Shown: positions 1 through 57,120 of the stretch, piece after piece
How positions within the stretch are numbered: position 1 is the first letter of the stretch
How the letters are laid out: each line of letters starts with the position of its first letter
Assembly: GCA_016283195.1 (NCBI GenBank)
Contig: JAEEML010000037.1
Location: 1-57,120 of the forward strand
DNA length: 57,120 nt
Source: Deltaproteobacteria bacterium
GTDB lineage: Bacteria > JAEEML01
Direction of reading: 5' to 3'
Notes under the pieces: generated by a model
Seen by the model: only the letters and a program-made list of their open reading frames with translations
What the model was told of the DNA's origin: nothing
The model's database searches: none
Made by a program: the position numbers and the translations under genes

Positions 1-73
1 GCCTCTGGCTTAGCCGGGGCTTGTGCCCCGGCCAGACCTCACCCCTGCAACTATGCGATATTATTGACTAATC

Positions 74-96
74 CCCCTCTCCCAAGCGGAGAGGGG
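74..96. repeat. REP-like palindrome CCCCTCTCC-caagc-GGAGAGGGG
   Basis: Perfect 9-bp inverted repeat with a 5-nt loop; same CCCTCTC/GAGAGGG core as the hairpin interrupted by the IS. Confidence 0.6.
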
Positions 97-242
97 AAAA
101 TGAAGTGTGCCCTTCAAAGTAGACACATTCTCCGAGATGGCACACTGCTAAGGCGTTCCACTATAGCTCGGTGGTCGTTTATGAAAAACATTTAAATTCG
201 AATAGATGGGCCCTCTCTATTTGTAAAAATGGAGACAATATG

Positions 243-340
243 TAGTGACCTCACTGTGTAAGTCTCGTGGATTTACCTGTGATATTACCGATGTTAAACA
301 GCGGTAAAAGGAATTACCGCATTACAAGGAGGTCACTATG
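243..340 (+). promoter_or_regulatory. Structured transposase leader that can sequester the RBS and start codon
   Basis: TAGTGACCTC (243-252) is the exact reverse complement of GAGGTCACTA (329-338), which covers part of the AGGAGG RBS and the A of ATG; inner hairpin GCGGTAA/TTACCGC (301-320). Confidence 0.6.
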
Positions 341-1609
341 CTTGATTATAACACAATTTATGTTGGAATGGATACCCATAAAAATTCTACTTCTCTTTGC
401 GCTTTTTACGAACCGACACGCGAATATTTCGAGCCGGCTAAAGTGGGAACTTTTGATGGCATACTCAATTATTTGAAAAAGCTGACCAATTATAAACCAG
501 GCATCAGAATTATTTGTGGTTATGAGGCCGGGTGTACCGGTTTTGCGCTTTATCGTTACCTCACAGCTCATGGTATTAAATGTCGGGTTATTGCTCCATC
601 TACCATTAAGGAAGAACGCAGCAAACGGCGTGTTAAAACTGATAGACTCGATGCCCTAAAACTCGCTCAATCCCTGGCATTTGACCAATGTAAGTTTGTC
701 GCAGTGCCAACTACTGAAATAGAGGCTATTAGAGATTACATTCGGATGCGCGATGATCTTAAAGCTGAACTTAAACGCATTAAACAGCACATTAAAGCCT
801 TTTATTTGAGGCACAACAAACAATTCGACAAAAAAGAATCTTGGAATATACAACATCTTGCTTGGCTCAAAAAACTAACTTTTACCGAACCGTTACTCCG
901 CGAAACTCTTGATGAATATTTAACACATTATAACGATTTGATAGACAAAATAGCTACTCTTGATAAACGTATTTTAGAAATCGCCGAGCGTCCGGAATAC
1001 AAGAAGAATGTTAAAAATTTAAGCTGCATTAAAGGAGTTACACCTTTGTCTGCGTTAGCCTACATCAGTGAAATCGGTGATTTTAATCGTTTTGCATCAG
1101 CTAGCCAATTTGCCTCCTTTTTGGGACTAACTCCGGGCGAATATTCCAGTGGCGAAAAAGGACAAAAACTTGGTATCACCAAAGCAGGAAATACGCATAT
1201 GCGTCGCTTGCTGATTGAAGGTGCTAACACATACAAAAGAGGAGCGGTTAGCACTATATCCTCAACAGTAAAACAAAGGCAAAAAGACGCGCCGGAAGAA
1301 ATAATAATGTATGCCAATAAGGCAAGCCGCCGCTTACTGCGAAAATATCTCAAACTGACAATCGACAAGAATAAACCCAGCAATGTGGCAGCAACAGCTG
1401 TGGCTCGTGAATTATCCGGATTTATATGGGGAATGATGACAGACCGCCATCAGGTACCACCGGCAGCACCAAAGCAGGAAATAACAGCAAAAACTCTTTT
1501 ACAGGCGTTAAAACGCGATGTTAAACGGCAAGAAGAAGCCGCTAAAGAGCAGAAACATAGTAAAAAGAAAACTAAGAGTTCTAGTGATATTAAAACTGAA
1601 AGTATGTAA
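338..1609 (+). CDS. IS110-family DEDD transposase/recombinase, 423 aa
   Basis: RuvC-like motifs YVGMD, GYEAG, KTDRLDA; C-terminal Tnp motif FLGLTPGEYSSG (catalytic Ser) and ITKAGN; RBS AGGAGG. Confidence 0.96.
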   Translation: MLDYNTIYVGMDTHKNSTSLCAFYEPTREYFEPAKVGTFDGILNYLKKLTNYKPGIRIICGYEAGCTGFALYRYLTAHGIKCRVIAPSTIKEERSKRRVKTDRLDALKLAQSLAFDQCKFVAVPTTEIEAIRDYIRMRDDLKAELKRIKQHIKAFYLRHNKQFDKKESWNIQHLAWLKKLTFTEPLLRETLDEYLTHYNDLIDKIATLDKRILEIAERPEYKKNVKNLSCIKGVTPLSALAYISEIGDFNRFASASQFASFLGLTPGEYSSGEKGQKLGITKAGNTHMRRLLIEGANTYKRGAVSTISSTVKQRQKDAPEEIIMYANKASRRLLRKYLKLTIDKNKPSNVAATAVARELSGFIWGMMTDRHQVPPAAPKQEITAKTLLQALKRDVKRQEEAAKEQKHSKKKTKSSSDIKTESM

Positions 1610-1656
1610 TTACAGGTAATTAGGGAACAACGGCGATGACAACAATAACCTCGTAT

Positions 1657-1851
1657 GAAGGCATCTGGGATGAGACAGAATGTAGGTTTGAGCTATCCGC
1701 GAGCCCTCTCTGTGGCACTTAAATGTGATCCACGCATGGAGACTTGAGAGATGAAGGAGCTCACGACGGACCATTGGCCTGTAGGTAACCAATCCACGAA
1801 TATCAGAGTGGTCAAATGTCGAAGAAATTCTGTCTCATCCCCAATGCCCTC
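1657..1851 (+). ncRNA. Bridge RNA / seekRNA of the IS1111-type element (ends approximate)
   Basis: 15-bp closing stem (1667-1681 with 1827-1841) encloses two stem-loops whose loop strands match the target (CCCTCT 1704-1709, ATGGAG 1736-1741) and the donor (ATATCAG 1800-1806). Confidence 0.82.
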
Positions 1852-1902
1852 AGATGGGTTAAAAAACGGAGCTTGCACATGAAAGAATTCTAAAAAATAC
1901 CA

Positions 1903-1908
1903 TTGACA
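1903..1908 (+). promoter_or_regulatory. Outward-facing -35 (TTGACA) completing a promoter at the circle junction
   Basis: Joining the ends at the AG core gives TTGACA-N18-GACAAT, the usual IS110/IS1111 junction-promoter layout. Confidence 0.65.
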
Positions 1909-2057
1909 AACGGTCACTACATATCAGAGGGTGCGCTGCCAAATTTCCACGACTTGTGGGGTGAGGGCGCCGCAGGCAGAGGGGCGATTTTCTTAAATGA
2001 CTTGCTTCTAACAGTGAATTTTTTTCGAAATTTTTCGGCCAGGTAAGCTTTTGAAAG

Positions 2058-3278
2058 CTATTTTTGCGCCGGCTTAAGATACTCTCTTATCCCCGCGGCA
2101 ATGCCTGCTATGAGTTTTTCTCTGTACTCCGGAGAGGCCAATAGCTGCTCCTCATGCGGATTACTGATAAAATTACATTCTATTAAGATAGCGGGCATTC
2201 TGGCGCCTAAAAGAACATAGAAAAGAGCTGATTTAACCCCTTGATCTTTAACTCCTAATTCATTGCTGCCGATAATGTCCATGGTTTTACTCTGCACCAG
2301 TTCGGCCAGTTTTTGTGAGGAGGCAGTTATTTGATTCATCTTTAAATCATTCAGTACATGCTCCAGCGGGGTAACCTCTTCGCTGCTAACGCTGTTTTCC
2401 TGGGCCGCCAGGCGCTGGCTGAAACGGTCGTCGGTATTGTTGAGGTAATAAGTGGAAAAGCCGCTTAGGGCTCGCTCGGTGCTGGCATTACTGTGCAGGG
2501 AGATAAACAGATCGGCCTTTTGGTTGTTGGCAAAAGTGCTGCGCGCGGCCAGTTCCAGCTCTTTATCTTTATCTCTGGTGAGATAAATAGTGATATTTCC
2601 ATCGTTTTTTAATTCTTCGGCCAAGAGGAGGGTGAGGTCTAAAGCCACATTTTTTTCTTGCAAGCCGGTTGGTCCTACCGCGCCGGTATCATCACCGCCG
2701 TGGCCCGGATCCAGCACGATTATATAGTTTTGCTCTTCCGGCTCCGGCGGTGGAGTTACCATTAACTCGCTACTCACCGGCTCCACCTCTTGGAGAGCCG
2801 GCTTTTCCTCAGCGGCAATTGCGGGTTTGGGCTTTATTTCCAGATCAATGGCCAATCTTGTCGGCTTGGCGAGTTTGGAAACTTTATAATTATAAGCGCC
2901 GGTTAAATCAAAAACGAGGCGCACTTCGTCCTTGGATTTTTGCCCATAACGCAGCTTTTTTATTGCTTTTTCCGGCAAATTTTTAGTGGGCAACGTAGCG
3001 GGGTTTAAAAGCAAATGGCGAAAATCAATATAGAGGCGATCGGGGAGATTTTTATCAATGTCTGCCGGAATAAAACCATGAGAATATTCAGGAATATTAT
3101 TTAAATAAAATAATATTCTAATATGGTTTTCACTCTCTAAAACCCGGCTCTCTGTAATCTTGGCTTTTCTAGCGGGCTTTTTTTTCTTGGCCAGGCCGCT
3201 ATACGGAAAAGCCAGCAAAAAAAGAAGCAGCGGGCAGAGCGCTAAAAGGAGCTTTTTAGAGGTAAATATTTTCATCAT
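2058..3278 (-). CDS. amiC: N-acetylmuramoyl-L-alanine amidase (AMIN + Amidase_3)
   Basis: Signal peptide; AMIN-like RLYIDF/VRLVFDL; IVLDPGHGGDD, EK, FISLHSNA, MPAILIECNFISN. Confidence 0.88.
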   Translation of the reverse strand: MMKIFTSKKLLLALCPLLLFLLAFPYSGLAKKKKPARKAKITESRVLESENHIRILFYLNNIPEYSHGFIPADIDKNLPDRLYIDFRHLLLNPATLPTKNLPEKAIKKLRYGQKSKDEVRLVFDLTGAYNYKVSKLAKPTRLAIDLEIKPKPAIAAEEKPALQEVEPVSSELMVTPPPEPEEQNYIIVLDPGHGGDDTGAVGPTGLQEKNVALDLTLLLAEELKNDGNITIYLTRDKDKELELAARSTFANNQKADLFISLHSNASTERALSGFSTYYLNNTDDRFSQRLAAQENSVSSEEVTPLEHVLNDLKMNQITASSQKLAELVQSKTMDIIGSNELGVKDQGVKSALFYVLLGARMPAILIECNFISNPHEEQLLASPEYREKLIAGIAAGIREYLKPAQK

Positions 3279-3745
3279 CAGCCACCAAACGGCGGCGTAA
3301 AGCCCATATTTTTGGCTATATCCATCACCGCCTGCCTTTCTTCCGGCGAAAGAGCGGCTATTTTTTTGGATAATTCTTTGATTTTGCCCGGGCCTAAAGC
3401 CTTCATCAGCTCAAAGAAAGAGGGCTTTTTATCAGGATGCGCGGCCATGGTTTTTTGCAAAGCTGTAAGGTCTAAATCAGCGGCCAGATCGCGCAAAATA
3501 TCCATGGGGGCCCTGTGCCCGTTGCCCGGGGCGGCAGTAACCATTGCCGTGAAGCAAACGCGCTCGCCGGCAAAATTATGCCCGATGCCTTCTTCTTCCA
3601 GAGCACTTAAAAGGGCTGAAAGCGAGATATCCTGCTTATGGCAAAAAGCTGCCAGCTGAGCCGAGGGAAAAGAGACGGCAGAAGCCGGGAAACCGTTTTT
3701 ATTTAAATTACTTTTTACCTTTTCCACTGCATCAGTAAGAGCCAT
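3278..3745 (-). CDS. Hypothetical protein, 155 aa
   Basis: Overlaps both neighbours as part of the operon; no recognised motif. Confidence 0.7.
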   Translation of the reverse strand: MALTDAVEKVKSNLNKNGFPASAVSFPSAQLAAFCHKQDISLSALLSALEEEGIGHNFAGERVCFTAMVTAAPGNGHRAPMDILRDLAADLDLTALQKTMAAHPDKKPSFFELMKALGPGKIKELSKKIAALSPEERQAVMDIAKNMGFTPPFGG

Positions 3746-6233
3746 TTTGTTTTATTTTCTCCTTGTCTATGGCTTGACTTAGCCGCCTAAGGGCCTCTTG
3801 GGCCGGGCGATATTCCGGATGATACTCCAGCATTTTTTGAAAGGCCAGACGGGCGAGTTCAAAGTGGCCGCTTTTTTCGCGCAAAAGGCCGATATGATGC
3901 CAGGCATAAGAATCCGGTTTAATGTTGATGGCAAATTGAAAATCGCGTAGGGCTGCCGAAAAATCCCCTTTTTCCTGGTAGATAAGGCCCCTTTTATAAT
4001 ATAAATCGCTGAGCAACACCGTAGCCGCCGGCGCGGTCATTAAGGTGGTTAAAAGATCGCTATTGGCACTCTTTTGGGCAATTCTGGCAAGAGCTCTTAT
4101 TATGTAAAGAGCGTCTTTTTCGCTTGGGTGAGTCTTTAAAAGGGGCTTAAGCAGATTGATAGCTTCATCAAAACTGCCGCTATCGGCTAAAATCATAGCC
4201 CGGCAGCTCTTGGTCCAATAGCTATCTGGCAGAATTTTTTGGCTTTTTTCGCAAATAAAGGCTCTTATGGCGGCATCATTAAGGCGCTCGCCGATATTAT
4301 AAGAGAGTTGCAAAGCACTTGGAGTTTGGGCGGTAGCGGCAAAATTGTAGCGGATAAAGGCCTCTTTTAGGGCCTCTTTTTCATTTAGTTCCAAAAGGGC
4401 AGTGAGCAAAATACGCTGAGTCTCCGCATCGCTCTCAGCTCCTAAATTTATTAAAATATCTTTACCCTGCCCGGCCCGCCAGAGCATATTAATCAATTGC
4501 TTTTTGTCTTTGGATTGGGCGTTTTCCAAAGCGAGGCGCAGCTCCAAAAAGGCCTGTTCACGGTGGCCGAGGGTATTTAGAGCATGGCCGGCAGTATAGT
4601 GGGCAAACCAATTTTTAGGCCACAAGAAGAGGGCGCGGTTCACATAATGGAGCGCTTCGGTGGCTGCCTCTTTTTCGCCCCTTTGGGTTAAACTAAGAGC
4701 CATCAAAGTATAAGCATACCCATCGGCCGGCGCGTAGTGCAGAACTTTTTGCAGATTTTCTTTTAAGGCCTCACTGTTGCCGCTTGTAATGTAAGTTTGC
4801 CAGAGTGCATCATATTGTCGCGGTATATACGGCTTGGCTTTTATAGCGAGTCCGCAACTTATAAAAGCGAGCAAAATAACCATAGCCAGCAAGGCTTTAT
4901 GAGGATGGTACCAGCCTGGTACATCACGGCGGCGTCTGGCGGTAATAAGAATAGATAAGAATATGGCAATAGCCATCATAATAGCCGGTGAGCGCCAGTT
5001 GAAATCGGCTAAGTTATGGATAAACCAAGCCAGTAGGCCGATAAGAATAGTAAGCTCGCTGGCCCCAAGGTGGCGGCGGCGGAAAAATTGCCAGAGGAAT
5101 AAGGTGCCGAGGGCTAGGATAAGTATGCTGGCCGGAATGCCGAATTTTAAGGGCAAATCCAAAAAAATATTTTCGGCATAGCTGACACTTTTAAGAGCTT
5201 CCCGGCCATCGTTAACATATTGCGGGTAGAGGGTGGCAAGAGCCTCGGAACCGGCGCCGAATTGCCAGAATTTTTTAGTAATATTCCATATTTCAGGAAT
5301 GCTCGCAATTTTTTCGCCGGATAAATCAAATTCATTTACCCCAAGGGTTTTGAGCTCTTTTTGCAACCTATAAGCGCCTACACTCCAGGCTGCGGGGAGA
5401 GACAGCAAAGTTACCAGAATAAGGCTTAAAACGCCTTTTTTGCCCAGGTGTTTATGGCCGATAAAAGCTAAAATTATGAGGCCTATCGCTGTTGTAATTA
5501 TAGCTGCCCGGCTGGCAGTTAAAATAAGTCCGAGCAGCGAAAGAGCAGCCAAGCTGCCACCCCAGATTTTTTGCTCCTTTTCGCCGTTTTCATAAAGAGC
5601 GAGAGCCAGAGAAGCAAAAAGTGCCAGTGAGTAAAAAGCGGCCTGAAAATTGCTGTTTATAAAAGTGGCCGGAAAGAGAGCATCGCTCACTGCGCCGGGC
5701 GGATAAAAACGGGCACTAAAGTCCGGTAGGGCGCCGGCCAGTAATAAACTCATAAGTGCCGAGAGCGCTCCCAGGCTACCAAGAAGCCAGAGCGGCCAAA
5801 AGCGCCTTTGACTGCGGTGGCCAAAAAACGCTGATAAAATAATGAGATAGATAAAAAAGACCAGAGTTCTCACCAGAGAAAAAAGCGTCTCGCCTGGAGT
5901 TAAAGAAATAGGCAAATATTTAGGGCTAAGGCCATCAGCCCCCTTAAGTAGGTAGTTTAAAAGGTCATAATTGGCCGGAGCTAAAAAGCTTACCAGCCCC
6001 GTGGGCCAAAAAATTACGGCCTGGATAATTAAAATCAGGCACATAATAAGCATGAGCAGGAAGAGCGGCCGGGGCATGCGCCAGCGGATATTTTTTAAAA
6101 AAAGGCCGGCTAATAAGGTCGAGGCTGTGCCGCCCAAAAGCCATAAAGAAGTATTAGGATGCACTCCGCCCCAAAGAAGTACTGCCAGCACAAACCAAAA
6201 AAGAGCTAAAAGTTGCAAGAGGAGGTCTGGCAT
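3732..6233 (-). CDS. O-antigen ligase/oligosaccharyltransferase-like membrane protein with C-terminal TPRs
   Basis: Many TM segments; ATFINSNFQA, LTASRAA, FGAG, AENIFL, HNLADF (Wzy_C-like); TPR tail. Confidence 0.8.
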   Translation of the reverse strand: MPDLLLQLLALFWFVLAVLLWGGVHPNTSLWLLGGTASTLLAGLFLKNIRWRMPRPLFLLMLIMCLILIIQAVIFWPTGLVSFLAPANYDLLNYLLKGADGLSPKYLPISLTPGETLFSLVRTLVFFIYLIILSAFFGHRSQRRFWPLWLLGSLGALSALMSLLLAGALPDFSARFYPPGAVSDALFPATFINSNFQAAFYSLALFASLALALYENGEKEQKIWGGSLAALSLLGLILTASRAAIITTAIGLIILAFIGHKHLGKKGVLSLILVTLLSLPAAWSVGAYRLQKELKTLGVNEFDLSGEKIASIPEIWNITKKFWQFGAGSEALATLYPQYVNDGREALKSVSYAENIFLDLPLKFGIPASILILALGTLFLWQFFRRRHLGASELTILIGLLAWFIHNLADFNWRSPAIMMAIAIFLSILITARRRRDVPGWYHPHKALLAMVILLAFISCGLAIKAKPYIPRQYDALWQTYITSGNSEALKENLQKVLHYAPADGYAYTLMALSLTQRGEKEAATEALHYVNRALFLWPKNWFAHYTAGHALNTLGHREQAFLELRLALENAQSKDKKQLINMLWRAGQGKDILINLGAESDAETQRILLTALLELNEKEALKEAFIRYNFAATAQTPSALQLSYNIGERLNDAAIRAFICEKSQKILPDSYWTKSCRAMILADSGSFDEAINLLKPLLKTHPSEKDALYIIRALARIAQKSANSDLLTTLMTAPAATVLLSDLYYKRGLIYQEKGDFSAALRDFQFAINIKPDSYAWHHIGLLREKSGHFELARLAFQKMLEYHPEYRPAQEALRRLSQAIDKEKIKQNGSY

Positions 6234-6252
6234 AGTAACTTATTATTATTAG

Positions 6253-7917
6253 TTATTCTGCATCATAAAGATAACGCATGGCCTGGGCGAAACGGGCCTT
6301 CCAAGAAGCTTCGTTATGCCCTTGCCAGCGCCCCACCAAATGGCAAAGGTCTAAATCGGGGCGTAAATAATCGTGGTACGAAGAATAGCCGGCCGGCACC
6401 GTTTCCGACCAATAAAGCTCTTTAATTTTTGCCGGATTGGCACTCGGCGGCAAATTCTCCAGCGCCTCGGCGCCTTCTTGCAACCATTCCTGGCGCACGG
6501 CGAAACCCTTCTCCACGAGAGCATTGCGCAAATGATCAGTATAAACCCAGGCATCGGAGCTATAATTCTCTTCGCTGTCTTCGGCAGTATAAATGGTGCC
6601 GTTATCGAGATAAATTTTTAAATTTGGCTTAATGGCTGTTTTCTTTACTAAATCTTCCAAAGATTCATCGCTTAAATTAGTACGCTCATCGTCTAAAGAG
6701 CCCACCCATGAGGAAGGAGAAAGGGCTGCTACTTTGCCAAAAATATTGGGGTGCTGCCAGGCAATGCGAAAAGCTGAGAGGCCGCCCAGAGAGCTACCGG
6801 CAATAGCGGTATGCAGAGGATCGCTTTTGGTGCGAAATTCTCTATCGATAATCGGCTTTAAGGTGCTTATGACATAATCTGTATAATCGGCAAGTCGTGG
6901 CAGAATATCGCTATTATTTATATTGCAATGGAGGTATTCGGCTTCACGGTTTTGGGTGGTGATACCAACAACGATAACCGGAGCTATTTCTTTGTTATTG
7001 ATGAGATTTTCCAGAGTGGTATCAACATCCCAGGTGCCGTAAGGTGCCTTGGGATTACCATTAAAAATGTTATCTCCGTCTTGCATATAGAGGACACCTA
7101 AGCGCTCGTGCCCGGTAAAGTAGGCGGCTGGGAGCCACACTAAAATGTCTCTGGATTCTTCGCCCAGATTAGATGGTATATTAAGGCGCATGATCCGCGA
7201 GCTGCTTATTTGGTAACTGACCGAATTGCCGTTGCTGCCAAAATCTATATAGGGATTATGCGGATCGGCATACCAATTATCCGCTTGGTGTTTGAATTTA
7301 TAATATAGCCGGGAATTACGGCTATGATTCTTAGTGAGATAACGATAACTATTATTAAAAGCTACCTGCATTTTTTCCTGAGTATCGGCCCAACCCGGTT
7401 CGCTGGCTAAGTAAATATCTTCGTTTGGTTGGGCCATGGTGACAAAGAGGATAGTATCACCCTCGCGTACGGGGCCGTCGTAGTTCTCCCAAAAGAGCGC
7501 CAGTTTGGCAGCATCACCTGCCGCTTGCGCTTCCTGGAAGAGCTGATAGCGGGAAATGCACTTTTTGTCAACAGCAACATAGTTGTAATCGCAGAGGCAA
7601 TAGGGCTGCTCGTTATCAAGCAAGCACTCGCCATGAGGGGCGCAGGCATAAGCGGCGCAAGGTGCTGCAGGAGTTATTATGTCGCTTTGTCCATCACTTT
7701 GTCCATCGGTAATATCATGGTTATCACTTTGCGCATCGCTTTGCCCATCACTCGGCTGATGGCTGTTATTGCCTGGATTGTTTTGGTTATTATTTGGGCC
7801 GCTATTATTATTTGTTTTTGCGGTGCCGTTATTATTTGGCAAATCATTTTCAATTTTTTCGCAAGAAACGGCAAGGAGCAGAAGCGCTAAAAAGAATAAT
7901 CGGCCTTTTTTGAACAT
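6253..7917 (-). CDS. Lipoprotein alpha/beta-hydrolase esterase with EGF-like and Ig/CBM-like N-terminal modules
   Basis: Lipobox LAVSC; Asn-rich linker; 6-Cys EGF-like unit; VLYMQDG, GSSLGG nucleophile, GHNEASW. Confidence 0.82.
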   Translation of the reverse strand: MFKKGRLFFLALLLLAVSCEKIENDLPNNNGTAKTNNNSGPNNNQNNPGNNSHQPSDGQSDAQSDNHDITDGQSDGQSDIITPAAPCAAYACAPHGECLLDNEQPYCLCDYNYVAVDKKCISRYQLFQEAQAAGDAAKLALFWENYDGPVREGDTILFVTMAQPNEDIYLASEPGWADTQEKMQVAFNNSYRYLTKNHSRNSRLYYKFKHQADNWYADPHNPYIDFGSNGNSVSYQISSSRIMRLNIPSNLGEESRDILVWLPAAYFTGHERLGVLYMQDGDNIFNGNPKAPYGTWDVDTTLENLINNKEIAPVIVVGITTQNREAEYLHCNINNSDILPRLADYTDYVISTLKPIIDREFRTKSDPLHTAIAGSSLGGLSAFRIAWQHPNIFGKVAALSPSSWVGSLDDERTNLSDESLEDLVKKTAIKPNLKIYLDNGTIYTAEDSEENYSSDAWVYTDHLRNALVEKGFAVRQEWLQEGAEALENLPPSANPAKIKELYWSETVPAGYSSYHDYLRPDLDLCHLVGRWQGHNEASWKARFAQAMRYLYDAE

Positions 7918-7934
7918 AATAAACCCAAATGCTT

Positions 7935-10739
7935 TTAGGCATTTTCGCCGGAGCGGGCTGCGCCAACTTTTTTATCCCAATCGAATTCTTCAATACCAAG
8001 CTCTCTTAATTTGGCTTGCTGTGAGGGCGAGAGGTTGACAAAGTTGCTGTTCATAGCTGCCGGCCATTTGCTGTTATCGGCTCGCTGGCGCCAGGAAATG
8101 GGCGACCAGCCAAGAGAAGAGACCACTGTGCGCTGCACCACGGAAAGCTCTTTCCATTCGAGGCCCAAAAGAGCTAGGAGCGGATGCTCGGGCTCTTTTT
8201 CCACTACTTCTTCGGTTTTAAGAACAGTTTTCAGTAGTGAGCTGGCTTTGCTGTTTTGCAAGGCGCTTTGGCTGACTTCCGGCGCCGGCGCAGCTCCTCT
8301 CGCGGCACCTAAGGGCGATTTATTGCCCAGCATTTGCCCGGCCGAACCGCCAATGACATTGGTGCGGGCGGCAGTGGCATCGCCGGAAATAACCACCTCT
8401 TCGGCTTGTTGCACGGGCTCCTGCGGGCCGGCGGCTTTAACTTGAGCTACAGCACTATCCCAAGCTTCCGGCGAAAAGCCGAGCTCTTTGGCCGAAGAGC
8501 GCTGAATAGAGGTGAGCTCGCTGAAATTGCGCGTCATAGCTGATGGCAGGCGGGCTCCGGAAAGTTTGCGCGAATTCCACATTTCGCGGGTATAACCGAG
8601 ATTTTTCAGGCAGTTGCGCTCATTGGGGGTGATGTCGGTCCACTCTGAGTCAAAGAGCTCGGCCATAGAGCGGATAGAAGAGCCGCTGGCGGTGCCGATA
8701 GCCGGCCCCTTTTCGTTGACAATCCGCGGCTGGCCGCCCAGCTCGGCATTGGTGCTGACAGGAATACCCCACTCGTTGGTCATGGGCTTAGCCACTTTGG
8801 GCTGCGCCGGCGCCGGGGCCGCTTGCGCCATGGCGCCAAGTCCGGCCGCTCCGCCCAGAGCTTGGGTAATGACACTGGCGGTGATATCGTTGACGACAGC
8901 TTGCAATTTAGAGAGATCGATATTGCCGCTGGCATCCAAAATGGCGGCCGGATTGATGCCGCCGGCCATAGCGCCGGCCATGGGAGCAGCTCCTGCTCCG
9001 ACTTTGCCGCCGGCGGCAAAAGCGGCCCCGCCGCCTAATTTGGAGAGATTGGCTGCCGCCTGGCCGCCGCCGCCAAAGAAGGCTCTGGTTGCGGCTTGGG
9101 ACTGGGCAGCAGTGGCTTTAAAGTAGCGCGGCGGCGGAGTTTTGGAGCGGGTGCTCTTGGCAGCGGCTTTGGCACTGGCCGGGGGCCGCCTGGTAGTGCG
9201 CAATTTGCGCTGGGCGGCTTTAGTGGCCTCCTTATATGTTTTGATGCGCTTTTCGGCAGCTTCGGCCCGCTCATTGTAAAATGCCAGTGTCTCCGGATCT
9301 AAGGAGCTATTTTCCGGCAGAGCCAAAGAGCCGCTCTTGGGCAATTTGGGCAGGTCGTTAAGATCTTCCAAATATTTGGCGCCGTTAAGGCTCTTTTCGT
9401 ATTGATTGAGCGCGAGACCCACACTCTTGAAATAATTCATAATTTTTGCGGTATTGGCCGAGCGGGCTTTGGAGCGGGCTTCCGGGTCGTCAATATCGCC
9501 GACATTTACCAAAGTGGGCGGAGAAGGCAAAAGCCCGGCCCTAGCTGCTGTCTTGGCAGCACCGAAATCGGCTTTGCCGCCGGCTTTGAGTTGCTTGCCG
9601 ATATCGCCTAAAAACTTATTGATGTTCGGCGGCTTTATAGTGGAAATATGCTGGGCCATCGCCTGAGTGGTCTCGGCAATCTCTTTGGGTCTCGCCTGGC
9701 CGACTGTAGCCATGGTCTTAGTTTGCTGAGTGGCCTTCATGCCCTGGAATTCTTTGGTATCAATGAGCTTTTCCAGGCTGGCTTTGGCTTTGCCGTCGCC
9801 GCCGGATTTAGCCAGAGCTTCGGTGGCTTTGCCCATAGCTGTGGGGGCCATGCTCTTAACCTTGGGGCTCTGTACAAAGTTCAGCATATTTTGCATACCT
9901 TCGCTGTTTTTGGCATCGGCGAAGGGGCGGAGCGAAAACTTGGCACTGCCCTTGGGCATCATGGAGAAGGCTTTGGAATCGGCAAAGTTGGCTGTATCAT
10001 TGGCCGCTTTGGTATTGCCCTCTTTGGCGTGTTTCATCGCGAGATTACTGACATCGCGCTTTAAGCTGGCCGGAGCCGCCGGATTCTTTAAAAAGTCGCT
10101 CTTAATGAGGCGCTCGGCTGTGGAACCGGCACCGGGAGTTTTAGCCATAGTAGCCAAAAGCTCGCCGGCCTGAGTTGGCGAAAAGGCTTTGGAGAAGTCC
10201 TGATTTTCCGAAACGCGGTTAAAGTTGGCAAGACCCATATTAGCCGTTTGCGGGCTCTTGATACAAGCCTCTTGCAAATTGCTCTGCTGTTCCGGCGTGA
10301 GTTTGACATTTTTATTGGTAATGGCCTTTTGAAAATTTTTGGCAAAAGAGGGATCTTTTTGCAATTTGTTCAAAAGGTCGGTGGCGTTTTTGGCGTCTTT
10401 GGCATCGAGGCGCTGCTGCTTGGCGGTACCTAAAAGCGATTCGCCTTCGCTCTTTAAGGAATCGGTAGCTACCTTTTGATCGTCTTTGGTATCAAAGGCA
10501 GTTACTTGCACTTTGTTTTCAATAGCCGCTTTTTCCTTGGTTTGGGCGGTGCTTCTCGTGGTTTGTGTGGCTGTAGCCGCTTTGTTTTCTTCCTGCTTTT
10601 TTATATCTTTTTTGCGCAGGGCCTCAAGTGACTTATCGCCATCTTCCTGAATTTGCTGGCTTTCATTTTGATTTGATGTAGCAAAATTTTGCGATTCGAT
10701 TGAGGCAATATTGACATCTACCGCTCTAACTCCGGCCAT
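7935..10739 (-). CDS. Hypothetical 934-aa protein, candidate secreted substrate with Trp-Leu-Gly repeats
   Basis: Long ORF with RBS AAGGGG; polar disordered N-terminus with no Sec signal; helical repeats; four [WF]xx[LI][TS]xx[QE]-x6-LG-x5-W units near the C-terminus. Confidence 0.75.
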   Translation of the reverse strand: MAGVRAVDVNIASIESQNFATSNQNESQQIQEDGDKSLEALRKKDIKKQEENKAATATQTTRSTAQTKEKAAIENKVQVTAFDTKDDQKVATDSLKSEGESLLGTAKQQRLDAKDAKNATDLLNKLQKDPSFAKNFQKAITNKNVKLTPEQQSNLQEACIKSPQTANMGLANFNRVSENQDFSKAFSPTQAGELLATMAKTPGAGSTAERLIKSDFLKNPAAPASLKRDVSNLAMKHAKEGNTKAANDTANFADSKAFSMMPKGSAKFSLRPFADAKNSEGMQNMLNFVQSPKVKSMAPTAMGKATEALAKSGGDGKAKASLEKLIDTKEFQGMKATQQTKTMATVGQARPKEIAETTQAMAQHISTIKPPNINKFLGDIGKQLKAGGKADFGAAKTAARAGLLPSPPTLVNVGDIDDPEARSKARSANTAKIMNYFKSVGLALNQYEKSLNGAKYLEDLNDLPKLPKSGSLALPENSSLDPETLAFYNERAEAAEKRIKTYKEATKAAQRKLRTTRRPPASAKAAAKSTRSKTPPPRYFKATAAQSQAATRAFFGGGGQAAANLSKLGGGAAFAAGGKVGAGAAPMAGAMAGGINPAAILDASGNIDLSKLQAVVNDITASVITQALGGAAGLGAMAQAAPAPAQPKVAKPMTNEWGIPVSTNAELGGQPRIVNEKGPAIGTASGSSIRSMAELFDSEWTDITPNERNCLKNLGYTREMWNSRKLSGARLPSAMTRNFSELTSIQRSSAKELGFSPEAWDSAVAQVKAAGPQEPVQQAEEVVISGDATAARTNVIGGSAGQMLGNKSPLGAARGAAPAPEVSQSALQNSKASSLLKTVLKTEEVVEKEPEHPLLALLGLEWKELSVVQRTVVSSLGWSPISWRQRADNSKWPAAMNSNFVNLSPSQQAKLRELGIEEFDWDKKVGAARSGENA

Positions 10740-10803
10740 GATAATCCCCTTTAAGCAGGTAGCTCAGTTTTACTTTTACGAGCTACAACTCTACTTATAC
10801 CGT

Positions 10804-10830
10804 TTATCGGCCAAAATGGGCTATAGTTTC
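10804..10830 (-). promoter_or_regulatory. Putative FliA/sigma28-type promoter GAAAC-N14-GCCGATAA
   Basis: Perfect sigma28 -10 octamer, 15 nt after a GAAA -35, upstream of the 934-aa gene. Confidence 0.55.
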
Positions 10831-10861
10831 TTGCAATATGTGAGTGCTTTGTGTGCTTTTT

Positions 10862-12220
10862 TTAGTGCGGAAATTGGATTCTGGCCAATTTTTCGGCCGC
10901 ATCACAGGTGGGATCAAACAAGAGTTCCACTGAAGCGATATTGCTTAAACGGGTAGTCATGCTTTCCACAATGCCGTAAGAAATACCGTCGATAAAACCT
11001 TGCAAAGGCCGGCGATGGGCATCCAGGGCTTTGATAAATACCTGGCTGGAAAGCGGCAAGACAACCGGGCGGAAAAAGCTCGGAGAAAGCACATTGGAGC
11101 CAACTAAGAGCTGCGCACCGGAAGCGAGAGGAATCGGTGCTGCTCCCATAGCCCGGGCATAAGAGGTGGAACCGGCGGCTGTGGCAACCAAAACACCGTC
11201 GGCCACCAGATTTTCCAGGCGACTATGGCCATCTATGGAAACTGCCAGATGAGCCGTTTGGCCGCTGGCTCTTTCCACCCAGGCGTCATTAAAGGCCAGA
11301 GCGCTTTTGTGGCCGTCCGCGCCTTCAACTTCAACGCGCAGCAGCGGCAAATGTTCCACTAAAAGGCGGCGTTTTTCACCGGGAACAAAAGGAATTTCAT
11401 TAAGCAAAAAGCCCAAATGTCCGGTGTTTATGCCATAAAAAGGAGCGCGTTTCCGCCAATGCTGGCGGATGGCGTGCAGCATCGTGCCGTCACCGCCGAT
11501 AGCAATGATAAGATCGGGAGACTTTTCTTCGCTCTTGGGGAAAGTGGCCGCAAGAGCACAGGCCCGCTCGTTTTTGGGGTCAAAAACTATCAGCGGCTTT
11601 TCTGAGGTAATTTCCGCCATATAATGCATTTGTGGCGGAATACCGCGATAGAGGTGGTGGCGCTCTATGTAAGCGGCGCACTTTTCTTCCAGCCGGCCGT
11701 CCACCGGGTCATCATTATAGAGCCTTTTTCTGAGCTTTAAGCTGTTGCCGGTGCAATTTACTTTGATTAAGCGGCTGTTGGGCGGCAAATCGGCATTATC
11801 TATTTCCTGATCTTCTTCAATGACTACGGCAAAATGGGCGTTTTCCCATAACTTATGGCCATTTAACCATTGGCTTTGAATGGGCGAATGGCCGTTTTTT
11901 CCGCCTTTTATCATCTCTGAATAGACTACCAGCCAGGGTTCTCCCTGTTCGGCATAGCGAGCCAAAAGGGCTTCCGGTTCTTCCAAAATGCCCTCTTCAA
12001 TGGCGCTTAAATCAATAACCAGATCTTTTATATGGCCAAAGGCCAGGTCGATGAGCGCGGCGCGGTGATAAGAGGGAATATCGCCGCCCAGGGGATAAGT
12101 GGGGCTAGCACCGTTGGGAGCGATAACCACCAGATCAAAAATCTTTTTTAAAGTCTCTATCTGCCTTAAGTGGTGGATGCCCGGCGGATTAAACCAATTG
12201 TTAAAAAGGGCTATTTCCAT
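10862..12220 (-). CDS. NAD kinase fused to an N-terminal NadD-like nucleotidyltransferase domain
   Basis: GGDGTML, GHLGFL, FND, DGVLVATAAGSTSYA; N-terminus FNNWFNPPGIHH ... YIERHHLY resembles NadD. Confidence 0.88.
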   Translation of the reverse strand: MEIALFNNWFNPPGIHHLRQIETLKKIFDLVVIAPNGASPTYPLGGDIPSYHRAALIDLAFGHIKDLVIDLSAIEEGILEEPEALLARYAEQGEPWLVVYSEMIKGGKNGHSPIQSQWLNGHKLWENAHFAVVIEEDQEIDNADLPPNSRLIKVNCTGNSLKLRKRLYNDDPVDGRLEEKCAAYIERHHLYRGIPPQMHYMAEITSEKPLIVFDPKNERACALAATFPKSEEKSPDLIIAIGGDGTMLHAIRQHWRKRAPFYGINTGHLGFLLNEIPFVPGEKRRLLVEHLPLLRVEVEGADGHKSALAFNDAWVERASGQTAHLAVSIDGHSRLENLVADGVLVATAAGSTSYARAMGAAPIPLASGAQLLVGSNVLSPSFFRPVVLPLSSQVFIKALDAHRRPLQGFIDGISYGIVESMTTRLSNIASVELLFDPTCDAAEKLARIQFPH

Positions 12221-12259
12221 AGCTCTCCCTCCAGCGGAAGCATAATAAGACCAGTGGCG

Positions 12260-13066
12260 CTATAAAGTAAAACGCAATTCCGCTCCGATATTATGAGCCC
12301 TTGGGCGGTCAAAATAAAAGCCAGGGTGGGGCATAAAATGGTAACGCGCCCCCAGTGATAAAAGGTGATGGCGCTTGCCGTTTTGCCATGTATAACCGGT
12401 ACTTAGGTCGATTCCCGGCTTGGCTCCGCCCTCAAACCAAATGGGCATGCGGGCTCTTAAAAATGGCCAGTGATTTTCGGCATAAGTAGCTTTAAAAAGC
12501 ACCCCGAATTCCACTTTGCCTCTAAGTTCATGGCGGCGAATATGGTGCCAAAACCAGTCATAAGCTGTGGCTACGGTGAGCCACTTTAAGGGCGCATATT
12601 GCACTTCAAAGCGCACCGATTCATAACTTATAGCGCGAAATTTATAAGCCAGATCGCCGGGAAAGCCATCGGCCTGGTGGGCGGAAAGGTGCAAAACGGG
12701 ATAGAGGCGCACAGCCAGCTTTTCTTGCCAGGTGGCGGCAAAATAGGGGCCCAGTTCGGCATAAAAATTATCCACGGCAAAGCGAATGCCGATGGGCAAC
12801 ATATAAATATGGGTGAGAGCCACCAGGCCAAAATCAAAACGCCAGTCGGTGACATTTAGGGAAACTATGGGAAAATCCACCCCGAAATTGCCGCGCACAC
12901 TAACATGGCTGTTATCGGCTCCTATGTGCAAATAGCTATCGTAATCGGCGGAAAACACAGAATATTTTAAGGTTGGTTCTTCAAAAAAAGTGAAGGTAAA
13001 AGCGCTGCTAAAAAGCCAGATAGCCGCAAAAGTGCCAAAAAGGTAAAAGCGCCTTAAATTAGCCAT
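12260..13066 (-). CDS. DUF1207-like outer-membrane beta-barrel protein (start revised to MANLRRF)
   Basis: Signal peptide from 13066; HLSAHQADG resembles the DUF1207 HxSxHxxD motif; amphipathic strands, terminal RFTL. Confidence 0.6.
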   Translation of the reverse strand: MANLRRFYLFGTFAAIWLFSSAFTFTFFEEPTLKYSVFSADYDSYLHIGADNSHVSVRGNFGVDFPIVSLNVTDWRFDFGLVALTHIYMLPIGIRFAVDNFYAELGPYFAATWQEKLAVRLYPVLHLSAHQADGFPGDLAYKFRAISYESVRFEVQYAPLKWLTVATAYDWFWHHIRRHELRGKVEFGVLFKATYAENHWPFLRARMPIWFEGGAKPGIDLSTGYTWQNGKRHHLLSLGARYHFMPHPGFYFDRPRAHNIGAELRFTL

Positions 13067-14537
13067 TGGCACTTCCGTCATTGGCGGCCGGGGCGGCTTG
13101 GTCTGCGGGAGTTTCCTGTGGCATAGGCGCTGTTTCTTGCGGGGCGCTTGTTTCTTCTTCGGCTGCCGGTGCAACGCCGTTTTCATCTGCTTTTTGCGCC
13201 TCTTCCCGGGGGGCATTATCTGCCGTAGCCGCTTTTTCTTCTGCTACTGTTTTTGAAGAGGCAGCTGTTTCCGGTTCTGCGCTCTCTTCGGTTTCCGGTG
13301 CAGTTTCGCTGGCTTTTATCTCTTCTTCTTCTTCTTCTTCTTCTTTCATTAAATCGCTATTAGTTACCCTTGATTCGGTAAAGACGGGCTCGGAAAAAGC
13401 CACCGGATAGCGCTGCGCCTGATTATGCGGCGCCTGGAAGGGGTAAGCTTTGCGCTTTTCGAATTCTATTTTCCTCTTAGGTAATTTGCGCCCGGCTTCC
13501 CGGGCGGCGCGCCGCTCGCGCTCACCGTGGACAAAGCGTTTAAAGCGCCCGCCGTCAAGGCCCACTTTCCAAATGAGGCTATAAGCATATTCCACAGTTT
13601 CTTCAAAGATATACATGCGCGCGCCCAGCACCAGATCGCTGGGACCGATTTGAAAAGCGCGCTCCGCCCAGAGCTGCCAGAGTGGCTCTTTGGTGCGGTA
13701 AAGTGTGTTGCCCATTTCGATAATAAGCGGATTTTTCGTGAGTGTTTGGTAGTATGAAAAGCCCATATCCACGGCATAGAGGCGCCATAGGAGGGAAAGC
13801 TCTATACCGGAACCGATATTGGTGAGCTCATGTTTAGACCTATCTGGCACCGAAATGGCCAGCAAGCCGGAAGCGCTGCCGCCTACGCCCCAATATTTGC
13901 CCCATGGATGAAAATATTCGGCCGTGAGCTGAAAACTCACATTGTCGGCCACCGACTGCCCGGCATCATAGAGCTGGCCGCCGTGGTGCGATTCCAAGAC
14001 ATCTAGCTCAGCATGGAAATTTTTCACATCCACCTCGGTGCGCGAGCCGGCAGCAAAAAATTCTCTATGCTTCTCGGTATTTAAGAGGTACCAGGAGATC
14101 CAAAATTCCTGGTAAAAATGGCGCCCTTTGTAGCCTACCTGGGCGCCGGTATCGAGTGGCTGCTCCAGAGTGCGATCGCGATAATAGAGGGCATCGGAGA
14201 GGCCAAAGCGGTCTTCATTGTGCAACATACCGCCGGTGATAAACCAAGGCCCTTTTTTGGCTTCAATGCGCATCCAGGGAGCCAGCTGATCAACAATTTT
14301 TTCCGAGCCGAACTCGGTTCTAAGGTAAAAACCGGCTTCGATATGAAGCGGCCCCACATCATGCCAAATATAGGCGGCGCCGCTGGTGCCAAAGAGCGAA
14401 TAGCCCTCGCGGAAGCGGTTGAAGTGCTCCAGATTATCCATATAAAAGTTAAAATCGAGGCGCGGTGTAAAAGCCTTGGCCGGAACGGTAGCCAAAAGCA
14501 AGGCAGCCAAAGTGGCCAGTTGGAGAAGTTTTTTCAT
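13059..14537 (-). CDS. Putative outer-membrane beta-barrel protein with acidic disordered C-terminal tail
   Basis: Signal peptide ending AKA; aromatic alternating strands; poly-Glu and Ala/Glu/Pro-rich tail. Confidence 0.7.
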   Translation of the reverse strand: MKKLLQLATLAALLLATVPAKAFTPRLDFNFYMDNLEHFNRFREGYSLFGTSGAAYIWHDVGPLHIEAGFYLRTEFGSEKIVDQLAPWMRIEAKKGPWFITGGMLHNEDRFGLSDALYYRDRTLEQPLDTGAQVGYKGRHFYQEFWISWYLLNTEKHREFFAAGSRTEVDVKNFHAELDVLESHHGGQLYDAGQSVADNVSFQLTAEYFHPWGKYWGVGGSASGLLAISVPDRSKHELTNIGSGIELSLLWRLYAVDMGFSYYQTLTKNPLIIEMGNTLYRTKEPLWQLWAERAFQIGPSDLVLGARMYIFEETVEYAYSLIWKVGLDGGRFKRFVHGERERRAAREAGRKLPKRKIEFEKRKAYPFQAPHNQAQRYPVAFSEPVFTESRVTNSDLMKEEEEEEEEIKASETAPETEESAEPETAASSKTVAEEKAATADNAPREEAQKADENGVAPAAEEETSAPQETAPMPQETPADQAAPAANDGSANG

Positions 14538-14669
14538 AAAATCCTCTGATAATGTATAGTTTTATACCAAAAAGGTCCGGAGTATGAGTCCAAACACACT
14601 GCCGGCCCTTTTATCGCCATAATTTGGCAAAGGTCAATAGCTGAGCGTTATTAATCATAAAGCGCCATG

Positions 14670-16019
14670 CTATTTTCCGAGGCAAAAATGGCTGAAAATC
14701 TCGCTCAAAACCTCTTCGCTCACTGCCCGGCCGGTGAGTTCCGCCAATATTTTTTCAATTCTTGTGAGTTCATCGCTCACCAAAAGGCCCCACTCCGGTA
14801 AATTAAGCGCCTCCATAGCCAGTCGGCACTCGGCGGCCAGTTCGGCCATGAGGGAAGCCTGACGGGCACTCGTGAGTAACCCTTTTTCACCGGCTTTGGG
14901 AGCCATATCCCCCACAATCGCGGCCACTTTTTGAGTAAGCTCATGAAGGCCGGCTCCGCTTTTGGCCGAAATAGCGAGAGCCGCATCCGGCTTTTTAAAT
15001 TCCGGCAGATCGGCTTTGGTAGCTAAAATTATATGCGGTATATCTTGGGAAAAATCCGGGAGAAGTGGGGCTTCCTTAGCTGTGCCATCGAGCAGCGAGA
15101 GAATAATATCAGCTTTACTTAGCTGCTCGCGGCTACGCTTTTGAGCCGCGGCATCGAGAGCATCTTGAGCCTCACCAAGCCCGGCTGTATCGGTTAAAAG
15201 CACTTTATAATCGCCCACCACCCAGGGAACTTCCACAAAATCCCTTGTAGTTCCGGCAATTTCCGATACCAGCAGGCGCTCGCTGCCGATAAGGGCATTA
15301 ATAAGTGTGGATTTGCCGGCATTAGGTGCGCCGATAAGCACCACTTTGAGGCCACGGGCCAGACGCATAGCGGCTTTTTGCTCTTTAATAAGCTCATCGC
15401 TTAAAGCGGCCAGTTCTTGTAAAATAGCGGTAATGGGCCCCTTCTCCGGCAATTCAACATCATCCGGGTAATCGAGAGCGGCTTGTAAAGTAGCTTGCAA
15501 AGAGATGAGCCGCTCAGTAAAAATATTAAGTGTTTTCCCCAGCTTGCCTTCTACTTCCCGCAAAAAGCCGCCATCTTCAGCCATAACCTCATTGCTTAAA
15601 AGGCGGCTTAGAGCCTCTACTTGCAAAAGGTCCATTTTACCCTTTAAAAAGGCTCTTTCGGAAAATTCTCCCGGCCGGGCCAGGCGCGCTCCCTGGCGAA
15701 TAGCCAGGTTAATGACGGCCTCAATAATTTGCGGATTGCCATGGGTGTGAATTTCCGCCAGTTCCTCACCGGTATAAGTATGCGGCGGAGGCATCAAAAC
15801 GGCCAAAACCTGATCCAGCGGCCGCCCGTTTTCGGGATCGACAATATTGCCCAGATACAGCTTCCAGTAAGCTAGATTTTTGGCTCTATAGGGGCGGAAA
15901 ATGCGCCGCACCAAAGCATGAACTCCGCTACCGGAGAGGCGAATTACCGCTACCGCACTCACTCCGGCCGGTGTTGCCGGAGCAATGATCATCTCACCGT
16001 TTCCTGCTCCCAGTTGCAT
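14670..16019 (-). CDS. mnmE: tRNA modification GTPase MnmE
   Basis: VIRLSG, YTGEELAEIHTHG, GEFSERAF, GAPNAGKST, GTTRD, DTAG, C-terminal FCLGK. Confidence 0.97.
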   Translation of the reverse strand: MQLGAGNGEMIIAPATPAGVSAVAVIRLSGSGVHALVRRIFRPYRAKNLAYWKLYLGNIVDPENGRPLDQVLAVLMPPPHTYTGEELAEIHTHGNPQIIEAVINLAIRQGARLARPGEFSERAFLKGKMDLLQVEALSRLLSNEVMAEDGGFLREVEGKLGKTLNIFTERLISLQATLQAALDYPDDVELPEKGPITAILQELAALSDELIKEQKAAMRLARGLKVVLIGAPNAGKSTLINALIGSERLLVSEIAGTTRDFVEVPWVVGDYKVLLTDTAGLGEAQDALDAAAQKRSREQLSKADIILSLLDGTAKEAPLLPDFSQDIPHIILATKADLPEFKKPDAALAISAKSGAGLHELTQKVAAIVGDMAPKAGEKGLLTSARQASLMAELAAECRLAMEALNLPEWGLLVSDELTRIEKILAELTGRAVSEEVLSEIFSHFCLGK

Positions 16020-16023
16020 GATT

Positions 16024-19000
16024 TTACTTCTGCTCTTTTTGTTTGGGTAAATTCACCAGCAGAGCGTCTTCTCCCCGCTTGGCTACTTTTATCAGCGCTT
16101 CGCGGTAAGCCGGATAATCTTCGGGCGAAATTTGCGGCAAAAGGCGCTTATAAGCACTATTAATTTTTACTTCGCGCCCGCTTGCCAGGCTTTGCCGTTC
16201 GGTTAAAAGCATACCGGCTATTTCCTCTTTAAAATCAGGTGGTAAGAAGGTCACTTTGGCTTTTTCCGGCAAGCGCACTGTGAGCTCGCTTTCATAGCCT
16301 TCGAGCCCCAAATACCAGAGCGGATAAAGGCGCGTTTCCAGTTTTACTTCGGCATTTTTAGGCAGCATATAAGGCAGCGGCAAGCGGATATCCGCCCCCT
16401 GGAGACTTATGCTCTGGCTGATATCCAGTTGCATAATAAGCTCCAGTGGCTTTTCTATCTCCTTGGCATTATTGGCTTTTACCGACATCAGGCTGGAGCC
16501 GGTAAAAAAGCTGTCGGAAAGGCGCATAAAGAATAATCTGGCCATTTCATCATTGCGCAAAACCTGGCGCACTGTAGAACCAAGCTGCCCGCGCATAATG
16601 AATTTAACCTGTGCATAAGCGCGGGTTTCGTCTTCCAAATCCACTTCCACAAAGAGGCTTTTTTTCTCCTTTTCCGGAGGGGCAAAAGGAATGCGCTCAA
16701 AGCGGTAAGCCCCGCTTTTTACATCCATTATCAGGGTGAGCGCTCCTTGATCGTCGAGGCGCAAATTGCCCAAATCGAGAGCATCGACCGTGGGATCCAT
16801 AAAAAAGCCCTCTTCAATACCATCCTGCTTGGGTACATAGGTTATGGCATGATTAAATTGCTGAATAGGCAGATCTTTTTGCACTTCGCCGTATGGCCGC
16901 GTCAAAACAGATACATAATCCACTTTGAGGCCGATAGCTTCGCTCATGGCAATAAGCAGGAGGGCTTTATCCTTGCAATCGCCGTAACCCCGTTCCAAAA
17001 CCAGCCCCGGGGCATGCGGGCGCACGCCGGCAATGGTGTTTTCATAATCATTCTGATAGCGAATTTCGCTGCTGACATAAGTATATAACTTCCAGAATTT
17101 ATTTAGTTTTCCCTCTGTGTCTTTGGTTAGCTCCAGGCTGAGATCCGTTATCTTTTGCTCTTTTTGTAAAGCCGCTGTAATAAGGCTTTTATCCCAGGCA
17201 ACATACTCATCCCAAGTGGGCACGGTGGTTACTACAACTTTGGCTAAATAATCTCTGAGCGGCGGCATACTGGCTTCGCGCACCATTGGTTTTACATGTT
17301 TAGCGCTAAATTCATAAAGAGTATAATCGCCGGCATCGTGAGTCTTAAGCTCCACTATATCCGGTTTGTTATAGAGCAGGGGCTTATCCTTGGGCACAGC
17401 TAAGAGCCAAATTGAGCTCTCATGCTGATTTTCCACTCCCTGGAAAAACCAGGCCGAAGAGTAGTGCTGGGGCAAAAAGGCCTCTTGCGGCGCATAGTGT
17501 ACATATTGCACCACGGTGCTGGAACCCACTTCTACTCCCCGGAAACGAATAACGTTATTTCTGATTGAGGCGGCTTCCTGGCGGCTGCCGTCGGGCTGAC
17601 GGGCATAGGCTTCCAGGATTTTTATGCTGCCGCTGGTGGGCAGGTTTTCGGCGATGATGGCATCGCGTCCTTCGGTGTTTAAGGCCCGCGTAATCTGAGT
17701 TACCACCCGCTTATAACTGCCATCGCGGTTAACTATGGTAATTTCATGGTCCAGGAGAAAGGCTTTGCTGGCTCCGGGGTAATATTCCAACTCATTACTT
17801 TTGTTGATTATTTCTTCAATATCGCTATCTTTGGGCAGATATTTGGCCACTAAATCGGTGTTGTTGTTTTGTAAATAATCAATAAGTTCTGCCAGGTTAT
17901 GATTTTGCGGATCGCGCGTTAAAGCCTCCTTGTAATAAGCCAGGGCCGCTTCTTTTTGCCCCTCTTCGCGCGCTATATTTCCCAGCATTTGGTGGGGTTT
18001 AGCCCAATCGGGATCCTGCTCGCCAAGTACCTTTAAGAGCTCGGCTGCCGCTTGATATTTTTTTTGCCGTGAGCGGATAGCGGCTACTTTGGTGGCGACA
18101 TTTTTACTTATCGGCTCCTTCCCAGGCTCGCCGCCCAAAAGTTTAAGGCCGTATTCTTCAGCCTCTTTATAGGCTTTATCTCTGGAATAATAGTTAAATA
18201 ATTTATCAAGTGCCCATGGGGAAGCCGGCTCTTTTTTCAGCCAGTTTTTTAAAAGTGTCAGCGCTTCGTTTTTATAGCCCATATCTTCGGCCAGGGTGAT
18301 GCGCTTTTGGGCCAGCCAGATGAGATCGGGAATGTTTTTATCGGCCTCAAGAAGCGCTGCTTTGGCCTCATTATTCCACCCGCGGCGTTCAAGAAATTCT
18401 ACTTCGCTGATCTGGGCCAGGCGGTTAGCGGGAGCTTTTTGCTTAACAAGGGCCAAATCGCCCAAAGCTCTGTCCCAAATTTCTTTGTCGGCGTAGTAAT
18501 TGGCTCTCATGGTTAAAAGCGCCGGGAGGGCTTCATCATCGCTACTTAAACTCTTTTGCAAAACATCGAGCGCTTTGCCGGCATAACTGTTTTTTAAATA
18601 GGTATTGGCGGCGAAATAAGTATAAAGCGGATTGGAGAGAGACTCATTATTTTGCAATAATTCCTGAGCATGGCGCAGCCTTGCCTGCATGTGGGCCGTT
18701 TCTATTTGTCTTAAAAGCGGCGCTTTACTTAGGGGCTTTTCGGTGCCCTCTATTTTCGGCGGTAAAACATTTAAAGTGGCTGTTTTTTGCGCCGCCGGCG
18801 CAGGAAATTCTTGGTCTATGGCGGAGGTTGGCAGATAAACCGGCTTATTTTGGGCGTCCAGGAAGTAAGCTCTAAGTGACCACTCTTGTGATAAAATAGC
18901 GGTTTTTATAAGTATTTTATTCCAGCCGGCTTTAAGCTTAAGAGGCAGAATAATATTATCGAAATTAGTATTGCCCGCCGAAATATATTCATCGCTGAAA

Positions 19001-19821
19001 ATTGGTACACCGTTTAGATAAAGGGTGGTGGAGGCCGTGCTGCGCAACACTATTTTATAGCTGCCCTCCGCCGGAACACTAACATAAACTTTGGCAAAAG
19101 CCACCGCTTGCCTATTGGGGCTTAAATAATTATCGAGTGAGAGCAGGCCGGTTTTATCGCTCTGTACTGTGCGCCAGGAAATCGGCCGCACCATGCCGCT
19201 ATAACTATCCTCTTCGCGTTCTTCATATTCCGGTTCATAAACGGTATTAAAGCCCTTGCCGTGATCGTTATCGAGAGAGCCTAAAAGTCGCCATTCCTTA
19301 ATGTACGGCACCATAGCCAAAATTGCCGCCGCCTCTTTATTGCGCCCGCGCGAGGCATAAAAGCTTTGCAAATAGCGAGCGGCTGTTATTTTGCGCTTTA
19401 TGTCGGTAGTATGGGCCAAAATATGTTCTAAGAGAGCGGCGAAGAGCTCTTGCTCGGCAAAAGTCGGCACAGCACTGCTACTTGCCATATAGATATTTAA
19501 ATCGCCATCGCTGCAACTGTCATCGACGGCGGCTTGCATAAAGTGTCTTAGGGCTTTATTGGAATCGCCGTTTAAAATTGCCAGGTGCCCGGCCATTTCA
19601 TGCAGAAGGCAATCGCCGCCCTGTTCTTTTAGAACCTGAGTTACTTCTCTATGCATTGCGTCATATTTCCACTCGCCGTTATAAAAGCGTTCGGCCAGTT
19701 CCTCGCTGGCAGAACTTATAGGGCGCTGCATCAGGCTAAAGCCGGAAAGAATGGTTGAATGAGAGGCGCAAGCAGCAAAAGTCAAAGAAATTAAAAGAAA
19801 ATATTTGTAATTATTATTCAT
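16024..19821 (-). CDS. Lipoprotein with TPRs, DUF3857 and transglutaminase-like domains
   Basis: Lipobox FAAC; TPR stretch; GYGDCKDKA, FNHAI, FMDPT (Cys-His-Asp triad). Confidence 0.85.
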   Translation of the reverse strand: MNNNYKYFLLISLTFAACASHSTILSGFSLMQRPISSASEELAERFYNGEWKYDAMHREVTQVLKEQGGDCLLHEMAGHLAILNGDSNKALRHFMQAAVDDSCSDGDLNIYMASSSAVPTFAEQELFAALLEHILAHTTDIKRKITAARYLQSFYASRGRNKEAAAILAMVPYIKEWRLLGSLDNDHGKGFNTVYEPEYEEREEDSYSGMVRPISWRTVQSDKTGLLSLDNYLSPNRQAVAFAKVYVSVPAEGSYKIVLRSTASTTLYLNGVPIFSDEYISAGNTNFDNIILPLKLKAGWNKILIKTAILSQEWSLRAYFLDAQNKPVYLPTSAIDQEFPAPAAQKTATLNVLPPKIEGTEKPLSKAPLLRQIETAHMQARLRHAQELLQNNESLSNPLYTYFAANTYLKNSYAGKALDVLQKSLSSDDEALPALLTMRANYYADKEIWDRALGDLALVKQKAPANRLAQISEVEFLERRGWNNEAKAALLEADKNIPDLIWLAQKRITLAEDMGYKNEALTLLKNWLKKEPASPWALDKLFNYYSRDKAYKEAEEYGLKLLGGEPGKEPISKNVATKVAAIRSRQKKYQAAAELLKVLGEQDPDWAKPHQMLGNIAREEGQKEAALAYYKEALTRDPQNHNLAELIDYLQNNNTDLVAKYLPKDSDIEEIINKSNELEYYPGASKAFLLDHEITIVNRDGSYKRVVTQITRALNTEGRDAIIAENLPTSGSIKILEAYARQPDGSRQEAASIRNNVIRFRGVEVGSSTVVQYVHYAPQEAFLPQHYSSAWFFQGVENQHESSIWLLAVPKDKPLLYNKPDIVELKTHDAGDYTLYEFSAKHVKPMVREASMPPLRDYLAKVVVTTVPTWDEYVAWDKSLITAALQKEQKITDLSLELTKDTEGKLNKFWKLYTYVSSEIRYQNDYENTIAGVRPHAPGLVLERGYGDCKDKALLLIAMSEAIGLKVDYVSVLTRPYGEVQKDLPIQQFNHAITYVPKQDGIEEGFFMDPTVDALDLGNLRLDDQGALTLIMDVKSGAYRFERIPFAPPEKEKKSLFVEVDLEDETRAYAQVKFIMRGQLGSTVRQVLRNDEMARLFFMRLSDSFFTGSSLMSVKANNAKEIEKPLELIMQLDISQSISLQGADIRLPLPYMLPKNAEVKLETRLYPLWYLGLEGYESELTVRLPEKAKVTFLPPDFKEEIAGMLLTERQSLASGREVKINSAYKRLLPQISPEDYPAYREALIKVAKRGEDALLVNLPKQKEQK

Positions 19822-19916
19822 GTGAACTCCTGCCCGGAAGTGACAGGGGAAGAAAATTCAGCAGGGTTTTTAACAAAATCAGTAGCCGTTTTTTAGATGG
19901 TAGCAAGCGGTTATTA

Positions 19917-21440
19917 TCAGCCGGCAAACATGGAGACTACATCACTCGATTGCGGCTCTTTAAAGTAAGAAACCAAGCGGCCTTTGCCGCCTAGTTCCTG
20001 GGCCAATTGCTCAAGTTCCCCGGCCTCGCGAGCGGCAATTAAAACCTCGATCGCCGCTTTTTGATCATCAACACTGTTTTTGCCGTCATTTAAGAGCAAT
20101 TTGGCCAGTTCGCACTTGGTTTCAAAAGAGGCTTTGCTCATGTATATAGCGGCATCATTTTCATGTTCCATGATGGCGGCTCTAATGCTCTCTCTGGCAT
20201 TGTGTTTCTCGCCGGGGGCAGTGAGAAAATCAGTCAGTTTGAGCAGCAAGGTGGAGCTCAAATTGGTGAGAGTGGTTAAAACCCAGCCGATGGCTTTGGA
20301 AACATTGCCGAAGAATCTGGCCAAATGACCGCCAACGCGGCTGAGCCAGTTGCCTTCCAGCATTTTGGTGCCGATTTCGATGAGCTTGTCGCCGCCCTCT
20401 TGCATGTTTTTGCCGATGAGGTTGCCGACTATATAGTTGGCTCCGCCGACAACTGTATTGATAACCGAGCCGGTAATTTGCCCGAGCCCCGCGCCGATAG
20501 CGCCGGTTTTCATGGCGTTTACACCGGCGGCCATGCCGTTGACACCGCCCAAAACGGCATTGACATTGGCTTGGCCAAGGTTATTCATAAAGTTGGGAGC
20601 TTCCAGCTCTTTGCCATCTTTGGAATCGGTGACAATCATGGTGCGTTCGCTGACAGGGAGAGCCAGCAAAACATCTTCGATAGAGCCGACGGAATTTCTC
20701 GCGGCTTTGACATTGGACCACTGGCGCATAAAATCATCGGCGTCTATGGCTTCAAAAGCGTTACTGCCGCCCCAGGGATTGCTGATGTGCACTTTGCTGA
20801 TTTTGCCGCTTTCATCGCGGTCAACACCGATGACGTTTACATAGTGCACGCCGGCTGTCGGGCTATAGGGGGATTCATAATCAAGCAGTACGGTTACATT
20901 ATGGCCGGAGCGTAACTGGCGGGCCACATCTTCCAGGTCGCATTTGCTGTATTGCTCGGCTTGCATACCGACAGCTTTGGCATATTTAACTATATCGCCG
21001 GGAGAAGTGGGGGTACCGGCACCGATATTCCAGGGGCGAATAGCTTTATCTACAAAGTGAAAATCGGTTTCGCCTTGAACCGGAATACCTTTGCCGCCCA
21101 AAATCATGGCCAGGCTGGTGGTACCGCAGGAATTATAAGCACCCTGGCGGGCCGGGATAACATTCTCTTTGTAATTGGCCATAGCGGCCGCTTCCTGTTC
21201 GCGCCAAAGATTGAGCTCGGCAGAGCTGTTAGCGCCTTTGGAGCTTTTGGCAAACGGCGAAAGAACCGGTGAACCGTTTGCAGAGCCGGCCGCATCGGTT
21301 ACCATATAATCATCGGCACTGTTTAAAGTAGTGCTTGCCGGCGCCGGTGCTTCTTTGGCTACAGGCTGTGAAACGCCGAAGGTATTGGTGTTATTGATAA
21401 GATTCCATGAATTGTTACCGTATCCAGAAATTGCGCTCAT
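19917..21440 (-). CDS. Papain-like (C39-like) cysteine peptidase with Gly-rich hydrophobic region; candidate effector
   Basis: QGAYNSCGTTSLAM, HYVNVIG, ISNPWG; Ser/Asn-rich N-terminus without signal peptide; glycine-zipper-like C-terminal half. Confidence 0.75.
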   Translation of the reverse strand: MSAISGYGNNSWNLINNTNTFGVSQPVAKEAPAPASTTLNSADDYMVTDAAGSANGSPVLSPFAKSSKGANSSAELNLWREQEAAAMANYKENVIPARQGAYNSCGTTSLAMILGGKGIPVQGETDFHFVDKAIRPWNIGAGTPTSPGDIVKYAKAVGMQAEQYSKCDLEDVARQLRSGHNVTVLLDYESPYSPTAGVHYVNVIGVDRDESGKISKVHISNPWGGSNAFEAIDADDFMRQWSNVKAARNSVGSIEDVLLALPVSERTMIVTDSKDGKELEAPNFMNNLGQANVNAVLGGVNGMAAGVNAMKTGAIGAGLGQITGSVINTVVGGANYIVGNLIGKNMQEGGDKLIEIGTKMLEGNWLSRVGGHLARFFGNVSKAIGWVLTTLTNLSSTLLLKLTDFLTAPGEKHNARESIRAAIMEHENDAAIYMSKASFETKCELAKLLLNDGKNSVDDQKAAIEVLIAAREAGELEQLAQELGGKGRLVSYFKEPQSSDVVSMFAG

Positions 21441-21475
21441 AAAATACCCCCTTTATGAGTTACAAGGCGCTATGA

Positions 21476-21502
21476 GTATCGGGCAAATTTTTAAAATGTT
21501 GC
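21476..21502 (-). promoter_or_regulatory. Putative FliA/sigma28-type promoter GCAAC-N14-CCCGATAC
   Basis: Same spacing and core as the motifs at 10804-10830 and 40249-40275; 35 nt upstream of the peptidase start. Confidence 0.5.
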
Positions 21503-21520
21503 GTCTTTATTTTAACATTC

Positions 21521-21973
21521 CTACTTATCGGTTAATTTTAAGCTTTTAACTATTTCCGTCAGCACCTGCCAGCCCTCATCAATACCGGGTTCGGTGGTGG
21601 TAAGAGTGGCGGTCATTAAAGCATCGCCGATAAAAAAGACATATATAAGTTGTTCCAGCTGAAAATAAGAGACAAAGGAGAAGTGGGCTTTGGCACACTT
21701 ATAGCTGCCCACCTGACATTCCTGGCAAAAATCCAGTTTAAAATTCTCCAGTTGCGGGCGAATTTGGTTGATTTTGTTCTGCAAATACGGCACCGGCGCC
21801 GGCGCTTTGCCCACCACATCGCGATTTATAGTGATGCTTAAAGGATAGCCTTTGGCCCCGGGCAGGGGACGGCCGTTTTTATCGAGAGGCACCGGTCGTT
21901 CCAAAGAAACTGTGGTACTGTCATTAAAACCTTCCGGCATTTCAATATCGATGGTGGCATGAGTTACGCGCAT
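21521..21973 (-). CDS. DcrB/DUF1795 (PsbP/Mog1-fold)-like protein (start revised to MRVTHA)
   Basis: RBS GAGGAG before 21973; MPEGFNDST, SITINRD, TATLTT, C-terminal IVKSLKL pattern. Confidence 0.65.
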   Translation of the reverse strand: MRVTHATIDIEMPEGFNDSTTVSLERPVPLDKNGRPLPGAKGYPLSITINRDVVGKAPAPVPYLQNKINQIRPQLENFKLDFCQECQVGSYKCAKAHFSFVSYFQLEQLIYVFFIGDALMTATLTTTEPGIDEGWQVLTEIVKSLKLTDK

Positions 21974-22169
21974 ATAAATCTCCTCGGCTCTTTTGATAAA
22001 ACCGTAAAGCACCTTCTTTGTTGTTACTTCAGAAGAGCGCCTTTGACAAGTTCATATTTAGTGCGCAAAAATTTGCAATTTTCCTGTTTCTCAAGGCTAC
22101 CAATTCGCGCATTTTTTCTATATAGTAGCGCCGCTTATTGGGCTATTTCCAGCTGATAAGGGGTAAATA

Positions 22170-25100
22170 ATGGAACAAACATTACAAGAACTGGCTAAAG
22201 AAATTATCGGAAAAACCAATATTCAAGCGGAGTTGGATAATTTTTGCGAGAATTATCTAAATGACGAACGCTATGAAGAGCTGTTACAGAATTTGGAAAC
22301 GCTCGCCACTCTTACCGCCGAAGACGTTGCCGTAACTGCGGCGGTTTTAAATAAAACAGCTGATGTGGCCCTGCTTTTTGACTTGGAGCAAAGAGCCGAA
22401 CATTATTATCGCCGGGTTGTTGCCGCCTCACCGGATAACGTGGAAGCCTTGAGAGGTCTTAGAAAGATTTATCAGGGTTGGGGTGATGTGGGAAGAGCCG
22501 CTCTTCTCTATGAAAAAGAACTCTCTCTGGAACCGGATGAACAAAAGAAACTGGCCGGTTATTTGGAACTTGGTGAAATATACCGCTCGCAGCTTGATGA
22601 ACCGGAGAAGGCCGAGGCAGCCTTTGGTGAAGCTTTAAAAATAGATCCGCAAAATGCTGCTGCTATTTCGGCTTTGGCTGCTGTTTCTGTGGCCGGCGAA
22701 AAGTGGGAACTGGCCGTTACCTATTTGGAAAAAGAGCTTATTGTTTGCGGCGTGAGTGCCGACCTTGAAGGGCGCATTATTAAAACTTTAAACAAATTGG
22801 CCGCGCGGCCGATAACCCACAAACTGGCCGAAAAATTGGCAGAAAGTGCCAAAGAAAACGGCTTGGAAAGTGCTGAAATTTCTGCTATTTCAACAGAACT
22901 TGCCGCCGAAGCGCAGAACTGGGCCGAAAAGACGCAAAAACTGGCCGGCGAAGCCATGGAGACTTTGGAGCAGGATCCGGCCAAAGCAGCCGAAGATTAT
23001 GTGCTTATAGCCGAATATATTATGGTTTACGGCGCCGATGTGGACGCGGCCGAAAAATGGTTGGAATCCAGCCTTTTGATTTGGCCGGCTATGCCCAGAG
23101 CCCTGAGTGTTTTGGAACAAATATGCCTCTCCACCGGCCGCCTCTCCGAGCTGGCACAAAAGCTGGAAGCTATGGCGAGCAGCGCCCCAAGCAGCACGGC
23201 GGCGGCAGCTTTGCTGGCGAGAGCAGCGCAGATTTACAGCGATTCTTTGCAAAATGAGGAAGCAGCGGCCGCTACTTATGCCAAGTTATTGCAATTTGAT
23301 CCCTGTGACCAAAAAGCGGTGACGGCTCTCACCGATTATTACCGCAAAAATCAAAAATGGAATGAATGTCTTACCACTTTGGTCTTTGCCGCAAAACATG
23401 CCGAAAACTCGGCTGATAAAATAAAATATTTTGAAAATATTTGCGAAATTTTGGAAAAAGAGCTCGGTGATAAAGAACGCGCCATTCCTTATTACAAGTA
23501 TATATTGAGCCTTGATCATCACCATGTCGGGGCAGCCAAAGCTTTGGAAGGTGTTTTGCGCGCTGCCGGTGATGCCGCCGGGCTGGCTCTTTGCCTTACT
23601 CCCCTGGCGCAGGCCAGTGAAGGAGCCGAAAGAGCAGCTTATCTGAAAGAGCTTATCGGCCTTTACGAAGGAGCGCTCGCCGACCACACCAAAGCCGTAA
23701 CTATTATGACTATGTTGGTGCGCGAAGAACCGACAGCCGAAAATTTGGATAAATTACTTGGCGATTTGCAAAACGATAAAGAGCTCTCTATTGCCACGAG
23801 AAGCCTGAAAGAGGCTATAAAAGAGACCGCAGATGAGAAAACCAGAATAGCCTTTATGCTGGCTCTCGCTTCCTGTTACGAAAAAGGTGACAGCCCCTGG
23901 GCCGCTGCCGATATTTATGCCGAAGTGCTCTCTATTGATCCGGAAAACAGCGTGGCCAAGGAAAAAGCCGGCAAGAGCGAAACCAATACCGCCGGTATTG
24001 AAGCGGTGACCATGGAGCACATTGCCGCCGCTACCTCTAGTGAAGAAAAAATAAGAGCCCTCATCGCCGGCGCCGAAGAAGCCAAACTTGACCGCCCGGA
24101 AAAGGCTGTGGATTTTCTAAACCAGGCTATTGCTCTCGATAAAAACAACCTGGCCACTATGGATCTTTTAATAGACCTTTTGAGCCGCCTAAAACGCTTG
24201 CCGGCACTGGCCGATATTTTGGAAAAACGCTGTGCCTTAAGCGAAGGGAGCGTGCTGGCCGAAAAACGGCGCGAACTGGCCGAAGTTTTTGAAAAACTGG
24301 ACAACGGCAAAAGGGCGGCGGCCATCTATATGGATATTTTGCAAGATAATCCGGACGATGCCGAAGCTCTGGAAGCTTTGGAAAACCTCCTTAAAAGAGG
24401 TGTGGAGATTCTCTCCATCAGTAAAATGGTGCGCCCCATTTATAAAGCAAAGGGGCGCTATGACGCACTGGCGGAAATAGACGAACTCCTCTATTCCAAA
24501 GTGCGTACCAGCCAGGAAAAAATAGAGCTTTTGCTGGAAATTGCCGATTGTTATGATGCGCATTTAAGCGATGCCGAAAAGGCCCTTAATGCCCTCTTTA
24601 GAGCTTTGCGCCTGGCTCCGGAAAGAAGCGATATTCAGGCCAAAGTGGAAGCTACCAGTGCCGAAGCCGAAGGGCAGGGCGGTTATGAAACTCTCGTGAA
24701 TAATTATGTGGAAATAGCCCGTTCGCTCTCACCCTTAAAAGCGCAGCCCCTGTGGCTCAAAGTGGGAGAAATAGCCTCTCTGCGCATGAAGGATCTTAAC
24801 CTGGCCGCTACAGCTCTGCTTTCGGCCTTTACCAGTACCCCGCGCGATGAAAAAGTAATCAGCGCCATGGGTATTCTCTTTAATGAGGCCGGCAGCCAAA
24901 TTCTTTTGGATAAGACGGCCGAAATGTGGGCCGGTAAAGACAGCAAGTTTACCAAACTTCTTTATAAAAATTTGGCCAAAGCTGCCGAAAACGGCGGCGC
25001 CGGCACCCTAGCTACCGCTCTTTGGAATAAAGTGCGCGAGCTGGATCCCGAAGACAGCGAAGTATTAAAAGCCACCGAGCGCCTGGCCGAAGCCAGCGGC

Positions 25101-28100
25101 GATACGGCAGCTATGGCCGATAATTTGCGCAAAAAACTGGAAAAAGCTACCGGTGCTCATCGGCAAAAACTGGTTTTGCAACTGGCCGATATGTTACTTG
25201 AGGAGGACGATAAAGCCGCCGAAGTTAAAGAACTTTTGGATAACGAAAAAGGCGAAAATCCCTCCAAAGATTTTCTGGCCCGCCTCATTAACGTGAGCCG
25301 CACTCTCGATGATAAAGAGGCTTTAAAAGCTAATTTGTCCGCCCTCATTTCTTTGCAAGGCGCAGGTGCCGAGCGCAATGCCAATATTATCGAACTGGCT
25401 CGTCTGGAAGACGAATGCGGCGATAAAGATGGTGCTCTTCTCCATATCGAGGAGGTGTTACATAGCAAAGATCCGGGAAGCGAGGCTATAACTCTCCTTG
25501 AAGAACTTCTTTTGGATGCCGATGATGAGTTTCATGCCAAAGCCGATAAGCTCCTGGCCGATAGTTATGCCGCCGCCGGTCGCTATGCCGAGGCTATTGC
25601 TCTTTGGGAGAAAATAGCTCTGGCTACAGCCGATACAGCCGCGCAAACGGAGCTCTACCGCCAAATTGCTGCCACGCAGCAAAATAAATTAAATGATAAC
25701 GGCGCCGCTTTTGCCACGCTCATAAAAGTATTTAATGTCAGCCCCAAAGATGCCCAGCTGCGTAAAGAACTGGAAACTTTGGCCGAAGCCTCCGGTAATT
25801 GGGAGGAACTGGTTAAAGCTTACCAGGCCGCGCTGCCGGCTCTTGAAGGTGAAGTAGCCGCTACTGTTATTAACAGACGCATAGCGGAAATTTTGGAGAC
25901 CAAACTTGGTAGAGCGGCCGAAGCCATTGAGTATTATAAAGCTTCCGGCGGCACCGGCGGCGCTCTGCCCGATGATTTGCCGGCTTTGCAATCTATGGAG
26001 CGCCTCTTGCGCTCGCAGGAAAATAGCGTTGATTTGGCGCCGGTCCTAGAGAAAATGGCCTCTCTCCTGCCGGAAAACGACAAAAAACACCGCAAAGAAT
26101 ATTTGGCTGAAAGTGCCAAAATATATGTTGATGTGATGGGTGATTTAAATAGCGGCGCCCGCCTTTATGAGAGCGCTATGGAAATAGACCCGCGCGACAA
26201 AGAGGTTTTGGCAAATTTGGATCAGCTTTATATCCAAATGGCTGATTGGAAAAAGCTGGCGGATTTATTAACAAAACGCATCGAAGCCGCCGGTATATCT
26301 CCCGATGTGGTGGATTTGCACCTAAGACGCGCCAAACTGATGATGGATGAATTCCACGATACACAGGCCGCGCTCAACCATTACAAAACTGTTTTGGTGA
26401 AAAAGCGCAACCACGAAGGGGCAGTTGCCGGCCTGGAAGAGCTCTTGCCGCTAGTGGAAAATAAGGCGGAAATAGCCCAAATTCTGGAGCCTATCTATAC
26501 CAGCGCTCAAAATAATGAAAAACTGGCCTGGATTTTGGAAGTACGCCTGGATTTGGTGGAAGCGCCGCAAAAGAAGAGCCTCCTCCGCCGCATCGGCGAT
26601 ATTTATGAAAATAAACTAGGCAAAAAAGCCGAGGCTATGAGCTATGCCAGAAGAGCTATGCATGCCGATCCCAATGATATGGGTATTCAAATGTGGCTGG
26701 CTAAACTGGCGGCGGAGACGGAAAATTACGATCTTTTGGCTTCCGCCTATGTGGAAGAAGTGGAAAATGTCGATGAAAAGATGGCCCTTAGGTTCCATCG
26801 CAACGCCGCCTCCATTTTCCATGAAAAATTGCAAGATTACCCGGCAGCCATTGAGGAATACCGGGCTATTGTGGCCGCCGATCCCAAAGATGAAAAAGCT
26901 CTCGGCAGCATGGAAGCCATTTTTAGAGAGCAGAATAATTTTGCCGAACTGGCACTCGTTTTGCGTAAGCGCGCCGATATGACCGTGGGCATGGAGCGCC
27001 GTCGCGAAATTTTGAGCGAACTGGGTTCTATTTACGGTGACAAACTTAGCGACGGCGCCAAAGCCATTGCCGTCTTTAAAGAAGTGCTGGCTATTGCTCC
27101 AGATGATCTTTCGGCTTTTGAAAATGCCGAGCGCCTTTTGGCTTCCGGTCAGGAGTGGGATAATCTGGCCAATTTCTATAAAGGCGAAATTGAGCGCCTA
27201 GCCACCAAGCGCGGAGTTGAGCCGCGCACTCGCCGCCTGGAACTCATGTTAAAACGGGCTAAAGTGCTGGATAGCAATTTGGGCGATTTTGATGCCGCTA
27301 CCGCTATTTTGACCGATATCTTCAAAGAAGCGCCGGATAACAGCGCCGCCTGGGAATATGGCGAGGAGCGTATTACTGCCAAGGTGGCAACTGCTGAAAC
27401 TATTGCCCTGCTTGAGGATATTTATCAAAAAGAGAGCGAGTGGGAGAAATACATTGCCATTCTTGAGCGCAAATTGCAGCTCATTGCCAGCCAGGAAGAG
27501 CGGCCGGCTATTTATAAAGAAATAGCTACCACCATTTTGGAAAAACTTGGCCAGAGCGAGCGGGCATATATGGTGCTCTGCCGCGCCTTTGACGAAGACA
27601 GAGCAGCCGAATCTGTCCGCGAAATGCTGGAAGAACTAACCGATAAACTAAATAAATACGAAGATTTGGCTGAGATATACGCCGACAGTCTGGAAACTCT
27701 TCCCGATCAGGATTTGCGCCTCAAAACCATTCTTAAATTGGCGAGTATCTATGACGAAAAGCTGAAAAACAGCGAAAGCGCCATTTCTTGGTACGAAAAA
27801 GCGCTGGAAGCGGTGCCGAATGACGCGGCTATTTTGGCTAACCTGGATCGCCTCTTTACTGCCACCGAAGCCTGGAACAAGTTAATTACCGTTTTGGAAC
27901 AGGAAATAGAGATAAGCTCCGAGTCTAAAGACAAAGTGGCCTTCCTCTTGCGCCTGGCCGAGGTGTGGAACAATCAGCTCTTTGAAGACGAACAGGCTCT
28001 TAATTCCTACAAAAAAGTTTTGGAATTAGACCCGGAAAATATCCCCGCTTTAAAAGCTACCGCCAATATTTACGAAGAGACTGACAGTTACGAAAACCTG

Positions 28101-31100
28101 GCCGAATCTTTAAGAAAACAGGCTGAGCTTTTGCCTGATAACGAGGAGCAATTCCGCATTCATAAACGCCTGGCCGAGCTTTCGGCTGAGGAATTTAGCG
28201 ATTTTGCCGACTCTATCGAGCACTGGAAAAAGGTTATTGCCATTACTCCGAGTGACGAAGAAGCACAGCGCTCACTGGAATTTTTGCTCAATGAAGAAGA
28301 GCGCTGGGAAGAGCTGGCCGACCATTATCGCCTGCTTTTGACTTTAAAGAGCGATGAGCAGGAAAAGGCGGAAATATATAGTAAATTAGGTGTGGTTTTG
28401 GGTGAAAAACTGGGCCGCACTACCGATGCTCTCTCCTCTTGGGAAGAGGTTCTCAACACCGATCCGCATAATCTGGAAGCCCTCCGCGCCCTCATGCCGA
28501 TTTATCTCGAGCGGGCCATGTTCGACAAGTTTGAAGAAGTGGCCAAAGTGGCTATGCCGCTGGTGGAAGCCGAAGAAGCGCAAACTATCCGCTTTAATCT
28601 GGCTAAAGTCATCGGCCTGGAACTTAATCGCCCGGAAGAGGGTATTACTATGGCCAAAGATTACCTGCGCCTGGAGCAGGTAAAGGCCGACGAACTGGAA
28701 GAACTGGGCGCTGCTCTCGAAAAGATGGAAGCTTTTGCCGATGCGGCGACAGCTTATGCCAAAGCACCGGATCTTTTGGAAGGCCAGGTTGATAAGCAAG
28801 TTGAGCTCTACTTAAAAGCGGCCAATATTTGCCGCGACAAATTGGAGAGCGAGAAAAAGGCCACCGAATATCTGGAGAGTCTGCGCGAAGTTAAAGCCGA
28901 CCACAAAGAGGCTTTTGACCGCCTGCGGGCTATTTATAAAGAGACAGAACAGTGGCGTAAACTCATAGCTCTTGATGATGATTTTGTAAATTACGCTGAT
29001 AAAGAGCTCGCTTATGAGCTGCTTTCGGAAATTCGCGATATTCAGAATAATCAGCTGGCCGAAAAGGAGATGGCCTTCTTAACCGCCTGCCGGGCCTTTA
29101 AAGCGCGCCCAGATTTGCCGGAAGCCGCTGCCGCTTTGGAAGAAATTGGCGCCGCTACAGAATCTATCGAAGAGGCTGTGGCCATTATGGAGGAGGATGT
29201 TGAAAATGTGGCCGATATACCGGCCCGGGTGGAACTCCTCCGCCGCATCGCCGTTATTTATGCCGAAAAGATGGATAATATCCCCGAAGCCGAGCGGATA
29301 TTAAAAGATCTCCGAGCTATCGCACCGGAAGATCTCGATGCTCTCGATAAACTGGCTGCTCTTGCTGCCCGCGAAGAGCGCTTTGATAAAGAGCTGGAAG
29401 CTATGGAGACTAAGCTCTCCATAGTGCCGGAGCTGGAAGATAAAAAGCGCCTGCTTTATGATATTGCTCATGTTTATGAAGACAGCATAGAAGATACCGA
29501 TGGCGCTATAGCCACCTATAAACGCATTTTGGAATACGATCCCAAAGATAGAAATTCTTTGGAACAAATGCAGCGTATTTACACCGCCCAGGAATCCTGG
29601 GAAGAACTGGTGGAAACTCTCTCCAAGCTGGTGGAGCTCTCGCAGGATGTAAATGAGCTGGTGGAAATCGAGCTCCGCGTGGCCCGTATTTTGGAGAATC
29701 AGCTGGAGCGCCCGGATGACGCTATCGGCTGGTATAACGCCATTTTGGAGCTGGTACCAGGCCACAGCGAAACCCTCTCGGCTCTCGAAAATCTCTATAC
29801 CAATTTGGAGCGCTGGCGCGAGCTTGTGCAGGTATATGAGCAGGAGCTGCAAGCCACAGAAGATACCGATACCCAAGTGGCCATTATGAGCAAAGTGGCC
29901 ATCATTTATGAGACGCAGTTTGATTCTGCCCAGGATGCCGTCTATGTTTATGAGCGCATTCTCGATATTGACAGCACCAATTTAAAAGCCTTTGCCGCTA
30001 TTGAGCGCCTTTTAAGAACTATCGGCGAGTGGACAAAACTCATCTCCTTCTTAGAGCGCCACATTGCTCTACTTGACAGCAATGACGAAAAAGTGGCGAT
30101 TTACCTGCAAATTGCCGAAATTTATTACCAGGAACTCAAGCTGGTTAATAAAGCCGAAGAAACTTACAATATTGCCTATAAGATGGATTCCACCAATGCC
30201 GACGCTATCCTGGCTCTAAGCCAGCTCTATGAGCGCTCCGGTAACTGGTTTGCCGCTCTTGATATGTTGCAAAAAGGCGCCGATGTTTTGGGCAAAGATC
30301 GCAAAGCTGTGCGCCTCTTATTCCGTATGGGGCGCATTAATCAGGAGATGCTTTGGGATATGGGCACCGCCAAGAGCTGCTACTTAAAAGCTCTGGAAAT
30401 CGACGATACCCACATGGCTTCCCTGGCCGCTCTTAAAGAAATCGCCTATAGCGAAAAGGATTGGGACAATTATATTGAATACTTAATTGTCGAAGCCGAT
30501 AACGCCGACGATGATGAAGAAAAATGCGAGCTTTACTATGAAACAGCCGAATTTTTCCGCACCACCAAGATGGACGACGATCAAGCCGCTTCCTTCTATG
30601 AAAAAGCTCTGGCGGCCAATCCCGAGTATCTGCCGGCGGCCAATCAGCTGGCCGAGCTCTGCTTTAAGATGGAAAAGTGGGCCAGAGCCCGCGAACTTTA
30701 CACCCAGGCTATTAATGGCGCCGATAGTAACAAGAATAACCACGAACTTTCGCAAAAGCATTATCGCCTTGGTTATGTTTGCGCCAAACTTGATGACAAA
30801 GATGAGGCTTTGAACCATTACCAAAAAGCAGTGGAGTGCGATCCCACTTATCTGCCGGCTCTCGAAGGTCTCTCGCAGGCACTTTTAAATGCCGAAGCTT
30901 ATGAAGAGGCTATCAAAGTCTTCCAGATGATGCTCATCCACCACCGCGACAGCTTAACAGAATCGGAAGTGGTGGATATTCAATATCAAATTGGTGATCT
31001 TTACCTCAAGATCGGCCAGCTTGACCGGGCTCTTAGAGAGTTTGAAAAGTGCCTTAAAATCGATCCTGACCATCCGCAAACTCTGGAAGCTATGGCCGGT

Positions 31101-32813
31101 ATTGCTCTTAATCAGGGCAACTACGAAGAGGCTTACGGGCGTCTCAAACATTTGGTGGAAGTATTGCCCCTCCACGACCGGGTGGATATCTTCATCAAGA
31201 TGGCCGATATTGCCAAGAATAATTTGGGCGATGCGGCGCGGGCTGTTTGGGCTCTCGAAAATGCCCGCCAGATTACTCCAGAAAATGCGGCAGTTATTGA
31301 GCCGCTGGCCGGTATTTATTATGCCCAAAAACAATTGCCCCAGGCTGTTGCGCTCTATGAGCAATTGGTGAATATGCTTGGCGATGTTACCCGCCGCCGC
31401 GATTTGCACTTCCTTTTGGGCTCCCTCTATAAAGATGAGCTGAATTCGGCGCCCAAAGCCGTTTTCCACTTTAATGCCGCTCTCGATGCCGATGTGAGCT
31501 TTATCAAAGCCTTTGAAGAGATTGAGAAGGTTTTGGTGGCTTATAAACAGTGGGGCCTTTTGGAAGAGAATTACCGCCGCATGATCGAGCGTATGCCGCG
31601 TAATCTTGTGGCCGCCCGTACCTGGCTCTGGCGCAATCTCGGCGATTTGTATCGCAAAGTGCTGAATAACCTGGATGGCGCCATTATGGCTTATGAAGTG
31701 GTGACCAAGTTGAGCCCGGATACCAAAGCCGATGCCGAAGTTCTGGCCTCTCTCTATGCGCAAAAACCGGAGCACCGCAGCGAAGCTATCCGCATTCAAC
31801 ATGAAGCACTTTTAAGCGATGCCAACCCGGTGAACCATATTCGCGAGCTGCGCACTCTCTACCATGCCGACCAAAACTTTGATGCTGTTTATACCATGGC
31901 CACAGCTCTTATGGCTCTTGGCGAAGCCAATCAGGAAGAGCAGCAGATCTTCCAATATCTCTCGCAAGCCGCTTCCTTCAAAGTGGTTTCCGGCCTTTCG
32001 GAGCAAATGTGGCAGGAGCTCGTTTATCTGCCGGCTCTAAATGCGCCTATTTCCAAGCTTTCGGCGCAGCTTATGCGCATTGCCGCCGGGGAAATAACCT
32101 TTGATCTCAAAGAGCTGGGGCTCAAAAAGAACATGAAGCTCGATTTGCGCTCGGCTATGTTGCCGCAAACAGCCAATGTCTTTAAAACCACGGCGCGCCT
32201 TATGGATCTCGACAATCTTGAGTTTTATATTCGCCCGGGTGTGGCCGATGATATGCTTTTAACACCGACCAACCCGCCGTCACTTGCCATTGGCCAGTTC
32301 AATGAGATGATGACCGTTACCGATCGTCGCTTGAACTTCCACCTGGCCCGGGAGATCTTCTTTGGCAAGCCGGAATTTTATTTAGCCCGCGTCTTTAGCG
32401 GCGAAAAACTGGCCGATGTGCTCTTTGGTATTATCATGGCCGCCTCCGGCAACAGCAACATGGAGCACAATGCCAACCCGCGCGAAGTGGACCGCTGGGC
32501 CAAGCACTTTAGCAAGATCCATCAGTACCTGCGCTCCTATACCGACCTCTTGCGCCAGGTATATGCCCAGCTCATGACTCCCGGCAGCCGCGAAGAATAC
32601 CAGAAGCAGCTGGAACTTACCGCCTGCCGCGTGGGCTTTATCTTTGGCGGTTCACTGGATATCGCCATGAAGGCCCTGGAAGAAATTCATAATCCTGTGG
32701 CTAAGCTCGATTTGCGTGAGCGCCAGAAACAAATACTGCTCTATAGCTGCACTCCGGAATATCTCAAAGTGCGTCAGGCTACAGGTCTTGCTCTTAAAAT
32801 TCAAAAGAAATAG
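22170..32813 (+). CDS. Giant 3547-aa TPR protein, AgmK/GltI-like (myxobacterial gliding-associated family)
   Basis: Continuous TPR-type repeats (A..Y..L..DP....A...L..L....W..L); C-terminal TACRVGFIFGG...EYLKVRQATGL as in myxobacterial giant TPR proteins. Confidence 0.8.
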   Translation: MEQTLQELAKEIIGKTNIQAELDNFCENYLNDERYEELLQNLETLATLTAEDVAVTAAVLNKTADVALLFDLEQRAEHYYRRVVAASPDNVEALRGLRKIYQGWGDVGRAALLYEKELSLEPDEQKKLAGYLELGEIYRSQLDEPEKAEAAFGEALKIDPQNAAAISALAAVSVAGEKWELAVTYLEKELIVCGVSADLEGRIIKTLNKLAARPITHKLAEKLAESAKENGLESAEISAISTELAAEAQNWAEKTQKLAGEAMETLEQDPAKAAEDYVLIAEYIMVYGADVDAAEKWLESSLLIWPAMPRALSVLEQICLSTGRLSELAQKLEAMASSAPSSTAAAALLARAAQIYSDSLQNEEAAAATYAKLLQFDPCDQKAVTALTDYYRKNQKWNECLTTLVFAAKHAENSADKIKYFENICEILEKELGDKERAIPYYKYILSLDHHHVGAAKALEGVLRAAGDAAGLALCLTPLAQASEGAERAAYLKELIGLYEGALADHTKAVTIMTMLVREEPTAENLDKLLGDLQNDKELSIATRSLKEAIKETADEKTRIAFMLALASCYEKGDSPWAAADIYAEVLSIDPENSVAKEKAGKSETNTAGIEAVTMEHIAAATSSEEKIRALIAGAEEAKLDRPEKAVDFLNQAIALDKNNLATMDLLIDLLSRLKRLPALADILEKRCALSEGSVLAEKRRELAEVFEKLDNGKRAAAIYMDILQDNPDDAEALEALENLLKRGVEILSISKMVRPIYKAKGRYDALAEIDELLYSKVRTSQEKIELLLEIADCYDAHLSDAEKALNALFRALRLAPERSDIQAKVEATSAEAEGQGGYETLVNNYVEIARSLSPLKAQPLWLKVGEIASLRMKDLNLAATALLSAFTSTPRDEKVISAMGILFNEAGSQILLDKTAEMWAGKDSKFTKLLYKNLAKAAENGGAGTLATALWNKVRELDPEDSEVLKATERLAEASGDTAAMADNLRKKLEKATGAHRQKLVLQLADMLLEEDDKAAEVKELLDNEKGENPSKDFLARLINVSRTLDDKEALKANLSALISLQGAGAERNANIIELARLEDECGDKDGALLHIEEVLHSKDPGSEAITLLEELLLDADDEFHAKADKLLADSYAAAGRYAEAIALWEKIALATADTAAQTELYRQIAATQQNKLNDNGAAFATLIKVFNVSPKDAQLRKELETLAEASGNWEELVKAYQAALPALEGEVAATVINRRIAEILETKLGRAAEAIEYYKASGGTGGALPDDLPALQSMERLLRSQENSVDLAPVLEKMASLLPENDKKHRKEYLAESAKIYVDVMGDLNSGARLYESAMEIDPRDKEVLANLDQLYIQMADWKKLADLLTKRIEAAGISPDVVDLHLRRAKLMMDEFHDTQAALNHYKTVLVKKRNHEGAVAGLEELLPLVENKAEIAQILEPIYTSAQNNEKLAWILEVRLDLVEAPQKKSLLRRIGDIYENKLGKKAEAMSYARRAMHADPNDMGIQMWLAKLAAETENYDLLASAYVEEVENVDEKMALRFHRNAASIFHEKLQDYPAAIEEYRAIVAADPKDEKALGSMEAIFREQNNFAELALVLRKRADMTVGMERRREILSELGSIYGDKLSDGAKAIAVFKEVLAIAPDDLSAFENAERLLASGQEWDNLANFYKGEIERLATKRGVEPRTRRLELMLKRAKVLDSNLGDFDAATAILTDIFKEAPDNSAAWEYGEERITAKVATAETIALLEDIYQKESEWEKYIAILERKLQLIASQEERPAIYKEIATTILEKLGQSERAYMVLCRAFDEDRAAESVREMLEELTDKLNKYEDLAEIYADSLETLPDQDLRLKTILKLASIYDEKLKNSESAISWYEKALEAVPNDAAILANLDRLFTATEAWNKLITVLEQEIEISSESKDKVAFLLRLAEVWNNQLFEDEQALNSYKKVLELDPENIPALKATANIYEETDSYENLAESLRKQAELLPDNEEQFRIHKRLAELSAEEFSDFADSIEHWKKVIAITPSDEEAQRSLEFLLNEEERWEELADHYRLLLTLKSDEQEKAEIYSKLGVVLGEKLGRTTDALSSWEEVLNTDPHNLEALRALMPIYLERAMFDKFEEVAKVAMPLVEAEEAQTIRFNLAKVIGLELNRPEEGITMAKDYLRLEQVKADELEELGAALEKMEAFADAATAYAKAPDLLEGQVDKQVELYLKAANICRDKLESEKKATEYLESLREVKADHKEAFDRLRAIYKETEQWRKLIALDDDFVNYADKELAYELLSEIRDIQNNQLAEKEMAFLTACRAFKARPDLPEAAAALEEIGAATESIEEAVAIMEEDVENVADIPARVELLRRIAVIYAEKMDNIPEAERILKDLRAIAPEDLDALDKLAALAAREERFDKELEAMETKLSIVPELEDKKRLLYDIAHVYEDSIEDTDGAIATYKRILEYDPKDRNSLEQMQRIYTAQESWEELVETLSKLVELSQDVNELVEIELRVARILENQLERPDDAIGWYNAILELVPGHSETLSALENLYTNLERWRELVQVYEQELQATEDTDTQVAIMSKVAIIYETQFDSAQDAVYVYERILDIDSTNLKAFAAIERLLRTIGEWTKLISFLERHIALLDSNDEKVAIYLQIAEIYYQELKLVNKAEETYNIAYKMDSTNADAILALSQLYERSGNWFAALDMLQKGADVLGKDRKAVRLLFRMGRINQEMLWDMGTAKSCYLKALEIDDTHMASLAALKEIAYSEKDWDNYIEYLIVEADNADDDEEKCELYYETAEFFRTTKMDDDQAASFYEKALAANPEYLPAANQLAELCFKMEKWARARELYTQAINGADSNKNNHELSQKHYRLGYVCAKLDDKDEALNHYQKAVECDPTYLPALEGLSQALLNAEAYEEAIKVFQMMLIHHRDSLTESEVVDIQYQIGDLYLKIGQLDRALREFEKCLKIDPDHPQTLEAMAGIALNQGNYEEAYGRLKHLVEVLPLHDRVDIFIKMADIAKNNLGDAARAVWALENARQITPENAAVIEPLAGIYYAQKQLPQAVALYEQLVNMLGDVTRRRDLHFLLGSLYKDELNSAPKAVFHFNAALDADVSFIKAFEEIEKVLVAYKQWGLLEENYRRMIERMPRNLVAARTWLWRNLGDLYRKVLNNLDGAIMAYEVVTKLSPDTKADAEVLASLYAQKPEHRSEAIRIQHEALLSDANPVNHIRELRTLYHADQNFDAVYTMATALMALGEANQEEQQIFQYLSQAASFKVVSGLSEQMWQELVYLPALNAPISKLSAQLMRIAAGEITFDLKELGLKKNMKLDLRSAMLPQTANVFKTTARLMDLDNLEFYIRPGVADDMLLTPTNPPSLAIGQFNEMMTVTDRRLNFHLAREIFFGKPEFYLARVFSGEKLADVLFGIIMAASGNSNMEHNANPREVDRWAKHFSKIHQYLRSYTDLLRQVYAQLMTPGSREEYQKQLELTACRVGFIFGGSLDIAMKALEEIHNPVAKLDLRERQKQILLYSCTPEYLKVRQATGLALKIQKK

Positions 32814-32821
32814 GTGATATT

Positions 32822-33040
32822 ATGAAAAAGAGAATATTTGCCAAAATTAAAAATGTTATTTTGCTGGGCTTTGCGGCTTTTTTCCTCACCAGCACCCCGG
32901 CCTGCGTAGTGGTTACCTCCCCTGGTCACCGCGACCATCAGCGGGAGGAAGCTCAGCGTCGGCGCGAAGAAGAGCGCCGGCGGGAGGCCGAACGGCGGCG
33001 CCATGAACAGGATCGCGAGCGCCACGGGCACCATCGCTAG
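32822..33040 (+). CDS. Small putative lipoprotein with Arg/Glu/His-rich tail
   Basis: RBS AGGTG; basic then hydrophobic leader ending TPAC; charged helix similar to the next gene. Confidence 0.6.
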   Translation: MKKRIFAKIKNVILLGFAAFFLTSTPACVVVTSPGHRDHQREEAQRRREEERRREAERRRHEQDRERHGHHR

Positions 33041-33071
33041 CAACAATTTGAAACAATATTAAGCATTATAT

Positions 33072-33087
33072 TGTGATCTTTATTACA
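33072..33087. promoter_or_regulatory. CRP-family-like binding site
   Basis: TGTGA-N6-TTACA (9/10 match to TGTGA-N6-TCACA) in AT-rich intergenic DNA. Confidence 0.35.
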
Positions 33088-33204
33088 GTTTTTGTGTGAC
33101 TTACCCTGCTACCCTGAAAGAAATTTAGGTCTTTTTTTAAAAAGTACCTAGACTTTGGACAGCTATTCGGGGTAGAAGAGCCCCAGAAAGGAAATGGTGT
33201 CACC

Positions 33205-34383
33205 ATGTCAAAATTCAGAAGCACCCTAACTTGGAGTTTGGCCGCCCTTTTTGTCGCTATTACACCGACTTATGCTTGGGCTGCTGCGGAAACGCAAACC
33301 GTTCATGCTAAGAGTTCTGCTTTAGCCACTCCGGCCGAGGAGCGCCGCCACAGAGAAGAACAAAGAAGACGTGAAGAAGAAAAACGGCGCAAACAGGAAG
33401 AAGAGCGCCGTCGTCAGGAGGAGGAGCGCCGCCGCCGCGAAGAAGAGCAACGCCGCCGTCAGGAAGAAGAGCGTCGCCGTCAGGAAGAAGAGCGTCGCCG
33501 TCAGGAAGAAGAGCGTCGCCGCCAGGAAGAGCAGCGCCGTCGTGAAGAAGAGCAGCGTCGTCGCCAGGAAGAAGAGCGCCGCCGTCAGGAAGAGCAGCGT
33601 CGCCGCGAAGAAGAAAATCGCCGTCGCCAGGAAGAAGAGCGCCGTCGGCAGGAAGAGCAGCGCCGCCGCGAAGAAGAAGCTCGTCATCACCATGCCAACC
33701 CGCCGGCTCATAATAGCAACGGCCATCGTATTTGGGGCACAGGTGCCGGTCATTATACCAAGCGTTTACCTCCGCCCTCTCGCTATGACAGAAGAAACAG
33801 CGTCACCATCAATCGCCGCGGCGGTATGCACTTCCATGTGAATGCGCCCTTTGTTAAATCGCGCCGCCCGAATCGTTTCCGCCCGATTCATGATTGGGTT
33901 ATCGATCCTTTCATTTATTTCCTCTCCGGCGGTCAGGTGATGATCGATGGCATTACCTATAGAACCACCACCTGCAAAGGCCAAATTTGCTATTACTGGA
34001 ATCCCAGCGATGGTTACGATGATTTCTGGAGCTGCGACAGCCGTCAATGCTACTATTGCAACTCTCATAGCTGCTGGAGCGGCAAAGATGATGGCGTCAG
34101 CTTTAAAGATGCCGGTTTTGAGCGCTGTGTGCGCAATAAATTAAATAAAAGGAGCGGCCGGCTTACCGAGCGCGATATGAATAGCATTCGCCACCTCGAT
34201 TGTAGCGGGTACGGCATTCGTTCGCTCGATGGTCTGGAAAATCTCGAAGAGCTCTATAGCCTCGATATTACCGATAACTGTATTCACGATTTCTCTGTCC
34301 TGGACGAGCTGGATATCAACACCAATCATGTTACCGGTTGGAATCGTCAATATTCTCATAGGGACTGCCGTAGCCGCCGCTAA
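33205..34383 (+). CDS. Secreted protein with E/R single-alpha-helix repeat, Cys-rich region and short LRR domain
   Basis: Signal peptide ending AWA; about 110-aa EEERRRQ run; FKDAGFERCVR...IRSLDGLENLEELYSLDITDNCI (internalin-like cap and LRR). Confidence 0.78.
   Translation: MSKFRSTLTWSLAALFVAITPTYAWAAAETQTVHAKSSALATPAEERRHREEQRRREEEKRRKQEEERRRQEEERRRREEEQRRRQEEERRRQEEERRRQEEERRRQEEQRRREEEQRRRQEEERRRQEEQRRREEENRRRQEEERRRQEEQRRREEEARHHHANPPAHNSNGHRIWGTGAGHYTKRLPPPSRYDRRNSVTINRRGGMHFHVNAPFVKSRRPNRFRPIHDWVIDPFIYFLSGGQVMIDGITYRTTTCKGQICYYWNPSDGYDDFWSCDSRQCYYCNSHSCWSGKDDGVSFKDAGFERCVRNKLNKRSGRLTERDMNSIRHLDCSGYGIRSLDGLENLEELYSLDITDNCIHDFSVLDELDINTNHVTGWNRQYSHRDCRSRR
33337..33681 (+). repeat. Coding tandem repeat, mostly 21-nt units (CAGGAAGAAGAGCGYCGYCGY)
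   Basis: Direct imperfect repeats with synonymous variation encoding (Q/E)EEERRR. Confidence 0.9.
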
Positions 34384-34425
34384 TAGTTAGCATTAATCAT
34401 CTTGAAAACCACCCCAGAGGTTTAA

Positions 34426-35166
34426 ATGTATAACATTCTCATTGCCATTGCCGCCGGTGCCGTTACCGAGTTGGCCCTCTTTTTACCTGGTCTCTTAAAA
34501 GCCTATGAAGCCTCAGCTCCGGCGGTGCTTGTAGCCATAATTGCCTACTTCGTTTTGGCCAGGCGCTCCTTCAAAAAGCTGGAAAAGCTTATGACCGATG
34601 CTTCCAAAGTGCTGAATAATAATCCGCCGAAATTTGAGAAAGCCATCGGCATTTTAAAGCAGGGGTATAAGCTGAATCGCTGGCAAATCGGAGTAAAATC
34701 CCAGGTGAGTGCCCAAATCGGCATGATTCTCTTTCTAAAAAAAGATAATAAAGAGGCTGCCGAGTACCTAAACGAGTCCAAAGAGTTGGCTCACTGGATG
34801 GCGGCAGCTATGCTCGGCGTTATTTACTTTAAGCAAAAAAAGTATGACGAGATGAAGAGCGCTTTTGAAGTGGCCGTGAAAAAGAGCAGCAAAGAGACTT
34901 TGGCCTGGAGCCTTTATGCTTACTGCCTGGAAGATCTGGGCAAGCGCGACGAAGCTATGGCTATTCTTAATCGCGGTATCAAAAAGGTGAAAGATCACCA
35001 AAAGCTGGATGAAAATCTTTTGGCTTTGCAAAATAACAAAAAGATGAAGATGCGCCAGCTTTATAAAGAGCAGTGGTACCAATTCCAAATCGAAAAACCG
35101 CCGGCCATTGTGATGGAAAATCAATTCCAGTCTTTCAGTAAAAAACGCCGCCGCCATATCCAGTAA
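34426..35166 (+). CDS. Membrane-anchored TPR protein
   Basis: Two N-terminal TM helices then TPR-like helices; RBS GAGG. Confidence 0.75.
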   Translation: MYNILIAIAAGAVTELALFLPGLLKAYEASAPAVLVAIIAYFVLARRSFKKLEKLMTDASKVLNNNPPKFEKAIGILKQGYKLNRWQIGVKSQVSAQIGMILFLKKDNKEAAEYLNESKELAHWMAAAMLGVIYFKQKKYDEMKSAFEVAVKKSSKETLAWSLYAYCLEDLGKRDEAMAILNRGIKKVKDHQKLDENLLALQNNKKMKMRQLYKEQWYQFQIEKPPAIVMENQFQSFSKKRRRHIQ

Positions 35167-35308
35167 TAGCTATCTATAATTAAGCCTCATCTCCCGCTAC
35201 CTCCCAATAATCTAAAGCATTTAAAAAAAATTTTTAATCAGCCTGGAAAGCATAGACCGGCACTCTAGCAGGCAAATAAATAAAATGTACTTAAGGGGAG
35301 AAAAAAGA

Positions 35309-35383
35309 TGGTGGGCGATATTGGGTTCGAACCAATGACTTCCACCGTGTGAAGATGGCACTCTTCCGCTGAGTTAATCGCCC
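35309..35383 (-). tRNA. tRNA-Val(CAC)
   Basis: Reverse complement GGGCGAT...CCATC-TTCACAC-GGTGG...GGTTCGAACC...ATCGCCC-ACCA; 75-nt cloverleaf with encoded CCA. Confidence 0.96.
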
Positions 35384-35395
35384 AAGCCGTTCGCG

Positions 35396-35424
35396 CTTTT
35401 ACAACCATAGATTTTGTTTGTCAA
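35396..35424 (-). promoter_or_regulatory. Sigma70-type promoter of tRNA-Val
   Basis: TTGACA-N17-TAAAAG just upstream of the tRNA 5' end. Confidence 0.6.
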
Positions 35425-35592
35425 GAATTTTTTCATTTAAAAAACCAAAGGCGGAAATCTTGAGTATTTTCTTGACTCCATCTGGCCGAAAGAATTAACC
35501 CCATTAGAGCGATTTTCCAATTTTTTTTAGGAATAACGCCCAAGGATTTTTTAGATTCACATATTTTGTGAAGAAAATGAGAGGAGCAAGTT

Positions 35593-36327
35593 ATGCATTA
35601 CTTAAAAAGTGTCACTCTTTTAGGTGTCCTTACTTTATTTTTGGTGGCCTGCGGCGGCGAAGAAAAAGAGGTAGCTCCCTGTTCTTGTTCTTGTCCCAAA
35701 GCTAATCCGAATAGGCCGGCATGGTGCCCGGTAGACGGTACAACGGGCACAATGATAGATGAACGCGATAATAATCGCCAATATAAAACCGTGATAATTA
35801 ATTGCCAGGAGTGGATGGCTGAGAACTATCGGCGCGAAACCGGGGTCTATTTTGTGCCGCATGGCGACGGCTTTAAAGAGCTCGATGTAGCCGTCTATGG
35901 CCTCCTTTATGCACGGAATACCGTTGTGGCTGAAGATTTCTGCCCGAGCGGCTGGCATGTGCCGAACAATGCCGAATATGAAGCTTTTTTAACTTATGTC
36001 AATAATTATAGAGGTAGTAGCGATGCCTTATTGGCTCTTATCGCCAAAAGCCCGGAATGGTTGCTCTACCCCAATAAAGGCGGTAATGATTTTGGCTTTA
36101 GCGCCATGCCGGCAGGTGCCAAGGTTGGACCTGATCTTTACATGAATGCCGGGTACCGCGCTTATATCTGGTCGACAACGACCGATGGAAAGTATGGTTA
36201 CTTTCTGCGGATTGGTGACATATCTGATGGCACAGCGGAAACCAAAGCCTCGGTGGAAGGCCGAGGCCTTTGGGAAGCTTATTCTGCGCGCTGCCTTAGA
36301 GACTCTCTGCCCCAAGCGGCAAACTGA
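35593..36327 (+). CDS. FISUMP (Fibrobacter succinogenes major paralogous) domain lipoprotein
   Basis: Lipobox LVAC; DERD..YKTVII...WMAEN, YGLLY, CPSGWHVP, FGFSAMPAG, SARCLRD. Confidence 0.9.
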   Translation: MHYLKSVTLLGVLTLFLVACGGEEKEVAPCSCSCPKANPNRPAWCPVDGTTGTMIDERDNNRQYKTVIINCQEWMAENYRRETGVYFVPHGDGFKELDVAVYGLLYARNTVVAEDFCPSGWHVPNNAEYEAFLTYVNNYRGSSDALLALIAKSPEWLLYPNKGGNDFGFSAMPAGAKVGPDLYMNAGYRAYIWSTTTDGKYGYFLRIGDISDGTAETKASVEGRGLWEAYSARCLRDSLPQAAN

Positions 36328-36453
36328 TAATTGCATCTTTAAAATACCATTTACTTTTAGCTAATTACCCGCCAACTTAGACATTATTTAAAACTAAGAT
36401 AATTTTTATCTTGCATTTTAATTTTATTGTGCTAGTTAGTGCCAAGGTCGGCA

Positions 36454-36545
36454 GGAGAGCTGGCCGAGTCCGGTTGATGGCGCTTGATTCGAAATCAAGT
36501 GTACCCTTACGGGTATCGGGGGTTCGAATCCCTCGCTCTCCGCCA
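36454..36545 (+). tRNA. tRNA-Ser(CGA)
   Basis: GGAGAGC acceptor; CTTGA-TTCGAAA-TCAAG anticodon arm; long variable arm; GGTTCGAATCC; ends GCCA. Confidence 0.96.
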
Positions 36546-36577
36546 CTTTTATTAAGTGGAGGCGCCGGCATGATTGC

Positions 36578-36670
<93 letters not shown>

Positions 36671-36699
36671 TTTGTTTTTTCACCGGTAATCCGGTTTAT

Positions 36700-36796
<97 letters not shown>

Positions 36797-36928
36797 GCCT
36801 TTTTTGCCTTCCCAAAAAAAAGATTATCTAAAATAGCCTTCACTGTTGAGTAATGGTTTTTTTTTATGTTATAGAGCTTTTCGTGTCTTTGTGCGCAGAG
36901 TGTCCGCAGGATACTATGAGGGTTATAC

Positions 36929-39133
36929 ATGGCTAGTAGTGAAGGGACGATGCTGGGAAAATACCTCCTTCTTAGGAAGCTGGATACCGGCGGTATGGGT
37001 GAGATTTTCCTGGCCAAACAGAGCGGCCCTGTCGGCTTTGAGAAGATGGTGGTTATCAAGCGCGTTTTGGCGCAGCACCTTGATAATCAGGACTTTGTCG
37101 AAATGTTCATGCAAGAGGCGCGTATCACCGCCCGCCTCTCTAACCCCAATATTGTTCAGGTATATGACTTTGGCCAAATCGAAGATAGTTACTATACGGC
37201 CATGGAATATATCAAGGGCAAGGGGCTTGATAACATCATAAACCGTTGCAAAAAGCTCAAAAAACACATTCATCCGGCGCATATTATCGAGATAATCTGC
37301 GGCGTTTGTTCCGGCCTCTCTTATGCCCATAATTTAAAAGACGAATACGGCGAGCCGCTACACATCATTCACCGCGATGTAAACCCGCAAAATATTATGG
37401 TTACCTATAATGGCGATATTAAAGTTATCGACTTTGGTATTGCCAAAAGTGAAGTCAACGAGAATAAGACGGAGACGGGCACTTTAAAAGGCAAATTTGT
37501 CTATATGTCGCCGGAGCAAAGCTGTGCCAAAAAGCTCGATAAAAGAAGCGATATTTTCCCTATCGGCATTTGTCTTTATCAACTTTGCGCTTACGATAAT
37601 CCCTTTGCCAAAGCCAATATCGTGCTCTCTTTGGAAGCTATCCAAAAAGAGGATCCGCCACCGCCCAGCACTATTGATCCGGAATATGCCTGTTTTGATC
37701 AAATAATTGCCAAAGCTTTGCAAAAAGAGCCGGATAACCGCTATAGCGATTGCCGGGAAATGCACGATGATTTGCAACGCCTGATGCTGAGCGGCGCTGT
37801 GCAACCGGCTCCTGAGACTCTTGGCGACTTTATGGCCGAGCTCTTTGCCAGTGATTTGCAAAAAGAAAATGAGCGCCTTAAAGAATATGCCCATATCCGG
37901 GTGCCCGAAGAGGCGGGAGCTCCGGCTGCTTCCGGATCCGGCGCCAATTACAACTTGAGCAATGCTCCGACAGTTGTCGGCGCTATGAGTCCAGGCCCGT
38001 CAAGCGGCAATATTCCTCTTACCAATCCCAATATGCCGATGAATAATATGGGCATGGGCAGTTCCGGGGCTTTGCCTTTGCAACAGCCGCCGATGGGGAC
38101 TATGCCCGGCCAACCCTGGATGCCGGGAACTCCCTATGCCCCCATGATGCCGCAGCCAACTATGGGCGGCATGAATCCATATCAGATGGGCACCTTTACC
38201 GGCGTTTATCAGGAACCGCCAAAATCTAATAAGTTAGCTGTATTTCTGGTCGTTACTATTATTTTGCTCATCGGCGCCGGCGGTGCTGCTTTTATTATTA
38301 AAATGGCCCGCGACAAAGCTTTGGGGCTTAATGGCGGCGTTTCGGCCATTACAGCTGTAAAACCCATTAAAGAAATAGCCCCTGTGGCTCAGGTGACAAC
38401 TCCGGAAGCTGTTCCCCAAAAACCGGAAACCGATAAAAAAGCCCCCGAAGCCGAAACCAAAGAGCCGGCCCAGGTGGTTAAAAACAGCGAGAACAAAAAA
38501 GAACCTGCTCCCGCTAAAGAGCTAAAAGAGCCCAAAAAAGAACCTGCTCCGGTAGTAGTGAAAAAAGAAGAACCGCAGCAGCCGAAAGTGATTATGAATA
38601 CCGCTCCTAAAGAGCAGCCCAAAGCGGAACAGCCAAAGGCCGAGCAGCCCAAAGTAGAACCGAAAAAAGAGCAACCCAAAGTGGAGCCGAAAAAAGAGCA
38701 GCCTAAAGCTGAGCCGAAAAAAGAGACTCCCAAAACTGCTCCCGTAGCTCCGCCTCCGGCAGCCGAAACACCTGCCGCGAGCGGCGGTACGCTTATTGCC
38801 GCTTCCAATCCGCCGACGCGGGTTAAATTGGATGGCGCCAAAATCGGGCAAACACCTGGGCTTAGAGCTCAGCTGAAAAAAGCCAGCGGAAAATTAGTTT
38901 TCGGCGATACATCAACGCCTTATGATGTGATTATTAATTACAGAATAAATGATGGCAAAGTAAGCTATACTGTCTCCACCGATCCGGCGAGTATTCTTAC
39001 TCTTAACGGCACAGCCAGAGGCAAGACGCCGCAAACAGTGCAATCCAGCGGAGCGCTTGACAGATTTGAATTTATGGATCCGGCCAGTGCCCAAAAAATG
39101 ACAGTTAATTTGAAAATTACCCCTGATAAATAA
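36929..39133 (+). CDS. Hanks-type Ser/Thr protein kinase with TM helix and Pro/Lys-rich extracytoplasmic region
   Basis: GGMGEIF, VVIK, HRDVNPQN, DFGIAK, YMSPEQ, SDIF; one TM helix; PKAEQ repeats; PEGA-like end. Confidence 0.93.
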   Translation: MASSEGTMLGKYLLLRKLDTGGMGEIFLAKQSGPVGFEKMVVIKRVLAQHLDNQDFVEMFMQEARITARLSNPNIVQVYDFGQIEDSYYTAMEYIKGKGLDNIINRCKKLKKHIHPAHIIEIICGVCSGLSYAHNLKDEYGEPLHIIHRDVNPQNIMVTYNGDIKVIDFGIAKSEVNENKTETGTLKGKFVYMSPEQSCAKKLDKRSDIFPIGICLYQLCAYDNPFAKANIVLSLEAIQKEDPPPPSTIDPEYACFDQIIAKALQKEPDNRYSDCREMHDDLQRLMLSGAVQPAPETLGDFMAELFASDLQKENERLKEYAHIRVPEEAGAPAASGSGANYNLSNAPTVVGAMSPGPSSGNIPLTNPNMPMNNMGMGSSGALPLQQPPMGTMPGQPWMPGTPYAPMMPQPTMGGMNPYQMGTFTGVYQEPPKSNKLAVFLVVTIILLIGAGGAAFIIKMARDKALGLNGGVSAITAVKPIKEIAPVAQVTTPEAVPQKPETDKKAPEAETKEPAQVVKNSENKKEPAPAKELKEPKKEPAPVVVKKEEPQQPKVIMNTAPKEQPKAEQPKAEQPKVEPKKEQPKVEPKKEQPKAEPKKETPKTAPVAPPPAAETPAASGGTLIAASNPPTRVKLDGAKIGQTPGLRAQLKKASGKLVFGDTSTPYDVIINYRINDGKVSYTVSTDPASILTLNGTARGKTPQTVQSSGALDRFEFMDPASAQKMTVNLKITPDK
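38606..38722 (+). repeat. Coding repeats PKAEQ / PKVEPKKEQ in the kinase linker
   Basis: 15-nt and 27-nt imperfect direct repeats. Confidence 0.75.
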
Positions 39134-39157
39134 CTTTAACAAGCAAGGAGAGAAGAG

Positions 39158-39475
39158 ATGGAATCATTTAAAATCGGTGATGCAAGGCGGCCGCAAATAG
39201 CAGCTACCCCCAGAAAAAAAGCTGGCAAAGAGCAGGAAGAAGCCGGAAAATCTCTGGGCTTTGAGCGTATTGAGAAGTTTTTGGAAGCCGATGATACCGC
39301 GGCGCAGCTGAAAGCTTTGGAAGATTCTATGGACGCTCTTAAAAAATTAGCGGCCGAAGCTGTTTCTCCGAGAGAAAAAAGCGCTGCCGAAAAAGCGCTG
39401 AAAGCCTATGTAAATACTATGGATCTTGTCCAGTTTCTCCTAAAGACCAAAGAACAAATGATGGCCGCTAAATAA
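39158..39475 (+). CDS. YscE/CdsE-like type III needle co-chaperone (putative)
   Basis: Two-helix pattern IEKFL...LEDSMDALKK...EKALKAYVNTMDLVQFL resembles YscE/CdsE; directly precedes the needle-like gene. Confidence 0.55.
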   Translation: MESFKIGDARRPQIAATPRKKAGKEQEEAGKSLGFERIEKFLEADDTAAQLKALEDSMDALKKLAAEAVSPREKSAAEKALKAYVNTMDLVQFLLKTKEQMMAAK

Positions 39476-39574
39476 TTTTTTTAACCAAAAAAAAGAGTAT
39501 CTGCGTACTTCATGCAGACGCTAAAGCTGGCGGGTGATGATGACCTGCTACAGCGATAAAATAGGAGGTCTCAA

Positions 39575-40126
39575 ATGAATATCACCAGTAACGTAAATGT
39601 TGACCGTAGTCTTGGAACCAAATTGAGCGTTGGTGCTCAACGCACTCGCCAAACCGAGAAAACCGATTTTGGTTCAAAATTGAAAGAGGGTCTCTCCAAA
39701 GTGGGCGATGTGGCTCTGCAAGCCGGTAATGTGGCTGCTCCTTTCCTGCCGGGTGGCTCGGTTGTCTCCGCCGCTATCAGCGGTGTAGCTTCTCTGAAAG
39801 ATGCTGCCGGCGGTGCCAGCTCCGGTCTCGGCCGCGTTGGCGGGGCAGTTACTTCCAACAGTGCCATGATTGGTGGCTCCGGCTCTGTCGGTGGTAGCGG
39901 CGCTGTAAGCACCGGTGCCGGTGCGGTTTCCGGTAACAGTGGCGATTCTTCTATGGCTCTTTTGCAAGCTACCCGCGAAATGCAGGAAATGAGCCAACAG
40001 TTCAATTTGCAATATTTGCAATTACAGCAAGATATGCAAAACGAGAACCGCCAATTCTCTATGGTCTCCAATATCATGAAAGTTAAACATGATACTGCCA
40101 AGACCGCTATCCAGAACGTGCGCTAA
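39575..40126 (+). CDS. SctF/YscF-like filament subunit with Gly/Ser-rich N-terminal extension (putative)
   Basis: C-terminus LQLQQDMQ...SMVSNIMKVKHDTAKTAIQNVR resembles needle subunits (PrgI-type SNTVK...IIQNFR); RBS AGGAGG; own terminator. Confidence 0.65.
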   Translation: MNITSNVNVDRSLGTKLSVGAQRTRQTEKTDFGSKLKEGLSKVGDVALQAGNVAAPFLPGGSVVSAAISGVASLKDAAGGASSGLGRVGGAVTSNSAMIGGSGSVGGSGAVSTGAGAVSGNSGDSSMALLQATREMQEMSQQFNLQYLQLQQDMQNENRQFSMVSNIMKVKHDTAKTAIQNVR

Positions 40127-40148
40127 TTAAATAATTAGCCGGCAAAAT

Positions 40149-40190
40149 AAAAAAGGGCAGCTTTTGAAAAAATAAAGCTGCCCTTTTTTT
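40149..40190 (+). terminator. Intrinsic terminator (potentially bidirectional) after the filament-like gene
   Basis: A6-GGGCAGCTTT-loop-AAAGCTGCCC-T7. Confidence 0.88.
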
Positions 40191-40248
40191 ATTAATAAGC
40201 AATTGACCGGCTGATTTTATCCGGCTAGAATTAGTTCGTTGTTTTTTC

Positions 40249-40275
40249 GCAACAATAAAAAGGGAACTCCGATAA
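40249..40275 (+). promoter_or_regulatory. Putative FliA/sigma28-type promoter GCAAC-N14-TCCGATAA
   Basis: Located after the terminator and before the TPR chaperone gene; matches the motifs at 10804 and 21476. Confidence 0.55.
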
Positions 40276-40307
40276 TAAAGGAGCCCTTAGATGAGAGGAT
40301 CGAAGGC

Positions 40308-40724
40308 ATGAGTAAAGAAGAGATGATAACCGGATTGATCGAAGTACCGCAGAAACAGGCTTCCATGCTTTTGGAGGCAGGTTATCTCCTTATGGAACTC
40401 GGTAAAAATAAAGAAGCCGAGGAGACATTCCAAGGAGTGGCTGCCCTTCTTCCGCATAGTGAAGTGCCGCACATGGCTCTTGGCCATCTCTATTTCTCCC
40501 AAGGAAAATTCAATCAGTCGCTTACAGAACACCGCGCAGCTGCCAAACTTAATGCCAATTCGGCTTTGGCTTTTGCCTCTGTCGGTGAAGTGCTGCTCTT
40601 TTTGAAAAAACCAGAACAAGCTTTAAAAGAACTGGCCAAAGCTATCGAACTCGACCCCGATGGATCGGCCGGTGAATTTGCGAAATCCCTCCGCGATGCC
40701 CAAAAACAGGGTGTTTTCGGCTAA
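40308..40724 (+). CDS. YscG/CdsG-like TPR type III chaperone (start uncertain, 40308 or 40323)
   Basis: Three TPRs; MLLEAGYLLMELGK.KEAEETFQG...LLP resembles CdsG/SycD-type chaperones. Confidence 0.65.
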   Translation: MSKEEMITGLIEVPQKQASMLLEAGYLLMELGKNKEAEETFQGVAALLPHSEVPHMALGHLYFSQGKFNQSLTEHRAAAKLNANSALAFASVGEVLLFLKKPEQALKELAKAIELDPDGSAGEFAKSLRDAQKQGVFG

Positions 40725-40742
40725 GGATTTAGTGAGGAACTT

Positions 40743-41054
40743 ATGACCGTTACCGTTAGTGGCGCTTATCGTCCGGTTGATTTTAACGTTTCCGGGCCAA
40801 TATCTCCTCAGGATAATCAGCCTGTGAGCGGAGAAATTAAAACAGCACCGCAGCAAAATGTGGAACTAAAGCCGGTGCGCGATAGTTTGGACATCAGCTT
40901 AAGAGCCGCGATAAGCACCATGTTGGCTTCGCATCCGCTGGTTAATACTCTTTCCAGTGAGGAAAGAGCAGCTCTGGTTAGCGCAGTGGAATTTTCTTTG
41001 AAACAAGGTATCGGGATCTCCTCTTTAATACGCATTATCGAACGCAGCCGCTAA
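40743..41054 (+). CDS. Hypothetical protein, 103 aa
   Basis: RBS GAGGA; disordered Ser/Pro N-terminus then helices; 18 nt after the TPR gene, so likely co-transcribed. Confidence 0.65.
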   Translation: MTVTVSGAYRPVDFNVSGPISPQDNQPVSGEIKTAPQQNVELKPVRDSLDISLRAAISTMLASHPLVNTLSSEERAALVSAVEFSLKQGIGISSLIRIIERSR

Positions 41055-41159
41055 TATTTCCCCTTAATAATATTTTTTGTGGTGAAAAGAGTGGCTGTTT
41101 GCTCCTTATGATTAGGTTTATTTGATGAGCTGCTCTGCTTTCGGCCCGCTTTTAGAGTC

Positions 41160-43571
41160 ATGAATTTTCTCATTATATCTTTGCTGTTTATGACTCTGCC
41201 CGTAGATGAAGCCTGGCCACCCTTGGCCGGCTATGACCTTGGCGCTATGGAGGGCAGCTCTTTTGGCATATTGGAAAAAGATCTGCTCCCGGCGGCGCAG
41301 GATAGCGCTTCGATTTTAGATATTTGGCTTATTCCGGCCATCTATCTCCCTTATGGCAGCGGTGGCCACTCCGAATTGGAAGATTTGCGCTACTCGGCTT
41401 ATGGGCGCAGTTTTCGCAGTAATCACACTTTTATTGAAAATATAGATGTGAGCGACCCTTTTAACGACGGTGTGCCCATGATTAGTGCGCCATGGCCGCT
41501 CTGGAGCTCTATGCGCTTTTCCGGCCTTAGAAATACTTACGGCGAGCAGCTGGGAGTAACTTATAATTTGGCGCGCCCCATTAGTCCCGGCCTTTCCGGC
41601 TCTATAGAGAGCTCGTTTATTGATGAAACCGGCGGGCCAACGCTTATTCCGCCGCATACTCTGGACGGTGAGCCGGGGACGGTGCGCGGGGCCACTCTTA
41701 AGAGAAGGGAAATAGCGCGCAATTATTATTTTGGCGGTCTGGCCCGTTATTGCGGTGAGCGATATTGCCTTTGGTTTAGCGCCGATTATCAAAAACTTGA
41801 TCGCACTTTTATCACCCATGACCATTTGGATGCTGGTGAGCGTTTGCGTCTGGCCAGCGGCTTTGAAGCGCAAAAAAGCGGCTATAAAATATCTATGCGC
41901 TTTTTATATGAAATGGCAAAGCGCCAGGATTACGGCGGGGAATATCGCCTTAGTGCTACCGATTTGGCCAGCCAAAAGGCCCATGCTTTTCATGGGCAAT
42001 TTAATCTGCGCAAAGGGCGCATGGCTTTGCAACTGGGTTATACCGAGCGCCTGGAAAATATTACTCCCCATAGCTTAGTAGAGCATTTGGAAATTAGCGA
42101 TCTTAGGGCCCAGGGCTCGCTGCTCCCCAAATACGGTGAGGCCAGTCGCGGCCTTTTTCAGCTTAATTTAAACTATCTCGGGCGGCATCATCGCTTTTAT
42201 AACACTGTGCTTATCGACGGCGTTTATTATACACCGGCCGCGCGTGAACGCCTCTATACTTATTTAGGGCAGAGTGAATGGCGGGAAACTGTTACCGGTG
42301 AGGCAAAACTTTACCATCATCGCTACCGCCTGCGTACTTGGTATAATTATAAGCGCTCTTTTAAAAAAATTAAACTTAACGGCGTATTGGGAATTTTTGC
42401 CCAGCATACTCAGGCTCAGGGGCAGGATGTGGGCTTTTCCTGGCTTTCGCCCTATGGCCGCCTTGATAGTACTTTTCTCTTTTCGCCGCGTTTTTTTATT
42501 ACTATCGCCGGCCTTACCGATGTGCCGGATTTGCCGTATCAGGCTATTTTATATGCTAATAAAGCTTTGCCTTATACTGCCCGCACATTTTGGTTTGATA
42601 ATAACGAAAACGGCCTTTTTGAGTCCGGAGAAGAGGGCGCTTTGGTGCGCCGCGGCGGAGGCGGTACCCACGCTATAAGTGAGAATTTGCGCCCGGCCAG
42701 AGAATGGGAGCTCTTTATCGGTTTTGGCGGCAAAAGCGGCAAAAAATTAAACTGGCGCTTTAATATTATCGAGCGCTTTTATACCGGCCGCTATATGGTT
42801 TTATATAGTGAAAATCAGCGCTCTCTTTTTAGCGCAACAGCCTTTAAAGACCCAATGGGCAGTGCGCGCGGGGCTAATGCCTCACTTTCCGGCAGCGGCC
42901 AGGATCTAACGGCTTTTATCAAAGAAAGTGCCCTTTGGGGCAAAGATAGTTATATTTTAGAAAATGACAGCCGTTTGTCTTTTTATCAGGGAATTGAACT
43001 GGAACTTTATAGTGCCGGCAAAGTGGGCTTTTTTCATCTTTCCGGCACAGCTTATTGGGTAGAGGGCTTTGCTCCTTATGGCAACGGGCCGGAATATAAC
43101 GATTTTATGGCTATAGACGAAGAAAGTGCCGACCCAAACTGGCAAATAAACGAAAAAGGGCGCTTTGATAGCTGCCGCGCTTTGGGGCTGAATATTTTGT
43201 GGGGCATAAAGCTCTTTGGCAGCGCCCGCTACGGCGCACTCTTTTTTGCCAGCCTCACCCGTTATCGCGATGGCGAGCCCTTTTCGCGTATTGTTGTTAA
43301 TGATACTTTGCCTCAGGGCGCTACGCCCATAATGGCCAACTGGCGGGCCGGCGCGCGCTATACTTTCCACATGAGTTCCGATTTGCGCCTCGCTTATCGC
43401 CTGCCGCTGGGGCTCACCACTTTGTGGCTTGTGGCCGATATTTATAATCTTCTCGACTCGCGTGCCGAAATAACGGAATATGCCCGCTCCGGCGGCAACT
43501 GGCGGCAGGCTATGGAAATTTTGCCGGCCCGCACTTTTATGCTCAAAGTAAAAATTAATTTTGGCGGCTAG
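41160..43571 (+). CDS. TonB-dependent receptor-like outer-membrane protein
   Basis: Plug-like GRSFRSNHTFIENIDVSDPF; beta-strand pattern; C-terminal DIYNLLD...PARTFMLKVKINF. Confidence 0.7.
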   Translation: MNFLIISLLFMTLPVDEAWPPLAGYDLGAMEGSSFGILEKDLLPAAQDSASILDIWLIPAIYLPYGSGGHSELEDLRYSAYGRSFRSNHTFIENIDVSDPFNDGVPMISAPWPLWSSMRFSGLRNTYGEQLGVTYNLARPISPGLSGSIESSFIDETGGPTLIPPHTLDGEPGTVRGATLKRREIARNYYFGGLARYCGERYCLWFSADYQKLDRTFITHDHLDAGERLRLASGFEAQKSGYKISMRFLYEMAKRQDYGGEYRLSATDLASQKAHAFHGQFNLRKGRMALQLGYTERLENITPHSLVEHLEISDLRAQGSLLPKYGEASRGLFQLNLNYLGRHHRFYNTVLIDGVYYTPAARERLYTYLGQSEWRETVTGEAKLYHHRYRLRTWYNYKRSFKKIKLNGVLGIFAQHTQAQGQDVGFSWLSPYGRLDSTFLFSPRFFITIAGLTDVPDLPYQAILYANKALPYTARTFWFDNNENGLFESGEEGALVRRGGGGTHAISENLRPAREWELFIGFGGKSGKKLNWRFNIIERFYTGRYMVLYSENQRSLFSATAFKDPMGSARGANASLSGSGQDLTAFIKESALWGKDSYILENDSRLSFYQGIELELYSAGKVGFFHLSGTAYWVEGFAPYGNGPEYNDFMAIDEESADPNWQINEKGRFDSCRALGLNILWGIKLFGSARYGALFFASLTRYRDGEPFSRIVVNDTLPQGATPIMANWRAGARYTFHMSSDLRLAYRLPLGLTTLWLVADIYNLLDSRAEITEYARSGGNWRQAMEILPARTFMLKVKINFGG

Positions 43572-43595
43572 GGCAGCCGGCGTATAGGAAAAATA

Positions 43596-44432
43596 ATGGA
43601 AATTGCAATTATTATGCCCTCTTCTCCTTGTAAAAAAGAGGCTCTTGAAGCTGGCCTTGATATATTAAAATCATGGGGACATACCCCACTGCTCAGTCCT
43701 CTGGCCGAGCGGCCCGCTAAGCGTTATTTGGCCGGCAGCCGTGAGGAGCGCTTAGCAGAGCTTGATTGGGCACTTAACAGCAGCGCACCCTTCATTATGG
43801 CCGGGCGCGGCGGCTATGGCGTGCATCAGCTTTTGCCCTATTTGAATAAAAAAGCCATAGCCGCCGCCGCAAAGCCGCTCATGGGCTTTAGTGATATAAC
43901 GGCTTTGCACCAAATGTGGCTTTTAGCCGGCGCTCCGGTTTACCACGGCCCCAATGTCAGCACTCTTTATAAGCTGGATGAGAAAAGCCTAAAATACACC
44001 GCAGCTCTTCTTTCCGGGCAAGATGTAGTTAAGGAAATTATAGCTGATTTTAATGCTAAAATAACAGCACCTTATGTCCCAAATTGCCTTTTGGGTGGCA
44101 ATTTGGCTATGCTGGCCAGCTTGGCCGGAACGCCATATTTATATAAACCTGCGGAGAAATTTACCCTCTTTTTAGAAGATATCGGCGAGGCGCCGTACCG
44201 CCTGGATCGCCTTTTGCAACAGCTTTTGCTGTGCGGCTATTTTGCGCCCGTAGAGCGAGTTTTCTTAGGGGAATTTGTGGGCTGCGATCCCGATGCCGCA
44301 GCCGGTTATAAGGCCATAGATGTTTTAAAAGAGTTTTTTGCTGAGCTTGATATTCCCGCTTTTGCCGGTTTTCCGACGGGGCACGGAGAAGTTAATTATC
44401 CTCTTTTCCTTGGCAGGCAGAAAAGTAATTAG
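43596..44432 (+). CDS. ldcA: LD-carboxypeptidase (peptidase S66)
   Basis: GRGGYG, GFSDIT, HGP, GGNL, LEDIGE, GHG. Confidence 0.92.
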   Translation: MEIAIIMPSSPCKKEALEAGLDILKSWGHTPLLSPLAERPAKRYLAGSREERLAELDWALNSSAPFIMAGRGGYGVHQLLPYLNKKAIAAAAKPLMGFSDITALHQMWLLAGAPVYHGPNVSTLYKLDEKSLKYTAALLSGQDVVKEIIADFNAKITAPYVPNCLLGGNLAMLASLAGTPYLYKPAEKFTLFLEDIGEAPYRLDRLLQQLLLCGYFAPVERVFLGEFVGCDPDAAAGYKAIDVLKEFFAELDIPAFAGFPTGHGEVNYPLFLGRQKSN

Positions 44433-45709
44433 CGGCAGAGGCCGGTTTCTTCGTCACACCCTAAGCGGCATACTTCGTATGAAACGGGCCCAAAAAACGA
44501 TTTGTTGTCACCGAGATTGGTTTCCAGGCAAGAATAAAGCATTGAGCTCGCAAGAGCAGTATCGTCTATGGTTATGCATTGCTTTTTATCCTGAGTACAA
44601 GTTGTATTATCAAAACAGTCGGCATAAGCTCCTTCGCCGTAGTTATCTAGTTGTGAAAAAATAGTTACGCCGCAAGTAAGGCCGTTAGGACAGGGTTCTT
44701 TAATCACTTTTTTACTTTGGGAAGAGCAGTAAATCATGTTGTTGCCATCGCAGCGCATCACAAAAAGTTGCGGTGTGCAGGTGGCGTTTTCTTGCAGACC
44801 GGCGCCTTTGTCGGCCTCGTTAATGGTGCACTCAAGCGTGTCGGCATTGCAGCTACTGCAATAGGTATCTCCGGTAGCCATAACGAAGTCATTTTTGCTT
44901 GTTTCCACGCAAGTTGTTTGGCGCAGTACTGGTATGCCATTTACTGTAGCGCAAGCTTTTTCCTCGGAGGCTGCGTCGCAGGAATCAATGGGATTAGTAC
45001 ACTCGGCCATATCGCGTCCATTTACGGTAAATTCCCGGCAAACCTGGTTACCGGTACAGGTAGTGGCAATTATTCTGCCGCCAAATCCGTCAGAATCTTT
45101 TTCTCCAGGTTCATAACAGGTAAGCGGGGTAGTGTCATTGGCACAATGCGGTTTATAGCTAAATGGGGAGCAAAGTTGGCCTTCTTCCGGAGCCAGTAAA
45201 AGGCAGGTGTTTTTTTGTTTGTCACAACCATGCTTGCAGTAGGTAAATTTATCTTGGGCATAATAAAGCTTGCCACCCTCGGTTTTAATACATTTCATGG
45301 GCCAATAAATGTCGTAATTCATATCTACATCTTCTTTGTTGTAACAAAGATCAACGATATCACCCTCTTTATCGCAGGGCAGAGCGCAAGTGATAGCTTT
45401 TTCGCCATATTCCGGCAATATAGTGCAAGTAGCGCCTTCAGCAACTTTGGAGCAATCTGTGACTGCCCAAGTGCTTGGAGCATTTAATTTTTTCTTGCAA
45501 GTAAAAATATTGCCGTCTTGGCAAAAATCGGCATCTTTAGTCGAATCGCACTCATCACCGGCCTTTATTTTGGAGTCTGCCGGTTTGGTGTTTTTTGGTG
45601 TTTCATCAGTTTTGGCATCTGATGAAGGCTTTTGGTCCGGGTCGTTTTTGCAACCGGAGATAGGCGCAAGCGATAACACAAGCGCTATTGTCAGAAACTT
45701 TTTAATCAT
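44429..45709 (-). CDS. Cys-rich repeat lipoprotein
   Basis: Lipobox ISGC; three similar Cys-rich modules each ending C..GCD....C or a variant; RBS GAGGAGG. Confidence 0.8.
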   Translation of the reverse strand: MIKKFLTIALVLSLAPISGCKNDPDQKPSSDAKTDETPKNTKPADSKIKAGDECDSTKDADFCQDGNIFTCKKKLNAPSTWAVTDCSKVAEGATCTILPEYGEKAITCALPCDKEGDIVDLCYNKEDVDMNYDIYWPMKCIKTEGGKLYYAQDKFTYCKHGCDKQKNTCLLLAPEEGQLCSPFSYKPHCANDTTPLTCYEPGEKDSDGFGGRIIATTCTGNQVCREFTVNGRDMAECTNPIDSCDAASEEKACATVNGIPVLRQTTCVETSKNDFVMATGDTYCSSCNADTLECTINEADKGAGLQENATCTPQLFVMRCDGNNMIYCSSQSKKVIKEPCPNGLTCGVTIFSQLDNYGEGAYADCFDNTTCTQDKKQCITIDDTALASSMLYSCLETNLGDNKSFFGPVSYEVCRLGCDEETGLCR

Positions 45710-45806
45710 GGCTAATCCTCCTCTTACCGGCCTTAGGCCGATATAAAAAAACAGTTTTTTAAACTATCACGTTTGGCAACTTTTCTGCAATAACCTATTT
45801 TTTTAT

Positions 45807-46445
45807 TTGGCTAAAAGCCGAATTTTTGACCATTACGGTAGTCTTAGTAAGATGGGCACGCGCTTTAGGAGTGCCGAGATGCCCTTGGTTATAAAACGTG
45901 CTCTAAATAATATTTTGCTTACCGTGACGGTGCTTTTGCTTTTTGCCGCCGCGTTGGTGTTTTTGGCGGTTAAAGAGCCTGATTCTCTTAGCGGCACACT
46001 CTATTTGCAAATTATTTATCGCACTATGGGGCCAAGAGCGGCCTTGCCCTTATATAACGGCACACTAGGCATGGTGGATTATAAGAGTTTGCCCGCAGTG
46101 AGTGACCGCTTTTTAGTGCGCACTCTTTTGGCTGTTGATACTCCCGAGGAGGAGCAGACGGCCATTTTAAATTTTTATTTACAGCGTTCCGGCTACGGCC
46201 TTTCACAATATCTTCTTGGCCATAAGAGAGAAGTGGCCAAAAGGCTTCTGGCGCGTTTGGCAACTTATGACCAAAACGAGCGCTTTTTGGCTTTAAGGCT
46301 TTTGGAAGAATTGGAAACCGGCCGCCCGCTATCGCCGGAAAAGATGAATAAAATAGCTGAATTAAGTCTGCCCAAGGCGCATAAATTACTGGAAAAGTGG
46401 GTAGAAGAGCAAAATTCTCCGCGAGTAGCTCTCGGCGATGAATGA
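45807..46445 (+). CDS. Hypothetical membrane-anchored protein (start uncertain)
   Basis: One TM helix followed by a helical domain; alternative starts at MGTR or MPLV. Confidence 0.6.
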   Translation: MAKSRIFDHYGSLSKMGTRFRSAEMPLVIKRALNNILLTVTVLLLFAAALVFLAVKEPDSLSGTLYLQIIYRTMGPRAALPLYNGTLGMVDYKSLPAVSDRFLVRTLLAVDTPEEEQTAILNFYLQRSGYGLSQYLLGHKREVAKRLLARLATYDQNERFLALRLLEELETGRPLSPEKMNKIAELSLPKAHKLLEKWVEEQNSPRVALGDE

Positions 46446-46534
46446 AAATTCTATGAAATATCATTGAATGGCCACTATGTTTCCACTATAATGCCAGCTT
46501 AATGTGGCTGCCCTAAGGGCCATTGGAGGTTGCA

Positions 46535-46852
46535 ATGTTTGTAGAAGGTGATGTTGAACTTTTAATCAAAGACCGCGCTATTTTGGAAGAAGATGATTAT
46601 GCCTTAAAGCTCTGGATTCAACGAGCTTTTAAGGATATGTGCTGTTACCGCATTTCCAATTTGGAGGAGCAAGCATCCAATAAATATAAAGTTACCGTGG
46701 CTCTTAAAACCGATATCCTGCCGGAATCTGAGCGCCATATTGTGGAAAGCCACGGCAAAGATGTTGGAATGCTGCGCACTTTTATCGAAAAGATGTTTAT
46801 CGGCAAGGGCACTTGTAAAGCGGTGGGTGATCCCAAATTGCGGGATAACTGA
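46535..46852 (+). CDS. Hypothetical protein, 105 aa (start revised to MFVEGD)
   Basis: RBS GGAGG before the ATG at 46535. Confidence 0.7.
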   Translation: MFVEGDVELLIKDRAILEEDDYALKLWIQRAFKDMCCYRISNLEEQASNKYKVTVALKTDILPESERHIVESHGKDVGMLRTFIEKMFIGKGTCKAVGDPKLRDN

Positions 46853-46870
46853 TTAGAGGAGAAATTAGTA

Positions 46871-47311
46871 ATGAGTAATATCGCCGTTGTTAATGTGGCC
46901 AGAATTCTCGATGAGAGCAAAAAAGGCAAAGTGCTGGCTGCTACTTTGCGTTCGGCTGCCGATAAGTGGCAAAGGGATCTCCAGGAACTGGAAAAGCAAT
47001 TTAACGAAGCGCGCGAAAAGCTGGAAAAGCTCGGCCAAGGTATTAGCGATGCGCACTTTAAACAAGAGCGCGAAGTGCGGATGCTGGAAGTGGAAATGCG
47101 CCACATTCAAACCAAAGCCCAGCTGGATATTGAGTCCCGCCGCGACCAAGCCCGCAATAAACTTTTACAAGAGATAAATCCCATTATGGAGAGTTTGGCT
47201 AAAGAGCTCTCTATTGAATTAGTGCTCACCGTGCCGGCCCGCGAAGTTATTTATGCTGCTCAGGCTATTGATATTACCGATAAGCTGCTTGCCAAAGTCG
47301 ATGCCGCTTAA
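46871..47311 (+). CDS. OmpH/Skp-family protein lacking a signal peptide
   Basis: IAVVNVARILDESKKGK, coiled coil, VIYA...DITDKLL; RBS AGAGGAG. Confidence 0.8.
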   Translation: MSNIAVVNVARILDESKKGKVLAATLRSAADKWQRDLQELEKQFNEAREKLEKLGQGISDAHFKQEREVRMLEVEMRHIQTKAQLDIESRRDQARNKLLQEINPIMESLAKELSIELVLTVPAREVIYAAQAIDITDKLLAKVDAA

Positions 47312-47352
47312 TCTTCTGCCACTTATTATAAAATAAGCTGTTTGCCGCTTTT

Positions 47353-48387
47353 TTAGTTTTTATCAGCCAGAAATTCTTTTTGGCCGCCGTTTTTGATCCA
47401 CTCGCTAAGGAGTAAGAGGCCCTTTTCAACGGAGACTTTGGGTTCATAGCCGAGATCGCGCTTGGCAGCGCTGATATTAAACCAATGAGCGGTTGAAAGC
47501 TCATTTACAACCCAGCGGGTTAGGGTAGGTTCCTGGCCTTTGCTGGAAACTTTCCAATATGATTCGGTCATGGCGGCGGCAATGAGAGCGGCCTTTTTGG
47601 AGATGGTTTTTTTCACCGGCGGCAAAGCGGCGGCGGCCAGAATTTTATCCATTATTTCCCAAGTGGGCACAGGAGAATCGCCGGTGATGAAATAGGGCTT
47701 TCCGGCTACTTTTTGCGCTTCTTCCGGAGTGGATAAGAGCTTTTCCATGGCCAAAATGTGGGCATAAGCGGCATCGGAAATATAAGTAGTATCGACCAGT
47801 TTAGATTTTTCGCCGATGCGCCGGAGCTTGCCGGCAGCGCCCTGTTCTATTATGCGGCGGGTTAAGCTGGTGTCTCTTGGGCCCCAAATGAGGTGCGGGC
47901 GCAGAGCTATCGTGCGCAAAGTTGGTGAATTACTTTTTAATATGAGCTGCTCGGCCATAGCTTTGGTGGCCGGGTAATTAGCTTCGTAATTTTTGGGGTA
48001 AGGGGCCGATTCATCGGCGCCTTCCATATCCTGACCGTTAAAGACAACGCTGGGAGTGGAGGTGTAAACAAGGGCTTTTACCCCCGCTTTTTGGCAGGCT
48101 TCCAAAACGCGCATGGTGCCTTCAACATTGATGCGATAAAAAGTATCCCAACTGCCCCAGGAGCTGGCGAGAGAAGCACAGTGAATAACGGCGTCGCAAC
48201 CATTTACCGCTGAGCTTAAGGCCTCGCCGCCGCTTGTTAAATCGCCGGTTAACTGAGTTACGGCGAGAGTGTCTAAATATTTATGGTGCTGGCGGCTAAA
48301 ACTGGCTACTTCATGCCCCGCTTCTTTTAGTTGGCGGACAATTTCACCGCCCAAAAAACCACCGCCTCCGGTAACCAAAACTTTCAT
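47353..48387 (-). CDS. Extended SDR, 3-beta-HSD/OleD-like reductase
   Basis: TGGGGFLG, YTSTPSV, YPATK, ALRPHLIWGPRD. Confidence 0.88.
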   Translation of the reverse strand: MKVLVTGGGGFLGGEIVRQLKEAGHEVASFSRQHHKYLDTLAVTQLTGDLTSGGEALSSAVNGCDAVIHCASLASSWGSWDTFYRINVEGTMRVLEACQKAGVKALVYTSTPSVVFNGQDMEGADESAPYPKNYEANYPATKAMAEQLILKSNSPTLRTIALRPHLIWGPRDTSLTRRIIEQGAAGKLRRIGEKSKLVDTTYISDAAYAHILAMEKLLSTPEEAQKVAGKPYFITGDSPVPTWEIMDKILAAAALPPVKKTISKKAALIAAAMTESYWKVSSKGQEPTLTRWVVNELSTAHWFNISAAKRDLGYEPKVSVEKGLLLLSEWIKNGGQKEFLADKN

Positions 48388-48473
48388 GGCTGCCCCCTGT
48401 TAAACCAAACAGCTGGGCGAACTCTAGCAAACTTTAAGATTTTGGTAAACCGCAATTACAGATTAGAGGGCAT

Positions 48474-57120: not shown

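Follow-up and report, generated by a model that had tools for sequence, protein, structure and literature searches.

The analysed window (the whole stretch of DNA, 57,120 nucleotides in length) contains, at positions 235-1927, a 1,693-bp mobile element of the IS110 family and of the IS1111 type, a size that counts one copy of its AG core. The element comprises a transposase/recombinase gene, two ends with inverted repeats and, downstream of the gene, a structured non-coding RNA domain with two guide-bearing loops, and it interrupts one copy of a repeated intergenic hairpin element (Table 1).

Table 1. Positions of the element, its RNA and its target within the window
Feature	Positions	Strand	Basis or content
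Left half of target (repeated intergenic hairpin element)	201..232	+	Recurs beside the right flank at uninterrupted sites
Left copy of AG core	233..234	+	AG at both junctions; family core AG or GG
Left end	235..337	+	Extension ACA 235-237; subterminal inverted repeat ATATGTAGTGACC 238-250; conserved CGTGGATT block 266-273
Transposase/recombinase gene (423 aa, IS110 family)	338..1609	+	Pfam domains, IS621 structure alignment, catalytic residues
Structured non-coding RNA domain (long seekRNA / bridge RNA)	1657..1851	+	Fold energy, compensatory changes, covariance model
Target-binding domain	1690..1762	+	Closing helix GAGCT/AGCTC 1690-1694/1758-1762; inner hairpin GGCAC/GTG..CC 1714-1718/1725-1731; conserved ATCCACG 1728-1734
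Top-strand target guide CCCTCTC	1704..1710	+	Complementary to GAGAGGG, which runs from the last left-target base through the AG core to the fourth right-target base
Bottom-strand target guide ATGG-AG-AC	1736..1743	+	Left target, core and first two element bases; identical to left junction 229-236
Donor-binding domain	1764..1821	+	CGACG/TGTCG 1764-1768/1817-1821; GACCA/TGGTC 1769-1773/1809-1813; conserved AATCCACG 1791-1798
Top-strand donor guide ATTG-GC-CTG	1773..1781	+	Pairs discontiguously with C-AG-A-CAAT of the joined ends
Bottom-strand donor guide ATATC-AG	1800..1806	+	Right end and core
Right end	1903..1925	+	-35 TTGACA 1903-1908, directed outward; subterminal inverted repeat GGTCACTACATAT 1912-1924; 1-base extension C 1925
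Right copy of AG core	1926..1927	+	Junction comparison, metagenome joins
Right half of target repeat	1928..1990	+	AGGGTG.., then G-rich block GTGGGGTGAGGGCG

The element, its target repeat and its transposase

A search of window positions 200-1960 against the organism's own genome returned 24 matches in all, and each of the two flanks is also found separately at many places. At C190, C141 and C3 the flanks (201-235 and 1926-1960) abut with a 3-base AGA overlap, and a 42-base model of the empty site, with up to 8 substitutions allowed, matches 10 genomic places, the one on C190 with 0 substitutions. The same join (232 to 1926, with 1693 bases skipped) is present in contigs of two public gut-metagenome runs and, as a variant, in a third run. 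Thus, the empty target AAAATGG-AG-AGGGTG, which a first-pass annotation of this DNA had deduced from the junctions, is a real sequence. The same AG, followed by A, stands at both junctions (233-235 and 1926-1928), which by themselves leave a 3-base ambiguity and would allow either an AG or a GA core; AG is preferred because the conserved ends of the family (left ..AG/GG+A[C/T]AATATG, right ..CATA[T/A]C+AG/GG) place the core as AG or GG. In full, the family left end reads core (AG or GG) plus A[C/T]AATATG[A/T]A[A/G]TGACC, and the right end consists of the complementary repeat followed by [T/A]C and the core.

The anatomy of the element is that of the IS1111 group in most respects. The subterminal inverted repeats (238-250 and 1912-1924) are perfect over 13 of 13 bp, within the 7-17 bp that characterize the group, and are flanked by short terminal extensions (ACA and C); the layout of the left end is kept in homologues. 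The larger non-coding segment lies downstream of the gene (316 bases, 1610-1925, vs. 103 bases upstream, 235-337), again as in IS1111 elements. Within its own genome the element is complete in this window only, and a second copy, cut by the end of contig C135, occupies the same position in a different repeat copy, beyond which the sequence is unrelated. These two occupied copies of the repeat, taken together with the empty ones, reveal a site- and orientation-specific insertion without duplication beyond the core. A candidate third copy on contig C109 was rejected, as the left-junction 14-mer is present there in flanks that show a chance match and no element. The contamination figure of the assembly is 4.18%.

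The target consists of a hairpin (CCCTCTC, a 14-base loop and GAGAGGG) followed by the G-rich block; CCCTCTC at 212-218 pairs with the GAGAGGG that is split by the insertion. A 10-base word across the insertion site occurs 63 times in the genome vs. ~5.6 occurrences expected from composition. Viewed as a sequence family, the target is a dispersed intergenic repeat with a 7-bp-stem hairpin, an A/T-rich loop and the G-rich block GTGGGGTGAGGGCG, and copies of it were located on contigs C190, C141, C163, C3, C13, C177, C2, C115 and C82 of the same genome. A second, GC-rich palindromic repeat, GCCTC.GGCTTAGCCGGGGC...GCCCCGGCC, was noticed at window positions 1-60 and on the reverse strand of C135; it stands upstream of both occupied target copies, at differing distances. 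In some metagenome contigs, positions ~21-33 are linked via different intervening letters to 178-211 or to 1958/1969. These arrangements suggest a modular, variable array of repeats.

The 423-residue product of the gene contains the Pfam domains PF01548 (DEDD_Tnp_IS110, 6.2e-17) and PF02371 (Transposase_20, 1.2e-20), and its C-terminal domain aligns to the IS621 transposase structure 8wt6 (E 6.6e-9) across the catalytic Ser-Gly segment. In an alignment of fetched loci the residues of the DEDD motif (D12, E63, D102 and D105) are invariant in all 71 relatives, while S270 is kept in 69 and S271 in 70 of the 71. The motif GL-P----S(T)G takes the form GLTPGEYSSG, with LTPRRYESG as its counterpart in the IS621 protein (8wt6). 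The length of the protein is the one feature by which the element departs from those that define the IS1111 group: IS1111 transposases are stated to have 330-350 aa (PMC11187229), the reading frames of 70 relatives span 335-380 aa, and the relatives match only residues ~1-370. The remainder, residues 371-423 (window 1447-1606), is a Lys/Glu/Ser-rich C-terminal extension of ~50 residues, for which a match was found in none of 80 relatives.

A conserved RNA structure downstream of the gene

A protein scan across one genome per species yielded 80 loci at 36-51% identity, mostly from gut Lachnospiraceae and other Clostridia, with some from Treponema, Actinomycetota and Planctomycetota; plasmid records add elements of Butyrivibrio and Bacillus thuringiensis (44-47%) as well as enterobacterial ones (~38%). 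Both junctions, with enough flanking sequence, were available for 37 sources (the window and 36 loci). Their non-coding regions were aligned using the donor guide as an anchor, and upon removal of identical segments 29 sequences were retained; left out were 4 duplicates and four loci (L027, L042, L062 and L096) in which the anchor word taken from their own right junction is absent.

Folding of the region and a covariance model built from homologues, both proposed in the first-pass annotation as checks, came out in favor of a structured RNA. The segment 1657-1851 has a minimum free energy of -70.1 kcal/mol (z = -4.46), and none of 200 shuffled sequences is as stable. A basal stem of 15 bp (1667-1681 / 1827-1841) encloses two stem-loop domains, and among the 29 homologues all 8 of its aligned pairs have changed in both partners. 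The stem TGAGCT/AGCTCA, described earlier from the window sequence, is present (1689-1694 / 1758-1763), and the helix GAGCT/AGCTC within it closes the target-binding domain with good support from homologues (95% paired, compensatory changes at 8 of 8 pairs), as does the inner hairpin of this domain (91% paired, compensatory at 5 of 5). The donor-binding domain is the most conserved part of the RNA, and its helices vary little. For this domain the closing helix proposed earlier, GACCA/TGGTC (1769-1773 / 1809-1813), does exist in the window but is not the best-supported one, being 77% paired in the family with an A.C second pair in 22 of 29 homologues; CGRCG/YGYCG (CGACG/TGTCG in the window) is better kept, with 89% of cells paired and a compensatory A-U in 2 sequences, one of which is the window.

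We have tested a structure of 33 pairs, specified by ourselves, over the 29 homologues. Standard pairs fill 89.1% of the cells, vs. 77.7% in column shuffles and 36-47% when the partners are slid by 1-3 columns, and 25 of the 33 pairs change on both sides (128 cells); none of 500 shuffles reaches any of the five measures, a count that is not a probability, since the sequences are related. The slid controls, which keep the relatedness, point in the same direction. G-U pairs are frequent (e.g., 23 of 29 at columns 157/225), in agreement with the + strand only. Many compensatory pairs accompany the helices that RNAalifold recovered, namely the basal helix and, in the target domain, the closing helix and the inner hairpin. 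A further pairing from this program, between the two target guides around the core (columns 76-78/128-130), is to be expected where both guides cover the core, and we do not take it as evidence of an RNA helix. A local donor-loop hairpin TGGC/GCCG from the same program, which competes with CGRCG/YGYCG, was set aside, the sequences being too conserved for a choice between them.

The resulting covariance model, R1 (a 142-position core with 25 pairs), was run on 55 sources outside the alignment and on the window. One + strand match downstream of the gene was obtained in 51 of the 55 sources, and the four sources without a match have at most 156 bases after the stop codon. The sole match in the 57-kb window is at 1682-1827 and scores 117 bits. 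Further R1 matches are a plasmid element of B. thuringiensis (1e-20), an element of E. coli that is annotated as ISEc45 (6e-6) and, without annotation, a plasmid element of Shigella (1e-6). A scan of positions 1-2400 with Rfam 15 at E up to 1 returned no matching family. A structured RNA with two guide-bearing loops has been kept by compensatory change.

A separate observation concerns sequence depth. The segment 1761-1840 stands out in four gut-metagenome runs, where its summed contig depth exceeds that of the other parts of the element by a factor of ~10 to several hundred (2474 vs. ~5 at its highest), and loose contig ends just upstream of it carry other target guides. The donor module of the RNA is common to many other elements in gut communities, with different guides.

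Covariation of the guides with insertion sites and element ends

Two guide-like segments are found in the non-coding regions of the 37 sources. One is complementary to the core and the right flank, and the other, ~30-46 bases further downstream, is identical to the left flank, the core and the first two bases of the element; spacing and order are as read, not counted, from those of the 37 loci in which both guides were found. In the window, the top-strand match (1704-1710) lies 5' of the bottom-strand match (1736-1743), which is the order published for IS1111 seekRNAs (PMC11187229). The agreement of CCCTCT (1704-1709) and ATGGAG (1736-1741) with the two target halves had been recognized earlier, and it extends beyond chance, as the guides for both strands, which overlap at the core, covary with the insertion site across the family.

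Covariation was measured as the run of matches outward from the core at fixed alignment columns. Top-strand guides match their own right flank over a mean run of 4.72 (n = 29) vs. 0.44 for non-cognate combinations (812 pairs), and bottom-strand guides match their own left flank over 3.15 (n = 27, leaving out two loci without a recognizable core word) vs. 0.70 (702 pairs). When the targets were permuted 20,000 times, the observed sum was not reached once in either test, and the same holds when the set is reduced to 22 sequences with distinct guides. The misses include L101, whose top-strand guide scores 0 (it is shifted by one column), and L095, with 0 at the left flank; low left-flank scores of 1 and 2 are seen in three and nine loci, respectively. 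The result extends to a held-out set of 26 loci, namely those of 49 held-out R1 matches with a credible right junction and at least 6 bases of flank: here, the mean run of the top-strand guides is 3.23 vs. 0.40 for non-cognate flanks, and again 0 of 20,000 permutations reach the observed sum (21 distinct guides), with 11 of the 26 loci scoring 0-2, partly from column shifts in the model alignment. The guide/target covariation that the first-pass annotation had named as a check is thus present in both training and held-out loci. The window itself is at the low end of the family, with 4 right-flank bases matched beyond the core by its top-strand guide; in the repeat variant with a C after GGG (12 sites) the match comprises 5 bases. 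The guides of relatives have been re-targeted naturally, from which the reprogrammability of the present pair may be anticipated.

One of the loci left out of the alignment, L042, has AG at its left junction and GG at its right one. Its guides differ accordingly, with CC in the top-strand and AG in the bottom-strand guide, and two different cores are thus read by one RNA.

The same covariation bears on the possibility that the region is an ordinary 3' UTR element (a terminator, an mRNA stabilizer or an antisense regulator) whose matches to the junctions arose by chance. The lack of an Rfam match would agree with such an origin, and the palindromic target makes the target guides partly complementary to each other, which inflates the predicted fold. 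Nevertheless, guides that follow the insertion sites in two sets of loci, along with a consensus scan that found no terminator-like site on the + strand in 1610-1925, render this explanation extremely improbable.

The donor guides were tabulated for all 78 R1 matches, wherever the ends are readable. In 61 of 65 loci, the 3' donor guide continues after ATA with the four bases of the right-end extension and core. By variant, the agreement is 25/25 for ACAG, 15/16 for ACGG, 17/18 for TCAG (the one miss being an extraction failure), 2/2 for TTAG and 1/1 for both GCAG and CGAG; two loci with the odd junctions TCAT and TCGG carry TCAG. The match of ATATCAG (1800-1806) to a donor half, seen in the first reading of the window, is accordingly a case of a family-wide rule in which this guide follows the right-end variants. 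The 5' donor guide is ATTG in 34 of 34 loci with the left end ACAA, and in loci with the left end ATAA it is ATTA (10/15) or ATTG (5/15, where G opposite T is a wobble). The pairing of the top-strand donor guide (1773-1781) is discontiguous, with two RNA bases opposite one DNA base, similar to the right-donor-guide pairing reported for IS621 (PMC11208160). Hence, the earlier remark that ATTGGCCT (1773-1780) matches its donor half only partly is correct, and such a partial match is the family norm. Both donor guides match the joined ends and covary with them.

These donor-side data also bear on an alternative in which the RNA guides only the choice of target, with the donor domain as a scaffold to which the protein binds and with the ends recognized by the protein via the subterminal inverted repeats. 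The near-invariance of the donor domain in sequence and the conservation of the inverted repeats across the family are compatible with it, as is a published experiment on ISEc11, in which an 82-nt RNA with the target match only supported transposition better than the long form (PMC11187229). The donor domain may not be strictly required, since by that account the short target-matching RNA of ISEc11 sufficed for movement. Against a pure scaffold role, the donor guide varies along with the right-end extension and core (in 61 of the 65 loci, as given above), and ATTA/ATTG likewise tracks the left-end variant, so we consider target-only guidance unlikely and retain the reading in which the donor loop recognizes the ends.

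The first-pass annotation had further described a bipartite guide with a handshake at both loops, and this layout stands in part. The two guide loops are present, and so is a handshake-like extension in the target loop: behind the core, the bottom-strand target guide continues with the two bases that begin the left end, for AC in 30 of 34 loci, for AT in 14 of 15 and for AA in 1 of 1 (45 of 50 overall), so that the AC of the window is indeed donor sequence, which follows the left end across homologues. A handshake in the donor loop is not supported, and the layout and the guide order are not those of IS621. The two bases after the core in the donor loop are AG in 40 and AA in 10 of 55 loci, i.e., near-constant scaffold rather than target sequence, and they equal the right flank in only 7 of the 55 (five from one clade, the window and L092). 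The AG/AG match of the window is best read as a coincidence with constant scaffold bases.

In IS621, the handshake guides are reported to be the right target and right donor guides (PMC11208158), whereas in the present element the donor-derived bases are on the target guide that binds the bottom strand. Because of this position, the bottom-strand target guide matches the integrated left junction perfectly. The left end has a further family feature, a conserved promoter-like TTGTAG-17-TATACT (258-290 in the window), whose spacer holds CGTGGATTTACC, the reverse complement of the RNA motif AAUCCACG. The latter precedes both bottom-strand guides, and its reverse complement appears as CGTGGATT at 266-273. 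Of 15 distinct non-consensus motif triples, 5 keep 8 of 8 pairs (two of them compensatory), 4 keep 7 of 8 and 6 keep at most 6. It is conceivable, though rather unlikely, that the RNA in this clade does more than the two published loops would imply, with an altered strand order or a role in excision, together with a contact to the left end. If so, either the bottom strand would be exchanged first or the same guide would drive excision, both of which differ from the IS621 order, and a third RNA-DNA (or RNA-mRNA) contact would let the guide RNA repress or sense the transposase promoter.

Expression, mobility and relation to known RNA-guided elements

Of 49 distinct right ends, 43 contain a perfect TTGACA at a distance of 16-17 bases from the terminus (17 in the window). 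Joining of the ends would place the G of the core and the left-end A[C/T]AAT (G+ACAAT in the window) after this -35 box, and the putative promoter would exist only in the circular form. A promoter formed at the circle junction, with its -35 in the right end, has been described for ISEc11 (PMC11187229). Within the integrated form, a consensus scan of 150-2060 found 4 promoter-like sites, all on the - strand, vs. 3.8 expected from shuffles.

The missing + strand promoter-like site in that scan would suit a recent but inactive relic, in which RNA and gene look intact while movement has been lost, and the same may be said of the presence of only two copies in a genome with 63 sites of the 10-base target word and of the unusual 50-residue C-terminal extension. 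This is nonetheless quite unlikely in view of an open frame with all catalytic residues (D12, E63, D102, D105 and S270/S271-G), perfect inverted repeats, an RNA that scores 117 bits against the family model, and copies with at least 99% identity in contigs of several gut-metagenome studies, alongside filled and empty sites; near-identical copies of the element were found in 20 gut-metagenome runs from 11 studies, and the same kind of search, with positions 237-1925, listed no RNA run that contains the element. The earlier description of the element as intact is borne out by these features, and judging from its sequence the element is apparently active.

The anatomy of the element, the conservation of the fold and the way in which all four guides covary with the target or the ends are direct observations, and a mechanism can be proposed around them by analogy with the published family mechanism. 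The 3' non-coding region would be transcribed on the + strand, most likely together with the transposase mRNA from the promoter formed upon joining of the ends in the circle. The transcript would then fold into a seekRNA / bridge RNA with two guide domains on a common basal stem; its donor domain would bind both strands of the joined ends, through AUUG..CUG and AUAUCAG. The RNA-bound DEDD/Ser recombinase would exchange strands at the AG core, and copies of the repeat would be expected to receive the element always at the same position and in a single orientation. Transcription, processing, protein binding and strand exchange, as well as reprogrammability, are here presumed to follow those of studied relatives. 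By its location, loops, guides, their order and their covariation, the RNA has every feature by which a seekRNA / bridge RNA is recognizable in sequence, and we consider it very probable that it is a genuine RNA guide of an IS1111-type element.

Guide RNAs of this kind have been described in two published lines of work. According to Siddiquee et al. (2024; PMC11187229), seekRNAs of IS1111 elements are essential and reprogrammable and are purified together with the transposase. The covariance models of Durrant et al. (2024; PMC11208160) predict bridge RNAs for 93.0% of IS1111s, with ISCARN28, ISAzs32 and ISPa11 as named examples. As judged from the published descriptions (PMC11187229), the present RNA resembles the seekRNAs of ISEc11, ISPa11, ISKpn4 and ISPst6 in its place in the non-coding region downstream of the gene of an element with subterminal inverted repeats, in a top-strand match that is 5' of the bottom-strand match, and in the overlap of both matches at the insertion point. 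A right-end -35 from which a junction promoter may be built also recalls the seekRNA elements, and a target that is a repeated, foldable extragenic element has its parallel in ISPa11, which targets a REP. The sizes agree as well (a target domain of 73-75 nt and ~175-195 nt for the whole, vs. published short forms of 70-100 and long forms of 145-170 nt). Unlike those IS1111 seekRNA elements, the present one encodes a transposase of 423 aa, not ~340. From the enterobacterial relatives it is separated by a protein identity of ~38% and a remote RNA (R1 E-values of 1e-5 to 1e-6). An identification of the Shigella plasmid relative (L105) with ISEc11 was dropped, as its guide positions are unlike the published ISEc11 target (PMC11187229).

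With the bridge RNA of IS621, as published, the RNA shares a design of two internal loops, which serve the target and the donor, respectively, with a guide per strand and the core in all four guides; also shared are the discontiguous pairing of a right-donor-type guide and a recombinase with DEDD and Ser domains (PMC11208160; Hiraizumi et al. 2024, PMC11208158). The published system differs in that the RNA is 5' of the gene (3' here), the order of the guides is reversed and the core is CT (AG/GG here), and, unlike IS621, the present element has long inverted repeats and a donor loop without a covarying handshake. The predicted IS1111 bridge RNAs (PMC11208160) have the same right-end location and two-loop design; the clade described here is found mostly in gut Clostridia, with additional members in Treponema and on Bacillus plasmids.

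Overall, the claim of a new recombinase-RNA pair is sustained in the sense of a new member, but not for the kind of system, which was described in 2024, and the current picture of how RNA-guided IS110 systems work is unchanged. What this study adds is a well-defined and apparently active pair of an RNA-guided recombinase and its guide RNA from a gut bacterium, in whose genome the repeats composed of a hairpin and a G-block are landing pads for a mobile element. The clade as a whole (~80 loci) combines conserved scaffolds with varied guides, so that the guide code can be read from natural insertions, and this natural "reprogramming series" is useful for choosing and engineering bridge recombinases as well as for annotating the insertion specificity of IS1111 elements.

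Follow-up and report, generated by a model that had tools for sequence, protein, structure and literature searches.

The window analysed here, i.e., the whole stretch of 57,120 nucleotides, carries a row of four small genes, designated E, F, G and H, between positions 39158 and 41054. All four open reading frames described in an earlier note on this DNA are present on the + strand, and together with the upstream gene and the putative signals between them they are arranged as follows.

36929..39133, + strand: upstream gene for a Ser/Thr protein kinase of 734 aa (Pkinase, E 1.6e-37)
39158..39475, + strand: E, a small helical protein of 105 aa; a GGAG ribosome-binding site precedes the ATG
39575..40126, + strand: F, the needle-position protein of 183 aa, with an AGGAGG ribosome-binding site
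39668..39811, + strand: conserved N-terminal region of F, residues ~32-79
39812..39943, + strand: Gly/Ser-rich variable linker of F, residues ~80-123
39944..40123, + strand: C-terminal module of F, residues 124-183, a long helix ending in ...SNIMKVKHDTAKTAIQNVR
40149..40193, + strand: intrinsic-terminator-like hairpin with a U-run, read in the sequence directly 3' of F
40203..40231, + strand: sigma-70-like promoter match TTGACC-17-TAGAAT before G, agreeing with the consensus at 10/12 positions
40239..40724, + strand: G as listed (TTG start, 161 aa), or 40308..40724 from an ATG (138 aa); a three-repeat TPR protein
40743..41054, + strand: H, a lineage-restricted protein of 103 aa without a family match in Pfam or NCBIfam

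The kinase gene ends 24 nt before the start of E, and in 17 of the 48 related loci with enough flank a homologue of it lies no more than 4 kb upstream of F. We consider the Ser/Thr kinase a conserved upstream neighbour of E-F-G, possibly acting as a regulator. The hairpin after F folds at -23 kcal/mol (z -4.19), and none of 200 shuffled sequences folds equally well. Sigma-70-like sites in the region are not above the number in shuffles (3 observed versus 2.8), and for this reason the promoter-like site before G is rated as weak. The same site overlaps the TTG start listed for G, and the consensus in the 33-row alignment of G homologues (A2) comprises about 140 residues; therefore, G probably starts at the ATG at 40308, which gives 138 aa. 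The G product matches Pfam TPR families down to E 1e-10, in agreement with the three TPRs read in it before. H has only five homologues in total (60-88% identity), which are confined to close relatives, and no BLAST match to it occurs in 80 related loci; in relatives its slot is held by a non-homologous gene of about 160 aa, referred to as x.

A tRNA-Asp(atc) called by ARAGORN at 39747-39835 lies within the conserved F reading frame and was therefore taken as a false positive. RNA contigs (three libraries, two studies) span positions 39532-40054, only part of F, while within 38900-41200 none of them covers E, G or H; since these are contigs from filtered records and DNA may be present in RNA libraries, the missing cover of E, G and H proves nothing. 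The terminator-like hairpin after F and the RNA contigs over F fit, weakly, a production of F in excess over its neighbours.

The F family was represented by 184 database relatives (E<=0.01), and 29 sequences were aligned (A1). In this alignment the motif 'AAPFLPGGSVVSAAISG' is conserved, and residues F32, P59, G60, S65 and A67 are invariant. The N-terminal region is composed of two predicted helices linked by an invariant P-G-G turn ('AAPFLPGG'); the AF2 model places the helices, with low confidence, at residues 32-54 and 61-79 (mean pLDDT of F 55). Within the family, this Ala/Gly-rich, moderately hydrophobic hairpin is confined to the Myxococcota type III form, and a search of ESM Atlas with residues 1-85, restricted to named clusters, returned no usable match. 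It is followed by the Gly/Ser linker noticed earlier (residues ~80-123), which varies between sequences, is gapped in the alignment and is modelled with pLDDT below 50. The best conserved part of F is formed by its C-terminal ~55 residues, and AF2 represents the C-terminal module as a single helix of 58 residues (125-182, pLDDT ~80). One database source labels an F homologue as 'FliE'.

Gene order was compared in 80 related loci, with each count limited to the loci having enough flank. Of 52 loci, 34 have G after full-length F, and E lies ahead of it in 31 of 56; in 27 of the 39 loci that have a full-length F and 5 kb or more of downstream flank, genes for SctI-like, SctJ or SctV proteins are located downstream on the same strand, within 5-10 kb. 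Two loci (L029 and L051) have the extended order E-F-G-x-FliA-like sigma-SctI-like-SctJ-FliG-like-SctL-SctN-SctO-SctP-like-SctQ on one strand; in operons of this type SctN reaches 610 bits on TIGR02546, exceeding the cut-off, and SctO is YscO-like at 2.5e-24. Compact loci of the Anaeromyxobacter type and, in two large genomes, the second locus comprise F-SctI-like-SctJ-SctQ-SctR-T-SctV within about 9 kb, and the order F-SctI-like-SctJ was found in L053, L073, L104 and L105. A Myxococcota genome of 10.35 Mb has F-G...SctI-like-SctJ...SctV in a single cluster. The reference order on Shigella plasmid pCP301 is mxiG-mxiH-mxiI-mxiJ-mxiK-mxiN; since F in relatives directly precedes the rod and ring genes (SctI and SctJ), it occupies the position of the Shigella needle gene, as in mxiH-mxiI-mxiJ.

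The likeness extends to the YscE-F-G, PscE-F-G and EscE-F-G systems of Yersinia, Pseudomonas and E. coli, respectively, each consisting of a needle subunit and two co-chaperones, where a small helical protein, a needle-position protein and a TPR protein are likewise followed by sctI-sctJ-...-sctL-sctN-O-P-Q. In Yersinia, yscE-yscF-yscG stand ahead of the sctI and sctJ genes, and the adjacency of escF and escG was seen in the reference. The proposal that the four genes begin with a yscEFG-like order thus stands as far as the order itself is concerned, because this order recurs and heads a type III secretion operon in relatives, while the E, F and G proteins miss the family thresholds.

The earlier statement that the window has no export-apparatus genes proved right, and so did the orphan state of the module in its host genome: the genes for SctV, SctJ, SctR and an SctI-like protein are all on other contigs (C83, C141, C58 and C153, respectively). 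They form the groups sctV, sctJ-sctL, sctP-sctR, and a sigma factor gene with an adjoining sctI-like gene. In all, the type III system of the host occupies five or more separate places. Its SctV scores 835.8 bits on TIGR01399 (cut-off 692); no flagellin was found in this genome, which has a non-flagellar T3SS, and no secretin was found linked to the T3SS. The description of E-F-G as a separately encoded module is true of the host genome but not of most relatives, where T3SS genes lie downstream (27/39 loci). E-F-G is a conserved module and a detached piece of the T3SS.

These data bear directly on the suggestion that the four small genes are unrelated, came together by coincidence and have no joint function. 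The window has no type III gene nearby and H is not conserved past close relatives, which speaks for this suggestion; however, the order E-F-G recurs in dozens of distant loci, and this synteny already contradicts it. The linkage of the module with T3SS operons and the predicted G-F binding, obtained with clean controls (see below), also speak against coincidence, which we regard as hardly credible.

Co-occurrence across the Myxococcota, proposed before as a check, was counted by hand in 301 genomes, a phylum sample centred on the genome of locus L053. F is present in 253 of them, 250 with SctV and three without it; among the genomes lacking F, SctV is present in 18 and absent from 30. Thus F accompanies SctV in 250 of 268 SctV-positive genomes versus 3 of 33 SctV-negative ones. 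One of the genomes with both proteins (G241) is unpublished, and large genomes have two F copies together with two sctV genes.

The position of F suggests the needle subunit SctF, and F had been read as an extended needle-like protein; its membership in the SctF family is not demonstrable. The Pfam family PF09392 (T3SS_needle_F, curated cut-off 29.4 bits) gives no match with F at E<=1 and matches only one of its 29 relatives, at E 0.097; no NCBIfam family matches F, and none of the 29 relatives is assigned to a T3SS or flagellar family there. Foldseek of the F model, itself of low confidence, returned no PDB matches, and the F-family profile found no needle protein among PDB sequences at E<=10, with chance matches only (E>=0.4). 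In hhalign, the C-terminal module of F gives an end-anchored, weak and non-significant match with MxiH (E 0.0073, probability 5.3%), restricted to the last ~20-30 residues with the pattern SN..K...D.....I.N.R-end. The accepted SctI-like family of Myxococcota compares with MxiI in the same way (E 0.0076, 5.1%), i.e., no better than F does with MxiH, which is why this test has little power at such a distance. For the C-terminal module of F against EscF, EspA, EscI and the Myxococcota SctI-like family, the probabilities are 0.5%, 0.5%, 0.1% and 0.3%, respectively.

The module is homologous to paralogues in the same genome (hhalign 97.4%). One of these, on contig C94, matches PF09392 at 22-26 bits (25.8 in a genome scan in which it was the sole match), below the cut-off of 29.4, and the same paralogue matches MxiH at 10 of its last 19 residues; tblastn of the paralogue's C-terminal module against plasmids gave no match. 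Leads from ESM Atlas include a Myxococcota cluster in which 11% of the members bear PF09392, and also HrpA pilin. F differs in structure from known needles: these are small helix-turn-helix proteins of about 70-90 aa (MxiH 83 aa, EscF 73 aa), whereas F has 183 aa and, in the AF2 model, a single long C-terminal helix, lacks the P-x-x-P turn of the MxiH/PrgI type, and possesses the additional N-terminal hairpin and Gly/Ser linker that are absent from YscF and EscF. Moreover, the module of F, unlike MxiH/PrgI-type needles, occurs also in organisms without type III secretion.

The failure to find a needle signature in F is in line with another possibility, namely that F is not polymerised and represents a T3SS-associated plug, gatekeeper, ruler-like or regulatory substrate having G as its chaperone. 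For example, F might be an anti-sigma-like export substrate coupling assembly to the FliA-like sigma factor of the same operon: in relatives a FliA/WhiG-like sigma gene is found after G and before the SctI-like gene, in the host genome it is beside the sctI-like gene, and the long disordered linker of F would suit such a role. However, no sigma factor was detected between F and SctI-SctJ in the compact loci, and a regulatory role does not account for the fact that the C-terminal helix is so extremely conserved, even where the organism has neither the sigma factor nor any T3SS. We consider this explanation improbable.

Turning to the partners of F, the homologues of E share the motifs 'SFKIGD' and 'GFxRIExxLE' and a C-terminal helix (25-row alignment A3). 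No Pfam family was found for E, and none of the 25 homologues matches a YscE/PscE co-chaperone family (Pfam T3SS_needle_E) at E<=1. E shares with YscE only its place in the order and its character as a small helical protein. The AF2 model of G has seven helices (pLDDT 90.9). The best NCBIfam match of G is LcrH_SycD (TIGR02552; E 1e-10, 41.4 bits versus a cut-off of 104.8), followed by SctY (1.5e-4, 22.2 bits, cut-off 70) and CdsG (2.6e-4, 21.2 bits, cut-off 170). Its nearest natural neighbours in Foldseek, among TPR proteins, are IpgC, PcrH and SycD, while PscG and YscG are both absent from the top 50 matches, and the G profile finds only generic TPR matches among PDB sequences. G therefore does not come out as the YscG that was expected: it is a regular three-TPR protein and looks closer to the SycD/LcrH/IpgC chaperones of translocators.

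The complex of G, E and residues 118-183 of F was predicted with an ipSAE of 0.84 (runs 0.74, 0.84 and 0.88), and the best of three controls scored 0.00. Of 80 solved complexes, 58 reach the mark used for this score, as do 2 of 110 mismatched pairs; these counts are only a rough guide to E-F-G, for which own alignments and three chains were used. The good score of the complex may be due to chaperone complexes with solved structures that the model has memorised. Partner pLDDT does not fall below 68, and at least 61% of the contacts are common to the runs. F residues 139-183 are placed against G residues 28-159, i.e., the C-terminal helix of F is predicted to sit in the TPR groove of G, and E touches F at only three residues. 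The idea that E and G chaperone F is thus favoured for G by the prediction, and for E it is weakened by the paucity of contacts; E may nevertheless act as a co-chaperone.

The likeness of G to translocator chaperones, together with the moderately hydrophobic hairpin of F, leads to the alternative that F is exported by the type III route as an effector or translocator-like protein and has no structural role. The C-terminal module would then be the active part, e.g., membrane-active or lytic, leaving other bacteria via Sec or peptidase-ABC exporters, while the Myxococcota N-terminal domain and the class II-like chaperone G would make it fit for the type III route. F could even be the factor behind the prey lysis for which the T3SS* of M. 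xanthus is required, according to the available text of PMC12075869.

The distribution of the module outside the Myxococcota is in favour of a portable exported domain. At E<=0.001 the module is carried by 2807 cluster representatives, and its mean column identity is 67% over 28 sequences from several phyla. It stands at the extreme C-terminus in 149 of the 150 best module-bearing representatives, of which only seven have the Myxococcota N-domain motif and 57 have a hydrophobic, signal-like N-terminus; further proteins with the module have GG-type or Nif11 leaders. The FHIPEP protein is absent from four of the five module-carrier genomes tested outside Myxococcota. Among the neighbours of module-only genes in the non-Myxococcota loci there is no common family, as seen with an ORF filter that is crude for high-GC DNA. 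Some Myxococcota copies are further from the consensus than the non-Myxococcota ones.

For F itself, several features disagree with the effector role. Every T3SS locus, whether long or compact, has its own F fixed before sctI-sctJ, and F tracks SctV through 250 of 268 genomes, which suits a part of the machine more than an effector. The predicted G contact is with the C-terminal helix of F, while class II chaperones grip an N-terminal peptide of translocators. As read from its sequence, the module is polar, neutral and heptad-like, in contrast to typical membrane-active peptides. F is also far shorter than YopB/D, IpaB/C and PopB/D, no gene of translocator size adjoins G in the window (its neighbour F has 183 aa), and F sits at the needle slot, in a way that distinguishes the locus from translocator operons. 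An effector role for F seems to us rather unlikely, given this evidence.

The same distribution may be interpreted more broadly: the module could represent a portable self-assembling axial helix used also outside T3SS, with Sec or double-glycine ABC export, in many phyla and some archaea. We think this doubtful. Two origins would fit it. Old extracellular peptides forming helical polymers could have given rise to the needle-position subunit of Myxococcota, or the copies of other organisms could mimic, cap or poison the type III filament of a predator. Were this interpretation true, the T3SS called 'needle-less' would possess a needle-like component after all, one of a novel kind. The occurrence of the module in organisms without T3SS points to uncharacterised exported helical domains in at least 2807 cluster representatives.

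The reading we develop here is that F is a chaperoned axial substrate of the T3SS in the needle position, and we give it an even chance of being correct. E-F-G would be the head of a Myxococcota-type operon for type III secretion, detached from the rest, with F as the substrate in the SctF slot, immediately ahead of sctI (inner rod) and sctJ (ring). The concave TPR groove of G is predicted to grip the C-terminal helix of F in the cytoplasm and may thereby block the self-association of F, with E presumably acting beside G as a co-chaperone. F would then be exported through the SctRSTUV gate and attached to the SctI rod as an axial component, perhaps in the form of a short needle, stub or cap, and its N-terminal helical hairpin and Gly/Ser linker would be exposed on the outside of the axial structure.

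Such a scheme has parallels among axial proteins held at their C-terminal helices by chaperones, including PscF with PscG, flagellin with FliS, FlgK with FlgN, and the EspA filament protein with CesAB. The predicted G-F contact resembles that of PscG with PscF. As in flagellar axial proteins and EspA, the terminal helices of F are conserved, its middle is variable and a chaperone is predicted at the C-terminal helix, and the surrounding operon keeps FliO-like, FliG-like and FliA-like sigma genes; however, F matches no flagellar family and has no similarity to EspA.

Among the closest known systems are the T3SS* and T3SS(2) of M. xanthus (mxan_2434-2464 and MXAN_5643-5654), the operon content and order of which match the long and compact F loci. 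The literature on these systems, in its available portions, lists SctD, J, I, Q, RSTUV, N, L and LcrH-like chaperones in M. xanthus (PMC10433427) and distinguishes long and short T3SS variants (PMC3459982). The 'needle-less' description of the myxobacterial T3SS, cited in the earlier note, is real (PMC3459982, PMC12075869, PMC10849154, PMC10433427, in the portions available), so that the idea of a missing part is reasonable; the same portions state that there is no needle homologue, and the F family is unmentioned in them. A further difference from the M. xanthus T3SS* is the host genome's own system, dispersed as described above.

The myxobacterial T3SS is held to be the earliest-branching non-flagellar T3SS, in which the needle gene has been lost. 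This opinion underlies a scenario for the origin of injectisomes as well as the model of predation by a contact-dependent 'needle-less' T3SS* acting with a Tad pilus. The F family calls the premise of needle loss into question: it is conserved, predicted to be chaperoned, and located at the needle position in both long and compact loci, in 250 of 268 SctV-bearing genomes.

We consider it very probable that the E-F-G module, formed by three of four small neighbouring ORFs in the window, is a type III component. ORF calling recovered, at the expected positions, each of the four + strand ORFs that the earlier note had claimed at 39158..41054:

39158-39475, + strand: E, ORF of 105 aa
39575-40126, + strand: F, ORF of 183 aa, the needle-position protein
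40239-40724, + strand: G, ORF of 161 aa counted from a TTG start
40743-41054, + strand: H, ORF of 103 aa

Ribosome-binding sites are clear for E and F, and a Ser/Thr kinase gene ends 24 nt upstream of E. Directly 3' of F lies a strong, terminator-like hairpin (-23 kcal/mol, z -4.19; equalled by 0 of 200 shuffles), followed by a promoter-like site at 40203-40231. Because of this site and the ~140-residue consensus of G (33-row alignment), the ATG at 40308 is the likelier G start, which would give 138 aa. Pfam and NCBIfam assign E, F and H to no family and G to the TPR proteins; among NCBIfam models, LcrH_SycD scores best for G (1e-10, 41 bits vs a cut-off of 104.8), with SctY and CdsG next, and none of the three reaches its cut-off. 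A tRNA-Asp (anticodon ATC) called by ARAGORN at 39747-39835, inside the Gly/Ser-coding part of F, is almost certainly false. Upstream of the module, a single ORF of 3547 aa occupies 22170-32813, and 35309-36670 holds a minus-strand tRNA-Val(cac) and, shortly before the kinase gene, two adjoining tRNA-Ser genes with long arms (cga, gga).

Database searching gave 184 relatives of F at E<=0.01, some 70 of them full length, and those that are named belong to Myxococcota, including Anaeromyxobacter and Archangium. Their 29-row alignment has four parts: 'RQTxxTDFG' is conserved, the P-G-G turn in 'AAPFIPGGAVLSAAISG' is invariant, the Gly/Ser linker varies, and the C-terminal ~55 residues form a very conserved module (the F C-module). 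Full-length F was present in 57 of the 80 loci fetched from species genomes. Among loci with enough flank on the relevant side, G directly follows F in 34/52, E directly precedes it in 31/56, a kinase gene lies within 4 kb upstream in 17/48, and a SctI-like, SctJ or SctV gene is found downstream on the same strand in 27/39. H has only five close homologues, and neither H nor the following gene is conserved among the 80 loci; the latter, an ORF of 803 aa that comes straight after the module (41160-43571) and matches no Pfam or NCBIfam family, has a counterpart in none of them.

The operon of one relative (L029) consists of E, F, G, a 162-aa gene, a FliA-like sigma factor, SctI-like (PF17001 match below cut-off), SctJ, FliG-like, SctL, SctN (TIGR02546, 610 bits, above cut-off), SctO (YscO-like, 2.5e-24), SctP-like, SctQ and FliO-like genes. 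The same long cluster, extending to SctV, occurs in a 10.35-Mb genome, and in compact loci F, SctI-like, SctJ, SctQ, SctR, T and SctV lie within ~9 kb; the F that heads these is that of Anaeromyxobacter-type loci or the second copy in each of two large genomes. The order F-SctI-like-SctJ is that of Shigella mxiH-mxiI-mxiJ; therefore, the needle position is taken by F, and the rod gene next to it belongs to a different family.

The genome that carries the window (contig C65) is assembled to 3.22 Mb in 190 contigs with 47.8% G+C, and the best named relatives of the central part of its RpoB are Myxococcota (77-79% identity). Its type III system is non-flagellar, and a search of the genome found no flagellin. 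The type III genes, which form one operon in relatives, are here dispersed over five or more places, among unrelated neighbours: the module on C65; SctV on C83 (TIGR01399, 835.8 bits, above the 692 cut-off), adjoining murB; SctJ, a FliG-like gene and SctL on C141, with UDP-glucose dehydrogenase beside sctJ; SctP-like, SctQ, FliO-like and SctR genes on C58; and a FliA-like sigma factor with a SctI-like gene on C153. The absence of export-apparatus genes from the window, claimed earlier, stands, as the 16 kb of C65 to each side of the module are free of type III genes and SctV and SctR are on C83 and C58. Because its partners are scattered over other contigs, E-F-G is a true orphan in this genome. 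The FliG-like gene (L013:3156-4205 on C141; L029:5741-6886 in the relative) takes the usual sctK place between sctJ and sctL and matches FliG_C (31.6 bits, above cut-off) as well as FliG_M; the operon that bears it also retains a FliO-like gene and a FliA-like sigma factor. Abby and Rocha 2012 (PMC3459982) count FliG among the proteins missing from Myxococcales systems.

The sampled 301 genomes represent Myxococcota, the phylum of Anaeromyxobacter soli (L053), and carry F in 253 and SctV in 268 cases. Counted by hand from the two genome lists, F was accompanied by SctV in 250 genomes and lacked it in 3, while among genomes without F, 18 had SctV and 30 did not. The co-occurrence with the export apparatus proposed for examination in the earlier note is thus borne out, with F in 250/268 SctV-positive vs 3/33 SctV-negative genomes (249/267 without one unpublished genome, G241). 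Because related genomes are non-independent and many assemblies are incomplete, these counts show a strong association and do not amount to a statistical test. FHIPEP was found in all five tested genomes with full-length F.

By sequence or fold, F is not demonstrably a needle protein: PF09392 misses F and matches one of 29 relatives (E 0.097). HrpF matches 2/29 relatives and HrpA 1/29, all weakly; a PDB profile search with the F family, Foldseek of F, and comparison of the F C-module with EscF, EspA and EscI returned nothing. By every threshold tested, F falls outside the SctF family. In the AF2 model the C-terminal part of F is one 58-residue helix, and confidence is low for the N-terminal half. 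In hhalign, the last 32 columns of the F C-module align weakly onto the MxiH end (E 0.0073, probability 5.3%), a distance at which this test cannot see, the Myxococcota SctI-like family scoring 5.1% against MxiI.

Seven paralogues in the same genome (78 to 619 aa, one of them, of 78 aa, needle-sized) have very different N-terminal parts and C-termini homologous to the F C-module (hhalign 97.4%, E 1.2e-11), with a common module of ~45 residues, IGDDAQL.N.DLQ..LQKQQ...SN.SK.L.DTA.A.IRKIG. They include genes at L010:1573-5120 (C13), L011:2120-7051 (C130) and L015:3973-4779 (C94). The 268-aa paralogue on C94 reaches 22-26 bits with PF09392 and has 10 of its last 19 residues in common with MxiH; the resulting chain of likeness from the F C-module through the paralogues to MxiH may be taken as a weak positive. 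A 546-aa paralogue (L010:3480-5120) contains DUF1521 (PF07481, 40.3 bits, above cut-off), the domain by which rhizobial type III effectors, NopE among them, cleave themselves when induced by metal. The seven could serve as additional substrates, whether axial, tip-like or effector-carrying.

The F C-module is not confined to type III systems. Its profile finds 2807 cluster representatives at E<=0.001 (1392 at E<=1e-10); among the best 150, with protein lengths of 55-386 aa, it forms the extreme C-terminus in 149, the Myxococcota N-domain is present in only 7, and a hydrophobic signal-like N-terminus in 57. Carriers include Acidobacteriota, Aminicenantes, Chloroflexia, Armatimonadota, Gemmatimonadota and three archaeal assemblies, with 58-68% identity to the window's module, and FHIPEP is absent from four of five tested non-Myxococcota carrier genomes. 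Some module-bearing proteins have Nif11 or classical double-glycine leaders, the former ending in GG in P0082 (138 aa, PF07862) and the latter in P0156 (92 aa), which suggests that other bacteria export them through peptidase-containing ABC transporters. The strongest argument against F as purely a needle comes from this distribution, which feeds the improbable notion of a portable self-assembling axial helix and also the alternative that F is an exported effector-like protein, which we regard as rather unlikely. The other alternative, that F is a non-polymerising regulator or plug, we judge decidedly improbable.

Chaperoning of F was modelled with G and E as alignments and F residues 118-183 as partner. 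The score was 0.84 (runs 0.74, 0.84, 0.88), with 0.00 for the best of three controls; this mark was reached by 58/80 solved complexes and 2/110 mismatched pairs, counts that are only a rough guide here because our own alignments and three chains were used. The TPR groove of G (residues 28-159) accommodates F residues 139-183 (partner pLDDT at least 68; at least 61% of contacts common to runs). The proposed EFG complex is thus predicted for its G-F part, while E touches F at three residues only. The model supports binding of the F C-terminal helix region by G, and the pass could reflect model memory of solved chaperone complexes. The G fold (pLDDT 90.9) matches designed TPRs first, the leading natural type III proteins being IpgC (rank 8), PcrH (rank 14) and SycD (rank 23); PscG and YscG are not in the top 50.

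Metagenomes and metatranscriptomes from the gut of sheep and cattle contain DNA near-identical to 38900-41200; therefore, this Myxococcota-affiliated organism or its close kin lives in the ruminant gut. Contigs of three RNA libraries from two studies fall on 39532-40054, over F, which is compatible with transcription of F and no proof of it.

The myxobacterial predation system is indeed published as needle-less, as the earlier note held: Abby and Rocha 2012 (PMC3459982) report Myxococcales systems without SctF, which 'should have been found', and the T3SS* is termed needle-less by Herrou et al. 2025 (PMC12075869) and by reviews of 2024 (PMC10849154) and 2023 (PMC10433427), the latter of which names SctI and LcrH-like chaperones among the components. 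Our literature search for SctF in Myxococcota returned nothing beyond Abby and Rocha 2012. The most likely reading, of which we are about half convinced, is that F is a G-chaperoned substrate at the needle position, which would add to the SctI rod.
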